This document shows, piece after piece, positions 1 to 64,000 of a DNA stretch of 64,000 nt (position 1 is its first letter; the number at the start of each line of letters is the position of its first letter). The notes beneath the pieces were generated by a model that had not been told where the DNA came from, did not search any database, and saw nothing but the letters and a program-made list of their open reading frames with translations. The DNA is from Planctomycetota bacterium (GTDB taxonomy: Bacteria > Planctomycetota > UBA1135 > UBA2386), in assembly GCA_016795295.1 (NCBI GenBank), contig JAEUHP010000007.1, positions 10,896-74,895 on the forward strand, in the 5' to 3' direction. Position numbers and translations under genes: made by a program.

Positions 1-1818
1 ATCCGCCGCCTGCGCCAACTGGTAGTGGCGCACCGCCGGCAACACCCGCCCGCGAGCCTGGTCCCAACCCGCCTTGGCGACGTGCAACAAGGCATGGTGT
101 GGCTGTTGCGCCAGCGCCTGCGCCAGCGCCGCGTCGGCGGCGGCAGCGCGCGGATCGGCAGCGTCGAGCGGCCCCTCGCGCCCAGCAGTCGCGGCTTCGA
201 GATCGCGCAGGGCGGTGAACGCCACCACCTCAGGCTGCCCGGGGCATTCGGCGACCAGCACTTGGTAGAGCGCGTCGGCGGCGTCGCGCTGCCCGGCCAG
301 TCGGAGCGGCTCGAACGCAGCGAGCCGCGCCTGGAGCAGCAGCCCCCGCGCCTCGGCCACGCGGTTCGGCGCCGACTCCTTCGCCAACTGCGCCTCGGCC
401 GCCACCACCGCCGCCCGCGCTTCGGCCGCAGCCGCCGGCCAGTCGGCGATCCGCAACGCCAACATCGTGAGCCGACGCCGGGCGTGGAACTCGTGGATCG
501 GGTAGCGGGCACAACGGGCGGCCGCCTCGAGGTGCCGCCGCGCCTCCTCGAGCGGCACGCCGTTCGCCGACTGGGCGTCGACCAGGTTGAGCCGCGCCAC
601 GGCGTTGTCGGCGTCGACCGCGAGGCTCGCGGTCCACAGCTCTTCGCTGCTGGCGAAGACGGCGCTGCGCTGCATCGCCGCGCCGCCGAGCGGCACCAAC
701 AGCAAAGCCGTGGCGAGCAGGCCGTGGCGGCCGGCGAGGCGCTGCGCAGCGGCCACCACCGCGAGTGCGGCGAACGGCACGGCCAGGTACAGATATCGGT
801 CGGCGGCGGCGATCGAAGACGCCGGATACGCCGTGTTGAACGGCAAGAGCGCCGCGACGAACCCCGTGCCGCCGAGGGCCACCCACCGCCAACGCGGCCG
901 CCGCCACGCCCAACCCAGGGCCAGCAGCGCGCCGAGTCCCGCAGCAACGATCGGCCAGCCCGCCGCGGCGAAGCGTTCGAGCGTCTGCACCTCGGGGTAC
1001 AACACGTTGAGCTGGCGCGGCCAGAACGCCGTGCCCAGGTAGTGCCAGAACGCCCCTGGCACCTGAGGCAGTCGCTCGGCGAACGAACCTGCTGCCAGGG
1101 TGCCCTCCGCCACGGCGATGGTCTGGTGGTGCCAAGCGATCGGCGCCGTGACCAACAGAGCCACTCCCGTCACCCACCAACGCGAGCCCGAGGGTCCGGT
1201 GGCGGCAGCCACCACGGCCGCCAGCAGCGGCTGCACCACGGCGGTGGGCTTGCTGTACATCGCCAGCGCCGCACAGACGGCAGCGCCGGTCAGCAGCCAG
1301 CCGTTCGCCCCGCGCTGCGCGCGCACCTGGATCTGCAGCAGCAACAGCACCCACAGGCCGCTGAGCAGATCCTTGCGCCCCGCCACCCAAACCGTCGACT
1401 CGGCGAGTGCCGGGTGCACGGCGAACAGCGCGCCCGCCAGGTGCGCAGCCGTGCCGCCGAACCCAAGACGCAACAGCAACCGCACCAGCACAGCGGCGAC
1501 CGCGCCGTGCCAGAGCAAAGCCGAGAGATGCGGCCACAGCGGCCCACCGCCGCCGAGCCAGGCATCGAGCCAGAGCGACAGGTGCGCAACCGGCAGATAG
1601 GCGTTGGCCATCGGCTGGGTGAGCACGGCCCACGGCCCAGCCTGCAGCAGCGGCTGGTCGGGGCCGAAGTACAGGTTGTCGTCGAAGTTCAGGAACTGCG
1701 CGCGCAACGCCGTCGGCAGATGGACCAGAGCGACCAGCAGCCAAGCGCCGCACAGGGTCCAGAGCAGCCCTGGCACGCGCGGGGTGGACGCCACAGGAAC
1801 GGGGGGCGAGGCGGACAT
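1..1818 (-). CDS. TMTC-like (GT-C fold) membrane glycosyltransferase / protein O-mannosyltransferase-like protein with C-terminal helical/TPR region; 3' end runs off the window
   Basis: Not in the ORF track because it has no stop in the window. Hand translation from ATG at 1818 gives MSASPPVP...[11 protein letters not shown]...[13 protein letters not shown]...[25 protein letters not shown]...AADRYLYLA. The DD, LFAVHP..E..W..GR.D and DRYLY motifs are typical of TMTC-type proteins, and there are many hydrophobic segments. Confidence 0.75.
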
Positions 1819-1882
1819 CGGGGGCCGCACAGCGTAGCAACGCTTGCTTGCAGTGGCAGCCGTCGGCGCTTTTGCTCCCGGC

Positions 1883-3007
1883 ATGTTCGCCGCCCGCCAC
1901 CTCCCCCCCGACCAGCCGGCCCTGGTGCGGGCCCTGCGCGCGCGCGGCCGTTCCGTCCATGCGCTGCGCCGCCGCGGCGCCGATCTCGGCCACGCGGTGC
2001 CGGTGGCCCGGCAGCTGCCGAGCCCGGCCGCAGCCCAGCGGCGCTGGGCACGGGCCGAGCCGGTGTTCCTGCCCGGCATCCTGGGCCGCGGGCCGCAGCG
2101 GTTCGCGGCGCAGATCCAGAGCGCCCTGCGCATGTTCGACCGCTTGCGCGCCGGCGGTTCCCTGCTGGCCGAGTTCGAACGCCGGATCGGCCAGGACCCC
2201 GACCTGCGCTACAGCGGCAGCAGCCAAGACGGCCCGGACGACCGCGAGATCGAGCGTGTGTTCGTGGACGCTTGGCCGGGCGGCGAGCGGGCCGCAGCAG
2301 ATCTCTGGGCGATGCTCGCGTGGCTGGCCACCGACCGCAGCGACCGCTCCCTGCGCATCCGCTTTTCGAACGGCGCCGACGGGCAAGAGCAATGGCTCGC
2401 GGCCACCGACCAGACCGCGGGCTGGGTCGACCTCTACGCCGCGCGGGCGTTCCCCGAATGCGCCGTGATCCTGGCGTGCGCCCCCCTGCGCCGCCGACTG
2501 GCAGCTCTGCTCGGGCGCCCCTACCGACTCTCCGAACGCATCCTCTACAACAACACCCCAGACGGCGGCGCCGTGTTCCACCACGATGCCGAAACCGGAC
2601 AGCTCGGGGTGGTGTTCAGCCAGCTCCAGGGCACCACCGGCTGGCTGGCGATCGGCAAGCGGCGGCTGGCCGCCTTGCTGCACCACTGCGGCCACCAGCG
2701 CTCGGTGCTGGCGGCGATGCGCGCGCTCGACGACCAGGACGAACGGCTGTGGCGGGTGCTCAACCGCGACGCCGGCTTCACCGCCGAGCTGGCGGCGCGC
2801 GGGGCCCTGTTCGTGCTCGAAGCGGGCGACAGCATCCTGCTGCCGTCCCACAGCCGCGACGACGTGGCGTGGCACTCGGTGGTCGGGCTCGGGCAACGCC
2901 CGAGCCTAGCCCACAGCTACGGCATCTTCGCGCGACGCCCCGACTACCCAGCCGCGGCCGACCCGGAGCTGGCCGCGACGCCCAGAACCCAGGCGCCACC
3001 GGCATGA
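1883..3007 (+). CDS. JmjC/cupin-like putative Fe(II)/2-oxoglutarate oxygenase
   Basis: HxD motif (VFHHDAE) and a distal [10 protein letters not shown]...WHSV motif resembling the JmjC GD.l.lP...WH.V signature. The stop overlaps the next start (ATGA). Confidence 0.55.
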
Positions 3008-3960
3008 CGAACCTGCGTACCGCCCTGTGCCAGCACCTCGAGTTGGCCGCTGCGGCGTTCGGGGCCGACCTGCTGCTGCCACCCGGCCGAGCAGCCGCCC
3101 AGTCCGGGCCCCGGGAGCAGACCGTGGAAGTCGGCAGTCCTTCGGTTGCGAACCCACCGACGGACCGTCCGCGTGCGGATTTGGCCACCGAACAACCCAG
3201 TGCCGACCTGGCCGAGGCGGGCGGAGAGCCGGCGAGCCAGCAGCCAGCGGGCCCAGCCAAGGCGGCTCCAGTTTCGGCAACGCCGCCGCCCGGGGGCCTG
3301 CCGACGCCGAACCGCTCCCCTGCAGTCGCCCCCACCGCATTCCGCCAGGCCGAGCCCGCCCCCGAGGAGCGTGCCACCGACGCCGCGGCCGCGCTCGCCG
3401 CGCTGCGCACCGAAGCCCTGGCCTGCACCCGCTGCAAGCTGGCCCAAGGCCGCAACCACGTGGTGTTCGGGGAAGGCCCCCCCACGCCGCGCGTCGTGTT
3501 CTTGGGCGAAGCACCCGGCGCCCAGGAGGACCGCACCGGGCGGCCGTTCGTCGGCCAAGCCGGGCAACTGCTCGACAAGATCCTCGCCAACGCGATGGGT
3601 TTGCGGCGCGACGAAGTCTACATCGCCAACGTCAACAAGTGCCGCCCCCCGGAGAACCGCACCCCCGAGGCAGAGGAAGTGGCCGCATGCCTGCCGTTCC
3701 TGCGCCGCCAGATCGAGATCCTGCGCCCTGAGGTGATCGTCTGCCTCGGCCGGACGGCGGCGCAAAACCTGCTCAGCACCACCGAGTCCACCAGTGCCTT
3801 GCGCGGTCGAACCCTCGACTACCATGGGGTGCCGGTGGTGGTGACCTGGCACCCGGCCTATCTGCTGCGCGAGCCGGCGCGCAAACGTGAAACCTGGGAC
3901 GACATCAAGCGTGTGAATCGGCTGCTCGGGCGCCCCGAGGTGCCCCCGCCCATCGGGTGA
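3004..3960 (+). CDS. Uracil-DNA glycosylase family 4 (Fe-S) with long Pro/Ala-rich N-terminal linker
   Basis: C-terminal part of ORF 25..3960: [44 protein letters not shown]. Confidence 0.92.
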
Positions 3961-4006
3961 GTCCACCCGCCGAACAGCGCGCTGCCAGGACCCTGCGATT
4001 GCGCGC

Positions 4007-4035
4007 TTGACCGCTTGCGAATCCATCGCTACCGT
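4007..4035 (+). promoter_or_regulatory. Putative sigma70 promoter TTGACC-N17-TACCGT upstream of secretin 1
   Basis: Near-consensus -35 hexamer, 17-bp spacer and TAnnnT -10 hexamer in the intergenic region. Confidence 0.45.
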
Positions 4036-4265
4036 CCGCGGTCCCTGGCGTGCCGCCTTCCCACGGCGCGGCAGGTTCCGTCCGCTAACCCCTCCGAACG
4101 TCCCTTCGGCACTTTCTCTTTGGCGGCTCGCCCAACCGCGTCCTGTCGGCATGCAGCGACGAGGTCGGCGCGGCGCTGGCCAACCAGGTAGTGCAGTCGG
4201 GCAGCTCCGTCGTCCCTCCGGGCTCGCCCTCTCCTCTTGTTCGCCCTCACTGCAGGCATCCCAGC

Positions 4266-6899
4266 ATGATCACGGTTCAGACCCTGCGCTTGCGCGGCCT
4301 AGTTGCTTCGTCCTTGCTCGCCTTGGCCGCCTGTTCGGGCACGCCGAGTCAGCCCGACCAGTCCCCTGGCGAGGCCGCCGCTGGCCAGCCGATGGCTGGC
4401 CAACCCTCCCGGACTGCCGGCGGTTCGGGTAGCCAAGATCCCATCCCCGAGTCGCAGCGCCGCGGCGTCTTGCTGGCGCGCGCCCTGGAAAACGGCAAGC
4501 AGTTCCTCGCAGTGGGCCAGTATGAGCAGGCGCGGGGTGAAGCGCTGTTCGCCCTGGAACTCGACCCCAAGAGCAGCGAAGCGCGCGAGCTGCTGGCCAA
4601 GTGCCAAGCCGTGCTCGCCGACGCCCCGCTGACCAGCCCGCAGGGCCGGCTCGACCAAGCGGTGATGCTCGACAAGATCCGCGCCGAGCGGGAACGTTCG
4701 ATCGTGGAGAACGATCTGCAGATGGGCCGCGCCAACCTGCAGCAGGGCAACTTCGGCCGCGCGGTCGACCACTTCGAACGCGCGGCGATCGCGCTGCGCT
4801 TCTCGCCCTACACGCAGCCCAACGACCCGAAGCGCAAGGAAGTCGAAGCGGAGCTGGCCAATGCGCGTGAAGCCAAGGCCAAGGCCGAAGCGGATCGCAT
4901 CGACCGCGCCAAGAGCGCTTCCGAGGAAGAGCTGCGCCGGCTCGAGGCCGAGCAGCAAGTCGCCCGTTCGCTGCGCGTGGAGCGCATGCTCGAGCAGGCC
5001 AACCTGAGCTTCCAAGCCGGCCGCTACGAGGAATCGCTGAAGCTGGTCGACCAGGCCCTGCTCCTGGATCCGATCAACCCCACGGCGACCGCGCTGCGCG
5101 ACCTCGCCGACCGGGCCCGCCACAACACCACGGTCGACAACGCCCGCGAGCGCTTCCGCATCGAGTGGAACAAGACGTTCTTGGAACTGCAGCACAGCAA
5201 CCTGCCGCAGACCGAGACGGTGCAGTTCAACCCGGAGCGCTGGGCCCTCGTGTCGCAACGCGCGCCGGCCAGCTTCACCACGCCGAACGACCTCTACGCG
5301 CCCGAGAACCAGGCCGTCATCGAGGTGCTGGAGAGCACCGACCGCGCCTCGGAGCACCACTTCCCGCTCGGCACCACCCTGGCCGACTGGGCGGCGCACT
5401 ACGCGCAGCGCACCAACATCACGTTCTTCATCGAAGAATCGGCGAAGGCGCTGCCCGTCGAGCAAACCACGCTCTCGGACTTCCACCTGCCGCGCAAGTC
5501 CGTGGCCGAGGCCCTGCGCAACATCCAGGCCCAGACCGGCGTCGCCTTCAAGGTCCGGGATGGCATGGTGCGTCTGGCTGCCAGCACCGGCACGCCGGAT
5601 GGCCCCTACTTCGTGGACAAGATCCTCGTGCACGATCTGGTCAAGGGTTACCGGGACAAGCCAGGCCCCGTGCTGACGCTGCCGGTCCCCGGCGTCGACG
5701 TGCCGCTGTTCCCCGAGGGCGAAGAGAATCCCCCGCCGCCGGTCGTCGACGAGGCCAAGCTTCAGGATCTGCTCAAGGGCCTGATCGCGCAGGACAAGTG
5801 GGACGGCAACCCGTTCACCATGAACATCCAGGCGGGTGTGATGTTCGTGTATGCCAATGCCGACACGCACCGCCAGATCTCGCAGGTGGTCAACCAGCTG
5901 CGCAAGCACGTCGGCATCCAGGTGGACCTGGAGTCGCGCTTCCTGAAGGTCGAGGACAGCTTCCTCGAGGACGTCGGTGTCGACCTGCGCGGCCTCGGTG
6001 ACCAGTCGGCCCAGGGCTTGGCCGGTCGCGGCTTGGAGAAGAACGGGCTGCGCCCGAATGCCGGCTTCGAGGACTTCGGCCCTCGGCAGCAGCAGAACGC
6101 CTCGGTCCCCGGGGTGGTCGGCACCGGCACTTCGCCGGGCTTGTTCTTCGACAACGGTCGCGACGGCGACTACATGGCCCGCATCGAGAACCTCTACAAC
6201 GGCACCCTGGGTGGCCGTCGCGACGGTCTCAGCAACGCCGGCGGTCTGGCGTTGCAGTATGCGTTCCTCGACGACACCGAAGTCGAGTTGGTGTTGCGCG
6301 CGGTGGCCAAGCAGGAGCGCAGCGAGACGATCGACGCGCCCCGCCTGTTGGTGTTCAACAACGTGCAGGCGTCGATGCACCACCTGCAGAACATCGCCTA
6401 CATCCGCGACTTCGACGTCGAAATCGCGCAGAACGCAGCCGTCGCGAACCCGGTGGTCGGCGTGGTCCACGAGGGCGTCACGCTCGACGTCAAGCCGGTC
6501 GTGGATGCCGACCTGCGTTTCATCACCATGGAGCTGCGGCCCACGGTGATGACGCTGCAACTGCCGATCCCGACCTTCACCACCACTCTGGGTGTCGGCC
6601 AGCCGATCTCGATCCAGATTCCCGAGGTCAACCTGCAGAAGGTGCGCACCACGGTGACCCTGCCGGACGGCGGCACGATGATGCTGGGCGGCATGCGCTT
6701 GGTCGAGCGGCAGAACATGCGTTCGACCGTGCCGCTGATCGGCAACCTGCCCGGCCTGAGCTGGCTCTTCACCCGCAAGGGAACCTCGGTGCAGAACCGC
6801 AAGATCCTGATCCTGATCAAGGCTCGGATCATCCTGATGAACGAGTGGGAGCCGACGACGGTGGTCGGTCAAGACGGCCGCATGGTCTCGGCCAAGTAG
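4266..6899 (+). CDS. Lipoprotein secretin (GspD/PulD-like) with N-terminal TPR/coiled-coil and STN-like domains (secretin 1)
   Basis: Lipobox LALAAC. C-terminal secretin domain: QVDLESRFLKV, APRLLVFNN, GVTLDVKPVV, TTVTLPDGGTMMLGG, VPLIGNLPGLSWLF, ILILIKARII. Confidence 0.85.
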   Translation: MITVQTLRLRGLVASSLLALAACSGTPSQPDQSPGEAAAGQPMAGQPSRTAGGSGSQDPIPESQRRGVLLARALENGKQFLAVGQYEQARGEALFALELDPKSSEARELLAKCQAVLADAPLTSPQGRLDQAVMLDKIRAERERSIVENDLQMGRANLQQGNFGRAVDHFERAAIALRFSPYTQPNDPKRKEVEAELANAREAKAKAEADRIDRAKSASEEELRRLEAEQQVARSLRVERMLEQANLSFQAGRYEESLKLVDQALLLDPINPTATALRDLADRARHNTTVDNARERFRIEWNKTFLELQHSNLPQTETVQFNPERWALVSQRAPASFTTPNDLYAPENQAVIEVLESTDRASEHHFPLGTTLADWAAHYAQRTNITFFIEESAKALPVEQTTLSDFHLPRKSVAEALRNIQAQTGVAFKVRDGMVRLAASTGTPDGPYFVDKILVHDLVKGYRDKPGPVLTLPVPGVDVPLFPEGEENPPPPVVDEAKLQDLLKGLIAQDKWDGNPFTMNIQAGVMFVYANADTHRQISQVVNQLRKHVGIQVDLESRFLKVEDSFLEDVGVDLRGLGDQSAQGLAGRGLEKNGLRPNAGFEDFGPRQQQNASVPGVVGTGTSPGLFFDNGRDGDYMARIENLYNGTLGGRRDGLSNAGGLALQYAFLDDTEVELVLRAVAKQERSETIDAPRLLVFNNVQASMHHLQNIAYIRDFDVEIAQNAAVANPVVGVVHEGVTLDVKPVVDADLRFITMELRPTVMTLQLPIPTFTTTLGVGQPISIQIPEVNLQKVRTTVTLPDGGTMMLGGMRLVERQNMRSTVPLIGNLPGLSWLFTRKGTSVQNRKILILIKARIILMNEWEPTTVVGQDGRMVSAK

Positions 6900-6915
6900 T
6901 TCGCCCCTCTCGCAC

Positions 6916-6957
6916 CCGGTTCCCGCAGACTAGTTCTCGCAAACTGGTTCTCACAAA
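6916..6957 (+). repeat. Three tandem degenerate 14-bp repeats (CYRGTTCYCRCARA)
   Basis: ccggttcccgcaga / ctagttctcgcaaa / ctggttctcacaaa, directly followed by the hairpin ctgggg-aatc-ccccag. Confidence 0.7.
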
Positions 6958-6981
6958 CTGGGGAATCCCCCAGAAACCGAT

Positions 6982-7026
6982 GACGGCCGCTTCTGCCTTC
7001 CGGCAGTGGCGGCCGTCGCTGTTTTC
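6982..7026 (+). terminator. Putative intrinsic terminator after secretin 1
   Basis: gacggccgc..ctgcc-ttcc-ggcag..gcggccgtc stem followed by gctgtttt. Confidence 0.45.
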
Positions 7027-7235
7027 CCCCTGTGCGGCCCAGGCGGCAGCACAGCGCGGAGTTGCTGATGGCTCTGGAACGAGTGAACCAAAGTGCCTAG
7101 CATGCGTTCCCCCCTGAGCTCAGGTTGCAAGCCCAGCAACCGGAGCCTCGCTACCGCGTGCCCAACCACCACCGCGACGACCGCGGCGGTGGCTCGGCTC
7201 GCCCCTTTGTCGCCGCGTACTTCGGAGCACATCCC

Positions 7236-10103
7236 GTGATCGCAAGCCGCGCCCAGCACCCGTTCGGTGCCAAGCCCGCTGTGTTGGTGTTCTCACTCGC
7301 CTGCCTCCTGCCCGCCGTCCGAGCCCAGGACAAGCTCGACCGCGAGCTGGACTTCGTGTTGGCCATGGCGCGCGACATGCGCTTCATCGAGCTGGCCAAG
7401 GAAGAGGCCGACCGGCTGGCCGCGGAGTTCCGCGACGCCGGCGACCAGGATCGCATCGCCCAAGCGAGCGTCGAGATCGCCTACCTGGGCGCCCGCGTGC
7501 GCCCCAACCGCGCGGTGCAGCGGCAGCTGTTCAAGGAGGCCCTGGACCGCAGCAAGGAGCTGGTCGATCGCTCCAGCAATCCGTCGGTCCAGCTCAAGGC
7601 GCGCATGACCATGGCCGACGCCTCGGTCGACTTCGGCCAGTTCCTCACCGAGGATCTGGAAGTTGCCCGCGAGTCCGAGCCCGAGCGCGTGAAGGACATC
7701 GAGACCGAAGCCGCCGGCGTGTTCCGCTCGGGCATCGAAGCCTGCGGCAAGGTGATGGAAGCCCTGCAGTCCCTGCGCAAGGACGAGCGGCAGAACACCA
7801 ACTACATGCTGCAGTGGCTGCGCCGCGGCGTGCTCAAGCGCGAGAACGGCCGCGCCGTCAAGGCCGAACGCGAAGTGCTGGTCCAGCAAGCCATCAGCGA
7901 CTTGTCGGATCTGGTGTTGGAAGTCGGCGAAGAGACCGCCATCGGCCTCAAGGGCCTCTACGAGATCGGCCAGTGCTACGAAGTGCTGGGCGACACCAAG
8001 CAGGCGCTGGACGGCTACAAGACCACGGTGACCCAGATCACGACGGCCATCGAGCAGGCCAGCGAGCTGGGCCTGTCCGGTGAGATGCAGGCCTTCCTGT
8101 TCGAGATGATGCAGGAGATCACTGCGCGCACCGCCGAGATCATGGTGCGCACCGGGCACCCGGGCACAGCCGACCTGTTCACGGAGTTCCGCGCCGCCAT
8201 CGCCAAGTTCGGCGACAAGGGCGACATCTTCGACGTGGTCGACGCACGCTTCGGCCACCAGGTGCTGCTGGCCGAATGCCGGTTCTTGGCCGAATCTGGC
8301 GACAGCAAGAAGGTCGCAGATGCCATGGCGATGGCCCAGCGCATCAACGATCGGCACCCGACCGACTTCACCGGCATGAAGGCCAAAGCCGTGCTGCGCG
8401 ACATCCTGTCGCTGCAGCAGAGCTTGGTCTCCGGCAAGCTCTTGTTCGAAGTCGGCAAGGGTGAGCTGCAGAACAAGAACCACGAAGCAGCAGTCAAGAA
8501 CCTGCGCAAGGCGATCGCCGTGCTGACCCCGGAGGAGCAGGCCTCGATCGCGCTCGACGCCTTCGACCAGCTCGGACGCGCGTTCGGCACCTCGGACCGT
8601 GGCCTGGAGGCCGTCATCGCCATGACCGAGGGCCTGAAGCGCTACGGCGGCACGGACCAGAACAAGGCCAGCAACGTGGCCGACGTGCTCGACGCAGCCG
8701 TCGCCCAGTTGCGGCGCACCACCAAGAACGACCCCGGTCTCGAGAGCCTGTTGCGCGAAGCCACCGACCAGATCGGCAAGTACGGGCTCAATTCTGGCGC
8801 GAAGCTGTTCTGGAAGGCCGGCAACGACCTGTTCAACCAGAAGAAGTTCCTCGAGGCGGTCGCCGAGTACCAGAAGATCAAGACCGACTTCCCGTTCTTC
8901 GAGCTGGCGCAGGTCAACATCGCCCGCGCTCAGCAGCAGGTTGGCAACTTCGCTGAGGCACGCAAAGCTCTGGCTGCGTTCCGCACCCTCGCCGAGACCA
9001 AGCTCGACCCGAAGGATCCGAAGGCCGCCTACCGCAGCCAGGCGCTGGCCAGCGCTGAGTTCGTCGACGCCCAGATCGCCTACGTGGAGGCGCGCGGCAG
9101 CGAGGAGTTCAAGCTCGCCAAGGACCCCAAGAAGTACCCCGCCGCCATCGAGAAGCTGCGCGCGTTCGTCACGAACTTCGAGAAGGATGGCGAGAACAAC
9201 GTGCCACAGGCGCTGGAATCGCTGGGCCGACTGCACTGCGACCTTGGCGAACTCGAGCAGGCCGAGACGATCTACATGCAGGTGAAGGCCAAGGAAGCCC
9301 CCCGCGCCTCCCGCTTGGCCACCGAGATCTTCCGCGAGTACCAGGCGCGCGCCAAGTCGCTGGGTGAAGAGCTCAACCAAGCCATCGCCAAGGACAAGGG
9401 CGAAGCGGCGATCGCCCAGGCCCAGAAGGGCCTCGACGAGGTGCGCAAGAAGCTCACCAACCTCGGCCTCGACTACATCAACAACTCGTCCGCGCCCCAG
9501 CTCGGCATCCTGGTCAACACCATGCTCGGCTTCGAGCACCTGAAGGACTGGAAGCGGGTCGAGGAGATCGCCAACAAGACCCTGCAGCTGTTCGGCCAGG
9601 ACAAGGCCGAGGCCACCAAGCGCGTGATCGACCTGACGGTGCGACCCAAGGTCGGTGAGGCGCTGCTGCAGCAGAAGAAGTTCCAGCTCGCCTACGACAT
9701 GCTGCTCGCGGCCGAACAGGAATCCGAGAAGGCCGGCACCAAGCTGTGGGAAGTCAAGCGCCAGATCGCGCGCGCGCTCGGCGGTTGGTTCGAGTTCGAC
9801 AACGTCGGTCGCCCGGTCCGCGAACCCGGCCTCGACAAGCCGGTCGAAGCCTACCTCAAGCACTTCACCGAGTACCGCCAGTGGGCCGAGCGCCCGGATG
9901 TGAAGCAGTTCAGCCTGGATTGGTACCGCTTCCAGTGGGAGTGCTACTGGTTCGCCAAGCAAGCCGGCCAGAAGGACAGCAAGTACAAGGACACCGCCGC
10001 GAAGTTCTACAACCGGGCGCGGTCGACCGACGACTTCGCCACGCTGAAGAGCCACGGCGAAGAGGGCTTGCTGCTGTTCAAGTACTTCACCAACAACCGC
10101 TGA
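7236..10103 (+). CDS. Large exported TPR/helical-repeat protein
   Basis: Signal peptide ending LLPAVRA-QD. Repeated TPR-like helices (e.g. GLYEIGQCYEVLGDTKQALDGY). Start codon is uncertain. Confidence 0.75.
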   Translation: MIASRAQHPFGAKPAVLVFSLACLLPAVRAQDKLDRELDFVLAMARDMRFIELAKEEADRLAAEFRDAGDQDRIAQASVEIAYLGARVRPNRAVQRQLFKEALDRSKELVDRSSNPSVQLKARMTMADASVDFGQFLTEDLEVARESEPERVKDIETEAAGVFRSGIEACGKVMEALQSLRKDERQNTNYMLQWLRRGVLKRENGRAVKAEREVLVQQAISDLSDLVLEVGEETAIGLKGLYEIGQCYEVLGDTKQALDGYKTTVTQITTAIEQASELGLSGEMQAFLFEMMQEITARTAEIMVRTGHPGTADLFTEFRAAIAKFGDKGDIFDVVDARFGHQVLLAECRFLAESGDSKKVADAMAMAQRINDRHPTDFTGMKAKAVLRDILSLQQSLVSGKLLFEVGKGELQNKNHEAAVKNLRKAIAVLTPEEQASIALDAFDQLGRAFGTSDRGLEAVIAMTEGLKRYGGTDQNKASNVADVLDAAVAQLRRTTKNDPGLESLLREATDQIGKYGLNSGAKLFWKAGNDLFNQKKFLEAVAEYQKIKTDFPFFELAQVNIARAQQQVGNFAEARKALAAFRTLAETKLDPKDPKAAYRSQALASAEFVDAQIAYVEARGSEEFKLAKDPKKYPAAIEKLRAFVTNFEKDGENNVPQALESLGRLHCDLGELEQAETIYMQVKAKEAPRASRLATEIFREYQARAKSLGEELNQAIAKDKGEAAIAQAQKGLDEVRKKLTNLGLDYINNSSAPQLGILVNTMLGFEHLKDWKRVEEIANKTLQLFGQDKAEATKRVIDLTVRPKVGEALLQQKKFQLAYDMLLAAEQESEKAGTKLWEVKRQIARALGGWFEFDNVGRPVREPGLDKPVEAYLKHFTEYRQWAERPDVKQFSLDWYRFQWECYWFAKQAGQKDSKYKDTAAKFYNRARSTDDFATLKSHGEEGLLLFKYFTNNR

Positions 10104-10186
10104 GGCCCATGGACCGCGATCCGCGCCGCGCCGCCGCGATTTCCGTGCCGTTCCGCTTGCCACGCCACACCACCCCACACCGCCGT

Positions 10187-11344
10187 ATGCGCCTCCCCAC
10201 CCTGTTCGCCTGCACTGCGCTGCTCGCAGCTCCCGCCTTCGCCCAGAAGGGCGGCTCCGACAAAATCATCAAGAAGAACGGCGAAGCCCGCCCTGGCGTC
10301 GAAGTGATCGAGCTGAAGACCACGGGCGTGAAGTTCCGGAAGGAGAACCCGAAGGACAAGAGCAAGCCGATCGAAGAGGAGTTGCCGGCGCACCAGCTAC
10401 TGGCCATCGAGTGGGGCGACCTCCCTGACGCCTACATCTCAGCCCGCAGCGCCTTCGACCGCGGCGATGCCGCAGGCGCCGCGCAGCTGTTCGGCGAAGC
10501 CGAGCGGCAGGCCACCCGCCCGCTGCTCAAGGTCGACGCAGCGTTCTTCCAGATCAAGGCCGCTGTCGGCGCTGCCGGCACCGACCAGAACGCGGCTGCA
10601 ACCGCAGCCGACAAGGCCGTGGCTTGGCTGACCGCCAACGCCAACCACTGGCGCACCCCCGAAGCCCTGCTGCTGGCGGGCCGCGCGCAGCGCCTCGCCG
10701 GCAAGTTCGCGGACGCAGCCACGACACTGAAGGATCTCGACAGCCGCGCCAGCAGCGAGCAGTTCGGCCCGGTGTGGAGTGCGCGCGCCAAGTTCGAAGC
10801 CGCCCAGGCACTGCTCGATTCCGGCAAACCGGCCGAAGCACGCATCGCCTTCCAGGCCGCCAGCAGCGCCGCCGACACTGCTCTGGCCGCGGCCGGGAGC
10901 AAGAGCCCCGACGCTCCGGAGCTCAACGGCATCAAGATCCAGGCCAAGGTCGGGGAAGGCGAGACCTACCTCGGCGAGAAACAATGGTCCAAGGCCGAGA
11001 CCTTCTTCAACGGGCTCGCGCGCGGCGACCAAGCCGAGCTGGTGGCGGCCGGGCGTGCGGGCGAAGGGGAGGCCATCTTCCTCGCCGCGGCCGAACAGAA
11101 GAACCTCGACGGGATCCGACGCGCCCAGGTGGTTTTGGCCACGGCCAGCGTGTTCGACGCCCTGGGTGGCGAAGCCGCGGCCAAAGCCAACTTCTACCTC
11201 GGCAAGTGCGTTCAGATGCTCGGCGCCGACCGCGAAGGCGACGGCTGGAAAGCCCGAGCGACGAATTACTTCCAGATCGTGGTCTCGAGCTACCCCACCT
11301 CGCGCTGGGCCGGCAACGCGCGCACCGAACTCGCGGCCAAGTGA
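10187..11344 (+). CDS. Exported TPR-repeat protein
   Basis: Signal peptide MRLPTLFACTALLAAPAFA-Q. TPR-like motifs (PEALLLAGRAQRLAGKFADA) and a C-terminal FQIVVSSYPTSRWA resembling YbgF/BamD-type TPR ends. Confidence 0.78.
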   Translation: MRLPTLFACTALLAAPAFAQKGGSDKIIKKNGEARPGVEVIELKTTGVKFRKENPKDKSKPIEEELPAHQLLAIEWGDLPDAYISARSAFDRGDAAGAAQLFGEAERQATRPLLKVDAAFFQIKAAVGAAGTDQNAAATAADKAVAWLTANANHWRTPEALLLAGRAQRLAGKFADAATTLKDLDSRASSEQFGPVWSARAKFEAAQALLDSGKPAEARIAFQAASSAADTALAAAGSKSPDAPELNGIKIQAKVGEGETYLGEKQWSKAETFFNGLARGDQAELVAAGRAGEGEAIFLAAAEQKNLDGIRRAQVVLATASVFDALGGEAAAKANFYLGKCVQMLGADREGDGWKARATNYFQIVVSSYPTSRWAGNARTELAAK

Positions 11345-11557
11345 CCGAGCCGGGGTGCTCGCGGCCCCACAACTGCAGAACCACCCTGATTGCGCCGCAA
11401 CTTTCTGCACCCGGTACTTTCCAGCCATCCAGCTCTTCTGCAAACTGCCGAACCCTACCCCCGCGCGCTCGCCGTGGCCCTCTGCGACGAGTGCGCACCC
11501 ATCTCCCCCTCTCCTCTCTTCACCCCAGACCCGAGTCGTCCCAGGAGTCCTAGCTCC

Positions 11558-12277
11558 ATGTTGTCCACGCAAGTGCCCTTCGTCCGCCTGATCGCCGTCG
11601 CCGCTCCCCTGCTGCTGGCTGGTTCCGCTCTCGCCCAGGAACCCACCGAACAGCGCAGCGCCATCGCCGACGTGTTCGCCTACGAAAATGCCGGCCTGGT
11701 CGGCTACTTGATCATCGTCCTGTCGATCGTCGCGCTGGCGCTGATCATCGAGAACATGATGTCGATCAAGCGCGAGAAGCTCGCGCCGCCGGACCTGATC
11801 GACGAGCTCGAAGCGCTGTTCGACGGCCAGCAGTTCCAGGACGCCGTGGAACTGTGCGAGCAGGACAAGAACTACCTGACCAACGTGGTGGGAGCTGGCC
11901 TGTCGAAGCTCGGCCACTCGTTCGAGACCATGCAGACCTCGCTGCGCGAGATGCAGACCGAGGAGTCGGTCAAGCTGTTCCAGAAGATCGGTTGGCTGTC
12001 GCTGATCTCGGCCATCGCGCCGATGATGGGCCTGTTCGGCACGGTGACGGGCATGTTCGTCACGTTCGGCAACATCGCGGCGTCGGGTGGCTCGCCCAAC
12101 CCGGCACAGCTGGCCGGCGGTATCAAGATGGCACTCATCACCACGATCTTCGGCCTGACGGTCGCGATCCCGGTCGGCGTCGCGTTCTACGCGCTGCGCA
12201 ACCGCGTCATCAAGACCTCGACCGAGATCAACGCGATCACCGAAGACCTGTTCGAGCGCTTCCGGGGCAAGAGCTGA
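11558..12277 (+). CDS. exbB: MotA/TolQ/ExbB proton channel family protein
   Basis: IAPMMGLFGTVTGM and GGIKMALITTIFGLTVAIP transmembrane motifs. Confidence 0.92.
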   Translation: MLSTQVPFVRLIAVAAPLLLAGSALAQEPTEQRSAIADVFAYENAGLVGYLIIVLSIVALALIIENMMSIKREKLAPPDLIDELEALFDGQQFQDAVELCEQDKNYLTNVVGAGLSKLGHSFETMQTSLREMQTEESVKLFQKIGWLSLISAIAPMMGLFGTVTGMFVTFGNIAASGGSPNPAQLAGGIKMALITTIFGLTVAIPVGVAFYALRNRVIKTSTEINAITEDLFERFRGKS

Positions 12278-12370
12278 GCTCGCGGGCCGGCACCGGCGCA
12301 GGCCGCTGGCCATCAGCCCGCGGCAGGCGCCAACCCTTCCCCTCCCACCCCCACACCCCGGAGCCAGACC

Positions 12371-12916
12371 ATGAATAACACCAAGCTGGTCCAGCAGAAC
12401 GTCGACATGGACATGACGCCCATGATCGACTGTGTGTTCCTGCTGATGATCTTCTTCGTGCTGGTCATCGACTTGAGCCAGAAGAGCCTCGAAGACCTGA
12501 TCCTGCCGCGCGCAGTGTTCATCGAACCCGACGACAAGCCGCCGGACAGCCGCCCGATCATCAACGTGCTGCAGAACGGCAGTGTCGTCTACAACAAGGA
12601 GGTCTTCTACGACCCCTCGAAGCACGGCACCAACTACGCCCCGATCAAGGAGCTGCTGCTCACGATCCGCAAGAAGGGGCTGCTCGACAAAACGCTGCAC
12701 CTGAAGGCCGAGACCGTCGGCGGCGGTGCCACCGTCAACCTGATCGACGACCCGATCCTGTTGCGCGCCGACAAGTGGACCGAGTGGAACTACATCGGCG
12801 AGGTCATGAAGCAGTGCAGCCAGCCTGATGTGGCGTTCTGGAAGGTCGAGTTGGCCATGTCCGAGCAGGACAAGGAAACCAAAGAGAAGAACCCCCGACT
12901 CAAAGGTGGCCAGTGA
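12371..12916 (+). CDS. exbD: ExbD/TolR family protein (copy 1)
   Basis: MDMTPMIDCVFLLMIFF with the conserved TM Asp; C-terminal ILLRADK motif. Confidence 0.9.
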   Translation: MNNTKLVQQNVDMDMTPMIDCVFLLMIFFVLVIDLSQKSLEDLILPRAVFIEPDDKPPDSRPIINVLQNGSVVYNKEVFYDPSKHGTNYAPIKELLLTIRKKGLLDKTLHLKAETVGGGATVNLIDDPILLRADKWTEWNYIGEVMKQCSQPDVAFWKVELAMSEQDKETKEKNPRLKGGQ

Positions 12917-13476
12917 GCGCAATCGAAGACGCCCAGGAAGAGGTCAAGCCGGACATGACGCCGATGATCGACGTCGTGTTCCTGATGATCATTTTCTTCA
13001 TCTGCATCGACTTCAAGGTGCTGGAGTCCAAGCTCCCTGCCTACCTGCCGAAGGACAAAGGTAGCCAGAACACCAAGGTGGAACCGCAGGAACAGTTGTC
13101 GATCAAGATCTACGTCGACAACAAGGGAACGCCGACCTATCCGGACGGCGCCAACGCGAATTCGATCAATCCGAACACGAACCGCCCCTACCGCTTCGTG
13201 CTCAAGGACCACCGCATCCGTTGGGAGGTCGGTCCCAAGCCGATCGCCGACCTGAAGGCGGTCAAGGACGAGCTGACGAAGATCGCGCTGGATCCGGCCA
13301 GCCAAGTCAAGGACGAGACCGCACCCGGTGGCAAGAAGCTGATGAGCTGCGTGATCGAAGCCTACCCGGGCACGTTCTACGACGACGTGGCCAAGACGGC
13401 GGACGCGGCCAACGACGCGGGCTTCAAGGAAATCAACTTCGGCGGCGGGTTGGGCCCGGCGCCCGGCAAGAAGTAG
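12913..13476 (+). CDS. exbD: ExbD/TolR family protein (copy 2)
   Basis: PDMTPMIDVVFLMIIFF; ends AGFKEINF; 4-nt GTGA overlap with copy 1. Confidence 0.9.
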   Translation: MSAIEDAQEEVKPDMTPMIDVVFLMIIFFICIDFKVLESKLPAYLPKDKGSQNTKVEPQEQLSIKIYVDNKGTPTYPDGANANSINPNTNRPYRFVLKDHRIRWEVGPKPIADLKAVKDELTKIALDPASQVKDETAPGGKKLMSCVIEAYPGTFYDDVAKTADAANDAGFKEINFGGGLGPAPGKK

Positions 13477-14051
13477 CCCCTGCGAAAAGGCGCGGGCTCG
13501 AAGGCCCTCGACAACTCCCGCCCGGGACCTCCACAGAGGCCCGGGCGGAGTCGTTTGCGCAGGGGCGTTTTGCGTCCCGAACCAGGTGGGCCCCTCGCTG
13601 CGCCCCAGAAGCTCCGCCTGGCGTGCCGACGGCTCGACAAGCCGCCGATGCAGAGCATCTGCCCCCCCGAGTCAGGGCAGACTCAGCGCGGAGACGTGGC
13701 GCCACCCGAACGGCGAGACACCCCGACGCCCGCGCAACCGTGCTCGGTCCGCGCAAACCGCCCAGCGCAGCACGAGAATCCGACTTCACCGCGAAAATGG
13801 GCTGGCGCGTCCGGGTGGGCAAGGCTAGCTTCCGGCCTCCCCTGGCCGCTCTCCGCAACCCGGAACGGCCTTCCGTCCGCTCTCGGTCTGTCGACAAGTC
13901 CCTCTCGACCGCTGCCCGCGTGCATGGCGCCCTCCGTGCCCTGCAGAGTCCACTGCAGAATCGCGTGCTGCGTTCGCTTGTCGGTTGGCTGAGAGACGGA
14001 GGCTGCTTTCGCCGCCTCCGCGTGATCCCTGAATGCACCGAGCGTGACCCG

Positions 14052-16652
14052 ATGGCTCTCGAAAACTCGCGCCTTCTCGCTGCCTCACTGACCGCTGCGA
14101 TCCTCGGCACTTCCTGCTCCACTCCGAGCGATTCCTCCAACGCCAACCCCCAGGCGGACCGCACTGGTGCCAACGCGGCCGACGCGCCGTCTGCCGAGAA
14201 CGGCACGGGACAGCGTCAGGATCCCCAATCCGGTGAGCAGCGGCTCGGCGAAGAACGCCGTCAGGCGCTGGTGGCCGCGTACCTGGAGCGCGCGGAATCG
14301 ATGCGCGCCAATGGCCAGTTGCTCGCCGCCAAGAGCGAGTTGCTGAAGGCGCAGAATCTGGCACCGGCCAACGAACAAGTGTTCCGCCTGCTGTCGGCCG
14401 TGCAGGCCGAGCTGGGCGAACCGACCGGTCGCGTGACCACCTTCGCCGACGAGCAGCTGCGCCTGCAGAAGATCGGCGAAGAGCGTGCGCGCGCCGACGT
14501 TGCGACGCGCCTACAGCGGGCCGACGGACTGGTCGCCGAGAAGAACTACACCGGCGCCATCGAAGAGCTGCGGCTGGCAGCTCTGACGGTCGAACTGAAG
14601 GACCAGGTCGACTGGATGGGCAAGCGCGAAGAGGTCGCCGCCAAGAAGGCTGCCGCGGAGCAGCTGCTGGCCGACCAGCAACGCGCGGAGCAAGCCGCAG
14701 AGAACAAGCGCCTCGCCGAGCGCCTGCGGGAAGAGTACCAGGCCGCTGAGCGGCACCGCCGCGTGCAAGTGGACACCCTGCTGCTCGAGTCCCAGCACGC
14801 GTTCGTCAACCGTCGCTTCGCCTACGCGCAGGAGTGCGCCCGCCGGGCGCTCGAGATCGATCCGAACAGCACCGTGGCGGCGGAGATGATCAGCGCCTCG
14901 GTCAAGGCTTCGCGCGAGAGCTCCACCGACGCCTACTACCTCGAGCGCGCCAAGGCCATCCGCAACATGCTGGAGGCGGACGAGGACCTGAAGGTCCCGC
15001 AGACCGAAGTCCTCGAGCTGAACATGACGACCTGGAAGAAGGCCTTGGATCGCGCTGGCAAGAACCGGCGCACCGAGGAAGTCTCTCCGGCCGACCAGCA
15101 CCTGCTCGACAAGATCAAGACGGTGTCGGTGAGCAAGCTGACCTACACGGAGGAGAACGGCGCGTTCCTCGACGTGATCAACAACCTCAAGCTCAGCACC
15201 GGCGAGCAGATCCTCGTCACCCCGGAAGCCCGCAAGATCATCGAGGAAGAGAGCCTGAAGGTGCAGATCGAAGTCCGGGGGCAGATGACCCTCCACGACT
15301 TCTTGAACTTCCTGTGCCAAACCTCGACCAAGCTCGCCTGGACGGTTCGCAACGGTGTGATCCTGATCGGCGACAAGTCGCAGGCGTCCGGGACCTTGAG
15401 CACGGAGATCTATCCGGTCAAGGACTTGGTGATGAAGCACAAGCAGTTCTTGGCGCCGCGTATCCGTGACATCCCGGGCGAGTCGAACAACAACACGGAA
15501 GACTCCCCGCGCTTTGGCAGCGAAGCGGAAGACCCGATCGTGTTCGTCGAACTCGACGCCCTGAAGAAGCACGTCGAAGACGCCACGGACCCGAAGTACT
15601 GGGCCGATGCCGAAGCCAACGGCGGCTGCGTCATCACCACCGAAGAGAGCGGCTTCCTGGTCGTCAAGGCCAGCCCCGAGCTGCAGAAGCAGGTGCAGCA
15701 GATCCTCGCTGACATGCGCCGGTTCGCCACGCCGGTGGTCACCATCGACTCCAAGTTCTTGACCATCTCGCGCAACTACCTGCAGGAAGTCGGCATCGAC
15801 TTCCGCGGTTTGGGCGGTGCTGGCAACAAGGGCGATGCCGTGTCGCTGGACGACGTGACCAACGGCCTGCAGAACAACGCCTCGCGCGGCCTCGACAACA
15901 GCGGCACCGGGGACCCGGCTGCCAATCCCATGGCTGGCGCGTTCTTCAACGACGGCGGCGACGGTGACGTGCGCGCCCGCACCGAGAACTTCTTCACTTC
16001 CGACCTGAGCCGCGTGCTCTCGCCAACCGGCGGCTTCACGGGCGCCTGGACCCTGATCGGCGACACGCAGCTGAACATGATCCTGCGCGCGGTCGAGAAG
16101 CAGCAGGACGTGGAAGTGGTGAACAGCCAGATCCTCTCGGTCACCAACAACCAGCGCGGCCACGTGGCGGTCATCAACCAGACCACCTACATCCGCGACT
16201 TCGACGTGGAAGTGGCCCAGGCCGCCTTCATCGCCGACCCGAAGATCGACATCATTCAGGATGGCATCGTGCTGGAGGTCGAGCCGACCATCCAACACGA
16301 CCGCAAGTACATCATCCTGAACCTGAATCCGACGGTTTCGGAACTGACCCGGCCGATCCCGACGTTCACGACGTCCCTGGCCGGTTCGACGCTGCCGGTG
16401 ACGCTGCAGCTGCCGCGCCTCTTGGTGACGAACTTCACCACCACGGTGACGGTGCCGGACGGCGGATCGGTGCTGCTCGGTGGCCTGCGCCAAACGCTCA
16501 ACAAGGAGCGGCGCGCGGAGGTTCCGGTGCTGTCTCGCCTGCCGATCCTGTCGTTCTTCTTCAAGCAGGAAGGTTCGGCAGACGAGAACCGCAACCTGAT
16601 GGTCCTGGTGCGCGCCCAGATCACCGACGTGATCGAGAAGCTGGGCAAGTGA
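14052..16652 (+). CDS. Lipoprotein secretin (GspD/PulD-like) with TPR/coiled-coil N-terminus (secretin 2)
   Basis: Lipobox-like ILGTSC. VTIDSKFLTI, GIVLEVEPTI, TTVTVPDGGSVLLGG, VPVLSRLPILSFFF, NLMVLVRAQI. Clearly paralogous to 4266..6899. Confidence 0.85.
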   Translation: MALENSRLLAASLTAAILGTSCSTPSDSSNANPQADRTGANAADAPSAENGTGQRQDPQSGEQRLGEERRQALVAAYLERAESMRANGQLLAAKSELLKAQNLAPANEQVFRLLSAVQAELGEPTGRVTTFADEQLRLQKIGEERARADVATRLQRADGLVAEKNYTGAIEELRLAALTVELKDQVDWMGKREEVAAKKAAAEQLLADQQRAEQAAENKRLAERLREEYQAAERHRRVQVDTLLLESQHAFVNRRFAYAQECARRALEIDPNSTVAAEMISASVKASRESSTDAYYLERAKAIRNMLEADEDLKVPQTEVLELNMTTWKKALDRAGKNRRTEEVSPADQHLLDKIKTVSVSKLTYTEENGAFLDVINNLKLSTGEQILVTPEARKIIEEESLKVQIEVRGQMTLHDFLNFLCQTSTKLAWTVRNGVILIGDKSQASGTLSTEIYPVKDLVMKHKQFLAPRIRDIPGESNNNTEDSPRFGSEAEDPIVFVELDALKKHVEDATDPKYWADAEANGGCVITTEESGFLVVKASPELQKQVQQILADMRRFATPVVTIDSKFLTISRNYLQEVGIDFRGLGGAGNKGDAVSLDDVTNGLQNNASRGLDNSGTGDPAANPMAGAFFNDGGDGDVRARTENFFTSDLSRVLSPTGGFTGAWTLIGDTQLNMILRAVEKQQDVEVVNSQILSVTNNQRGHVAVINQTTYIRDFDVEVAQAAFIADPKIDIIQDGIVLEVEPTIQHDRKYIILNLNPTVSELTRPIPTFTTSLAGSTLPVTLQLPRLLVTNFTTTVTVPDGGSVLLGGLRQTLNKERRAEVPVLSRLPILSFFFKQEGSADENRNLMVLVRAQITDVIEKLGK

Positions 16653-16687
16653 GCTCGCTCTGAAGTGAGCGTGTTGCGGAAGTGAGC

Positions 16688-16724
16688 GCCGGCCGCTCCC
16701 TACGGGGGGCGGCCGGCTGCGTTT
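16688..16724 (+). terminator. GC-rich hairpin, putative terminator after secretin 2
   Basis: gccggccgctccc-tac-ggggggcggccggc followed by tgcgttt. Confidence 0.5.
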
Positions 16725-16945
16725 CCGCCCCTGCACGCACTGGCCCGACGCGGAAAGTGGCCGGTCCGAAGCGGCCCTTCTCCCGCCCCAAGCGGCCGGC
16801 TGGAATGGCTGCTGGCGGGCAAGCCACGGCGTGGTCGACCACCGTCTGACCGGCGCCTTGGCAAGCCACGCCGGCCAACCCCAGCGCAGGTTCGCCAGCC
16901 TGGGACTCGACGACGAGCCTTCGACCAAGGAGCATCTCGCCCGCG

Positions 16946-17668
16946 ATGACCAGGCCCCTGGACGCGATCTTCTTCGACATCGACGACACCTTGTTCTCGA
17001 CCACGGTGTTCGCGGACAAAGCGCGCCGCAGCGCCGTGGATGCGATGATCCGGGCCGGGCTGCGCGCCGAGCGCCACGAAGCGATGCGAGAACTCGACGA
17101 CGTGATCGCCGAGTTCTCGAGCAACTACAGCGGGCACTTCGACAAAGTCCTGGACCGGCTGGGGCCGGAATCGACCGAAGGCCACAACCGAGCCGTGATC
17201 GTCGCCGCCGGCGTGGTGGCCTACCACGCCACCAAGTGGCGCGAACTCAAGGTCTACGACGACGTCTACGAAGTGCTGAAGTGGCTGTCACACACCAACC
17301 TGGTGCGCGGCGTGATCTCGGCTGGCATCACCATCAAGCAGGCCGAGAAGCTGGTACGCCTCGAGGTGCTCGAGTTCCTGACTCCGTCGGCGATCTTCTT
17401 CACCGACCAGGTCGGCTTCAGCAAACCCAACCCCAAGCTCTACCGGCGCGTTCTGCACCGGCTCAAGCTGTCGGCAGACCGCTGCCTCTACGTCGGCGAC
17501 AACCCGACCCACGACATCGATCCCTGCAACCGCGAAGGCTGGGCCACCGCACGCATTCGCCGCAGCGGTCGTCATGCGCACGAAGAAGGCGCGACCACCC
17601 CCAGTTACGAAATCCGCGACTTCCTGGACCTGCGCCGCATTCTGCAGGACGAGTTCGGCGTGCGCTGA
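16946..17668 (+). CDS. HAD-superfamily hydrolase, subfamily IA (TIGR02253-like)
   Basis: Motif I FFDIDDTL, KPNPKLY, YVGDNPTHDI. Confidence 0.88.
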   Translation: MTRPLDAIFFDIDDTLFSTTVFADKARRSAVDAMIRAGLRAERHEAMRELDDVIAEFSSNYSGHFDKVLDRLGPESTEGHNRAVIVAAGVVAYHATKWRELKVYDDVYEVLKWLSHTNLVRGVISAGITIKQAEKLVRLEVLEFLTPSAIFFTDQVGFSKPNPKLYRRVLHRLKLSADRCLYVGDNPTHDIDPCNREGWATARIRRSGRHAHEEGATTPSYEIRDFLDLRRILQDEFGVR

Positions 17669-17728
17669 CCCGCGCCGGCGCGTCGACTCCAGCGCTCTGG
17701 CCCACCCGCCCCCGAGTCCCGGCGGACC

Positions 17729-19078
17729 TCAGCGGCGTTCGCCCACGGGCAGCCGTGCGAACGCGCCCTCCCGCTGCAAGCGCAGCACCACGGCCCGGTG
17801 GCGATCGGGGATCGCACCGCGCACAGGCCCAGCAGCGGCACGGCGAACGGCCGCAGCCGCGTAGACACCTTCGAGTTCCGCCACGTGTTGGTCGAGGTCC
17901 GGCGGCAGCGCCGGCAGCCGGGCCCGCAGCGTGCCCCACAGCCCCGGCTCGTCGACGAAGCGCCGCAGCGCCGCGGCGAGCGACTCTGCCGATCCGGGAT
18001 CGACCACCAGCCCGCCGCCAGCGGCCCTGGCGCCGAGCGCGCCGCGCGCGGACACGACACAGGGCAGGCCCAGCTCGAAGCACTCGTCGAGCACGATGCC
18101 GAAGGTCTCGAGGCAAGTGCTCGGGAACACCCCAACCGCCGGCTGCAGCCGGTGCAGCGCCTCGGTTTCGAACCGGCCGTGGAACACCACCGGCAGGCCC
18201 GCGGCGGCCGCGCGCAACTGGGCTTCGAAGGCCGTGGTGGCGAAACCACCGAGCACATGCAACTCGACCAACCGCCGCAGCGGTTGCTGGCACAGCCGGC
18301 GGAAGGCTTCGACCAACACCCGCACCCCCTTGTGCTCCGCCACGCCGCCCCAGAACGCGAACCGCAGCACCCCGTCCACCGCCGGCTCCGGCACCGGACC
18401 GCGCCCCGCAAAGCGCCGGCGGTAGCCCAACGGCAGCACCTGGAACGCCGCGCGCGGCACCCCCAGAGTGCTGGCAATCAGCTCCGCCGTGGCCGCAACC
18501 CCGACCAACAATGCGTCGGCCATCGTCAGTTCGGCCCGATTCTGCGCCGCGAACAGCTCGATGCCGGCGTCGAGCTCGGCGGCCGTTTCGTGGCCGTAGC
18601 GCGGCACACAGTCGCGGCAGGACGCGGGACCGAGGGGCCGCAGGCACACTTCGCCGTCTGGCCGCAGGCGGAAGGCCCGCGGGCAGGACGCATAGTAGTC
18701 GTGCAATGTGACCACGGCTGGGATGCCCTGGCGCTGCACGATCTCGACCAAGTTCGTGGTCAACCGCAACCACTGGTGCACGTGCACCACCTTGGGACGA
18801 TGCCGCAGCAGGAACGCCTCGAGCTGGGCCTCGACGCCGGGGTGCCACGCCTTGCTGTAGAGATCGAAGAACAGGTCGTCGCGGTGCAGGCGGTACACCG
18901 GCACCGGCCCGAGCGACAAGGTCTCGAGGCCGACTTCGGGCCACGGCTGGTGGCTGCCCGTCAGCACCGCGACGTCATGGCCCAGCGCGTGTTGCGCGCC
19001 GATCAGATCCTGCACGTAACTCTCGACCCCACCGCGCGTCTCGGGAGCCATCTGGTGGCACAGATGCAGCACGTCCAT
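17729..19078 (-). CDS. Glycosyltransferase family 4 (GT-B)
   Basis: GGVESYV..L...Q..LGHDVAV, VVTLHDYY..CPR, FPSTCLETFGIVLDE...GLPCVVS..GAL. Confidence 0.9.
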   Translation of the reverse strand: MDVLHLCHQMAPETRGGVESYVQDLIGAQHALGHDVAVLTGSHQPWPEVGLETLSLGPVPVYRLHRDDLFFDLYSKAWHPGVEAQLEAFLLRHRPKVVHVHQWLRLTTNLVEIVQRQGIPAVVTLHDYYASCPRAFRLRPDGEVCLRPLGPASCRDCVPRYGHETAAELDAGIELFAAQNRAELTMADALLVGVAATAELIASTLGVPRAAFQVLPLGYRRRFAGRGPVPEPAVDGVLRFAFWGGVAEHKGVRVLVEAFRRLCQQPLRRLVELHVLGGFATTAFEAQLRAAAAGLPVVFHGRFETEALHRLQPAVGVFPSTCLETFGIVLDECFELGLPCVVSARGALGARAAGGGLVVDPGSAESLAAALRRFVDEPGLWGTLRARLPALPPDLDQHVAELEGVYAAAAVRRAAAGPVRGAIPDRHRAVVLRLQREGAFARLPVGERR

Positions 19079-19081
19079 GGC

Positions 19082-19870
19082 CTAGCTCCGGTAGCGCTGC
19101 GCGCGCTGCTGGTCGAGTTCACCCCGGACCGCCAGGTACTGTTCGACGTGGACCACGTAGGCCTCCATCTCCGCCGTGAGCCGCAAAGCCAGGTCCTGCG
19201 CGTGCGCCCGCAACACTTCTTGCCACGACCGTGCGTCGCGCACCCACGAATGAGGATGGATCAAGGTGTGCAGGCGGGGGTGGTGGAACTTGGTGCACAC
19301 GCAGCCTTCGCGCCAGTGGAAGCCGCTGTCGCCGAAGTACGGAATGTCGCGCACCAGCGCTGGCTGGTAGGCACACGGGTGGTCGGGACTGATGTCGGCG
19401 AGCACCGGGCCGGCCGCCGGCTGGTGCTGCGCGATCGTATGGGTTCGGAAGCCCACCAACGCCTCGAACGTGCGCAAGTCCGCACGCGTGCCCGCCACCG
19501 GGTCCGTGCCGCGCTCGAGGAAGAAGCCGGGTTCGTAGTGCAGGCCCACTTCGTGCCCCAGCGCCGCCACCTGGCGCACCGAATCGAGCACCGCGCCGTC
19601 CATCAGGTTGTAGAACGGCGCATGCAGGCGGTAGTAGTAGGTCGTGTGCACGCCGAGTTCGTGCTCGAGCTGCGCCATGCGCAGCGCACTCCACGGCGTG
19701 ATGTCGACATCGTGCCGGATCAGCAGGAAGTCGCGCTCCGGCAGCCCTCGCGCCACGTCCCGCACCAGCGGCAGCCAGTAGCGCTGCTTCGCCACTTCGA
19801 GCAGATGCCGGTAGTGCGGCAAGCTGTAGGCACAGCGCGGCTCCGGTGGCAAGTCGGCTCCGTCGTTCAC
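19082..19870 (-). CDS. Polysaccharide deacetylase-like (NodB-fold, WbmS-like) protein
   Basis: LLIRHDVD, LEHELGVHTTYY, GHEVGLHYE, IAQHQP, LIHPHSW. GTG start overlaps the upstream stop. Confidence 0.7.
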   Translation of the reverse strand: MNDGADLPPEPRCAYSLPHYRHLLEVAKQRYWLPLVRDVARGLPERDFLLIRHDVDITPWSALRMAQLEHELGVHTTYYYRLHAPFYNLMDGAVLDSVRQVAALGHEVGLHYEPGFFLERGTDPVAGTRADLRTFEALVGFRTHTIAQHQPAAGPVLADISPDHPCAYQPALVRDIPYFGDSGFHWREGCVCTKFHHPRLHTLIHPHSWVRDARSWQEVLRAHAQDLALRLTAEMEAYVVHVEQYLAVRGELDQQRAQRYRS

Positions 19871-21495
19871 AGCCACCCCCCGCGGTAGGCCCAGCTGCGC
19901 GGGTGCAGCCGGCAGCCGCGTTTGCGCAGGAACTCGCGGAATGCCGCCGCCAGCGGCCCGAGCGGCCCGCGCACGCGCGGCGGCGCAAGCCCGATCGCCG
20001 TGACCGTGTCGGGCACGGCCAGGAACTCCGCATCGGGGAACTGCACGGCCACCAGCACCGTCTCGGTGGCCCGCGGCCCGTCGGGCACCGGGGCCACCGC
20101 GGCACAACGCAGCACGTGCCGGCCGGTGGCAGCGTCCACCTGCACACCCGTGGCACCGCAGTGGCTCGCCATCGTGACGCGGTGGCCGCGCAGTTCGAGC
20201 TGCCGGGCGAACTCGACCACCAGACCACTCGCGCGTTCCGCCACCTGTTCGGGGCTGAGCTGCGGCGCCGCCGCCTTGAGGTCCACCGCGGGCACGCCGC
20301 CGAACAGCCGCCCAGGCGGCACCGAGGTGACGACCGAGGAACCCGACAAGACCACCGCACCGGCCCCCACTTCGACCCCGGGGAACAACACGGCGCCGAT
20401 GCCGATCTGCGCCCCGTCGCCGAGGCGCACGGCGGCGAACCGGCTGGGGTACCCCAGCAGCGTGTTCGGGCCGAACGAGTGGGTCATGACACACGCGCTC
20501 CGCGACACCACCACCTCGTCGCCGATCTGCAGCGTGCGGCACGGGTTCAGGTGCACGTGCTCACCGACGAAACCGTGGCTGCCGACCCGCAATTCGGCCT
20601 CCGGATCCATCGCGCCGCCGCCGCCGACCTCCACGTCGTCGGCGAAGAACGCATTGTCGCCGCAGTCGATGCGCCGGCTGCGCACCCGGCAACGGGCACC
20701 GAAGTGCAGCAGTTCGCCGGCGTGCAGGGACGCAGCTTCGACCACGGTTCCGGCACCGAAGTAGGCACCGGCGCCGAGCACCAGCCGTTCGCACAGCAGC
20801 ACAGCACCCACCCCCAGCGTCGTGTCGCCGCCCACCAGCGCGCCGTGCCGGCGGTACAGCTGCAGCTTGAGTTCACTGCCGAGCTGCGCAAACCCCGGAT
20901 CTCGGCGGATCGCCGCCAGGAACTCCGGGGCCACGGTACCGTCGGCCAAGGGCGTCGCGGGCGCCGCGGGCGCCACCACCTGCGCTGCCTCGACGTCCAC
21001 CACCCGCACCATGCCCCCGGGCCCCGTGCCGCGCACCGAACCGAGGTCGATCTGCAATTCGATGGCCCGCCGGCGCGCTGCGGGAGCCACCGGTGCCGGA
21101 ACGGTGGGTGGCACCGCCTGGGCAGGGCCCACCTGCCCGTCGAGGGTCAGGCTCGCCACCGTTCGCGACGCCACCGCCGGCGGCGCCGGAGCAGGGCCCG
21201 CAGCCTGGGCAGATCCCCCACCGAGAGCCGCCACCACCGCATCGTCGCACGCTTCGCCAGCCGCGCCGAGCACACCGATCGCCGCCTGCAGGGGCACGCG
21301 CGTGCCGTTGGCGCACAACTGCCGCAGCAGCACCCCATCGGCCGCGGCCTCCACGTCGAACGCGGCTTTCAGGGTCTCGACCGTGGCGATGGTCTGCCCC
21401 GCGCGCACGCGTTCGCCGACCGCGACCCGCCATTCCACGAACAACACGTCCTCTTCGGCCGTGCCCAGATACGGCAACTGCTGCAGGATCGCCAT
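19867..21495 (-). CDS. Chimeric lipoyl-domain / peripheral-subunit-binding / left-handed beta-helix acyltransferase protein
   Basis: Lipoyl motif VETLKAAFDVEAAADG. PSBD motif PAARRRAIELQIDLGSVRGTGPGGMVRVVDV. Then hexapeptide repeats with MTHS and VRLGDGAQIGIGAVLFPGVEVGAGAVV...FGGVPA. No E2 HxxxDG motif. Confidence 0.82.
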   Translation of the reverse strand: MAILQQLPYLGTAEEDVLFVEWRVAVGERVRAGQTIATVETLKAAFDVEAAADGVLLRQLCANGTRVPLQAAIGVLGAAGEACDDAVVAALGGGSAQAAGPAPAPPAVASRTVASLTLDGQVGPAQAVPPTVPAPVAPAARRRAIELQIDLGSVRGTGPGGMVRVVDVEAAQVVAPAAPATPLADGTVAPEFLAAIRRDPGFAQLGSELKLQLYRRHGALVGGDTTLGVGAVLLCERLVLGAGAYFGAGTVVEAASLHAGELLHFGARCRVRSRRIDCGDNAFFADDVEVGGGGAMDPEAELRVGSHGFVGEHVHLNPCRTLQIGDEVVVSRSACVMTHSFGPNTLLGYPSRFAAVRLGDGAQIGIGAVLFPGVEVGAGAVVLSGSSVVTSVPPGRLFGGVPAVDLKAAAPQLSPEQVAERASGLVVEFARQLELRGHRVTMASHCGATGVQVDAATGRHVLRCAAVAPVPDGPRATETVLVAVQFPDAEFLAVPDTVTAIGLAPPRVRGPLGPLAAAFREFLRKRGCRLHPRSWAYRGGWL

Positions 21496-21496
21496 C

Positions 21497-23497
21497 TCAG
21501 TACTCCCGGACCAACGCCCGCGCCATGGCCGCCACGGCCGCCGCGTCGGGCATCACCAGTTCCTCCAACTGCGGCGACGACGGCATCGGCGTGTGCGCCG
21601 CAGCCACCTTGCAGAGGGGTGCGTGCAACCAGCCGAACACCACCGGCAGCAGCGCGCCGATCCACGCATCGCCAACGCCGCCCACGGCCGACCCTTCGTG
21701 CACGACCACGCCGCGGCCGGTGGTGCGCAGCACTTCGGCACAGGTTTCGACGTCCAAGGGGGCCAACGATCGCAGATCGACGATCCCGGCGTCGATGCCT
21801 TCGCCAGCCAGCATCGCCGCGGCAGCCTGGCACAGCGGCAAGCACTGCCCATAGGTGAACAGGGTCACGTCGCGCCCGTCTCGGTCGATGCGCGCGCGGC
21901 CGAACGGCACCAGGTGGTCGGCCGCGGGCATCACGCCACGCGCCGGATAGAGCAACTTCGGCTCCAGGAACAGCACTGGGGCCGCGGTGCGCAGCGCGGT
22001 GCGCAACAGCCCCACCGCGTCGGCCAGATTGGCCGGGCAGACCACCTGCAGCCCCGGCACGTGCAGGAACCAGGCCTCGAGACTCTGGCTGTGCGTGGCG
22101 CCGTAGCCGTGCCGGCGGCCGATCGGCATGCGCACCGTCAGCGGCACCTGCACCTGGCCCGCGTACATGTAGCGCAGCTTCGCCGCGTGGTTGACCAGCG
22201 CGTCCATGCAGCAGGTGACGAAGTCGCCGAACATCAGCTCGACCACCGGATGCAGGCCGCCCATCGCCGCGCCGACCGCGAGTCCGGTGAAGCCGTTCTC
22301 GCTGATCGGCGTCTCGCGCACGCGTGCCGGCCCGAACTGCTGCAGGAGGCCGCGCGTCACCCCGAACGCGCCGCCGTAGGCACCGAGGTCTTCGCCGAGC
22401 AGCAGCACGCGTGGGTCGCGTTCGAGTTCGCCGCGCAAGGTCTCGCGCAGCGCTTCGGTCACGGTGGTGCTGCTACCGGCAGCGATCCGGCACGGCGCGG
22501 GCCCCGGTTCGGCCGCTGGCAGGTCGAGGTCCGCGAGCGCCACGGCGCGATCCCCGGGCGGCGCCGCCAAGGCAAACCGCACCGCCGCGGCGATCTCGGC
22601 CTCCACTTCTTGCGCCACTGCAGCCACCGCCGCGGGTGCCAGCTCCGCCGCAGCCTGCCACAGCAGCAACGGATCGCGCTGCCGCCAGGCCGCATCGTCC
22701 GCTGCATCCCGGTAGACGCACGGATCGCTCTTGCTGTGGCCGAAGTGCCGCCAAGTCGTGCATTCGAGCAGCGCCGGCCCTTCGCCCGCACGCGCCCGCG
22801 CCAGCAGCGGCGCCGCCGCCGCCAGCACCGCGCCGAGCTGGTTGCCGTCGCAGCGCGCCGTCGCCATGCCCCGGTAGCGGCTCGCCCATTCGGTGTAGTC
22901 GGCGCACGCAGAATGCGCCGCCACCGGCGTCGACATGGCGAAGCCGTTGTTCTCCAACACGAACACCACCGGCAGTCGCCACAGCGCCGCCAGGTTGAGA
23001 CTCTCGTGGAACGCCCCCGTGGCGGCAGCGCCGTCGCCCAGATACGCCACCACCACGCGGCCGGTGCCGCGCAACTGTTGCGCGAGCGCGAGCCCCGCCG
23101 CGATCGGCAGGCCCCCGCCCGTGATGCCATTGCTGCCGAAGTGCCCGATCTCGGGCACCGCGGTGTGCTGGCTGCCGCCCTTGCCGCGGCAGTAACCGGC
23201 AGCGCGCCCGGCGAACTCCGCCAGCGTGCGATCCGCTGCCGCCCCTTTGGCCAGCAGGTGGCCGTGGCCGCGGTGGGTGCTGGTCACCAGATCGTCTGGT
23301 TCGAGCAGCGCCGAAACCCCCACCGGCACCGCCTCCTGACCCGCGCACAGATGTGTGGTGCCGCCGATCGCCCCGCTGCCGACCAGCCGGTGCAGTTCCT
23401 GCTCGAAGCGGCGGATGCGCAGCATGCTGCGGTAGAGCTGCAACGGTTGCAGCTGCGGCGTCTGGCTGGCGGCCGCGTTGGCGGGACACGGGTGCAT
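21497..23497 (-). CDS. Fused 2-oxoacid dehydrogenase E1 alpha+beta (TPP-dependent)
   Basis: STHRGHGH, GDGAAATGAFHESLN...VLENN (TPP motif), GHSKSDP, ETPISENGFTG, GATHSQSLE, VDLRSLAPLD. Confidence 0.92.
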   Translation of the reverse strand: MHPCPANAAASQTPQLQPLQLYRSMLRIRRFEQELHRLVGSGAIGGTTHLCAGQEAVPVGVSALLEPDDLVTSTHRGHGHLLAKGAAADRTLAEFAGRAAGYCRGKGGSQHTAVPEIGHFGSNGITGGGLPIAAGLALAQQLRGTGRVVVAYLGDGAAATGAFHESLNLAALWRLPVVFVLENNGFAMSTPVAAHSACADYTEWASRYRGMATARCDGNQLGAVLAAAAPLLARARAGEGPALLECTTWRHFGHSKSDPCVYRDAADDAAWRQRDPLLLWQAAAELAPAAVAAVAQEVEAEIAAAVRFALAAPPGDRAVALADLDLPAAEPGPAPCRIAAGSSTTVTEALRETLRGELERDPRVLLLGEDLGAYGGAFGVTRGLLQQFGPARVRETPISENGFTGLAVGAAMGGLHPVVELMFGDFVTCCMDALVNHAAKLRYMYAGQVQVPLTVRMPIGRRHGYGATHSQSLEAWFLHVPGLQVVCPANLADAVGLLRTALRTAAPVLFLEPKLLYPARGVMPAADHLVPFGRARIDRDGRDVTLFTYGQCLPLCQAAAAMLAGEGIDAGIVDLRSLAPLDVETCAEVLRTTGRGVVVHEGSAVGGVGDAWIGALLPVVFGWLHAPLCKVAAAHTPMPSSPQLEELVMPDAAAVAAMARALVREY

Positions 23498-23632
23498 CGG
23501 CGTTGGGCGGGACAGAGCCCACCGGGGATCGCCCAAGGCTACGCCGGGTCTGAAGCCGTCACGGGACGCACAAGTGCGTAACGGCCCCGGGCCGAAGTCG
23601 CAGGCGAACACGCCGCAACCACGGCTCCACCG

Positions 23633-26600
23633 TCATCCCTGCGTTGCCATCGGCTGCACCGGCGCACCCGTGTAACGGCGCCCCGCCAACAGCACTTCCT
23701 GCTTCATGACCACGCTGTGCGGCGTGACTTCCGCACCAGCCCCGATCGACGCCCCGTACAACACCACCGAAGCGTGCCCGAGCGTCGCGCCAGCACCGAC
23801 CCGCACCGGCGCGATCTTCAGCACGCGGTCCTCGAACGTGTGCGCCTGGAACATCGTGTCCACCGTGGCGCCATCGCCGAACTCCAGCATGTCCGGGTCC
23901 ACCACGTGCGCGAAGCCGGGCCCGAGCACCACTCCACGCCCCAATCGCATGCCCATGGCGCGCAGACACCAAGCGAGCCACGGCGTGCCGCCGAACGGTG
24001 CCAGCACCGGCCGCGCCAAGAAGCCCCACAGCACGTACAAGAAGTCCCAGCGGCTGCACCAGCACGACCACAGCCCGTGCTGGCCGGAGCGCACGCGTCC
24101 GAGCAGCAGCCACTTCGCCGCACACACGAAGAGCACCGCCGCAGCCCCGGTCGCCACCGAGGCCAACACGGCACGGAAGAGCCAGCCCACACTCGCCTCA
24201 GGCGCCCCGGCGACCTGCCACCAGCACCCCAGCAGGGCCGCAGCGGCGAACGGCAGCGCGCAGCGCAGCAGTTCCCACACCGCTCGGTTGGTGCGCTGCA
24301 ACCAGCCCGGCGCCACGGTCAGGCGCGCGTCGACGGCGACCACTTCGCGCTGCGGCAACGGGAACGGTGGCAAACCGAACCACGCCGAACCCGCCGGCAT
24401 GCGCGTCCCGTCGGCCACCGTGCACACCCCGAGCAGCAGATCGTCTGGCAACACCGTGCCGGCCGGCACCACCACGTGGTTGCCGAGGAAAGTCCGCTCG
24501 CCGAGCTGCACCGGGCCGATGCGCAGCGCTCCGGCGCGCAGCACCGGCTCGCCGAGGTAGATGCCGTCGGCCAGGAAGCAGGTGCCGCCGAGGGTCAGGT
24601 GCTCCGGGAGCGTGCCGGTGATGGTGCTGATCTCGGCGGCACGGCCGATGCGCGCGCCGGCGAGGCGCAGGAACCACGGCCAGAACAGCGTGCCGGACAG
24701 CCAGACGCCCGCGGCTTCGAGTTCGTGGCTGCGGTGTTCGAACAGCACATGGGCCACGCTGCGCACCGCGTGCCAGCCCGTGGCCACCCGCGGCGACCAG
24801 CGCAACCAACAGGCCGCGCCGAGCACGCGCAGCGGCACCCAGCCGAGCAACGCCAAGGCCAAGGCCCCCACTGGCAACGGGCCAGCGAACTCGCCGAGCA
24901 CCGCGCCGAACAGGGCCACTTGGCCCGTCGTCGCCGCCAGCAGCGCCACCAAGGCCAACACGGCGAGGCCCGCGCCGGCGGCACTGGCAGCCCGCAGCGC
25001 CAACACCAGCAGCGTGTGGGCGAGCGCCGGCAACGCGGCCGCAACCCCACCCGCCAACGCTGGCGGCGCGTCGGCGTCGGCAAGGCAGCGCGCCGCCGGC
25101 ACGCCGTCCCACACCTCGCCCGCCGGCACCGCCACACCCCGCGGCGGAATCGCATGCGGTCGCAGCCGCGCCCCGGCCCCGAGCGAACTGCCGCCCTGCA
25201 GACCACTGCGCACCTCCAGCACGGCCCGCGGGCCGAGTTGCACCGGCGCATGCACCAGCAGGCCATCGCGCAACTCGACGAGCCCGAGCGCCGCATCGCG
25301 GCCGACCACGGCCCCGTCGCCCACTTCGAGCAGCGCCCAGGCGCCGCGGCGCAGTTCCACGCCGCGCGCGAAGTGCACGCCTCGGCCGATCCGCGCACCG
25401 AGCCAGCGCAGTGCAGCGTTCTGCAGCGCAGTGCCCTGCAGCAGGTCCCACGGCACCCAGCGCGCCAGCCGTTCGACGCACCAGTGGCGCAGGTAGGGCA
25501 GGCTGTGCACGGGCACCGCACCCGGTTGCACCCGGCCCACCAGCAGCCAGGCGCCGAAACGCACCGCGGCCAGCGCCGGAAGCGTCCAGGCAAGGCGTAC
25601 GAGCCAGGCGGCGACCGGCACCACCACCCAGGCCGACCAGCCAAACGGCGACAGGGCTGCCACGCACGGTTGCCACGGCCACACGGCCAGCAGCCACAAG
25701 GCGCCGGCCAGTTCGGCGGCGAGCCACGCAGCCTGCAGGCAGGCGACGAGGCGCGGGCGCGGGCGGGCCGCCACCGTGGCCGGTTCGCGTTGCCGAGGCT
25801 CGGCCTGGCCAGAGCCAGCCGCGGCGAACCGGGCCAGCGCACGCGCGGTGCGCTGTTCGTAGACCGCACGCACAGTGATCGCCGCGGTGGCGGGCTGGGC
25901 GCGCAGGCGGGACACCAGCGCGGCGGCGCGCAGCGAGTTGCCGCCGAGCGCGAAAAAATCGTCGTCCGGCCCCGCCTTGGTGCCGAGCTCGGTGCCGACG
26001 GCGGCAGTGATCACCGCCAGCAAGTCCCCTGCGGCGTCGTTGGTGCCCCAAGACGCAGCGCCCGCGCGCGCCGCGGCGGTGGCAGGTTCGACCATGGTTC
26101 CGGCAGCAGGTCCGGCAGCGGCCGCCAGCGCGGGCAAGCCAGCGAGCACCGCCCGCCGGTCGAGTTTGCCACCCACCGTGGTCGGCAATGCGTCGACCAC
26201 CCACCAGCGCTCCGGCACGCAGTGTGGCGGCAGCAGGCTGCGCAGGGCCAAAGCGAGTGCCGGTGTCGCCAGCGCGGCTTCGGGGTGTGCCGGCACCACA
26301 CACGCCACCAGTTGGTCGCCTTGCAGCACACACGCCGCCTGCCGTACCCCGGGCAACAGGGTGATCTGCGCTTCGATCTCGGCGAGCTCGACGCGGTGGC
26401 CGCGCACCTTGACCTGGGCATCCAGGCGGCCGTGGTAATAGAGCGCGCCATCCGGAGCGCGGTGCACGGCATCGCCCGTGCGGTAGATGCGGCCGAACTG
26501 CGGATGCGCGACGAACTTGACCGCGGTCGCTTCCGGCGCCCCGAGGTAACCACGTGCCAGCACGGCACCGCCGATGCACAGTTCGCCGCGTTCGCCATCG

Positions 26601-27667
26601 GCCACCGGCTCCAGCGCCTCGTCCAGCACGTGCGCCACGGCCCCCGGCACCGGATGGCCGATCGCCACCGGCACACCAGGGCGCACTTCGGCGCGCAGCA
26701 CGGTGACCGTGCACTCGGTCGGGCCATAGCCGTTGACGCAGCGGCGGCCCCGGGCAAAGGCATCGGCGAGGTCCTGGGGCAGCGCCTCGCCACCGGCATA
26801 GACCAGCCGCAGGGCCGGCAGTTCGCGCCACGGCTCGCGGCACGCCATCGCGCGCAACTGGGTCGGTGGCGGACACAGCACGGTGATGCGTTCGCGCCGC
26901 AGCCATGCCGGCAGGTCGGGGCCGAGCCTGGCCGTGTCGTGGTCGAGCGGCACCACGGTGGCGCCCGCGGCGAGTGCCAGCCACACTTCTTCGACCGATG
27001 AATCGTACGCTGGGGACGAACCCTGGGCGACGCGGTCGCCGGGGCCGAGGCCGAACTCGAGCAGGTCGTGCGCAACCAGGTTGGCGATGGTGCGGTGCTC
27101 GATCGCCACGGCCTTGGGCCGGCCGGTGGTGCCCGAGGTGAACACCAGATACGCGAGGTGTTCGGGCAGGATGGCGTTTGCACCGCGCGCGTTCGGCAGC
27201 GGCAAGGCGGCCGGGGCTGGCACCGCGACCGCCGCCGCGAGCAGCGCACCCACGTCGTAGGCCGGCAGGTCCGGCCGCAGTACGCGGAGGCGCCGGCAGC
27301 CGGCGGCATCGGTCAGCACCGCCCGCGCCGCGGCTTCGTCGAGCAAGGTCGCAAGGTGCGCATCGGGGTGGCTCGGCTCGAGGCCGGTGTAGGCCGCGCC
27401 GGCCGAGAGCACGCCGAGCTGCGCGGCATAGAGCTCGGGCCCACCCCGCGACAGGCACAGCGCCACCACCGCGTCGGCTCCCGCATGGGGCGCCACCCGC
27501 TCGGCGACCGCAGCGGCCATGGCCGCCAGGGCGCGGTAACTCAGGATCGTGCGGGGCTGCGCACCGCTCGGCGGCACGTCGAGCGCGCACTCGTTCGGCC
27601 AGCGCTGCACCGCGCGCCAGAAGAACTCATGCAGCAACGAAGGGTGGCGCGGCTCGGGCGAGGGCAT
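23633..27667 (-). CDS. Pls/PosA-family single-module membrane NRPS (A-PCP-TM/hexapeptide terminal domains)
   Basis: A-domain cores YLVFTSGTTGRPK, NGYGPTE, YRTGD, QVKVRGHRVEL, GKLDR. PCP motif FFALGGNSL. Three TM-flanked LGARIG/GMRLG beta-helix segments. No canonical C or TE domain. Confidence 0.88.
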   Translation of the reverse strand: MPSPEPRHPSLLHEFFWRAVQRWPNECALDVPPSGAQPRTILSYRALAAMAAAVAERVAPHAGADAVVALCLSRGGPELYAAQLGVLSAGAAYTGLEPSHPDAHLATLLDEAAARAVLTDAAGCRRLRVLRPDLPAYDVGALLAAAVAVPAPAALPLPNARGANAILPEHLAYLVFTSGTTGRPKAVAIEHRTIANLVAHDLLEFGLGPGDRVAQGSSPAYDSSVEEVWLALAAGATVVPLDHDTARLGPDLPAWLRRERITVLCPPPTQLRAMACREPWRELPALRLVYAGGEALPQDLADAFARGRRCVNGYGPTECTVTVLRAEVRPGVPVAIGHPVPGAVAHVLDEALEPVADGERGELCIGGAVLARGYLGAPEATAVKFVAHPQFGRIYRTGDAVHRAPDGALYYHGRLDAQVKVRGHRVELAEIEAQITLLPGVRQAACVLQGDQLVACVVPAHPEAALATPALALALRSLLPPHCVPERWWVVDALPTTVGGKLDRRAVLAGLPALAAAAGPAAGTMVEPATAAARAGAASWGTNDAAGDLLAVITAAVGTELGTKAGPDDDFFALGGNSLRAAALVSRLRAQPATAAITVRAVYEQRTARALARFAAAGSGQAEPRQREPATVAARPRPRLVACLQAAWLAAELAGALWLLAVWPWQPCVAALSPFGWSAWVVVPVAAWLVRLAWTLPALAAVRFGAWLLVGRVQPGAVPVHSLPYLRHWCVERLARWVPWDLLQGTALQNAALRWLGARIGRGVHFARGVELRRGAWALLEVGDGAVVGRDAALGLVELRDGLLVHAPVQLGPRAVLEVRSGLQGGSSLGAGARLRPHAIPPRGVAVPAGEVWDGVPAARCLADADAPPALAGGVAAALPALAHTLLVLALRAASAAGAGLAVLALVALLAATTGQVALFGAVLGEFAGPLPVGALALALLGWVPLRVLGAACWLRWSPRVATGWHAVRSVAHVLFEHRSHELEAAGVWLSGTLFWPWFLRLAGARIGRAAEISTITGTLPEHLTLGGTCFLADGIYLGEPVLRAGALRIGPVQLGERTFLGNHVVVPAGTVLPDDLLLGVCTVADGTRMPAGSAWFGLPPFPLPQREVVAVDARLTVAPGWLQRTNRAVWELLRCALPFAAAALLGCWWQVAGAPEASVGWLFRAVLASVATGAAAVLFVCAAKWLLLGRVRSGQHGLWSCWCSRWDFLYVLWGFLARPVLAPFGGTPWLAWCLRAMGMRLGRGVVLGPGFAHVVDPDMLEFGDGATVDTMFQAHTFEDRVLKIAPVRVGAGATLGHASVVLYGASIGAGAEVTPHSVVMKQEVLLAGRRYTGAPVQPMATQG

Positions 27668-27799
27668 GGCGAACGCCCAGCCGACCCGGCGGGCGCGCGC
27701 ATGCTACGCCGCCACCCGCACGCTGTCGCCGGCGCACTGCCGGTCACCCATACGCGACCTGCCGCACCACCCTGCGGTGGCGGGCAGGCCAGCAGCGCC

Positions 27800-28627
27800 T
27801 CAGCGGCGCACCAGGCCCTGGGTCTGCGGCGCGGCACCCTCGGCCGGCACCGCGGCGAACAGCTCCTCGATCTCGCGCAGCACGTTGCGCTCGTCGACCG
27901 CCACCGCCACCGGATCTTCGGCGACCATGTCGTTCTCGAGCATGCGCTGCGCCACGTCGAGCCGCTTCTTGACCGTGGCGATCACTTCCTTGGCCTGGCT
28001 CAGCGCGGTGCTGTCCAGATCGAACCGCTGGCTGTTGGCCGCGAGCGCCTCGACCTGCTGCTGCTGGGTCTTGAGCGCCCGCACCTGGTCTTCGAGCGCC
28101 TCGCGTTCGTTGCGCACGGCGACCAAGCGCTGCTTGGCGGCGTCGACCGCCTTGGCTTGGCGATCGATGAGCGCCCGCTTGGCCTTCAGGATCGCCTGGT
28201 TGTTGACGAACGAGTCCTTGGTGCGCTGCAGATCGACCTGCACGCGCCGGCGCGTGCCGAGATCGACCGCGAGCTGCGCTTCGGCGGGGCCGTCGCTGGT
28301 CAAGAGACGCGCGCCGACCTTCAGCTTCTTCTCTTCGCCGTCGACGACCCGCTCCAGCTGCACCACCGAGGCCTGCAGCCGTTCGAGTTCGACTTCGGCG
28401 TTGGCCAAGTCGCGCTTGCACGAATCGATCTGCGGGTCGATCTGCCGGATCAGGCCCTCGGCGCGCTTCAGCTCCAGCTCGACCGGGATCTGGCCGACCA
28501 CGGTCTCGCGCACCGACGAGAACATCGTGCGGGCGTAACTCGGGAACGCGGTGCCGAAGCAGAGGAAGCCAGCCCCACCGAGCACCGCTCCGGAGAGGAT
28601 CACCATCTTCAGGGTCTTGCCGAACAT
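27800..28627 (-). CDS. Membrane-anchored/exported coiled-coil protein
   Basis: N-terminal hydrophobic segment, then IPVELELKRAEGLI and long heptad-rich helices. Confidence 0.7.
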   Translation of the reverse strand: MFGKTLKMVILSGAVLGGAGFLCFGTAFPSYARTMFSSVRETVVGQIPVELELKRAEGLIRQIDPQIDSCKRDLANAEVELERLQASVVQLERVVDGEEKKLKVGARLLTSDGPAEAQLAVDLGTRRRVQVDLQRTKDSFVNNQAILKAKRALIDRQAKAVDAAKQRLVAVRNEREALEDQVRALKTQQQQVEALAANSQRFDLDSTALSQAKEVIATVKKRLDVAQRMLENDMVAEDPVAVAVDERNVLREIEELFAAVPAEGAAPQTQGLVRR

Positions 28628-28816
28628 TGTCGTTTCCGTTGGGTAGGGATCGGCGCCGGAATCGGCGCCACCCCCACCACTGCGCAGCACCCTCGCGACT
28701 ATTTTGCGAGTGCCCCCGGAACGCTCGCAGTTCGCCGCGCCGAGCCCCTTGCAAGACCCCCGCCAAAACCCCTGCCAGACGCCTGCTAGGCCCTGCCAGG
28801 ACCGTGCCCGGGGCCG

Positions 28817-29116
28817 TCAGACGCGCTTGCGCCGCAGCTCGGTTGCCGTGGAACGCAACAGCCGGTCGCGCAAGTCTTCCAAAACCGGTTGTTTCGCCCG
28901 ATCTTCCTCGGCCCGCTGCGCCTCGACCACTGCATTGCAGTAGGGGCACTGGCTCTCGCGCAGGTGGAACGCCACGAACTCCGCGGCACCGCCAGCCATG
29001 CCGCCACTGGTGAAACTGCGCAGCAGGTCCGGGTGCGGGCACGAGATGCGTTCTTCCCGCCACACCGAAGCCACGGTGAACACCAAGTGCGGATCGACTT
29101 CGTCGGGACTGGCCAT
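28817..29116 (-). CDS. Small zinc-finger (ZAS anti-sigma-like) protein
   Basis: SCPHPDLL...FHLRESQCPYC (Cys + HxxxxxCxxC), immediately downstream of the ECF sigma gene. Confidence 0.65.
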   Translation of the reverse strand: MASPDEVDPHLVFTVASVWREERISCPHPDLLRSFTSGGMAGGAAEFVAFHLRESQCPYCNAVVEAQRAEEDRAKQPVLEDLRDRLLRSTATELRRKRV

Positions 29117-29118
29117 GG

Positions 29119-29772
29119 TCACCTCGCCCCCGGCCGCCACAGGCCCAGGAACAGCGAATGGTTCGGGTCGTGCTGGCGCGCGAGGCCGCGCAACCGTTCG
29201 ACCGCGCGGAACTTGATGCCGGCGACCGCCTTCTCGTCGGCGATGCCAAACCGCTGCGCCGCGTCCTTGTTGCGGCCACCCAGCACGAACAGGTATTCGA
29301 GCACCATCAGCTTCTGGAACTCGCCAGCACTCCACAGCTCGCCGACCAGATCGCGCAGGATGTTGGCCAGCACCTGGTGCTGCCGGCCGCCGTCCTCACG
29401 CACCACCGCCTGCTCCTTGGGCGCCGGCGCCGCCTCGTTCGGCAGGTTGTCCAGCCAGAGCTGGCTCTGGTCGCCGTCCGCGTTGGCCACCCCCGGCAGC
29501 AACGCCGGCTTGTGGCGCCGGTAATGGTCGATGACTCGGTTGCGCGCGATGCCGAACAGGAACTGTTCGAGTGAGTACTGCGGATCGAAGGAGGCGATGC
29601 CGCGCACCGCACCCAGAAACACGTCCTGGGTCAGATCCTCGGCGGTCTGGTGGTCGCCGACGTAACGGCGCGCGTAGAAGTAGAGGCGCCGGAAGTAGTC
29701 CTCCTGCAGCGCCGCCCACGCGGCGTCGTCCATCGCCTGCAGGCGGCCAATGTCGTAGCGAGGCTGGGCCAT
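29119..29772 (-). CDS. ECF-type RNA polymerase sigma factor
   Basis: RRLYFYARRYVGDHQTAEDLTQDVF, FLFGIARNRVIDHYRR, region-4 HTH NKDAAQRFGI..KAVAGIKFRAVERL. Confidence 0.85.
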   Translation of the reverse strand: MAQPRYDIGRLQAMDDAAWAALQEDYFRRLYFYARRYVGDHQTAEDLTQDVFLGAVRGIASFDPQYSLEQFLFGIARNRVIDHYRRHKPALLPGVANADGDQSQLWLDNLPNEAAPAPKEQAVVREDGGRQHQVLANILRDLVGELWSAGEFQKLMVLEYLFVLGGRNKDAAQRFGIADEKAVAGIKFRAVERLRGLARQHDPNHSLFLGLWRPGAR

Positions 29773-29813
29773 CGTCGGCACCAGGATAGCCGCTGCCGTG
29801 CCGATGGCCACGC

Positions 29814-31118
29814 CTACGGCGCGAACAGGTGCAGCGCCGTGACCACCGCCAGCAGCAACACCGCGGCGACCAGCAACAAACCGATCAACTGCGCAGTGAG
29901 GCCGAGGATGCGGAACGGCAGGCGCAACAGCCAGACCACGGACCGCCCGAACACCGTGCCGAACGCACGGATCGGCAGCAACAGCACGAAGATCACGGCA
30001 TCGAACAGGGCGAACACCGCCCGCACCGCGATCCCGAGGGCCCCCCGGCGGACAGGTGCCTGCTGCCAGGGCACGCCGAACCGCGATGCGTCCGGCGGCG
30101 GCGGGGGTGGCACGGGGGCCGCGGCGGGCGGTGCCCCCCAGGCATCCGCCGCGGTTCGGGCTGGCTCTGCAGCAGGGACCGCTGCAGCGCCGCCCCACCC
30201 CGAACCTGGCGCCGACCGAAGCCCTGCATGCGGCGGCAGCCGCAGGCTCTCGCCGAGCGCCGCCGGCGCCGCCAAGGCGTGCAGCAGTTCGGCGACCGAC
30301 TGGAAGCGCTCCTCCGGGCGTTTCGCCAAGCACCGCGCGAGCACCACGCGATCCTGGGCGGCCGCATGCGCCGGGAAGGGCACCTCGGCCACTTCGTGCT
30401 TCTTCAGCACTTCCCACTCCGAATCGCCGCGGAACGGCACTTCGCCGTAGAGGCATTCGAACAGCACCACGCCGAGCGAGTAGACGTCGCTGCGCGCATC
30501 GCCGCGCCGCTGCAGCATCTCGGGCGCCATGTAGTAGGGCGTGCCGCGGCCGAAACTGAGCGAATTGCGCGAGGCGGACACCAGCTTGCTGAGGCCGTAG
30601 TCGCCGACCCGCGCCACGTCGCCCTTCAAGAAGATGTTCGCCGGCTTCAAGTCGAAGTGCACCAGCGAGTGGTCGTGCAACGCCTGCACCCCACGCGCCG
30701 CTTGCACGAAGATGCGCAGCGCCTCGTCGCGCGACAGCCGCCCCTGCTGCAGACGCTTCTGCAGCGTGCCATCGCCGGCGTAACTCATCACCAGGTACGG
30801 GATGCCGTCGACCTGGCCCTTGTCTTCGATCGACACCAGGTTGGGATGGTCGATCTGCGCGAAGAACTGCACGGTGTCGAGTTCGCGCGCCACCGCGTCG
30901 CGCACGGTGTCGTCGTCGACCTTCAGGAACTTGATCGCATAGTCCTTGCCGATCGACTCCTTGCGCGCCTTGAACACCAGCCCGAACATGCCGCCACCGA
31001 GCTTGTTCTGGATCTCGAAGCCCGGCACGTAGCCAGGCTTGCGGTAGCTGGCATAGAACGCCTCCCAGTCGACGCGCGGGGCGTCGGCAGCGGAGCGGTC
31101 GATGCGGGGAGCCTCCAT
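29814..31118 (-). CDS. Hanks-type Ser/Thr protein kinase with C-terminal TM segments
   Basis: LGGGMFGLVF, AIK, HFDLKPANI, DYGL, GTPYYMAPE, SDVYSLG; hydrophobic C-terminus. Confidence 0.93.
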   Translation of the reverse strand: MEAPRIDRSAADAPRVDWEAFYASYRKPGYVPGFEIQNKLGGGMFGLVFKARKESIGKDYAIKFLKVDDDTVRDAVARELDTVQFFAQIDHPNLVSIEDKGQVDGIPYLVMSYAGDGTLQKRLQQGRLSRDEALRIFVQAARGVQALHDHSLVHFDLKPANIFLKGDVARVGDYGLSKLVSASRNSLSFGRGTPYYMAPEMLQRRGDARSDVYSLGVVLFECLYGEVPFRGDSEWEVLKKHEVAEVPFPAHAAAQDRVVLARCLAKRPEERFQSVAELLHALAAPAALGESLRLPPHAGLRSAPGSGWGGAAAVPAAEPARTAADAWGAPPAAAPVPPPPPPDASRFGVPWQQAPVRRGALGIAVRAVFALFDAVIFVLLLPIRAFGTVFGRSVVWLLRLPFRILGLTAQLIGLLLVAAVLLLAVVTALHLFAP

Positions 31119-31134
31119 GGCGAGCCTCGGCATG

Positions 31135-31761
31135 TTAGCGGAGGAACAGGAACGCCGGCAGCGCACTGCCGAGCAGGAAACCGAGCAGCCGCAGCCGTCC
31201 GGTGGCATACCCGCGGGTGAGCCGGTCGAACCAGCCGACGCCCAGCGCCAGCAGCGCCCAGCCGACCACGGTGACCCCGAACCGGCGCAGGGTGGAGCGT
31301 TCCAGCGCGCGTTGGCACGAACGCAGGTCGCGTTCGAGCCGCTGCGCGAGCTGCGGGTCCTCGGCCACCCACAGCGTGGTCTGCCACGAGCTGCCGAACT
31401 CGTGTTGCCGTTCCCGATCTTCCCGGTCGACGACCAGGCACAGTGGTTCGAGCGGCAGATCGCGCACGAACGTGCGCACCCGCTCGCGGGCCACGAATTC
31501 GGGCAGCCAGAACGGCCGTTCGGCGACGAAGGTCGCCTCGGCGCGCTGCTGCCAGCGGTCCCGGACCTGCTGGGTCGCGCGCTGCCGGGCGGAGTCGTAA
31601 GCGGCAACCGGGGTCAATTCCGCCGCGCCGCATACCGCAGAAGCCGCCGTCCCGCCGCCACCGCCCAAGGCTGCAACCACGGCCGGACGAACAGCCGGAG
31701 CTGCACAGGCGAGCTCCTGGGGGGCGGCAGTCAGACTCAGCGCGAGCAGCAGTTCGAGCAT
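31135..31761 (-). CDS. Hypothetical membrane protein
   Basis: Signal-like N-terminus and two C-terminal TM helices (DRLTRGYATGRLR loop); lies between the FHA and kinase genes. Confidence 0.65.
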   Translation of the reverse strand: MLELLLALSLTAAPQELACAAPAVRPAVVAALGGGGGTAASAVCGAAELTPVAAYDSARQRATQQVRDRWQQRAEATFVAERPFWLPEFVARERVRTFVRDLPLEPLCLVVDREDRERQHEFGSSWQTTLWVAEDPQLAQRLERDLRSCQRALERSTLRRFGVTVVGWALLALGVGWFDRLTRGYATGRLRLLGFLLGSALPAFLFLR

Positions 31762-31860
31762 GGGCGAGGCTCCGTTCGGGAAACCACCCCTACGCACGGC
31801 CCGGCCCATATTCGCAAGACGCCGATTCTGGCCGCGCCGCCATGCCGCCGCCGGCTCAGC

Positions 31861-34539
31861 TCAGCCGGAGGACCAGGGCAGCAGCACGAAGCTGATGCCG
31901 CCCGCGACCACCAACTGGCCGGCGGCCACCGGGTGGTCGCCGCGGAACGGCACGCCGTCGAGGGTGCCGGAGTCGGCCACCACCCGCATCTGGCCGCTGG
32001 GATTGGCATAGACCTCGACTTCGCCGGTGGCGCTGCCGACGCGCACGTGCACGTCGGCACCGGGGCCGAGCACGATCCGACCGTCGCGACCGCGGTCCTT
32101 CAGCAGCAAGAGCCGGTCGGTGCCCCCCACCTGGAAGCCCCCGGACAGGCGCAGCGCCGCGGTCAGCGACCGCCGGCACGGCTGCTCGTAGGTGAGGCCC
32201 AGAGCCGGCCCGAGTTGCACTCGGTCGCCAGGGGCCAAGCGGTGCTCCGACACCGCCTGGCCAGCCACCCGCAGTTCGCCCTCCTCGGCGACGATGCGAT
32301 CCTGCATGCCGCCGTGGAACGACATGCTGCGGCGCAGGCTGGCGTGGCGCCCGGCGAGGTTGGCGAGCACCGGCAGGTCTGCGGTGCGCTTGTGCACGTT
32401 GCCGATGGTCACGGTCTCGCCGCGCAGCACCAGGTGCTCGCCGCCTTCGTCGACGCGCAGCAGGAACGCACCTTCGAGACCCTGGGCGCGGGCGAGGTCC
32501 TTCTTCATGTCGTAGATGCGGGTGCGCAGCAGTGGCGAAGTCGGCGGCAGGTCGGCCAAAGCACCCTGAGCCGAGCGGAAATCCGCCGCCTTGGCGAGCA
32601 CGGCCGCCCGCTGCAGCGCCGCGGCCTCGCGGTCGGCCGCATCGAGCTGCTGGCGCAAGGCGCGCACCGGCTCCAGGTCGCGGGCTTTGGCCTCGGCGGC
32701 CTCGAGCTGGGTGGTTGCGGTCTGCAGGTCGCGAACGGCGAGCGCCGCGGCGGCAGCACTGGCGCAAGCGGCGGCAGCGGTGCGCTGGGACTGCACCGCC
32801 GCGGCCAAGCGCGCGGCCGCGGCTGGAAACTCGGCGCCCAGCGCAGTGCCGAGGCGCAGGATGCCGAGCGCCCACTCGGCCGTGCCGAGCGTGCCGGCGG
32901 CAAGCGCCTGCGCCCCCACCCGTTCGGCGCGGTCGAGCTGGTCGGCGAGCCGCGCCTCGAGACGGGCCGGGCTGGCCAGTTGCTCGCGGACCGCGAACAG
33001 GGCAGCGAGCCGTTCGGCGAGACCGGGCAGATCCTGGCGCTGCCACAAGGGCTCCAGGCTCGCGCAGACTTCCAGCGCCTCGAGTTCGGCGATGACAGCG
33101 GCCAACAGCGCCGGCAACTCGGGGTGGTCGACCTGGACCTTGGCGAGTTCTTCCAAGCGCAGACGGCAATGCCGCACGCCTTCGCTGCCCGAAGTGGCGC
33201 GCCCCGCCAACGCCGCACGCACTTCGTCGATGCCACGCCCGACCACTTCGAGCCGCGCGCGCACGTCGGTGAGCAGCTGCTGCGCCTCGGCGGCGAGCCG
33301 CCCCTGGCCAGCATGGGCCCCGCCGGCGACCACCGCCGCCAGCGCCGCGGCCTCGCGCAGTCGCCCGGCGCGCGCCGCGGCCCGCGCGGCGGCCAGCTGC
33401 TGGTCCTGAGCGCGCAGGCCCTGGTCGACCAGATCGAACTCGGCTCGGGCACCGGCATGCAAGGGCGCCACGGCCAGCACTTGGGCCAGCAGGTCGCGTG
33501 CTTGCTCCAGTTGGCCCTGCTGCAGGCGCTCCCGCGCGGCCTGGATCTGGTCCTCGTGTGCCCGTTCCGCGGCCAGGGCGGCTTCGAGCTGCTCGGCGAG
33601 CGCGTGGGCGGGCAACGCCACGGCGGCGCGATGCAGGGCGGCAATGGCATCGGCCTTGGTGGCCGGCCAACCCGCGCCTTGGTGGGCGAGCAGCGCATCG
33701 ACCAACTCCTGCGCACGCGCCGCCAGTGGCAGATCGGCGACCTGCGCCGCACGCGCCGCAGCCAGGGCGCTCGGCAGGTCTGGAGCGCGCTGCAGGGCTC
33801 GTTCGATGGCGGCGGCGAGCCGCTGCTGCAGCGGCAGCAACGCGCTGGCCGCAGCCTCGGGCGCCTGCCGGCGCGCCGCGCGCAGGGCCGCGACCGCCCC
33901 CTCGAGATCACTCTGCTCGAGCCGCCGGTCGAGCGTTTCGGCCGCCGCCGCGGCCAGCCCGGCGGCCAACGGGGGACCACAGGACGCCGCCAAGGCCGCC
34001 CCCCGATCGAGGTCCCGAGCGCGTTGGAAATGCTCCGCGGCTGCATCGAGCCGCCCCGCCTGCAGCGCGGCAGCGGCCGCCTGCAATTGCGCCGCCGCTT
34101 CGGCCGCGCGGGCCGCCAACTGCGCGGCGAACCGTTCCCGTTCTGCCGGCGGCAAGGCCGGCAGTCCGGCGCGCACAGCCGCGGTGTCCCCCGCGTCGAG
34201 CAGGGCCCGCAACCCGTGGGCCGCCACCTGTTGGTCCTTGCGCGCGGCCGCCGCCGCCGCCACCGCGGCCGTGACCTCGGCGGCGAGCTGCTCGGCCGCG
34301 GCATCCACAACGCCATGCCGGCGCAGCCGTTCGAGGTCCCGCTGTGCCAGGTCCAACGCGCCCGCTGCCAGGTGTTGTGCCGCGCGTTCCCGCAGGGCAC
34401 GCGCCACCACAGCGCGCAGCGCCACCGCCCGGCGGTCGTCCTGGATCAGCGGATCCTGGGCGAGCTGCAGGGCATCCTCGTAGCGCTGCTCGCGCAGGGC
34501 CGCACGCGCTCGGGCGAATCGCAAGAAGCGGTCGAACAT
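31861..34539 (-). CDS. Helical-repeat protein with C-terminal FHA-like domain(s)
   Basis: Ala-rich TPR-like body; VTIGN...ADLPVLANLAGRHASLRR...LAPGDRVQLG resembles FHA. Confidence 0.7.
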   Translation of the reverse strand: MFDRFLRFARARAALREQRYEDALQLAQDPLIQDDRRAVALRAVVARALRERAAQHLAAGALDLAQRDLERLRRHGVVDAAAEQLAAEVTAAVAAAAAARKDQQVAAHGLRALLDAGDTAAVRAGLPALPPAERERFAAQLAARAAEAAAQLQAAAAALQAGRLDAAAEHFQRARDLDRGAALAASCGPPLAAGLAAAAAETLDRRLEQSDLEGAVAALRAARRQAPEAAASALLPLQQRLAAAIERALQRAPDLPSALAAARAAQVADLPLAARAQELVDALLAHQGAGWPATKADAIAALHRAAVALPAHALAEQLEAALAAERAHEDQIQAARERLQQGQLEQARDLLAQVLAVAPLHAGARAEFDLVDQGLRAQDQQLAAARAAARAGRLREAAALAAVVAGGAHAGQGRLAAEAQQLLTDVRARLEVVGRGIDEVRAALAGRATSGSEGVRHCRLRLEELAKVQVDHPELPALLAAVIAELEALEVCASLEPLWQRQDLPGLAERLAALFAVREQLASPARLEARLADQLDRAERVGAQALAAGTLGTAEWALGILRLGTALGAEFPAAAARLAAAVQSQRTAAAACASAAAAALAVRDLQTATTQLEAAEAKARDLEPVRALRQQLDAADREAAALQRAAVLAKAADFRSAQGALADLPPTSPLLRTRIYDMKKDLARAQGLEGAFLLRVDEGGEHLVLRGETVTIGNVHKRTADLPVLANLAGRHASLRRSMSFHGGMQDRIVAEEGELRVAGQAVSEHRLAPGDRVQLGPALGLTYEQPCRRSLTAALRLSGGFQVGGTDRLLLLKDRGRDGRIVLGPGADVHVRVGSATGEVEVYANPSGQMRVVADSGTLDGVPFRGDHPVAAGQLVVAGGISFVLLPWSSG

Positions 34540-34597
34540 GGCTCAGGAGCCGGCCACCATGGCAGGCTGCGAGTCTGCCATGCGCACGGCCGCCGGA

Positions 34598-35602
34598 CTA
34601 TTGCCAGGAGGTGCCGAGTCCGCCGTCGCCGCCGTTCGCGGCCGCCGCCCGGAGGCACGCCTCGGCCACCATCAAAAACGACTTCTGGTCGGGAATCTGG
34701 CTCGATGGAGCCACCGCAAGACCTGCTCGACACACGACTTCTGGACGCTTGGGCAGCCGCTCACCGAGCGCCGCGAGCATGCGCTTGGCCAACACCACGG
34801 CGCCATCCGCGCCCGTGCCGGGCAGCAGGAACAAGAACGTGGTCGGCGCGAAGCGGGCCAGCACGTCGATGTCGCGGCACTCGTTCAAGAACACGCCAGC
34901 CGCGGCGGCCAGCAGCGGCTGCTGTTCGGCCGCGGGCAGCTTGGCCACGCCAGCGCCGAGGTCGAGCAGCAACAGCCCGAGCGGCTGGTGGAACCGCCGC
35001 GAGCGCTTCCACTCTTCGTCGAGTTTCAGCGTGGCGTAGGCTCCGTCGTAGAGGCCGGTTTCGGGGTCCTGCAGGCGCGTCGCCAGCGAGTCCTCGCGCT
35101 GGAGCTGCAGCAGCCGCGACACGGCGCTGGCGCCGCGTTCGTGCTGCGCCGCCGCGGCCTCGAGCCGCGCCAGGAGGGCATCGAGGGCCGGGCGCTTGGC
35201 CGTGGCACGGTTGGCCGCGGCCTCGAGCTCGCCGAGGTCGAGGCGCGCCCCGGCGGCGGCTGCGGCGCGGTGGCCCAACACCCCGTCGGCCAGGCAGAAG
35301 CGGGCCAGCTGGCCGCCGATCCGATCGCCGGACTCGACCACCACGAACACCTGCACGCCCTTCTGCTCCTTGAGCCCGCGCACCGCCGCGAAGGCGTGGC
35401 CACCGGGCCAGCCGGAGCAGGCATCCCCACCGGCCAAGCTGTCGACCACCACCAGGTCCCCGGCGGCAACCGCTTTGGCCCCCCCCGACACCGGCGCGCA
35501 GCCGAACGCCGCCGCCAAGGCGTCGCGCACGGCGGCCCGTGCCCCGAGCCAATGCCAACGCCCCACCACCAGTCCGTCCTTGGTCTCGCCGTCTTTGCTC
35601 AT
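34598..35602 (-). CDS. Degenerate GGDEF-domain protein
   Basis: DPETGLYD, EEWKRSRRF..PLGLLLLDL, RDIDVLARF-APTTF. The active-site motif is lost and the RxxD I-site is retained. Confidence 0.78.
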   Translation of the reverse strand: MSKDGETKDGLVVGRWHWLGARAAVRDALAAAFGCAPVSGGAKAVAAGDLVVVDSLAGGDACSGWPGGHAFAAVRGLKEQKGVQVFVVVESGDRIGGQLARFCLADGVLGHRAAAAAGARLDLGELEAAANRATAKRPALDALLARLEAAAAQHERGASAVSRLLQLQREDSLATRLQDPETGLYDGAYATLKLDEEWKRSRRFHQPLGLLLLDLGAGVAKLPAAEQQPLLAAAAGVFLNECRDIDVLARFAPTTFLFLLPGTGADGAVVLAKRMLAALGERLPKRPEVVCRAGLAVAPSSQIPDQKSFLMVAEACLRAAAANGGDGGLGTSWQ

Positions 35603-35604
35603 GG

Positions 35605-36363
35605 TCACGCCTCCAGTTGTTCCGCCACTGCCGCAGAGAATGCCTCGTTGCTGGCCACGGCCTGCACGTCGTCGTGGTCCTCCAGCGCATCGAGCAGCTT
35701 GGCCACGCGCTGGGCCACGCCCAGGTCGGCGACCGCAACGCGCTGGGTCGGCACCAGGGCCAGCTCCGCCGCGCGCAGCGGCACGCCGAACCGCAGCAGG
35801 CCCTGCTGCACGGCCGCAAACCCGGGCCGACCGCACAGAATGGTGCGCAGCTCGCCGTCCACCACCACATCGTCGGCGCCCACTTCGAGCGCGATCTCCA
35901 GCAGGCGCTCGTCGTTCGGCGCCGCCTCGCCCGCCGCCACCACGAAGCGGCCGCGCCGCTCGAACATCCAGCCGACCGCACCGGTGGCGGCCAGGTTGCC
36001 GCCATACTTGTCGAACAGGCCGCGCACGTCCGCGGCCGTGCGATGGCGGTTGTCGGTCAAGATGTCGAGCATCACCGCAACCCCGCCCGGGCCATAGCCT
36101 TCGTAAACGATCTCTTCGTAGTCGCCGAGCACGCCTGCGCCGGTGCCCTTGTTGATGGCCCGCTCGATGGCGTCCTTGGACATGCTGAGCACCCGCGCCT
36201 TCTCGACCGCGAGGCGCAGCTTGGCATTGCCATCGAGGCTGCCGCCGCCTTGCCGCGCCGCCACCGTGATGCTGCGCGAGAGCTTGGCGAACGCCACCGC
36301 GCGCTTCTTGTCGACGCGGTCCTTGCGAAACTGGATGTTCGCCGAATGAGAGTGGCCAGCCAT
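35605..36363 (-). CDS. yebC: YebC/PmpR family protein
   Basis: MAGHSHSANI..RK, YEGYGPGGVA, TDNRHRT, LEDHDDVQAV..N. Confidence 0.95.
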   Translation of the reverse strand: MAGHSHSANIQFRKDRVDKKRAVAFAKLSRSITVAARQGGGSLDGNAKLRLAVEKARVLSMSKDAIERAINKGTGAGVLGDYEEIVYEGYGPGGVAVMLDILTDNRHRTAADVRGLFDKYGGNLAATGAVGWMFERRGRFVVAAGEAAPNDERLLEIALEVGADDVVVDGELRTILCGRPGFAAVQQGLLRFGVPLRAAELALVPTQRVAVADLGVAQRVAKLLDALEDHDDVQAVASNEAFSAAVAEQLEA

Positions 36364-36425
36364 GCGCGGTGCTCGCGGTCGCCGCGGCCCCCAGGCGGCG
36401 GCGCGCAGCCGCCCGCCAGCCCCAC

Positions 36426-36824
36426 TCAGCGCTTGCTGAACTGGGTCGAACGGCGCGCCTTGTGGCGACCGTACTTCTTGCGCTCGACCTCGCGCGAATC
36501 GCGCGTCAACAGACCGTGCTCACGCAGGATCTTGTCGAAGTTGGCGTTCTCCTTGAGCAGCGCACGGGCGATGCCGAGGCTGACCGCGCCAGACTGGCCG
36601 TTGACCCCACCACCGATCACGTTCACCGCGATGTCGTAGTTGTTGCGGGTCTCGGTCACCACCAGCGGCTGCAGCGCCTGACGGCGGTTGTCTTCGGTGC
36701 AGAAGAACTGCTCGAAGTCCTTGCCGTTGACGACGAACTTGCCGGTGCCGGCTTTGATGCGAACGCGGGCCGAGGCCGTCTTGCGGCGACCGGTGCCCCA
36801 GATGTAAGGATTGTTGACTGCCAC
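36426..36824 (-). CDS. rpsI: 30S ribosomal protein S9
   Basis: GTGRRKTASARV, GGGVNGQSGA, RDSREVERKKYG, QFSKR. Confidence 0.98.
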   Translation of the reverse strand: MAVNNPYIWGTGRRKTASARVRIKAGTGKFVVNGKDFEQFFCTEDNRRQALQPLVVTETRNNYDIAVNVIGGGVNGQSGAVSLGIARALLKENANFDKILREHGLLTRDSREVERKKYGRHKARRSTQFSKR

Positions 36825-36997
36825 GGAGATCTCGGAGTTGGGCTGCCCGCCGGGGACACCGGCCGGGCTCGGCTACTGGTTGTGGTGCAGGTTACAGGCT
36901 CTGGGGGTGCTGGGTCACGCGTTGCGTCGGGAGACTTTCGCCGGCAGAACTTCCGGCGGCAAACGCATCCCGCGGCGCGACGCGCACGCCAGCACGA

Positions 36998-37456
36998 TCA
37001 CTTCGCCGTCCGACTGGCCGGCTTTTGGGTGGCCGGCTTTTGTGCTTGGTGCGGGTGCGAAGCGCCGCGATAGACCTTCAGGCGGCTCCACATGCGGCGC
37101 GCCAGCAGGTTCTTCGGCAGCATGCGGCGCACGGCCAAACGGATCAGCTCGTCGGGGGCGTGCTTCAGGTAATCGGCCAGGGTGACATGGCGCAGACCAC
37201 CCGGGAACCCGGTGTAGTAGGTGTACTCGCGGGTCTCGGCCTTGCCCCCGGTGACCTTGACCTTGTCGGCGTTGATCACGATCACACCCTCGCCGACCAG
37301 GAGGTGCGGGGTGTAGTCAGGGCGGTGCTTGCCCATCAGCAGGGTGGCGATCTCGGTGGCCATGCGGCCGAGCGTGCGGCCGCTGGCGTCGACGACATGC
37401 CAGGTGTTCATGGCGCCTTGCCGAGTGGCTTCGGTCGCGAAGGTGGTCTTGGTCAT
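36998..37456 (-). CDS. rplM: 50S ribosomal protein L13
   Basis: WHVVDA..TLGRMA...LMGKHRPDYTPH, INADKV, AVRRMLPKN, HPHQAQ. Confidence 0.98.
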   Translation of the reverse strand: MTKTTFATEATRQGAMNTWHVVDASGRTLGRMATEIATLLMGKHRPDYTPHLLVGEGVIVINADKVKVTGGKAETREYTYYTGFPGGLRHVTLADYLKHAPDELIRLAVRRMLPKNLLARRMWSRLKVYRGASHPHQAQKPATQKPASRTAK

Positions 37457-37511
37457 GGAATGCCCGCTGGAGGGGGGCTGCGTTGGCAGCCTGCCCGGAA
37501 TAGGGCCGAGC

Positions 37512-37539
37512 ATGCTAGCGAGCTGGCGAACGGTGTCAA
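37512..37539 (-). promoter_or_regulatory. sigma70 promoter of rplM-rpsI: TTGACA-N16-TAGCAT
   Basis: Perfect -35 hexamer and TAnnnT -10 hexamer about 55 bp upstream of the rplM start. Confidence 0.65.
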
Positions 37540-37655
37540 CCGGCGAAATCGCCACGAACTGCCTCCCCCTTGGGCCGGGGCGCGCTGAAGCACGCAGCCA
37601 AGGGCTGGCCCCCCCAGCCGCGGTGCCCTAACCTGCGCGGCGCAGTCCCACGCCG

Positions 37656-38189
37656 ATGCCCGAGCACCCGACCAACCCCGACCTCGCCGAAATCCTGGCG
37701 GCGCACGAGGGCAGGGCCCGGCGGATCGCGCGGCGGCTCCTGGGCTGCGACCACCTCGGCGCCGACGCGGTGCAGGAGGCGTTGCTGGCGCTCTGCCTGC
37801 AGCCACCCGCTGGCGAACCCGTGGCAGCGTTCCTGGGTGCCGTGGTCAACCGCTGTCGGATGCTGCGCCGGGGGCTACGGCGGCGGGCGCACCACGAGCA
37901 CCACGCCTCGTCGCACTGCCGCCTGCACGCCGGCTGCGACAACCCACTGCACCACGCCTACGCCCACGAACTCGGTGAACGGCTCGATGCGGCCCTCTCC
38001 GCACTGCCCGCAGAGCAGCGGGTCAGCTTCGAGCTGTGCGCCCGCGAGGGCCTGGACTACGCCGCCGCCGCCGCGCGCCTTGGCTGGCCGATCGGCACGG
38101 TGCGTTCGCGCCTGCACCGCGCGCGTGCGCACCTGCAGGACACGCTGCTCGAGCGCGCGGCGGACGACCGCACCCGCGCACCGACCTAG
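37656..38189 (+). CDS. ECF-type sigma factor with His/Cys-rich linker
   Basis: ARRLLG...ADAVQEALL (region 2); LSALPAEQR..F.L...EGLDY...A..LGWPIGTVRSRLHRAR (region 4). Confidence 0.85.
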   Translation: MPEHPTNPDLAEILAAHEGRARRIARRLLGCDHLGADAVQEALLALCLQPPAGEPVAAFLGAVVNRCRMLRRGLRRRAHHEHHASSHCRLHAGCDNPLHHAYAHELGERLDAALSALPAEQRVSFELCAREGLDYAAAAARLGWPIGTVRSRLHRARAHLQDTLLERAADDRTRAPT

Positions 38190-38260
38190 GCGCCCCGCCC
38201 GCGCAGAGGCGCAAGGCGGCCAACGCATCCGAACCCCCGCGCGCCGCGAACCCGTTCGGC

Positions 38261-38632
38261 GTGGCCCACCCCATCCCGCCGCAGAAACCCTGCGCCACCT
38301 GCGGCCGGACCATGGTCTGGCGAGCCCGTTGGGCCGCGAACTGGGACACGGTCCGCTACTGCAGCGCGGGATGCCGGCGCGGCCTCGGCGCCACCGACGC
38401 AGCCCTGGAGGCAGCCATGCTGGCCCTGCTCGAAGCTAGGCCCGCCGCCAGTTCGATCTGCCCCGCCGAAGCGGCCCGCGCCGTGGCCGACGCATGGCGG
38501 CCGCTGATGGAGCGCGCTCGCATGGCGGCCCGGCGCCTCTGGGCGGCAGGCCGCGTCGAGATCACGCAGGGCGGCCGGGTGGTCGACCCGAGCACCGCCA
38601 AAGGGCCGATCCGGGTCCGGCGCCGGCGATAG
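38261..38632 (+). CDS. DUF2256-DUF3253 fusion protein
   Basis: KPCATCGR.M.WR.RWA.NWD.VRYCS..CR followed by SICPAEAARA...WRPLM..AR...VEITQGG.VVDP..AKGPIR. Confidence 0.8.
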   Translation: MAHPIPPQKPCATCGRTMVWRARWAANWDTVRYCSAGCRRGLGATDAALEAAMLALLEARPAASSICPAEAARAVADAWRPLMERARMAARRLWAAGRVEITQGGRVVDPSTAKGPIRVRRRR

Positions 38633-38678
38633 ACAGCAGCTGGGCGCAAGGCGCGGTCCACAGAGTGCCGGCGCGGTG

Positions 38679-39836
38679 TCACCCCCGGCGCCAGCGCGCC
38701 ACCCCGAACGCTGCCCAGCGCAACAGCGCCACCAGCCCTTCGCCGGCCAGGAGCGCCGCCGCCGGGGCCGCCGGCAGCCGATCCAGAGCGGTCGGCGCAA
38801 ACCCAGCGAACAAGAGCCCGAGCACCGCGTAGACCAGCACCACCAGATCCACCGTGATCCGCCCCGTGCGACCGAGCAGCAGACCGGCCCGCCACGCCCA
38901 CGACCCGAGCCCGCAGCCGACCAAGAGCCACCACCCCACCGCCGCATCGCCCGCCGCCGCGAACAGCCCCACGGCCCCGGGCAAGGCCCCGAACGGCGCC
39001 CCCTCGGCACTGCCCTGCCCACCCGCCGCCAGCACGGCCGCAGCGAGCAGCGGCACGAGCAGCGACAGCGCGGTCCACGGCAGCAGCCGCCCGTTGCCGG
39101 CGTGGATCGGCAGCCGCAACCAACCGCGCCGTCGCACCAGCGGCACGGCGCGGGCGAACAGCCAGACCGCTCCCAGCGCCAGCACCGCCCCCGGCCACAG
39201 CAGCAACACCGGCCGCACCGGGCAGGCGGCGACCGCGAGCGCGAGCGCGAGGGCACTGGCCGCCACCGCGGCCCCGAGGGCCACGCCGCGGCCCCAGCGC
39301 GCGGCTTGGCCGGGCCACGGCGGGCGCCGCGCCGCATGGGCCAGTTCGGCGCCGAACAACACCGCGAACAGACCGAACAGCACCGCGGGCGTCTCGGCGC
39401 GCAGCCAGTGCCCAGCCAACGCCACGGGCGGCAGTCCGGCGAGGCACAGGCAACTCGCCAGCGCCTGGAGCTGGGACCGACCGCGGCGCACCACGGCGTA
39501 GAGCAGCCCACTGATCGCCACCAGCGCCGCAACCTGCACGCGGCGCGCCGCGGCGACCAGTTCGGTGAGCTGCGGCGCGGCTTCGGGCAACGCGGCATGG
39601 CCACTCGGTGCGGTGGCCAGCGCGAACGCGCGTGCGACGGCGCCGGCGACTGGACCGTGCGCCGCCGCAGCGGCGGGATCGAGTGCCTCGGCCAGCAACT
39701 GCCGTTCGCCGGCCGTGGGCGGCGCCGCGAGTTCGAGTCCAGCCAGCAGGCCCGGCAACGCCACGACCAGCAGCGTCACCGCCGCGGCGGCAGCGCGCGG
39801 GACGGCTCGGGACCGCGGCGGTCGGAGCCGCATCAC
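38679..39836 (-). CDS. Multi-pass membrane protein, unknown function
   Basis: Many hydrophobic segments; co-directional with ridA and coaD. Confidence 0.55.
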   Translation of the reverse strand: MMRLRPPRSRAVPRAAAAAVTLLVVALPGLLAGLELAAPPTAGERQLLAEALDPAAAAAHGPVAGAVARAFALATAPSGHAALPEAAPQLTELVAAARRVQVAALVAISGLLYAVVRRGRSQLQALASCLCLAGLPPVALAGHWLRAETPAVLFGLFAVLFGAELAHAARRPPWPGQAARWGRGVALGAAVAASALALALAVAACPVRPVLLLWPGAVLALGAVWLFARAVPLVRRRGWLRLPIHAGNGRLLPWTALSLLVPLLAAAVLAAGGQGSAEGAPFGALPGAVGLFAAAGDAAVGWWLLVGCGLGSWAWRAGLLLGRTGRITVDLVVLVYAVLGLLFAGFAPTALDRLPAAPAAALLAGEGLVALLRWAAFGVARWRRG

Positions 39837-39896
39837 GGCCGGTGCCCGGGACAGGGCCCGCTCACGGCCTGCGGCCTGCTCACGGCCTGCAGCCCG

Positions 39897-40280
39897 TCAC
39901 GACAGGGCCGCGATGCAGTCGATCTCGACCAGACCGCCCTTCGGCAGTTCCTTGACCGCCACCGTGGCGCGCGCCGGCTTGTGGGCGCCGAAGTGCCGAC
40001 CGTAGACTTCGTTGACTGCGGCGAAGTCCTGCATCGAAGCGAGGAAGATCGTGGTGCGGGCCACCTGGGCCAACGAGGCACCACCCGCGGCCAGCACCGC
40101 GGCCAGGTTCTTCATCACCTGCTCGGCCTGCTCGGCGGCGGTGGCGCCGACCATCTGCCCCGACTTCGGGTCGAGAGCGATCTGGCCGGAGCAGAACAGA
40201 AGGTGGCCGACCTTGATGGCCTGGCTGTAGGGACCGATTGCGGCGGGCGCCGCGGCGGATTGCACGGGTTCGAGTTTCAT
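39897..40280 (-). CDS. ridA: RidA/YjgF family enamine/imine deaminase
   Basis: APAAIGPYSQA, SGQI, DFAAVNEVY..F...KPARA.V.V..LP...LVEID. Confidence 0.93.
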   Translation of the reverse strand: MKLEPVQSAAAPAAIGPYSQAIKVGHLLFCSGQIALDPKSGQMVGATAAEQAEQVMKNLAAVLAAGGASLAQVARTTIFLASMQDFAAVNEVYGRHFGAHKPARATVAVKELPKGGLVEIDCIAALS

Positions 40281-40288
40281 GGGCGGAC

Positions 40289-40771
40289 TCAGCTGGGCCG
40301 CAGCCGTTCGCGCAACCGGCGCTCGACCACGGGCGGCACGAAGCTAGCGGCATCGCCGCCGTTGCGCACGATCTCCCGGATCAACGACGACGACACGTAG
40401 GAGTACTGCACGCTCGGCATCACGAACACGGTCTCGATGCCGGGCGCCAGGTGGCGGTTGGTGAGGGCGAGCTGGTACTCGTATTCGAAGTCCGAGACGG
40501 TGCGCACGCCGCGCAGGATCGCGCCAATGCCCTGCTGCCGGCAGTAGTCGACGACCAGGCCGCGGAAGGTGGCGACTTCGAGCCGCGGGTCGGCGGGCAG
40601 CGCAGCGCGCAGCAGTTCCACGCGCTCCTCCACGGTGAAGGTCGGCGCCTTGCTGCTGTTGATCGCCACGGCGACGGTGAGCCGTTCGAACAGCGGCAGG
40701 GCGCGCTCGACCAGATCCAGGTGGCCCTTGGTGACCGGGTCGAAGCTGCCGGGGTACAGCGCAAAAACCAT
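40289..40771 (-). CDS. coaD: Phosphopantetheine adenylyltransferase
   Basis: YPGSFDPVTKGHLD, RGVRTVSDFEYE, VSSSLIRE. Confidence 0.97.
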   Translation of the reverse strand: MVFALYPGSFDPVTKGHLDLVERALPLFERLTVAVAINSSKAPTFTVEERVELLRAALPADPRLEVATFRGLVVDYCRQQGIGAILRGVRTVSDFEYEYQLALTNRHLAPGIETVFVMPSVQYSYVSSSLIREIVRNGGDAASFVPPVVERRLRERLRPS

Positions 40772-40815
40772 GCTTCGAGTGTAACCGCCGGCAAGTTCGA
40801 GGCACGTAGGCAGGC

Positions 40816-42993
40816 GTGGAACCCCGTCTGCCCTGGTCCCTGTTCGCCGGCCTCTTCTGGGCCCTGCCGGTGGCCTGCCTCGTGCCCCACAGCCTGCCGG
40901 CGGCAGCCCTGTGGACCGCGTTCGCCACCCTGGCGGCGGTCTGCAGCCGATGGCCGTTCCGGCGCGGCGGCCTGTGCGCCTTGCCGGTGCTGTTGGCGAG
41001 CCTGTCGCCGCCGACCGCACCACGCACCTGGCCGCGGCCCGGGCCGGTCCGCATCGCCGGCACGGTCACCGAAGTGCAACACGCGCCGGCCCGCGGCGAG
41101 ACCCTGGTGCGGCTCGCGGGCGGACGCACGCCGCTGGTGCTGCGGGTGCCCGGCCGGCGCGAACTGCTGCCGGGTGATCGGGTGGCGGCCGTGGCCCACC
41201 TCGCCAGGCCCGTGGCCCCCGACCTCGAACCAACCCTGCACGTGCCGCATGGAGGGCTGCGCGCCGAGCCCGGGCCACCGTCGCTGCGTCGGCTGTGGGC
41301 GTGGCTGCACCACGGGCTGACCCGGCACTTGCTGCAACTCGTGCCCGGCGACGGTGGCGTGTTGCTGGCGACCCTGGCCCTCGGCCGGCAGACCCAAGCA
41401 CCTGCCGAACTGGCCGCGAGCCATCGCGCCACCGGCTTGTCCCATCTGCTGGCGGTGAGCGGCGCCCACGCGGCCATGCTGGGGCTGTTGCTCGGCCTGC
41501 CGCAGCGGCCGCGGCAGCGCATCGGTCGCCACCCCCTGCACCTGGGCATGGCGCTGTGCGTCCTGTGCGCCTACGCCGCGATCACCGGCGGCGAACCACC
41601 GGTGCTGCGCAGCGCCGTCGCCGCGTGCTTGGCGGGCGCCGCCACGTTCGGCCGCCGCCGGCTCGGGCTCGGCACCGCCTTGGCCGCACCGGCGCTGCTG
41701 ACCTTGCTCGCGGCGCCGGAGGCGCTGGCCACGCCGTCGTTCTGGCTCAGTTACACGGCTGTGTTCGGGCTGATGCTGTCGCGCCCGGTCGGCACCGGGT
41801 GGACCGGCCAGTGGCTCTGGTCGCCGCTCGCGGCATCGGCCTGGGCGACCCTGATCACCGCACCGCTGACGCTGTTCTGGTTCGGCCAACTGGCCCCGTG
41901 GACCGTGGTGCTGACCCCGCTGCTGGCGCCCCTGGTGGCGCTGCTGCTGCTCGGCAGCCTGCTCGGTGCCACCCTCGCCTGGCTCGCCCCGACCCTGGCG
42001 CAGCCGTTCGGCTGGCTGCTGCCCACCTTGGCCGAACTCTACGTCGGCGGCGTGCAGTGGGCGGACCGGCTGCCCGGCACACCGATCCACGCCCCCGCGG
42101 CCCCCCCCGCCTGGTTGCTCGCGGTGGCGCTGGTGTGCGGTGTGGCCGCCCTCGAACGCTGGCGCCACCGCGGCGGCGTCGCCGCCTGCGCCAGCCTGCT
42201 GGCCCTGCCGTACTTCCTGCCACTCGACCCGCGGGCCGCGGCGCACTTGACCTTGTTCGCCGTCGGCCATGGCCAGGCCGGGCTCTACCGCAGCGGCGAG
42301 GGCCACCAGGTGGCGATCGACTGCGGCAGCCTGCACCAACCCGCCCGCGCCACCCGCCTCTTGGTGCAGGCGCTGCGCCACCGCAGGCTGGACGTGTTGG
42401 TCGTCACGCACGGCGACCTGGACCACCACAACGGCGTGCCGGCCCTGCTGGCCCAGGTGCCGATCGCACGCGCGATCCTGCCGGCCCACCTCGACGGCAG
42501 CGCGCTGCACGCCGAACTGCTGGCCGCGGGCACCGCGATCACCTGGCTGCAGCCGGGGCAACAGGCCACGCCCGTGCCAGGGCTGCTGGTGGTGGCGCCC
42601 CCGCTGCCGGTGGCGCTGGGCCGCAACGACCACAGCCTGTGGCTCTTGGTCGAACGGCGCGGCACCCGCGCCCTGCTCTGCGGCGACGCCCAAGAGCTCG
42701 GCATCGCCGCGGCCCTGGCTGCGGGCATCGCCGCGCCAGCCGACGTGCTGGTGCTGCCGCACCACGGCCGCTTCGCGCCGAACGTGCCCCAGCTGCTGGC
42801 CGCAGTGCGGCCACGCGCCTGCTTCGCTTCGGCGCCGAGCGCCGATGGCGACACGGCGGCAGGGCGCACCGCCCGACGCACCGGCGCGCAGCTGTGGGCC
42901 ACTGGCCAGCACGGCGAGCTCACGCTCGAGTTCGACCCGACACCGCGGGTGCACAGCGGCTGCGGAACCCTGCCGCTGCCCGACCCACCCTGA
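40816..42993 (+). CDS. comEC: ComEC/Rec2 competence protein with metallo-beta-lactamase domain
   Basis: GLSHLLAVSGAH, SFWLSY, VGHGQA, THGDLDH.NG, NDHS, LPHHG. Confidence 0.88.
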   Translation: MEPRLPWSLFAGLFWALPVACLVPHSLPAAALWTAFATLAAVCSRWPFRRGGLCALPVLLASLSPPTAPRTWPRPGPVRIAGTVTEVQHAPARGETLVRLAGGRTPLVLRVPGRRELLPGDRVAAVAHLARPVAPDLEPTLHVPHGGLRAEPGPPSLRRLWAWLHHGLTRHLLQLVPGDGGVLLATLALGRQTQAPAELAASHRATGLSHLLAVSGAHAAMLGLLLGLPQRPRQRIGRHPLHLGMALCVLCAYAAITGGEPPVLRSAVAACLAGAATFGRRRLGLGTALAAPALLTLLAAPEALATPSFWLSYTAVFGLMLSRPVGTGWTGQWLWSPLAASAWATLITAPLTLFWFGQLAPWTVVLTPLLAPLVALLLLGSLLGATLAWLAPTLAQPFGWLLPTLAELYVGGVQWADRLPGTPIHAPAAPPAWLLAVALVCGVAALERWRHRGGVAACASLLALPYFLPLDPRAAAHLTLFAVGHGQAGLYRSGEGHQVAIDCGSLHQPARATRLLVQALRHRRLDVLVVTHGDLDHHNGVPALLAQVPIARAILPAHLDGSALHAELLAAGTAITWLQPGQQATPVPGLLVVAPPLPVALGRNDHSLWLLVERRGTRALLCGDAQELGIAAALAAGIAAPADVLVLPHHGRFAPNVPQLLAAVRPRACFASAPSADGDTAAGRTARRTGAQLWATGQHGELTLEFDPTPRVHSGCGTLPLPDPP

Positions 42994-43052
42994 CCCAGCT
43001 CGGCGTGGCCCCAGCGCGGTTCTCCAGCGCGGTTACCCAGCTCCCTCTGCTC

Positions 43053-44129
43053 TCAGCCCTTGGCCTTGGGTGCCTCGGGCACCGCGGGAGCCGCCGGGAC
43101 CGGTGGCGCGACCTTCTCCAGCTTGGTGATCCGGCCGAGGGAGTTCCAGTCCATCACGTAGAGGTTGCCCGCCGCATCCGCACACACCGAGTGCGGCGAC
43201 AAGAACTGCCCCGCGCGCCACTGCGCTCGCGGCACGCCGTTCTGCGCGCGCAGCTTCGGGTCTTCGTTGTCGCCGAGCTGCAGCACCACTTGGTCGTCGG
43301 CCGAGAGGATCGAGATGCGCCCAGCCAAGTCGGCGACCACCAACCCACCGTCGCCGAGCGGCCAGACGTTGCACGGCCGGCGCAGGTCCTTCGCCATTTG
43401 CCGCACGAACACCCCCTCCATGGTGAACCACTGCAGGCGGTGGTTCTCGCGGTCGCAGACCAGCAGCAGTGGTTCCTTGCCGCGCCCATCGAGCCACAGG
43501 CCGTGCGGCGTCTGGAACTTGCCCGGTTCGGTGCCCGGGCCGCCGAACGACTTCAGGTAGCGGCGTTCGGCATCGTAGACGTGCACCCACGACCGCCCGT
43601 AGCCGTCGGCGACGAAGATCCGGCCGTCGGGCGCCACGGCCACCGCGGTGGGGTTGAACTGGTCTTCCCGCTCGTAGATGCCCGAGGCCTCCGGCCAACC
43701 CAGGGTCCACAACACGGCCCCTTCCAGGGTGGTCTTCACGACCTCGTGGCGGCGCGTGTGCGCGAGGTAGAGCACTTCCTTGCCACCATCGACCCGGTGG
43801 CACATGCCGTGCAGGCCGCCGCGGAACTCAGCGCCCCACGTGCGCAGCAAGGTCCCGTCCCGGCCGTAGACCACCACGGCGTGCTCGGTGTCGGTGTTCG
43901 CCAGCAGATTGCCCTGCTGGTCCACAACCATGCACCCGTGGGTGTTGCCCAGGTCCTTGCCGCCGGGCCCACGGCACCAATCGTCGACCCACCGGTAGGT
44001 GTGGGCGCCGCTGCCGAGCAGCACCGGCTTGGCCGGTGCTGGTGGGGTGACCGGGGCCGCTGGAGCGGCCGGGGTCGGTTGCTGGGTTTGCGGCAGACAG
44101 ACGAGGACAGCCAAAGCAGCAGCGAGCAT
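43053..44129 (-). CDS. Exported NHL-repeat beta-propeller protein
   Basis: Signal peptide; FNPTAVAVAPDGRIFVADGYG, FQTPHGL, VCDRENHRLQ, FLSPHSVCAD. Confidence 0.82.
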   Translation of the reverse strand: MLAAALAVLVCLPQTQQPTPAAPAAPVTPPAPAKPVLLGSGAHTYRWVDDWCRGPGGKDLGNTHGCMVVDQQGNLLANTDTEHAVVVYGRDGTLLRTWGAEFRGGLHGMCHRVDGGKEVLYLAHTRRHEVVKTTLEGAVLWTLGWPEASGIYEREDQFNPTAVAVAPDGRIFVADGYGRSWVHVYDAERRYLKSFGGPGTEPGKFQTPHGLWLDGRGKEPLLLVCDRENHRLQWFTMEGVFVRQMAKDLRRPCNVWPLGDGGLVVADLAGRISILSADDQVVLQLGDNEDPKLRAQNGVPRAQWRAGQFLSPHSVCADAAGNLYVMDWNSLGRITKLEKVAPPVPAAPAVPEAPKAKG

Positions 44130-44199
44130 GGGAACCTCCGGGTGGTTGGTTTCTACCCGGGCAGCCGGCCCACCGCACGCCGCAAGACCAACCTCAGGC

Positions 44200-47082
44200 C
44201 TACCGGCCGAACGTGCACCAGATGCCATCCGTGGCCGAGAAGCCACGCGGCGCCAGCGCGTCGAGGGCGAAACCCTGCACCGCGAGCTGCACCCCCTGGG
44301 CCCAGCTGCCGGACGGCACCGGCAAGCCGAAGCTCGCCGAGCCGGCGAACGTGCTGGTAGTGGCGGTCAATGCCTGGCTGCCGCCGAGCCGCAGTTCGCA
44401 GCCGGCCAACAGGGTGAGTCCAGGGGCCGTGGCCACGCCCAGCGCCACCGGCACCACACTCGGCGCGCCAGCCAGAGTGAAGCCGAAGGTTGCGTCCCCG
44501 AGGCGCGGTGCACCGCGGGCGGTGAGAATCGGCGCCGCCCCACGGCCAGCGCAACCAAAGCCAACGCTCTGCAGAGCGGCAGCCCCGGTCACCGGCACCG
44601 GCACCGACCACAGTTCGCGCCCGTGCACGCCATCGTCCGCCAGCATCAGAATGCGTGCGCCGGCGATGCCCAGGAGCTGTGGATTGGAGTTGCCCGAGCC
44701 CGGGTGGATGTCGGCGAGCAGGAACGTGCCAGCGCTGGTGCCATCGGTGACGTAGGGCTCATTGCCCACCGCTTCATCGCCCGCTGCCACCAACACCAGA
44801 TCGCCAGCACCGAGCGGGACCGCCTGGTCGACACCATCGAACCGGCCTGGAGCAAAATCCCGCACCAGGGTGAACTGGCCCAGGGCTCGATCCAGCTGCC
44901 ACAGTTCGCGGCCGGTGGCCGGGGTGCTGGCGACCAGGAAGATCTCTCGGTCCGTCACCACCAAAGGACTCGGGCGCGAGTTGAACGGAGTCTCGACACT
45001 GGCCAAGGCCGGCAACACCCCAAGGCGCTGGGTGCCAGCCCGAGTGCCGTCGCTGGCGTAGAGTTCGCTGCCGACCAGCAGATAGACCGTACCGGCGCGC
45101 ACCACGCTGTTGGCGGGCCAGATCTGCTGGCCCGGGGAAACCAGCAGGGACACCGTCCCGGCAACCGTGCCATCGGTGGCCCAGAGACCGCCGGGGGCGA
45201 CCACCAGCCCGAGCCCGTTCCCCTGGTGCAGCACGCGGTTGACCGACACCGGCATCAGGGACTGCGGCGGTGCCACACCGTCACTGCCATAGACCTCGTC
45301 GTAGCCCAGCAGCACCAGCCGGTTCGCCGCAAAGGCGAAGTTGGAGAAGGGGAGCACCGACGAACCAGGCGGCACCACACGCACCGTGCTGGCTTGGGTG
45401 CCGTCGCTCCGGTGGAGAGCGCCTTGGGTGAGGAACCAGACTTCGCGATCGCGGACCCTGCAGGCCACTTCCGAACTGGCGGGTGTGGGAGTCAGCAAGG
45501 GCTGGGTGCCGGCCAGCGTGCCATCGCTGACCGCGGCGCGATTGCGACTGACGAAGGCGAACCGATCGCCGTAACGGGCGATGGCGCCATTGGGCGAGGC
45601 GAACTCGCTCGCAGCGCCTGGGGTGAGTTCGAGCCACTGGGTGCCGGCCGTGGTGCCGTCCGTGCTCACCAGTTCGTTGCCGCTGCCGAGCCGCGACGCC
45701 GAAAACAGCAAGCGCTCCCCGGCCACGGCCACCGTGTTTGGCCCTGTGAGCAGCAAGCCGCTGTTCGCCACGGCCAGATCGATGGGTTGCGGCGCGGCGC
45801 CGTTGGCCGGAGCGACCCAGAGTTCGTCGCCGAGTGAGTCGATGCCGGTGAACAACACGCCCCCCGCGAACGGCAGGAAGCCGCTGATCGGCGACACTGC
45901 GGCGAAGCCGCTCGGGGCGTCATTCGGGATGGGCCCGACGTCCGTCCTCTGATGCCCTGGATCGATCCGCAGCAAGCGGCGCCCGGTTGGCAGCAGCACA
46001 CGCAACCACAGCGCCTGGGGCGTGGCTTGCAGGTGCTCGGGGTGCGAACCCGCTTGGCCGGGCATCAGGTCGGCGACCTGGGCGGTGCCCGCGGCCGTGC
46101 CATCGGTCGACCACAATTCGTAGCCCGCCGCAGACGCGGCACGGAAGTAGAAGCGGCCGCCGAACTCGATCAGGTTGCGCACGTCGGCGCACGGCAGTGC
46201 GAACCGTTGCGTGCCAGCCTGGGTCAGGTCGCTCTCGAACAGGCCGCCGTCGTAGTCGAACAGCAGCCGGCCCTGGCGTTCGAACAGTCGTTCGCTGGCA
46301 AGGGTCACGATCGACGGCAGCAGTGCATGCCGCGTGATCGAGATCCCGTCGGTCGAAGACACCGAACCAGCGCGGGTGATGGCTCGCTCGATGAAGAAGA
46401 TCCGGCCGTTCCAGGCCAGGAAACCACCCGGCCGTGCGTTCGACTGCAGGACGCCGATTCGTTGCGAACCCAGAACCGTGCCATCCGTCCGCCACAATTC
46501 GAAGGTCGAGTTCGAGCCAGGGATCAGGCACGACCCATACGCCACCCCGCCCACCAGCAACCCCAATTGGAAACTCAACATGCCCGGCAGCGGCACGGTG
46601 CCACCGGCGGTCAGATCACTGCCGTAGAGCTGCTCCATCGAGTCGAGCAGGACCCGCCCAGTGCCCAGATCCACCACCGAACGCAGCGTCTGCGGGATGC
46701 CCAGCGCAGGCACTTCCAGGGTGCCGGACACGGTGCCGTCGGTGCGGTACAGCCGCGTGGTAGTCGACACGGTGGTCGAGAACAGAGCCCCGCCTGGAAT
46801 GCGACCGAGCATGGTCGGCGAGGAACTGGCAGCGCCGCGCACTAGGTCCCGCAAGCGGAACGTCCCGGCAGCCGTGCCATCGGTTCGCCACGGTTCCCGC
46901 CCGGCATCGGGGGTGGTGGCAGCGAATACCACGCAGCTGCCGATGTCGACGAGCCCGCGCGGGCCCGACGAAACCACGGCAGCCCCGGTGGCCAGATCGG
47001 CGACCAGTTGCTGGGCGGGCAAGAACGTGAAGCTGGAGGAGAGAACCACACCTGCCGAGAGCAGGCTGCGCATGACGGACAT
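44200..47082 (-). CDS. Exported ELWxxDGT-repeat protein with C-terminal Cys-containing beta-rich domain
   Basis: Signal peptide; many EPWRTDGT/ELWRTDGT/ELWSTDGT/LWATDGT repeats. Confidence 0.85.
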   Translation of the reverse strand: MSVMRSLLSAGVVLSSSFTFLPAQQLVADLATGAAVVSSGPRGLVDIGSCVVFAATTPDAGREPWRTDGTAAGTFRLRDLVRGAASSSPTMLGRIPGGALFSTTVSTTTRLYRTDGTVSGTLEVPALGIPQTLRSVVDLGTGRVLLDSMEQLYGSDLTAGGTVPLPGMLSFQLGLLVGGVAYGSCLIPGSNSTFELWRTDGTVLGSQRIGVLQSNARPGGFLAWNGRIFFIERAITRAGSVSSTDGISITRHALLPSIVTLASERLFERQGRLLFDYDGGLFESDLTQAGTQRFALPCADVRNLIEFGGRFYFRAASAAGYELWSTDGTAAGTAQVADLMPGQAGSHPEHLQATPQALWLRVLLPTGRRLLRIDPGHQRTDVGPIPNDAPSGFAAVSPISGFLPFAGGVLFTGIDSLGDELWVAPANGAAPQPIDLAVANSGLLLTGPNTVAVAGERLLFSASRLGSGNELVSTDGTTAGTQWLELTPGAASEFASPNGAIARYGDRFAFVSRNRAAVSDGTLAGTQPLLTPTPASSEVACRVRDREVWFLTQGALHRSDGTQASTVRVVPPGSSVLPFSNFAFAANRLVLLGYDEVYGSDGVAPPQSLMPVSVNRVLHQGNGLGLVVAPGGLWATDGTVAGTVSLLVSPGQQIWPANSVVRAGTVYLLVGSELYASDGTRAGTQRLGVLPALASVETPFNSRPSPLVVTDREIFLVASTPATGRELWQLDRALGQFTLVRDFAPGRFDGVDQAVPLGAGDLVLVAAGDEAVGNEPYVTDGTSAGTFLLADIHPGSGNSNPQLLGIAGARILMLADDGVHGRELWSVPVPVTGAAALQSVGFGCAGRGAAPILTARGAPRLGDATFGFTLAGAPSVVPVALGVATAPGLTLLAGCELRLGGSQALTATTSTFAGSASFGLPVPSGSWAQGVQLAVQGFALDALAPRGFSATDGIWCTFGR

Positions 47083-47302
47083 GTTCGGCTCCGCGTGTAA
47101 CCGCTGGATGGGCGGACGGAGCGTGGGAGAGGCGTCCGGACCATAGCCGCCCACCGGCCCGCAGTAACACCCCAAACCGGACCCAGGGGATGCTGCTGCG
47201 ACCAAACTGGTGCAGGTCGCCACCCACCGGGCCCATGCCGCCGCCACTACGCTGCCGGCTTCCCAGTCGCCCTCAAGCCTCAGTCGCCCCCAAGCCCACG
47301 GA

Positions 47303-48181
47303 ATGGCCATGCACCGAGCTCGCTCGTGGTTCGTGACTGCCGCCCTCGCATCGGCCCTGGCATCGGCCCTGCCGAGCCAAGGCCCCGGCGGTGGCCGCAA
47401 TCGTCGCCCGGAAGAGATCACCAACCGCACCGGCGCGTTCTTCGCCGACGTCGCCGGCCCGGCGGTGGATGGCGACAAGGTCGCCGAACTCGCCACCGTC
47501 GAACTGGTGCGCAACGCCACAGCCGCCAACCAGCCGAGTGTGCTCTACCTGGTCGATCTCGGCGACGACCAGGAAGTGCGCGACGGCTTCGACCAAGTGT
47601 TGTTCGGCGGCGACGAACTCGGCATCGAACTGCGCGCCTTCCACGCTGGCCGCATCGACCTGGGCAAGATCCCGGCCCTGAAGGCCAGATACGCCAAGCA
47701 AGCACCGCTGTTCGTGGTGTTCGACGACAAGGGCAAGGCCAGCGAACTGTCGATGTCCGGCTACAAGCCGCAGCCGAGCGCGCTCGGCAAGCTGCTGGAG
47801 AAGCAGGCAGGCACCACGGTGAAGCCGTCCTTGTCGACGTTCGCCAAGAGCTACGGCGATCTGGTGCGCGACCTCGAACAGATCCTGCAGAAGAAGCGCC
47901 AGGTGCAGCAGAAGCAGGCGCGGGCCGGCAACGACGCGGGCAAAAAGCTCGATGCGGACCGGGAGCTCAAGGCCGTGGCGGCCGAAGAGCAGAAGTTGCT
48001 CGACAAGGAGCGTGAACTGCTCGGCAAGGTACGGTTGCCCGACCGTCCCGCCGGGGCGCAACGGCTCGGCGCGCCGAACTGGGGTGGTCCCGGTGGCGGT
48101 GGTCCTGGGGGCACTGGCCGCGGCGGCACCGGCCAAGGCAACGGCAACGGCGGCGGCGCCTCCGGGCGCAGCGGCGGCTGA
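47303..48181 (+). CDS. Exported hypothetical protein (possible Cys-less thioredoxin-like fold + coiled coil + Gly-rich tail)
   Basis: Signal peptide ALASALPS-Q; APLFVVFDDKGK; Lys-rich composition typical of a real coding frame. Confidence 0.65.
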   Translation: MAMHRARSWFVTAALASALASALPSQGPGGGRNRRPEEITNRTGAFFADVAGPAVDGDKVAELATVELVRNATAANQPSVLYLVDLGDDQEVRDGFDQVLFGGDELGIELRAFHAGRIDLGKIPALKARYAKQAPLFVVFDDKGKASELSMSGYKPQPSALGKLLEKQAGTTVKPSLSTFAKSYGDLVRDLEQILQKKRQVQQKQARAGNDAGKKLDADRELKAVAAEEQKLLDKERELLGKVRLPDRPAGAQRLGAPNWGGPGGGGPGGTGRGGTGQGNGNGGGASGRSGG

Positions 48182-48240
48182 GGCCCGGGCACCGACCGGG
48201 CCGAAGCCCGGTCGCGCCCCGCGTGCCGCGCGCCCCAACT

Positions 48241-49179
48241 TCAGTGCGTGTGGCCGTGCTGCGGGTCGCGTAGGTGGGACAGTGTGTGTGCCGCCCCCGC
48301 CTCGAACGTGGTGCCGGTGCCTTCGGCGGCCAGTGCTTCGAGCAGCGGCACCGCCCGTCGATCGTCGCCCTGCTCGTGCAGCGCCTTGCCGAGGTAGAGC
48401 AACGCGCGCTGCCGGTCGGGGAACTGCCCGCCTTGCTGCAGTGCGCGCTCGAACGCGGCCACCGCCTCGGCATGCCGCCGCTGCTTGAACCGCACATAGC
48501 CCTCGGTCACCAGAGTTGCGGGAGTCACCGGAGCCCCCTGCAACCAGCGCTGCGCCGCCACCACGTTGCCGTCGAGTGCGTGCAGCCGCGCCAGCAAGTG
48601 GCGCGCCGCCAGCTCACCGGCCAGCGCCGCGTCGAGCAGCAGCGGCTCGCTCTGCCGCCGGCAGCCCAGTTCGAGCAAGAGGCCCCCCAGCGCCAACGAC
48701 TCCTGCGCACTGGCGCCCGGCGCGGCGGCGGCGGCACGCGCGGTCGCGAGCGCAGCACGGCTCGCGGCGCAGCGGCGCAGCAACGCCGCGAGTTCCGGCG
48801 GATCCTGGGGCCCCGGCCGCACGGCATAGACCTGCCCCTCGGCATCGAGCACGGCGATGCCCATGCCCTCGCTGCCGCCGAGCCACTCGCCGTAGAGCCG
48901 GCGGTGCGCGACACCGTCGGCGACCACCGCCGCGAAGCCGCCGGCCGCGAGCGCCTGGCCGACCACCGGCTCTTGCAGCGAACGCTCCATGCGGTCGCTG
49001 GCCTCACGGCCGCGCAAGGCGAAGTAGACCACCAGATCCTGCCGGTGCGCGCGCGCCGCCGCGAGTGCCGACCGCAGGTCGGCCTGCCACTCGGGCGCCG
49101 CGGCACAGCCGCTGGCGAGCAGCGCCAGGGCCACCGCGGCAGCACGGCGCCCGCCCGCTGCGCGGCCAGACCCCCTCAC
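48241..49179 (-). CDS. Putative lipoprotein, thioredoxin-like N-domain + TPR
   Basis: LLASGC lipobox; WQADLRSALAAAR...LVVYF; TPR-like RALLYLGKALHEQG; start overlaps the DPP III stop. Confidence 0.6.
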   Translation of the reverse strand: MRGSGRAAGGRRAAAVALALLASGCAAAPEWQADLRSALAAARAHRQDLVVYFALRGREASDRMERSLQEPVVGQALAAGGFAAVVADGVAHRRLYGEWLGGSEGMGIAVLDAEGQVYAVRPGPQDPPELAALLRRCAASRAALATARAAAAAPGASAQESLALGGLLLELGCRRQSEPLLLDAALAGELAARHLLARLHALDGNVVAAQRWLQGAPVTPATLVTEGYVRFKQRRHAEAVAAFERALQQGGQFPDRQRALLYLGKALHEQGDDRRAVPLLEALAAEGTGTTFEAGAAHTLSHLRDPQHGHTH

Positions 49180-51233
49180 CGCCGCCCGCTCCAACGCAGC
49201 ATCTGCGCCGCCAGGTCGTTGGGATACTCGACCACCACGTCGACCACCTTGCCGCCGGCCCCGCGCACGAGCCGCAACTCCGGCTGCACGAAGCCGGTCA
49301 CCGACGGCAGGCCGAGCCCTTCGAGGCGCTGCAGGACCTCCTGGTGCAGCTGCGGATCGACCTTGGTGCCGTAGGTCTCGACCAGGGCCTTGCCACCGGC
49401 GAAATCCCCTTCGGCCTTGATGCGCATCACTTCCGCCAGCAAGCGCCCACAGCCGGCGCGGAACGCCTCGGCGCTGGTGACCACGTAGTAGGTCTTGCCC
49501 TCGCGCCGTTCGACCTGCACGCCGCCGTCGTTGGCCAACAGCCAGTGCACGACCAGCTGCCGATTGCGCATGTGGTCCTCTTCGAGGCGGCCGCCCTTCG
49601 GCACGCGGCGCAACTGCACCAAGGCGTTGCGCGCGTAGGACTCGTACTTGGCCAGCACCGCGTCGGCGTCGGGCACCAGGCCCAGCTCGCGCAGTTTCGC
49701 GTCCGCGAGCCAGTACAAGCCCACCAGGTCGGCGCGCGCCTCTTCGAGGGTGCTGTAGTAGAGCCCGAGCCGTTGCGCCGGATTCTCGATCTCGGGCGCC
49801 ACCTGGCCCGAGGCGTGCCCGACCACTTCGTGCAGGTTGGTGTGCACGTCGTCCATCGCCGCGGCGTGGCGGCGCGCTCGCTCGGCCTCTGCGGCGCTGG
49901 CGGCGAACTCGCCGACACTGCCGACGCCACTGGTGTGGTTGTAGGCGGCGACCACGTTGGCGAGATTCACCGACTTGCTGCCGTACTGCTGGCGCACGTC
50001 GGCTTCGTTGGGCAAGTTGATGCCGACCGGAGTGATCGGCCCACTGTCACCGGTCTCGGTGACCACTTCGATGGCCCGGGCGGCGATGCCGACCACGTTC
50101 GGCTTCTTCCAGCGTTCGTCCCACGGCATGCGCGCTTCGAACCAACCCGCTTCGGCGGCCAACGCGGCGATGCTCCGGGTCTTCTCGGCATCGCGGTAGC
50201 TGACGATGCCCTCCCACGAGCCCTTGATGCCCCTAGGATCCAGGTAGACCTCGACGAAACCGAGCGTGAAGTCGACCACCGAATCGCGGTCCTGCACCCA
50301 GGCGATGTTGAACTCGCGCCAATCGCGCAAGTCCCCGGTCTGGTGGTAGCGGATCAAGCGGCGCAACGCTTCCTGGGTCGGCAACGGCGCATAGGGCAGG
50401 GCCGCGCGCAGGTGCTCGTTGATCTTGGCCAGCGGCTCGGCATAGCGGCCCGGCGGGACCACGCGGCCGTCGCCACAGCGGTACACCTGCTCGACCAGTT
50501 TGCCGTCCTGCTTGACCAGCCGGGAGTTGAGCCCGTGGCGTTCGACGAACCCCGCCAGATCGGCACTGGCGACGCCGACGTAGAGGTTGTTGCAGCTCGC
50601 GCGCAGGGGGTCGTTGCCGTCCTCGGTGCTCTTGTCGGTGACGGACCGGAACGTCGCCGGATCGGTGAGCACCGCGAACACCTCGCGCAGGTCGTGCAGC
50701 GGCGCCAATTCGCGCAGCGACAACCGGTGCCCGGCCGCCTCGGCTTTGGCACAGGCGGCCGCGAACTGCTCCCAGGTGAGGCCCAGCAGCTGCTTCTGCG
50801 TCGAGTGGTAGTCGTGGATGCCCGAATGCACCCAGAACAACTTGGTGTAGCGCTCGACCTCGGCGGCCACCGCCGGCTCGAGCTGGTCTTTGACCAGGTA
50901 GAGCGACTCGAGCACCCAGCGCAGCGGCAGGTTGTAGGCGAACCGCTGGTCCAGGTAGATGTCGCGGCCGGCTGTGGCCGCCTGCACGAGGTGGTAGGCG
51001 AGCAGCTTGTCGCGCAGCGACAGCGCGGCGAACCCGTCGGCGTGCAGCTGCACCACCGCGGTGTGGCCGATGCGTTCGAGTTCGTGGCGACGCTCGCCGA
51101 TGGTCACGTCGTCGAGGGTCACGACCGCCCCCTCGGCCTCGGGCGCAGCCGGGCTCGGCGCAGCACCACAGGCGGCGAGCCAGAGGCAGTACAGGCTCGC
51201 AGCAGTGCGCGGCGGGAAGTTCTTCAGGTTCAT
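49176..51233 (-). CDS. Dipeptidyl-peptidase III (peptidase M49), putative lipoprotein
   Basis: GINLPN, HEVVGH, EEARADL, EEDHMRNR; lipobox WLAAC. Confidence 0.9.
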   Translation of the reverse strand: MNLKNFPPRTAASLYCLWLAACGAAPSPAAPEAEGAVVTLDDVTIGERRHELERIGHTAVVQLHADGFAALSLRDKLLAYHLVQAATAGRDIYLDQRFAYNLPLRWVLESLYLVKDQLEPAVAAEVERYTKLFWVHSGIHDYHSTQKQLLGLTWEQFAAACAKAEAAGHRLSLRELAPLHDLREVFAVLTDPATFRSVTDKSTEDGNDPLRASCNNLYVGVASADLAGFVERHGLNSRLVKQDGKLVEQVYRCGDGRVVPPGRYAEPLAKINEHLRAALPYAPLPTQEALRRLIRYHQTGDLRDWREFNIAWVQDRDSVVDFTLGFVEVYLDPRGIKGSWEGIVSYRDAEKTRSIAALAAEAGWFEARMPWDERWKKPNVVGIAARAIEVVTETGDSGPITPVGINLPNEADVRQQYGSKSVNLANVVAAYNHTSGVGSVGEFAASAAEAERARRHAAAMDDVHTNLHEVVGHASGQVAPEIENPAQRLGLYYSTLEEARADLVGLYWLADAKLRELGLVPDADAVLAKYESYARNALVQLRRVPKGGRLEEDHMRNRQLVVHWLLANDGGVQVERREGKTYYVVTSAEAFRAGCGRLLAEVMRIKAEGDFAGGKALVETYGTKVDPQLHQEVLQRLEGLGLPSVTGFVQPELRLVRGAGGKVVDVVVEYPNDLAAQMLRWSGRR

Positions 51234-53299
51234 TTGTCGGATCCTCGGGAGCTGGGGTCGGCGGCGGGCCGGCAGAATCGATCGAGCCAAGCGAAGTACT
51301 CGCGTTGCCACAGCACGCCGTTCTGCGGCTGCAGCACCCAGTGGCCCTCGTCGGGGAAGGTGAGCAGGCGACTCGGCACACCCTGCAACTGGGCCGCCGT
51401 GAACGCTTGCAGGCCCTGGTCGTACGGCACGCGGTAGTCGCGTTCGCCGTGGATCACCAGCAGCGGCGTGCGCCAGTTCGCCACGTACCGATGTGGCGAG
51501 AAGCGCCGGTAGAGCTCGCCGACCTCGGGCGACTTCCAGAACGGCCCACCGAGATCCCAATCGACGAACCAGAGTTCTTCGGTCGCGAGATACATGCTCT
51601 CGAGGTTGAACACCCCACAGTGCGCGATCATCGCGGCGAAGCGGTCGCCGGCGTTGCCCATCAGCCAATACACGGAATAGCCGCCGAACGACGCCCCGAC
51701 CGCAGCACAGTGCTGGCGGTCGATGTACGGCCGCGCCTGCATGGCATCGGTGACCGCGAGCAGATCGCGCATCGCCTGGCCACCCCAGTCGCGCGAGATC
51801 TGGTCGTTCCAGGCCTGGCCGAAGCCGGGCAGGCCGCGCCGGTTCACCGCCGCGACCACGTAACCGCGCGCCGCCATCAAGTGGAAGTTCCAGCGCAGCG
51901 AGAAGCCCTGCCCCACCATCGACTGCGGACCGCCCTGGCAGAAGAGGATCATCGGGTAGCGGCGCGCAGGATCGAAGCCGGGCGGCTTCACCACGAAGGC
52001 GTGGATGCGCTGGCCGTCGCTGGCCGGAAACCACTCGGCTTCGACGCTCGGCAGGGCCAGCTCGGCGAACGCGCGGCCGTTGTGGTCGGTGAGCGGTGCG
52101 ATGGCCCCGGTGGCCACGTCGATGCGCACCACCTCGGCCGGACGCTCCATGCTGGTGCGCAGCGCGTAGACGGTCGCCCCGTCCGGGGCGACCTGCAGGC
52201 CCGACAAGGCGTGCCGGCCTTGGGTGACCGCGTGCGCCCGCGGTTTGGTCAGCGGCGTGCGGTAGAGCTGGGTGGTGCCTTCGGTCTCGACGGTGAAGAA
52301 CAGACTCTGGCTGTCGGCGGTCCAGCGCAGTTCGTGCACCGAAGCGTCGAAGTCCGGCAGCAGCTCGCGATTCACGCCCGAACGGCGCTCGTGCAACATC
52401 AGCCGCAGCCGGTCGGCTTCGAAGCCGGCCCGCGCCATGCTGACGAACGCGATCCACTGGCCGTCGGGCGAATAGACGGGATCCTGGTCGTAGCCGGGCA
52501 GCTCGGGGGTCAGGTTGCGCGCCGTGCCACCGCCGACCGGCACGGCCCACAAACTGCTGTCGGTGCTGACCGCGCGGTTCGGCACCCGCGCCGCCGTGTA
52601 GCAGAGCTCCTGGCCGTCGGGCGACCAAGCCATCTGCTCCACACCGCCGAACGGCGGCAGCGGTGTGTCGACCGCTTCCCCCGCCAGCAAGTCGCGCGGC
52701 CCGCCGCCACCGGTGAACGGCTGCACGAACAGGTGGCTGTAGCTGCCATCGCGCCAGTGGTCCCAGTGCCGCACCATCAAGGCGTCGTAGGCTCGGGCCT
52801 TGGCCAGCGGCAGGTCGGGGTGGCGCGCCGCCAGCCCCGGCTCGACGGCCACGTCCTGGGTGTAACTGAAATGGGTGCCCCGCGGCGACCACCGCACGTT
52901 CGCCGCCCCGCCCGCCACGGGAATCGACACCTTCGGGCCATCCCCCACCGGCCAGACGGTGAGCCCGTCCGGGGTCACCACCGCCACTTGGTCCCCGGTC
53001 GGCAGCCAGGCCGGGGCACTGCCGGGGCCGAGTTCGCGGGGTTCGGCACCCGCAGTGCCGAGGTCGAGCAGCCACACCGTGGCGGCACTGCGATTCTGCG
53101 CCAAGTCCGTGCGCCGCACCACGTAGGCGAGGTGGCGGCCATCCGGTGCCAGGGCGAGTTCGCCCACGCGAAGCAGCCCCCAGAGGGACTCGGGACTCAG
53201 CAGGGTCTGGGGCGGCACCGACGGTGGCGCCTGGGCGGGTACGGACACGACGGCCAACGCCGAGGCCAGGATCGCTTGGCATCGCGGGGAAGGGCGCAT
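51230..53299 (-). CDS. S9 family (prolyl oligopeptidase-like) exported peptidase
   Basis: Beta-propeller repeats (WSPDG), QGGPQ, GASFGG nucleophile, GERDYRVP, PDEGHW. Confidence 0.92.
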   Translation of the reverse strand: MRPSPRCQAILASALAVVSVPAQAPPSVPPQTLLSPESLWGLLRVGELALAPDGRHLAYVVRRTDLAQNRSAATVWLLDLGTAGAEPRELGPGSAPAWLPTGDQVAVVTPDGLTVWPVGDGPKVSIPVAGGAANVRWSPRGTHFSYTQDVAVEPGLAARHPDLPLAKARAYDALMVRHWDHWRDGSYSHLFVQPFTGGGGPRDLLAGEAVDTPLPPFGGVEQMAWSPDGQELCYTAARVPNRAVSTDSSLWAVPVGGGTARNLTPELPGYDQDPVYSPDGQWIAFVSMARAGFEADRLRLMLHERRSGVNRELLPDFDASVHELRWTADSQSLFFTVETEGTTQLYRTPLTKPRAHAVTQGRHALSGLQVAPDGATVYALRTSMERPAEVVRIDVATGAIAPLTDHNGRAFAELALPSVEAEWFPASDGQRIHAFVVKPPGFDPARRYPMILFCQGGPQSMVGQGFSLRWNFHLMAARGYVVAAVNRRGLPGFGQAWNDQISRDWGGQAMRDLLAVTDAMQARPYIDRQHCAAVGASFGGYSVYWLMGNAGDRFAAMIAHCGVFNLESMYLATEELWFVDWDLGGPFWKSPEVGELYRRFSPHRYVANWRTPLLVIHGERDYRVPYDQGLQAFTAAQLQGVPSRLLTFPDEGHWVLQPQNGVLWQREYFAWLDRFCRPAADPSSRGSDK

Positions 53300-53422
53300 G
53301 GGCCTCATCATCGCCACGAGCCCACGCCGATGCCATGGCGGCGTCCCCGGACCGGGAAGGATTGCGCCGCCCGTTCGTCCAACACGTGTTCCCAAGCACC
53401 GATCCGCTACACTGCCCTGGAC

Positions 53423-53839
53423 ATGAACCGCCCGCAACCCACTCCCCGCCGCCACCCCGCCGAAGCCGGCTTCACGCTGGTCGAGATCATGGTCGTGATC
53501 GTGATCCTGGGCCTGCTCGCCACCCTGGTGGCGAAGAACGTGATCGGCGCCAGCGACGAAGCCCGCATCAAAACCACCCTGTCCAATCTGAAGCAGGTCC
53601 ACGACTGCGTGACCAGCTACGCCACCGAGAAGGGCAAGCTGCCGTCCTCCCTGGAGGAGCTGACCAGCGACGAGGCCCAGTCCAAGACTTGGTATCTGGC
53701 GGAAGTGCCGGTCGACGCCTGGGACAATCCGTTCCAGCTGCGCGGTGACAACAAGCGCGACTTCGAGGTCACCAGCAACGGTCCCGACGGCATCGAGAAC
53801 ACCGAAGACGACCTGTCCTCGCGCAAGAAGAAGGAATGA
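53423..53839 (+). CDS. gspG: Type II secretion major pseudopilin GspG-like
   Basis: AG/FTLVEIMVV prepilin motif; VPVDAWDNPF; SNGPDG...TEDD. Confidence 0.88.
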   Translation: MNRPQPTPRRHPAEAGFTLVEIMVVIVILGLLATLVAKNVIGASDEARIKTTLSNLKQVHDCVTSYATEKGKLPSSLEELTSDEAQSKTWYLAEVPVDAWDNPFQLRGDNKRDFEVTSNGPDGIENTEDDLSSRKKKE

Positions 53840-53842
53840 GCG

Positions 53843-54442
53843 ATGCCGCGCGGCAGCCGCCTTCGCCCCCCGCCTCGCGTTGAGACCCGCCACGCCGCGG
53901 GTTTCACGCTGATGGAGCTGCTGGTCACACTGACCGTGATGGCCATGCTGTTCGCGTTGGTGCTGCCCAACCTGGGTGCGTTCGTACCCACCGCCCGGCT
54001 GCAGGGCAGCGGCAAGCAGCTGCTGCGCACCATCGATTGGGCACGGTCGGAAGCGCGGATCCAGGCCCGGCCGATGACGCTCGAGCTCGACCTCGACCAC
54101 GCCCGCTGGCGCGTCGTGCTGCCGCCCGAACTGCGCCTCACCCGCGACCAGGACGAAGAGGAGCTCATGGAGTGGGCGCTGGACTGGAACGAACTGGAGA
54201 CCGGCGTGGTGTTCGGCACCGTGGGCGATGCCAAGCACGGTCCAGCCAAGAAGGGCGTCTACCGCCTCGAATTCGACGCCCACGGCTTCAGCAGCGACCA
54301 GATCGTGGTTCTGCGCATGCCCAGTGAGCCGAAGCTGGTGTGGGCGCTGACCCTGCGTGGGCTGACCGGCGCCGTGACCGTGATCGAAGCCGAGGACGGC
54401 AACGAACCCGAACTCCAGTACGTCGAGGAGGGCGCCTTCTGA
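53843..54442 (+). CDS. Minor pseudopilin (GspH-like)
   Basis: AG/FTLMELLV; ARSEA motif. Confidence 0.8.
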   Translation: MPRGSRLRPPPRVETRHAAGFTLMELLVTLTVMAMLFALVLPNLGAFVPTARLQGSGKQLLRTIDWARSEARIQARPMTLELDLDHARWRVVLPPELRLTRDQDEEELMEWALDWNELETGVVFGTVGDAKHGPAKKGVYRLEFDAHGFSSDQIVVLRMPSEPKLVWALTLRGLTGAVTVIEAEDGNEPELQYVEEGAF

Positions 54443-55272
54443 TGGTTGTGCCGCGCTCGGCGCAGGGGGTGGCATCGCAACGGCTCGCGCCACAGGCCGG
54501 CCCGCGGCCGGACTGCACGCAGCCGGACTACACGCAGCCGGACTACACGCAGCGGGGCTTCACCTTGCTCGAAGCCCTGGTCGCGCTGTCGATCGTGGCC
54601 ATGATCGTGCTGAGCTTCCTCGGCATCCGCACCACGGCACTGACCGACGCCACCCGCGCGCGCAACTGGCGCCTCGCGCGGGAGATCGCCGAAGAGAAGT
54701 TGTCCGAAGTGCAAGCCGGCGCCCTCGAGAACGCCGTGCAGTCCGGCGAGGAACGCCGGCTGGAGAAGTTCCCGGGCTTCAGCTACCGGTTGGTGGTCGG
54801 CGAGAATGCCGTGACCCGACTCGAATCGGAGCTGGCCTCGTCCGCAGCCGGCGAAGACGAGGTCGCCAACGACCGGATCGACTGGCAGCGCAACCGCGAG
54901 CAGTTCCGCAAGGCCAGCGCCCGCGGCCTGTCCGCCATCGACTACCACGACAAGTTGGTCGAGGAAGAGAACCAGCGCCTGCTCGAGAGCAAGGCACCCA
55001 GCGAAACCGACCTCGAGCAGCTGGCCGTGGTCGTCTACTTCCCCAAGCTGGATCCGGACTACGAAGGCCAGCGCGACGCGCTGCTGATCAAAACCCGCGT
55101 GCCGACCCTGGCCCTCTCGGGCATGACCCCCGACGAGGCCGCCGTGGTCGCTGCGGCCAAAGGCGAAGGCGCCGCAGCCACCCCCGGCGGCGCAACGCCG
55201 GGCGGTGCCGGCGGCACCGGTTCTGCGAATTCCGGTTCCAGCGCCACAGGCGGCGCCAAAGGCCCCAAATGA
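54442..55272 (+). CDS. Minor pseudopilin (GspI-like)
   Basis: RG/FTLLEALVAL; LAREIAEEKLSE. Confidence 0.78.
   Translation: MVVPRSAQGVASQRLAPQAGPRPDCTQPDYTQPDYTQRGFTLLEALVALSIVAMIVLSFLGIRTTALTDATRARNWRLAREIAEEKLSEVQAGALENAVQSGEERRLEKFPGFSYRLVVGENAVTRLESELASSAAGEDEVANDRIDWQRNREQFRKASARGLSAIDYHDKLVEEENQRLLESKAPSETDLEQLAVVVYFPKLDPDYEGQRDALLIKTRVPTLALSGMTPDEAAVVAAAKGEGAAATPGGATPGGAGGTGSANSGSSATGGAKGPK
54508..54552 (+). repeat. 3 x 15-bp tandem repeat (ccggact[g/a]cacgcag) encoding PD[C/Y]TQ in the prepilin leader
   Basis: Directly visible tandem repeat. Confidence 0.9.
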
Positions 55273-56336
55273 CCCGTTCCTCCCGCACCCACGCTGCCGG
55301 CTTCACGCTGATCGAAGTGTTGGTCGCCATCTCCATCACCGCAACCGTGATGCTCACCGTGGGCACCACGTTCCGCGTGATGGTCGATGCGCGCGACGTC
55401 GTCGACGAGTTGACCGAATCGACCGAAGCGGGCCCGCGGATCCTGAACCTGATCGAGCGCGACCTGCGGAGCCTGTGGACCTACAACATCGGCAACAACG
55501 CCGTGCTGCGCGGCCGCAGCCTCGACATCGGCAGCTTCGAAGCCGACCGCATCGACTTCCTCTGCACGACGCAGGCGGTCGGGTACGTGCTGAACGCCCA
55601 GAGCCAGCCGCGCCGGCCCGCCGTCTGCGAAGTCGGCGACTGGCTGAAGCCGAACCCGCGCTACCGCGACCTGATGGAACTGTGGCGCCGCGAAGACCCG
55701 ATGGTCGATCGCGACCTGATCACCCAAGGTTCGTTCCAGCTGGTGCACGACCGGATCAAGTACTTCAAGATCTCCTACTTCAAGACGCTCGGCAACAAAG
55801 CCGAGGAGCTGCACGAGTGGGACAGCTCCGCCGACGACCAGTTGCCGCGGCGCATCCGCATCGAGTTCCAGATCGAGCGCCGCCGTGGCAGCGGCAACAC
55901 CGTGAACGCCGTCGAGATCGACGACTTCGAAGACGCAGAGAAGAAGTACGTGCGCCACTTCGTGCTGGACGCCGACGCCGTGGATGCCCTGCGCTCCAGC
56001 GAAGCAGTGATTCCCTTGCTGCCGGTCGAGCCCGAGGTGCAACAGGGCAGCGGCCCAGCCGGCCCAGCCGGCCCCGGTGGCCCGGCCGGCCCAGCGGGGC
56101 CCGGCAGCATCGTCACCAAGGGCAGCGCGACGACCACCACCGCCACCAGGAACGGGCCGGGCATGCCCGGCGGCGAACGCGGCACCGGCATGCCGAACGC
56201 ACCCCGCATTCCCGGCCAGATCCCCGGGGGCGGCTTGCCGCCGGGCCTCGGCGAGATCCTGCGCGGCGGCGGCGGCGCGGGCGGACTCGGCGGCATCTTC
56301 GGCGGGGGTGCGGGCGGCGGCCGCGGCGGCCGCTGA
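55269..56336 (+). CDS. Minor pseudopilin (GspJ-like) with Gly/Pro-rich tail
   Basis: AG/FTLIEVLVAI; LIERDLRS; EWDS....LPRRIRI. Confidence 0.8.
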   Translation: MTRSSRTHAAGFTLIEVLVAISITATVMLTVGTTFRVMVDARDVVDELTESTEAGPRILNLIERDLRSLWTYNIGNNAVLRGRSLDIGSFEADRIDFLCTTQAVGYVLNAQSQPRRPAVCEVGDWLKPNPRYRDLMELWRREDPMVDRDLITQGSFQLVHDRIKYFKISYFKTLGNKAEELHEWDSSADDQLPRRIRIEFQIERRRGSGNTVNAVEIDDFEDAEKKYVRHFVLDADAVDALRSSEAVIPLLPVEPEVQQGSGPAGPAGPGGPAGPAGPGSIVTKGSATTTTATRNGPGMPGGERGTGMPNAPRIPGQIPGGGLPPGLGEILRGGGGAGGLGGIFGGGAGGGRGGR

Positions 56337-56511
56337 CCGGCCACCGCCGCCCCGGCGACCGAGTCGCCGGCCGCGGCGGCGGACGTTGCGTTGGCCCGGT
56401 CGGCTCCGGGCGCTCCGGCCACAGGCCGGCGCTGCCCGGACCCGCAGGCCGACGCCCGGCCACCGACGCCCCGGCGACCGAGTCGCCGGCGGCGGCGGCG
56501 GACGTTGCGTT
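56337..56511. repeat. Two 56-bp direct repeats (2 mismatches), each containing a palindrome; REP-like
   Basis: Copies at 56337-56392 and 56456-56511; core ccggcgac-cga-gtcgccgg; the spacer is also palindromic. Confidence 0.85.
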
Positions 56512-56592
56512 CGCATGGGGGGAGATGGGGCGATTTGCGCGTGGTCCTTGCGCTGAAGGTATATTTCTGCTAAATCAACTGCGTCCAGAGCC

Positions 56593-57318
56593 ATGCCGCG
56601 CCGAGCCACAATGCCACGCCGCCGTCTCGAGCAAGCCGAACTGCCGTTCCGCCAGCATGGTGGGGCGCGCCGCGGGGCCGGCAGGAAGCCAAAGGGTCTG
56701 CAGCCCGGCGTCGCGCACACGAAGCGCGCCGCATTGCCCGCGCGGCATCCGGTGCACGTGACCGTGAAGTTGCGGCAAGGGCTGCCCAAGTTGCGCCAGC
56801 CCCGCGAGCGCGCCGTGCTGCTGGCGGCGTTCGCCCAAGCCAAGCAGCGCGCCGGCCGCACCGGCAGAGCGTTCCGCCTCACCCACTTCGCGATCCTCAA
56901 CGACCACCTGCACCTGATCGCCGAAGCCGAGGACCGGGAAGCGCTGGCGCGCGCCGTACAAGGGCTCTTGATCCGCATTGCCCGCGCGCTCAACAAGGTC
57001 TGGCAGCGCCGCGGCAGCCTGTTCGCCGACCGTTACCACGACCGCGCGCTGACCACACCGCGCGCGGTGCGCTCTGCCCTGCGTTACGTGCTCGCGAACG
57101 GCAAGAAACACGCCGCCGCAGGGCGCGCCGTCACCGTGCCGCAGGCGCTCGACGTCTACACCTCGGCGCCGTGGTTCGACGGCTTCGTCGAGTCCATCAC
57201 CGTGCGCGGCGTCGCGGCCTTGCCCCCGCCGGTGGCGCCCCCACGCACCTGGCTGCTCACCCTCGGCTGGCGCCGCCGGGGCCTGCTTTCGGTGCACGAA
57301 TTGCCCAACACCGCATGA
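56593..57318 (+). mobile_element. REP-associated tyrosine transposase (RAYT, Y1 HUH / IS200-like TnpA)
   Basis: PVHVT, FAILNDHLHLI (HUH), LFADRYH, RYVLAN (catalytic Tyr); no tnpB downstream. Confidence 0.82.
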
Positions 57319-57437
57319 GTCCCCTCAGCCCCAGCGCCCGGCCCCATGGGCGACCCGCCATCAGCCCACCCGCAAGGCCCGGCCCGATCCTCAGGACGGC
57401 TGGAGCGAACCGCCGATTCGTTCGTCGTTCCGCCACC

Positions 57438-58907
57438 ATGAACACCCCGCAGCTCCCCCAAGCCCCCCGCCTCGCCTCCTGGTTGGCCGCGCTGGCCGCG
57501 TTGGCTTGGCTGCCCGCCCAGGAAGGGCTGCGCCAACGCCCCGCGGTCCTGCAGGCCACCGAAATCGACAGCGCCGAACGCGAGCTGCGCACCACCCCGG
57601 TGGTGCGCGCGGTGCAGCGCGCCGCCGACAGCGTGGTCAGCATCTACCTGCAGACGCCCCAGGCGCGCGGCCGACGGCCGATCACCCAAGGGCAGGGCTC
57701 GGGCGTGATCCTCGACGAAACCGGCCTGTGCATCACCAACTGGCACGTGGTGGCCGCGGCCCTGCAGGCCGACGACCGCACCCTGCCGATCGGCATCGAA
57801 GTCAAGCTGCGCGACGGCCGTTCGCGGCCTGCCGTGGTGCTGAGTTCGTCGGCCAACCACGACTTGGCGCTGTTGCAGATGCGGCTCGAAGCCGACGAGA
57901 AGGTCAAGCCGATCGAGATCGCGCGTTCCGCCGAACTGATGATCGGCGAGACGCTGGTGGCGATCGGCAACCCGCAGGGCCACGCCAACACCGTCACCGT
58001 CGGCGTGCTGTCCGCGACCGGGCGCGAGATCGCCGTGCGCTCCCCGGACGGCCAACTGCGCGAATACAAACAACTGCTGCAGACCGACGCCGCGATCAAC
58101 CAGGGCAACAGCGGCGGTGCTTTGCTGGACATCACGGGCCGACTGGTCGGCATCAACAACGCGATGGCGGTCGGCGCCGAGAACATCGGTTTCGCCATCC
58201 CGATCGATTTGGTGCGCGAAGTGTTCACCAAGGAATTGGTGCAGGGCGAGAACTTCGCCATGGCGGCGGATTCGCCCTGGCTCGGCATCGACGTCACCGA
58301 CCAGGAGGGGCAGGTGGTGGTCGCCGCAGTGCAGTCCGGCAGCCCAGCGGCCAAAGCCGGCGTCGAACGCGGCGACGTGCTGCTGCGCATCGACGAACAA
58401 CCGCTGCGCTCCGGGCTCGACTACCAGCGCCGGCTGGTCGACGCACGGCTGCAGCGTCCGTTGCCGCTGCAGCTGCGCCGCGGCAGCCGTGAGCTGCAGG
58501 TCGAGGTGGTGCCCACCACTGCGACGCACAGCCTGTTGCTGTCCCTGGTCGGCGCCGAGTTCGAGGAGATCGACACCAAGAGCGCCGAAGCGGTGCTGCG
58601 CCGCGCCACCCGGGCCTTCTACGGGACCCGCGGCCTGCGCGGCGAACCGATGCTGCCGTCCACCCTGCGCCTCGCCGCCGTGCAGCAGAACTCACCCGCC
58701 GAGGCCCTCGGCCTGCAGCCAGGCGACGTGGTGTTCGCGGTGACCTTGGTCGCCGGCTTCCGCGAACGCGAACATCCGCTGCTGTCGGCGCGCGATCTGC
58801 TGCAGGTGCTGCAGCAGTTCCAAGGCCGCGCCGTGCGCATCTCGGTGCTGCGTGGCGACGAAGAACTCACCGGGCTGCTCGAAGTGCGCAGCCCACGCCG
58901 CCGCTGA
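57438..58907 (+). CDS. HtrA/DegP-like serine protease with two PDZ domains
   Basis: GSGVI, TNWHVV, DLALL, QTDAAINQGNSGG, SPAAKAGVERGD, SPAEALGLQPGD. Confidence 0.92.
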   Translation: MNTPQLPQAPRLASWLAALAALAWLPAQEGLRQRPAVLQATEIDSAERELRTTPVVRAVQRAADSVVSIYLQTPQARGRRPITQGQGSGVILDETGLCITNWHVVAAALQADDRTLPIGIEVKLRDGRSRPAVVLSSSANHDLALLQMRLEADEKVKPIEIARSAELMIGETLVAIGNPQGHANTVTVGVLSATGREIAVRSPDGQLREYKQLLQTDAAINQGNSGGALLDITGRLVGINNAMAVGAENIGFAIPIDLVREVFTKELVQGENFAMAADSPWLGIDVTDQEGQVVVAAVQSGSPAAKAGVERGDVLLRIDEQPLRSGLDYQRRLVDARLQRPLPLQLRRGSRELQVEVVPTTATHSLLLSLVGAEFEEIDTKSAEAVLRRATRAFYGTRGLRGEPMLPSTLRLAAVQQNSPAEALGLQPGDVVFAVTLVAGFREREHPLLSARDLLQVLQQFQGRAVRISVLRGDEELTGLLEVRSPRRR

Positions 58908-58983
58908 CGCGGCGCCGCGTCGCGCGACGCACGCCCGACAGCCAGCCGGTCGCCGCAAACCCTGCCGAGAGGCAGGCCAGCCG

Positions 58984-60213
58984 TCACTTGCCGGCGCCCT
59001 GCTTGCCGTCGCCCTGCTTGCCTTCCTCCACCTTGCCAGCCGGCTCGGCCTTCGGCGGGCCGCCCGCCTCGACCGGCGGCAGCTTGGCCAGGTACTGCTT
59101 CGGCTCCTTCTCGAACGCGGCTTTGCACTTGTTGCAGCAGAACGCGATGCGCCGCCCTTCGAACTCGACCACGATCGCCGCATCGACCGGCTTGTCGAGC
59201 ACCGGGCACTGGCTGTTGGCCGGACGGTTCCTCGCCTCGCGCTCGGTGATCTCACGCTGCGCCGCGGCGAGCCGCGCCTCGGCATAGTCGCCGAGGTCGA
59301 CTTCGCAGCCGGGCCGCCCCTGCTGCAGCGCCGCAGCCCCGGCCGGGCCAGCTCCAGTCTGCCAAGCGTAGACACGCCGCAGTGCCGGCGCCGCGGCCAG
59401 CGCCGTGAGCCCCTGGTCGGTGAGTTTCGTTCCGTAGACATTCAGCGTCTCCAGGTGCGGCAACGCCGCCAACGCCGCGCATCCGGCATCGCCCCACGCG
59501 GTGTTCGCCAGCTGCAGGCGCCGCAACTGACGCAACTGCGCCACCTGGCCGGCCGCGGCCTCGGTGAGCGCGGTGCGCGAGGCGTTCAACCACACCAGGA
59601 CCGGAGCCAACGGCACCAGCAACGCCGCATCGCCGTCGCCGAACGCCGACCGCAGCAGCGACAGGTTGGCCTCGAGCGCCTGGCTGCCAGCCGCAACCGG
59701 CTGCACCACCGCCCCCTTCTGCCGCAGCGCCACCACCGCCGCGTCGATCGCCGCCTGCGCTGCCGCATCGACCGCCGGCAACTCGAAGGTCACCACCGGC
59801 AGCGCTTGTGCCGCGACCAGAGCCGCCACCGCCGCATCGCCATCGCCGGGCCAGACCGCCCCCGCCGCAACCCACTGCACCAGCACGTCCTGCTGGGCCT
59901 TGGTCAAGGGCTGGCCCTTGTTGGGCATCACTTCTTCGTCGCTGGCAGGCAAGCCGATGCGCCGCACCAGCTCGCTGGCCTCTGGCTTGCCCGGCACCAC
60001 CAACCACTCGCTCTCGCGCCCCTCCGGGAACAGCTCGGCGCGCAGATGCAGGCGCAGGTCCCCCTTGTGCTCCTTCGCGCCATGGCACTCGAGGCAGCGC
60101 TCGACCAAGATCGGCGCCACCTGCTTCGCAAAATCGACCGGCACCACCACCGGCTCCTGGGCCACCAAGCCAGCCATCGCCAACCACGCCACGATTCGAG
60201 GCAGCACGCGCAT
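58984..60213 (-). CDS. Planctomycete-type cytochrome c domain + LRR + YHS-domain protein
   Basis: VDFAKQVAPILVERCLECHG, VVPGKPEASEL, MP; LRRs (LRRLQLANT, LETLNVYGTKLTD); CPV...IAFCCNKCKAAF. Confidence 0.82.
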   Translation of the reverse strand: MRVLPRIVAWLAMAGLVAQEPVVVPVDFAKQVAPILVERCLECHGAKEHKGDLRLHLRAELFPEGRESEWLVVPGKPEASELVRRIGLPASDEEVMPNKGQPLTKAQQDVLVQWVAAGAVWPGDGDAAVAALVAAQALPVVTFELPAVDAAAQAAIDAAVVALRQKGAVVQPVAAGSQALEANLSLLRSAFGDGDAALLVPLAPVLVWLNASRTALTEAAAGQVAQLRQLRRLQLANTAWGDAGCAALAALPHLETLNVYGTKLTDQGLTALAAAPALRRVYAWQTGAGPAGAAALQQGRPGCEVDLGDYAEARLAAAQREITEREARNRPANSQCPVLDKPVDAAIVVEFEGRRIAFCCNKCKAAFEKEPKQYLAKLPPVEAGGPPKAEPAGKVEEGKQGDGKQGAGK

Positions 60214-60300
60214 CCCCCCATCATCCGCCCCACCCCCCGCCACGGCAACGCCCAGCCACACCCCGGCCCCCAGAATCGCAACCAGCCCACCACCACCACC

Positions 60301-60356
60301 CTCCACCCTCCAACCTCCAACCTCCAACCTCCAACCTCCAACCTCTAACCTCCAAC
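60301..60356 (+). repeat. Heptamer tandem repeat (CTCCAAC)x8
   Basis: ctccacc (ctccaac)5 ctctaac ctccaac, intergenic. Confidence 0.95.
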
Positions 60357-60418
60357 CCGCGGCGGCAGCGGGCCGGCTGCCCTACCTCGCCCGCAGCCGC
60401 CCCCCGCGTTGCCGCCGC

Positions 60419-61690
60419 CTAAGTATCACTGATCCGCTCGATGTCCGCCCCGATCCGCTGCAGCTTCTGCTCGATGCGTTCGTAGCCGCGGTCGATGTGG
60501 TAGACCCGGCGCACGTCGGTCGAACCACGCGCCACCAAGCCCGCGAGCACCAGACTGGCCGAAGCGCGCAAGTCGCTGGCCATCACCGGCGCGCCGCGCA
60601 GCTCCTCGGTGCCCTCGATGATCGCACTCGGCCCCTCGCGGCGGATGCGGGCCCCCAGGCGCTGCAGTTCGGACGCGTGGATGAAGCGTTCGGGGTAGAT
60701 CTTCTCGGTGATCACCGACACCCCGTCGGCGCGGGCCATCAGGGCCATGAACTGCGCCTGCAGGTCGGTCGGGAAGCCCGGATAGGCCATGGTGGTGACG
60801 TCGACCGCACGCAGGCGCCCGGCGGTGGTCGGCACGTTGCGGATGTAGTCCTTGCCCAGTTCGAGCACCGCACCGGCGGCGCGCAAACGGTCGACCACGG
60901 CGAGCAGGTGCATCGGGTTGCAGTCCCGCACATACACGTCGCTGTTCATCATGATCGCGCCGCACAGGAACGTGCCGGCCTCGATGCGGTCGGGGATCAT
61001 CGACCACTCGCAGCCGTGCAGCGTGTCGACGCCTTCGATCACCAAGAGGTGCCCGCCGATGCCCGAGATGCGCGCGCCGCACGCATTCAGGAAGTGGCAG
61101 AGGTCCTCGATCTCGGGCTCCATGGCCGCCGATTCGAGGTAGGTGGTGCCCTTGGCCAGGGTCGCGGCCATCACCACGTTCGCGGTGCCGAGCACGGTCG
61201 ACCCCATGTTGCCGCCGAGGAACACCGCACCACCCTGGGGCCGGCCGGACAGCGTCACATAGCCGTCGACCATCTCCAGCTTGCCGCCGAGGTCACTGAG
61301 GCCCTTCAAGTGCAGGTCGACCGGACGGTGGCCGAACACACACCCGCCGGGATAGCTGACCCGGGCCACGTGGCGCCGCGCCCACAGGGGCCCCAGCACC
61401 ACGAAGCTGGCGCGCATGGTACGCACCAGATCGTAGGGCGCCGTGTAGACGGTTTTGTCCTTGGCCTCGAGTTCGAGCACGCCCTCTTCGCGCCAACGAT
61501 GCACCACCCCGAGCTTGTTCAGGATGCGCAGCAGGTTGTCGACGTCGGTCAGCCGCGGCATGTTGCGCAGCACGATCGGTCCGTCGACCAACAGCGAAGC
61601 AGCGAGGATCGGCAGGGCGCCGTTCTTGCTACCGGAAACACGAACGGAGCCGCCCAGGCCGCGGCCACCACGAATACGGATGCGATCCAT
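60419..61690 (-). CDS. murA: UDP-N-acetylglucosamine 1-carboxyvinyltransferase
   Basis: SGSKNGALPI, MRAS, PGGCVFGHRPVDLH, PDRIEAGT, YPGFPTDLQ, DLRA, HIDRGYE. Confidence 0.97.
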   Translation of the reverse strand: MDRIRIRGGRGLGGSVRVSGSKNGALPILAASLLVDGPIVLRNMPRLTDVDNLLRILNKLGVVHRWREEGVLELEAKDKTVYTAPYDLVRTMRASFVVLGPLWARRHVARVSYPGGCVFGHRPVDLHLKGLSDLGGKLEMVDGYVTLSGRPQGGAVFLGGNMGSTVLGTANVVMAATLAKGTTYLESAAMEPEIEDLCHFLNACGARISGIGGHLLVIEGVDTLHGCEWSMIPDRIEAGTFLCGAIMMNSDVYVRDCNPMHLLAVVDRLRAAGAVLELGKDYIRNVPTTAGRLRAVDVTTMAYPGFPTDLQAQFMALMARADGVSVITEKIYPERFIHASELQRLGARIRREGPSAIIEGTEELRGAPVMASDLRASASLVLAGLVARGSTDVRRVYHIDRGYERIEQKLQRIGADIERISDT

Positions 61691-61822
61691 CGAGCCCCTC
61701 CACGAACGCGACCGCTGGGCAGGCTGCCGCGCATTGCCGGACGGCGCGAGGGCCGTCCGAACCGCCACATGGAACGAAGACGAGTGACACAAGCCGCTGC
61801 GGCACCCGACCCTGCGGCGAGC

Positions 61823-61972
61823 CGTGGAAAATTGTCCACAGCTTTTGCACGCAGCTGACCGGCCGGGAGACAGCGCCGAGGTCGCGTTCCTCTTTAGCGA
61901 TCGTGCGGCCCAGCGCAAGGATCTCGTGCGAGATCTTGCGCACCACATTCCACAGCATTCCACAAACTCCAC
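61823..61972. promoter_or_regulatory. Cluster of DnaA-box-like / TCCACA motifs plus an inverted repeat upstream of murA
   Basis: Adjacent inverted pair cgtggaaaa/ttgtccaca (61823-61840); inverted repeat at 61913-61941; cattccaca x2 + actccaca (61946-61973). Confidence 0.45.
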
Positions 61973-61987
61973 AAGGTGGCCGCCCGT

Positions 61988-63322
61988 TCAGCGCCACCAC
62001 CGCCGCGCCACCAGTCCCGTCGCCACCAGGAGACCGCCGACCGCGGACGCCAAGGGCCGCGTCCAGCACGCGCCGACCGCCACCGCAACGGCGCCCAGCA
62101 CGAACAGCAGCGCCGCCAGCCCCGAACCCCAGAGCCGCACCTCCGGACCGCCGCCGCGCCGGCGCAACACCAACAGCGCCACACCGACCGCCCCGTAGCC
62201 GATCCAGTCGACGAACACGACGCCGTTGCAGACGAAGTCGAGGCTGTCGACGGTGCTGCCGAGCCAACCGACCACCACCAGCCCGTGCACGGCGAGCAGC
62301 AGCAAAACCGCCCACAGGCCCTGCCCGAGCACGCCGAGCACCGGGGTGCCAAAGCGCGGATGCAAGCGGCCGAACGCCGCTGGAAAGCAGCCCTGCTGCG
62401 CCATCGCGTAGAGCACGTAGGGCGGCGCCATGCAGATGGTGTTGAGGATGCCCGCGGCAGACAGCACCACGAGCCCGGCCAGAACGCGCGCGCCACCGGC
62501 ACCGAGCGCCACTTCGGCCGCCGCCGCGCCGATCGCAGGACTCTGCCGCGCGCGTTCGAACCCGAGCAGGCTGAGGAACGCGTGGTTGATCAGCAGGTAG
62601 ACCACCACCACCACCAGCACGCCGCCCAGGATGCCGAGCGGCACGCTGCGCTTCTGCAGCGCCGCGCCGGCGACGAACGAGCCCTGCTGCCACCCACCGG
62701 TGGCGAACAGCACCGGCAGCAGCGCCGCCGCCAGCATCGCCGGCATGGACCGCCCACTCGGCGGCGGCGACGCCACCGCCGGCACCTCCGCCACCGCGCA
62801 CGACGCCACCCCCACCAGCGCCAGCAAGGCCAGCACCTTCAGCACGATCAGGGTGTTCTGCAGCCACTTGCCGGTGCGCAGACCGAAGACGTTGGTGGCG
62901 GTGAACCCCAGCATCAGCAGGGCGGCCAACGCCGTGCGCGCGTTCGGCGACCACGGCGCCGCGGCCCCCAGGGCGATCTGCAGGTGGTCGACCAGCACCA
63001 GCGCCACCACGCCGAACGCGCCGGCCTGGATCACCAGCCAGTTGGCCCAGCCGTAGACGAACGCCACACCGCGGCCGAACGCCGCTTCGAGGTAGCGAAA
63101 CACGCCGCCATGGCCGGGCACGCGCAGGCTCAGCTCGGCGAACACCAGGGCACCCAGCGCGGCCAGCAGACCGCCGAGCGCCCAGGCCGCGAGCGCCTGG
63201 CCCTTGGTGTCGACGGCCGCGGCCACCTGCTTGGGGGTGAAGAAGATGCCCACGCCCAGGATGCCACCGACCACCACGCAGCCGATGTCGAACGCGGAGA
63301 GCCGGGTGGCGCGGTCGGTCAT
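61988..63322 (-). CDS. APC-family amino acid permease
   Basis: GGILGVGIFFTP, FAELSLRVPGHGG...YL..AFG, FATGGW, FGRLHPRFGTP. Confidence 0.9.
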   Translation of the reverse strand: MTDRATRLSAFDIGCVVVGGILGVGIFFTPKQVAAAVDTKGQALAAWALGGLLAALGALVFAELSLRVPGHGGVFRYLEAAFGRGVAFVYGWANWLVIQAGAFGVVALVLVDHLQIALGAAAPWSPNARTALAALLMLGFTATNVFGLRTGKWLQNTLIVLKVLALLALVGVASCAVAEVPAVASPPPSGRSMPAMLAAALLPVLFATGGWQQGSFVAGAALQKRSVPLGILGGVLVVVVVYLLINHAFLSLLGFERARQSPAIGAAAAEVALGAGGARVLAGLVVLSAAGILNTICMAPPYVLYAMAQQGCFPAAFGRLHPRFGTPVLGVLGQGLWAVLLLLAVHGLVVVGWLGSTVDSLDFVCNGVVFVDWIGYGAVGVALLVLRRRGGGPEVRLWGSGLAALLFVLGAVAVAVGACWTRPLASAVGGLLVATGLVARRWWR

Positions 63323-64000
63323 CTTGGCCCCCACCGCGCCTCGGCCGCGTGGACGTCGAACAGCACTTCGGCGGTGCCGAGATCCGGCTGCAGGCGCAGC
63401 ACGCGTTCGCCGCAGCGGTCGAGCACGTACAAACTGCCCGCCGCGTCGGCGGTGAGTGCGATCGGCTGGTCGAGGGCCGCGCGGCACGCGGCCGGCACCG
63501 GCAGCGGCGCGCCGTCCAGGTGCACGCCGTGCAGTTCGGCCCGCGGCGCCGAGGTCAGGTAGAAGCAGTGGCCGAGGGCGCTGGCCACCGCCACCGGCTG
63601 GCCGCGGCACGGCACGGTCGCGACGAACGTGCCGTCGAGGCGAAACCGCTGCAGGCGGCGGTGCAGGGTGTCGGCGACCAACAAGCCATGGCGGTCGCAC
63701 CACAGGCCGCGCGGCGCCCCGTACTCGGCCCCTGGTTGGCCTAGGCTCGGCACCACGCGCAGCCCCGCGCCCTCGGGCGTGGCGCACTGCACCGCGCAGC
63801 GCCGCGGCAGTTCGCCGCCGGCCACGAACCAGGTGTGGTGGATCGGATCCACGGCGACGGCGACCGGAAACTCGAGCACGCCCGGCCGGTCGCGGCCCCG
63901 GTCGCCGCGCGCCGGCGGGGCCTCGCCGTGGCTCGCCGCGAGGCGACCGAACACGCTGGTGCGGCACACGCGGTGATTCTGCGGGTCGGCGACGAGCAGT
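63319..64000 (-). CDS. NHL-repeat protein (5' end outside the window)
   Basis: Frame is open to the window edge: LLVADPQNHRV...; APRGLWCD..GLLVADTLHRRLQRF; LDQPIALTAD. Confidence 0.7.
   Translation of the reverse strand, partial: LLVADPQNHRVCRTSVFGRLAASHGEAPPARGDRGRDRPGVLEFPVAVAVDPIHHTWFVAGGELPRRCAVQCATPEGAGLRVVPSLGQPGAEYGAPRGLWCDRHGLLVADTLHRRLQRFRLDGTFVATVPCRGQPVAVASALGHCFYLTSAPRAELHGVHLDGAPLPVPAACRAALDQPIALTADAAGSLYVLDRCGERVLRLQPDLGTAEVLFDVHAAEARWGPR

Follow-up and report, generated by a model that had tools for sequence, protein, structure and literature searches.

The known lipoyl-arm systems are few: the three 2-oxoacid dehydrogenase complexes, acetoin dehydrogenase, glycine cleavage and sulfur oxidation. 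Within the dehydrogenase complexes the arm is, to our knowledge, always paired with the same chloramphenicol-acetyltransferase-like E2 core. Outside these classical complexes, or combined with an atypical transferase half, the E1/lipoyl logic is also met in the AcoC-type E2 and in the quinocarcin and naphthyridinomycin systems, where a glycolyl group is transferred in a lipoyl-dependent way; as far as we know, none of these has a left-handed beta-helix (LbH) domain or acts on sugars. The LbH acyltransferases of the maltose/galactoside O-acetyltransferase class, of which NodL is a member, are homotrimers with active sites between the subunits and acetyl-CoA as donor. In LpxA, LpxD and the Pls/PosA enzymes the acyl group is borne by a phosphopantetheine arm on ACP or PCP, loaded by adenylation or fatty-acid synthesis. 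Finally, triads of a glycosyltransferase, a de-N-acetylase and an acyltransferase are known (NodC/NodB/NodA with NodL, LpxA/LpxC/LpxD, MshA/MshB in mycothiol, teicoplanin), and their acyl donor is acyl-CoA or acyl-ACP.

The window analysed here is the whole stretch of 64,000 nucleotides, and all the features described below lie on its (-) strand. The gene under study, called lipoyl-LbH, occupies 19867..21495, with an ATG start and a stop codon at 19867..19869, and encodes 542 amino acids. An earlier sequence-only reading had described its product as an E2-like protein in which an LbH acyltransferase replaces the catalytic core. The front end is indeed that of the E2 of the pyruvate, 2-oxoglutarate and branched-chain complexes, with which it shares a lipoyl domain and its lysine, an Ala/Pro linker, a peripheral-subunit-binding domain (PSBD) and an E1 gene directly upstream. 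The lipoyl domain (residues 1-77, 21265..21495) was matched by Pfam Biotin_lipoyl over residues 7-68 (E 2.9e-10, 40.3 bits for a cut-off of 22.1), and its fold matches in Foldseek were E2 and BCCP domains (rmsd 1.3 over 78 columns for 3crk_C). The lipoyl motif recognised in that reading stands in the translation as VETLKAAF, with Lys43 of ETLKA (codon 21367..21369) as the predicted lipoyl-lysine. It is followed by an Ala/Pro-rich flexible linker (residues 78-136, 21088..21264), of variable length and gap-rich in the alignment of homologues, and by the PSBD (E3_binding, residues 137-170, 20986..21087), to which PF02817 aligned over residues 137-169 (E 2.5e-9, 37.6 bits for a cut-off of 23.7). 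Both had been named beforehand from the sequence, and the AlphaFold2 model (mean pLDDT 80.6) bears them out: it consists of a lipoyl beta-barrel (1-77), a disordered linker (97-130, pLDDT below 50), PSBD helices (138-170), short-strand beta-helix coils from about 232 to 390 and a confident alpha/beta domain (415-524). Residues 171-230 (20806..20985), of low to middling pLDDT, were assigned to a second linker and an N-terminal beta-helix cap with conserved residues F192, F202, L205, Y214, R215 and G218.

Unlike a classical E2, the protein lacks the PF00198 catalytic and core-forming domain, and its C-terminal 355 residues consist of an LbH domain and a domain without family match. No PF00198 (2-oxoacid_dh) match was obtained at E<=0.01, while the same Pfam search detected two ordinary E2 cores on other contigs of the source genome. 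Since that genome already holds these two cores, lipoyl-LbH is an additional protein. The canonical E2 models of NCBIfam cover only residues 6-189 approximately, with scores far under their cut-offs, and the acetoin E2 model NF011457 matches only residues 7-172. The HxxxDG motif, also found missing at first reading, is absent from the translation when read by eye.

The LbH acyltransferase domain (residues 231-405, 20281..20805) was matched by the WcaF-family LbH acetyltransferase model of NCBIfam over residues 302-408 (E 1.4e-14). Pfam Hexapep on residues 356-387 reached 18.1 bits, under its cut-off of 27, which most homologues pass. Sequence matches in the PDB were maltose, galactoside and streptogramin acetyltransferases, and by these matches the domain is of the maltose/galactoside O-acetyltransferase class. 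In fold searches NeuO came first; residues 200-405 gave VIA-align Z scores of 13-15 to NeuO, LpxD, GlmU and LpxA, but with large rmsd values (11-13). The hexapeptide repeats with a TH motif seen in the sequence-only reading correspond to VMTHSFG, in which His339 (loop motif MTHSF, codon 20479..20481) aligns with the histidine of the SHS motif of 3ect. We take the latter to be the catalytic histidine of maltose and galactoside O-acetyltransferases, and His339 would be its counterpart. From membership of the LbH family we infer that this part of the protein forms a trimer, which may act as the scaffold proposed in the sequence-only reading. With Maa, LacA, WcaF, NeuO and Vat it shares the hexapeptide beta-helix, the loop histidine and the last coils after it. 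The Maa/LacA-class enzymes are stand-alone proteins of about 180-220 residues that take acetyl from CoA, whereas lipoyl-LbH has in addition a lipoyl arm of its own, a PSBD and a C-terminal domain of 135 residues. LpxA and LpxD (with acyl-ACP) and the Pls/PosA terminal domain (with a PCP arm) provide a precedent for an LbH domain taking acyl from a protein-bound thioester arm, the likeness consisting of fold matches for the former two and of a weak NCBIfam match of the TIGR02353 terminal region to the LbH part (E 5.8e-10) for the latter. In contrast to these enzymes, the arm of lipoyl-LbH would be a dihydrolipoyl group loaded by a thiamine-diphosphate E1.

The further C-terminal domain noticed in the sequence is a confident alpha/beta domain in the model (residues 406-542, 19870..20280; pLDDT 86-96 over most of its length). 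It ends in a conserved tail, FREFLRKRG..L.PR.W.Y.GGWL, and also occurs in distant and stand-alone LbH homologues. No Pfam family recurred in it (7 families, each in 1 of 24 members, best E 0.0043), a profile search of the PDB sequences gave no match below E 0.84, and an ESM Atlas feature search for its fold returned scores of 0.79-0.80 only, which is chance level. The fold searches covered the whole model, and their matches were taken up by the lipoyl and LbH domains. By the Pfam and PDB sequence searches this conserved domain is without known relatives.

Full-length relatives formed 93 clusters of 41-97% identity, after which the E-value drops from 1e-103 to 1e-17; relatives were also recovered in 34 species-level genomes or loci and in 40 metagenome loci. 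Across 45 homologues Lys43 and Thr338 do not vary, and conservation of His339 is 90% or higher; within the PSBD, P138 is invariant, with A140, R141, G156, G158 and G161 likewise conserved to 90% or more. The lysine, threonine and histidine are all invariant in 34 distant homologues. The conservation of Lys43, Thr338 and His339 places the architecture far above chance. When residues 188-542 were used as query, 545 representatives were obtained at E<=1e-10, and 40 of 73 sampled among the 150 matches listed from these bore both Biotin_lipoyl and Hexapep. Lipoyl-LbH is an E2-type lipoyl arm and PSBD joined to an unrelated LbH acyltransferase without E2 core, and the fusion, found across these homologues, is genuine and old.

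The gene directly upstream encodes a fused E1 alpha-beta protein, a thiamine-diphosphate 2-oxoacid decarboxylase (21497..23611, 704 amino acids as listed), with the Pfam domains E1_dh, Transket_pyr and Transketolase_C. It is closest to pyruvate dehydrogenase E1, and its nearest solved relatives are pyruvate dehydrogenase E1 alpha and beta. Its stop codon lies 1 nucleotide before the ATG of lipoyl-LbH (junction TGA-g-ATG). The true start is probably near Met38, because homologues align from about residue 37-57. In 24 of the 34 loci the E1 gene immediately precedes lipoyl-LbH, and in another 4 it lies 2-7 kb upstream; in the 5 genomes tested among those whose locus lacks E1, an orthologue of the fused E1 was systematically present elsewhere (5/5). 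In addition, lipoyl-LbH, the fused E1 (at least 62% identity) and the downstream deacetylase-like gene described below are common to the same 8 of 31 related genomes, which are not independent samples. A dedicated E1 is tightly coupled genetically to lipoyl-LbH.

On the downstream side, a gene for a CE4/NodB-like deacetylase-fold protein of about 262-264 residues (19082..19876) begins with a GTG (19876 or 19870) that overlaps the lipoyl-LbH stop, and this gene directly follows lipoyl-LbH in 32 of the 34 loci. Its model (pLDDT 87.3) has a predicted deformed beta/alpha-barrel fold, with a Foldseek probability of 1.00 to 2vyo (E 1.1e-4), 2iw0, BA3943, ArnD 8t0j, PgdA and IcaB; the E-values range from 1e-4 to 3e-3 and the TM values reach only 0.3-0.5. 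The invariant residues H55, D56, D58, H108, H113 and H207 would fit a putative metal site of Asp-His-His type together with catalytic Asp and His motifs. Pfam, PF01522 included, and the PDB sequences gave no match to this protein. A complex prediction of residues 200-542 of lipoyl-LbH with the CE4-like protein scored 0.00 in both runs, for which the controls were not folded, and counts neither for nor against binding. Next comes a GT4 glycosyltransferase of 449 residues (17729..19078; Pfam Glyco_trans_4_4 and Glyco_trans_1_4), which begins 3 nucleotides after the deacetylase stop (junction TAG-gcc-ATG), so that the GT4, CE4-like and lipoyl-LbH genes are spaced by gaps of 3 nucleotides at most. 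GT4 follows the deacetylase in 10 of the 34 loci and is part of the operon only here and in the closest relatives. By analogy, a GT4, a CE4-like protein and an acyltransferase in one operon would follow the same logic as the NodC/NodB/NodA-type triads.

The distant branch was recovered in 40 metagenome loci (L037-L076) with G+C contents of 0.27-0.73; in this branch E1 alpha, E1 beta and lipoyl-LbH are met inside nonulosonic-acid sugar clusters. In 14 of the loci E1 alpha and beta directly precede lipoyl-LbH, and in another 3 they lie a short way downstream; where E1 is missing, the contig mostly ends beside the lipoyl-LbH gene. The CE4-like gene was found in none of the 40. Among 11 lipoyl-bearing loci that were scanned, 8 contain a PIG-L de-N-acetylase, non-homologous to the CE4-like protein (the exceptions are L057, L058 and L068), 6 contain NeuB and 6 a CMP-transferase, together with 4,6-dehydratase, DegT aminotransferase, PglD-like transferase and 2-epimerase genes. 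The pairing of PIG-L with lipoyl-LbH recalls that of deacetylase and acyltransferase in the known triads. Two loci are particularly informative: L067 comprises E3 (dihydrolipoamide dehydrogenase), lipoyl-LbH, an LplA-like lipoate ligase, a CMP-transferase and PIG-L, and in L068 E1 alpha and E1 beta precede a protein in which a lipoyl domain is joined to an amino-sugar N-acetyltransferase of PglD type. The source genome itself contains E3-like and LplA/LipB-like genes, the E3-like ones not near lipoyl-LbH, and a weak match only to NeuB (37 bits); no other sugar-nucleotide genes were detected within the 64-kb window.

We propose, with a probability of about 60%, that the E1 charges the lipoyl arm with a small acyl group derived from a 2-oxoacid and that the LbH domain hands this group on to an amine or hydroxyl of a sugar. 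Lys43 would be lipoylated by the LplA/LipB-type enzymes of the cell. The fused E1, docked on the PSBD, would decarboxylate a small 2-oxoacid and reductively acylate the arm, which would then swing into the LbH site, at the place taken by the pantetheine arm of acetyl-CoA or acyl-ACP in other LbH enzymes. There, once His339 had activated the acceptor nucleophile, a sugar amine or hydroxyl and not CoA would receive the acyl group, which could be acetyl, glycolyl, propionyl or another. The CE4-like protein here, or PIG-L in the distant branch, would strip an N-acetyl group from the same sugar to allow re-acylation, GT4 would supply the glycoside in this window, and E3 would re-oxidise the arm. 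Several observations weigh against this proposal: the weak NeuB match and the lack of other sugar-nucleotide genes in the window, the three scanned distant loci without PIG-L, the absence of the CE4-like gene from the distant branch and the large rmsd of the LbH fold matches. The conserved partners of lipoyl-LbH suggest such a transfer of acyl groups from 2-oxoacids to sugars without coenzyme A: because they are a sugar deacetylase and sugar-pathway genes, the arm most likely feeds sugar acylation rather than acyl-CoA. They also amend the sequence-only reading, of which the replaced core and the genuine fusion stand. That reading did not mention the E1, deacetylase and glycosyltransferase neighbours, and the context is sugar modification instead of the central metabolism of classical E2 proteins. 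Placed in sugar pathways, the family retains E1, arm and docking domain, with a sugar-type beta-helix enzyme exchanged for the usual transferase. With respect to the known triads, the difference would be that a dedicated E1 and a lipoyl arm supply the acyl group.

In a more specific and more tentative form, for which we would not wager even odds, this would be a hitherto undescribed CoA-free glycan acylation in which the E1 forms acyl-lipoyl and the fused LbH domain acylates an amino sugar that has lost its N-acetyl group. The cassette of the distant branch would then be the missing set of enzymes that installs the non-acetyl N-acyl groups of legionaminic- or pseudaminic-type acids, for instance glycolyl from hydroxypyruvate or propionyl from 2-oxobutyrate, and in Planctomycetota it would yield an N-acylated glucosamine-type glycoconjugate. 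If the sugar-acylation reading is true, direct glycan acylation from 2-oxoacids would be a new output of lipoate chemistry, and carrier arms and transferase folds could recombine modularly. A 2017 study on Tannerella describes knowledge of the enzymes modifying nonulosonic acids as scarce, and leaves unresolved how their N-glyceroyl and perhaps N-glycolyl groups arise (PMC5378307); lipoyl-LbH would offer a testable candidate for N-acyl questions of the type raised there. Full-text literature searches, which covered largely journals without subscription, returned no paper that deals with a protein of the lipoyl-LbH type or with E1 genes inside clusters for nonulosonic acids.

The most serious alternative is that lipoyl-LbH is a true E2 in a different fold, the LbH domain transferring the acyl group of the dihydrolipoyl arm to CoA; E1, lipoyl-LbH and E3 would then make up a small 2-oxoacid (or acetoin-type) dehydrogenase complex, dedicated to supplying a particular acyl-CoA for other enzymes. 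The full lipoyl and PSBD front end, the adjacent E1 and the E3 adjoining lipoyl-LbH in L067 are what such an enzyme would have, and a non-canonical C-terminal half is also known from another E2, that of acetoin dehydrogenase (AcoC). The LbH proteins closest in sequence all bind acetyl-CoA, the donor used by their class, so that a CoA site could have been preserved and acyl-CoA could be what the enzyme makes; the separate PglD-like N-acetyltransferase of the nonulosonic-acid loci could take this product. Moreover, if the acyl group were plain acetyl, as the likeness of the E1 to pyruvate dehydrogenase allows, the point of pairing deacetylation with re-acylation would be unclear, which counts against sugar acylation. 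However, an acyl-CoA factory has no use for the strict pairing with the deacetylase, in the 32 loci as in the 8 related genomes, or for the PIG-L that takes the place of the deacetylase in the distant branch. No second acyltransferase is present in the planctomycete loci, the lipoyl domain of L068 is directly fused to an amino-sugar N-acetyltransferase type, and the genome is already provided with its two ordinary E2 cores. We consider a true E2 unlikely, though deserving of serious attention, and sugar acylation the better account of the conserved partners.

The neighbourhood of this particular window could also suggest that lipoyl-LbH is a tailoring enzyme of a Pls/PosA-type NRPS (1344 residues, 23633..27667), the arm-borne acyl capping or decorating an amino-acid polymer. 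The NRPS has clear A and PCP domains (AMP-binding and PP-binding) and a TIGR02353 region of 330 bits, under the cut-off of 423. It is on the same strand, 21 nucleotides upstream of the listed E1 start, and the TIGR02353 match to the LbH part mentioned above would agree with such a partnership. Against it, the E1 start probably lies about 110 nucleotides downstream of the listed one, enough space to fit a promoter; no NRPS match was found in the 34 related loci, with flanks of up to 10 kb; relatives endowed with both genes (G003, G004 and G016) carry them on different contigs; and NRPS orthologues occur in at least 6 relatives without lipoyl-LbH (G002, G007, G008, G011, G017 and G018). The Pls-type NRPS was rejected as a functional partner on this synteny and distribution, and a tailoring role is very improbable.

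In branched-sugar antibiotic pathways, E1-type carboligases add a two-carbon branch to a keto-sugar, and the E1 studied here could be such an enzyme, with a separate or regulatory role for lipoyl-LbH. Keto-sugar-making 4,6-dehydratases are indeed encoded in the distant loci, and the paulomycin sugar pathway is reported to contain pyruvate dehydrogenase-like E1 alpha/beta pairs (PMC4802897). Yet the E1 is almost always beside a PSBD-bearing lipoyl carrier, and L067 holds both E3 and a lipoate ligase, none of which carboligation needs, so that we give this explanation very little credit.

An assembly chimera or a decaying gene is practically out of the question, even though the source assembly is fragmented (309 contigs, 91% complete, 5.5% contamination), since the architecture is conserved across the independent assemblies of the clusters, genomes and metagenome contigs counted above, with functional residues maintained, and since the frame is open with a gene-like third-position G+C of 0.87.

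Finally, ORFs located beside stand-alone LbH forms (L063, L068) were compared with the CE4-like protein, and homology was rejected (hhalign probability below 1%). In L063 we observed a match to DUF2334 of 25.9 bits for a cut-off of 26, a lead at most.

The lipoyl-LbH gene (19867..21495, minus strand) has an ATG start and a product of 542 residues; its third-position G+C of 0.87 is typical of genes in this window of 70-75% G+C. A Pfam scan detected a Biotin_lipoyl domain at residues 7-68 (E 2.9e-10), a peripheral-subunit-binding domain (PSBD, E3_binding) at residues 137-169 (E 2.5e-9) and a sub-threshold hexapeptide repeat at residues 356-387, and no 2-oxoacid_dh domain (PF00198). The NCBIfam E2 models covered residues ~6-189 only, with scores far under their cut-offs, and models of the WcaF family and other beta-helix acetyltransferases matched residues 302-408 (E 1.4e-14 and weaker). 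The two motifs quoted by the sequence-only reading, ETLKA with Lys43 and MTHS with His339, were both found in the translation, in which no HxxxDG motif was seen. Its claim that the E2 core is absent was thus confirmed by the Pfam scan, by the translation and by the point at which the E2 models stop.

With 45 homologues as input, AlphaFold2 gave a model (mean pLDDT 80.6) comprising a lipoyl beta-barrel (residues 1-77), a disordered linker (97-130), a small helical PSBD (138-170), a left-handed beta-helix (LbH, about 232-390) and a confident alpha/beta domain (415-524). Together with Pfam and NCBIfam, the model bore out throughout the succession of lipoyl domain, PSBD, beta-helix and further C-terminal domain described from the sequence. 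Using Foldseek, the lipoyl domain resembled E2 lipoyl domains and biotin carriers. An all-against-all structural search matched residues 200-405 to NeuO, LpxD, GlmU, LpxA and other LbH acyltransferases with Z scores of 13-15 and large rmsd. The closest solved sequences to the C-terminal 355 residues were the hexapeptide acetyltransferase 3ect and maltose, galactoside, streptogramin and serine acetyltransferases, His339 being aligned with the loop-motif His of these enzymes. The protein differs from the E2 family, which its front half resembles, by lacking the defining PF00198 core, and shares with the maltose/galactoside O-acetyltransferase class both the predicted fold and the aligned His. 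Judged by its sequence, it combines the E1/lipoyl logic with a beta-helix transferase of sugar type.

Among 5.8 billion protein clusters searched, 93 shared the length and domain make-up of the lipoyl-LbH protein (41-97% identity, E down to 1e-103), after which scores dropped sharply to ordinary E2 proteins matching the N-terminal third only (E 1e-17 and weaker). All organism-named clusters among the 93 belonged to uncultured Planctomycetota, and databases gave the relatives no names other than 'E3 binding domain-containing protein', 'biotin/lipoyl-containing protein' or 'acetyltransferase-like isoleucine patch superfamily enzyme'. Within GTDB, taking one genome per species, we collected 34 lipoyl-LbH loci labelled as Planctomycetota, as a planctomycete subgroup or without phylum label. 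An assembly chimera was excluded by the recurrence of this architecture in the 93 clusters and 34 species-level loci. The gene is rare and patchy, since its C-terminal unit was found at E<=1e-25 in 9 of 401 genomes evenly sampled from the phylum and the gene itself in 8 of 31 close relatives. In an alignment of 45 planctomycete homologues, Lys43 and Thr338 were invariant, and His339, His307, His315, the PSBD glycines and the C-terminal tail were at least 90% conserved. The most divergent member of this clade, P0094, reads TTQF, with Gln for the MTHS His, and has no C-terminal tail; possibly this copy is inactive or repurposed.

The lipoyl-LbH gene is tightly packed between its neighbours. Upstream lies a fused E1 alpha-beta gene (21497..23611, minus strand; Pfam E1_dh, Transket_pyr and Transketolase_C), whose TGA stop is separated by 1 base from the lipoyl-LbH ATG. 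The closest solved relatives of this E1 were pyruvate dehydrogenase E1 subunits, and its scores fell under the NCBIfam pyruvate dehydrogenase cut-offs. Downstream, a CE4/NodB-like deacetylase-fold gene (19082..19876, minus strand) begins with a GTG that overlaps the lipoyl-LbH stop, and its own TAG lies 3 bases before the ATG of a GT4 glycosyltransferase gene. The CE4-like assignment is a fold match: the protein matched nothing in Pfam or among PDB sequences, and its model (pLDDT 87.3) resembled chitin deacetylases, ArnD, PgdA and IcaB in Foldseek (E 1e-4 to 3e-3, probability 1.00). Its invariant His and Asp residues are H55, D56, D58, H108, H113 and H207.

Among the 34 loci, the CE4-like gene was directly 3' of the lipoyl-LbH gene in 32, the remaining 2 contigs stopping inside the latter. 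E1 alpha-beta was directly upstream in 24 loci, 2-7 kb upstream in 4 and absent from 6, one of which had no upstream DNA; searching the genomes of the other 5 recovered a full-length fused E1 orthologue elsewhere in each (60-64% identity). A GT4 gene followed the deacetylase in 10/34 loci, and the flanks outside the E1/lipoyl-LbH/deacetylase core varied widely (IF-2, RbfA, sulfatase, transporters and others). Exactly the same 8 of the 31 relatives contained the lipoyl-LbH gene, the fused E1 (at least 62% identity) and the deacetylase-like gene, a pattern rather than a statistical test because related genomes are non-independent samples. The related genome G002, without lipoyl-LbH and CE4-like genes, contains a paralogue of the fused E1 (G002:C33:70198-72192; 37% identity) with one in-frame TGA.

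When residues 188-542 by themselves served as the query against 1.84 billion representatives, 6371 matches reached E<=0.001, of which 545 reached E<=1e-10 and 73 E<=1e-30. We scanned with Pfam 73 of the 150 matches listed: 40/73 combined Biotin_lipoyl and Hexapep, 6/73 also had a detectable E3_binding domain, and the other 33 mostly stood alone, at 325-430 aa, with LbH and C-terminal domain and no arm. The Lys and the Thr-His pair did not vary among 34 distant lipoyl-bearing members (24-44% identity to their reference), which also retained the tail motif and a consensus resembling the PSBD. Across 40 metagenome loci of this distant branch (G+C 0.27-0.73), E1 alpha and beta, as separate or fused genes, were directly upstream in 14 and E1 genes nearby downstream in 3, the rest being mostly short contigs ending beside the lipoyl-LbH gene. 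The planctomycete CE4-like gene was detected in none of the 40.

Scanning the ORFs of 11 lipoyl-bearing distant loci with Pfam identified a PIG-L (LmbE-type) de-N-acetylase in 8 (missing from L057, L058 and L068), NeuB in 6, a CMP-sugar synthetase (CTP_transf_3) in 6, an epimerase of the hydrolysing 2-epimerase type (Epimerase_2) in 5 and a DegT aminotransferase with a 4,6-dehydratase in 4; PglD-like acetyltransferases were likewise present. By domain content, these genes are a predicted nonulosonic-acid set of legionaminic or pseudaminic type. Two distant loci were especially telling. At L067:1-4419 (G+C 0.27), an E3 gene cut by the contig end, the lipoyl-LbH gene, a lipoate ligase of LplA/LipB type, a CMP-sugar synthetase and PIG-L lie on one strand. 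At L068:10096-13080, E1 alpha and E1 beta precede a 346-aa protein with Biotin_lipoyl, PglD_N and Hexapep domains, a predicted second kind of lipoyl-LbH fusion, of a lipoyl domain with a PglD-type amino-sugar N-acetyltransferase; this locus also holds NeuB and a CMP-transferase. The stand-alone form was found among glycosyltransferase, PglD and DegT genes at L063 and L074. Beside it, the ORF L063:6873-7955 gave a borderline DUF2334 match (25.9 bits for a cut-off of 26), with Bac_transf, PglD-like and DegT genes lying 3' and no detectable homology to the CE4-like protein of the window. An RtcB-family (RNA ligase family) gene adjoins the E1/lipoyl-LbH genes in two sugar-type loci (L056:12202-13581 and L068:8513-10045).

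E1 is genetically coupled to the lipoyl-LbH gene, and in two unrelated lineages the partner is a predicted sugar de-N-acetylase, of a different and unrelated kind in each; E3-like and LplA/LipB-like genes are present in the window's own genome. We favour direct sugar acylation by the lipoyl-LbH system, with a probability of roughly 0.6. E1, docked via the PSBD, would decarboxylate a small 2-oxoacid and acylate the lipoyl arm, which would occupy, in the LbH active site, the position otherwise taken by the pantetheine arm of acetyl-CoA or acyl-ACP. There His339 would activate a sugar amine or hydroxyl as acyl acceptor, at a position previously freed by the deacetylase, and E3 would re-oxidise the arm. 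The sequence-only reading, of an LbH acyltransferase replacing the E2 core and serving a swinging lipoyl arm, is upheld in part: the E2-like front half and the LbH acyltransferase stand, the support extending to the domains and to the conserved Lys and His. The main alternative, in which CoA remains a ligand of the LbH domain and the genes encode a small dedicated dehydrogenase complex making acyl-CoA, appears rather unlikely to us, and minor alternatives share the remainder. For direct sugar acylation, acetyl is a possible acyl group since the E1 is most like pyruvate dehydrogenase E1, and would weaken the idea of a swap by deacetylation and re-acylation; we speculate that hydroxypyruvate (glycolyl) or 2-oxobutyrate (propionyl) would be a better-fitting source. 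In the window, GT4 would make a glycoside for subsequent de-acetylation and re-acylation, a logic resembling the glycosyltransferase, deacetylase and acyltransferase triads of Nod-factor, lipid A, mycothiol and teicoplanin.

A full-text literature search, with subscription journals mostly outside its coverage, found neither a published description of a lipoyl-LbH fusion nor one of nonulosonic-acid clusters containing E1 genes. Passages of a 2017 article on Tannerella (PMC5378307) present nonulosonic-acid-modifying enzymes as scarcely known and the origin of the N-glyceroyl, and of a possible N-glycolyl, group as unresolved.

The adjoining Pls/PosA-type single-module NRPS (23633..27667, minus strand; 1344 aa) comprises an A domain, a PCP and a long TIGR02353-like region with hexapeptide repeats, scoring 330 bits, below the TIGR02353 cut-off of 423. 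We rejected it as part of the lipoyl-LbH module: it had no counterpart in the 34 loci, relatives possessing both genes carry them on separate contigs, and orthologues (full-length in 6 related genomes at 49-54% identity, long partial matches in 3 more) also occur in relatives without the lipoyl-LbH gene. Two further minus-strand ORFs, 27800..28690 (296 aa) and 31861..34539 (892 aa), are gene-like in third-position G+C (0.86-0.88) and had no match in Pfam. Upstream of the module, the plus-strand stretch 4089..16652 encodes two large proteins with secretin domains (4089..6899 and about 14100..16652), along with a TPR protein of 1000 aa and an ExbB/ExbD pair.
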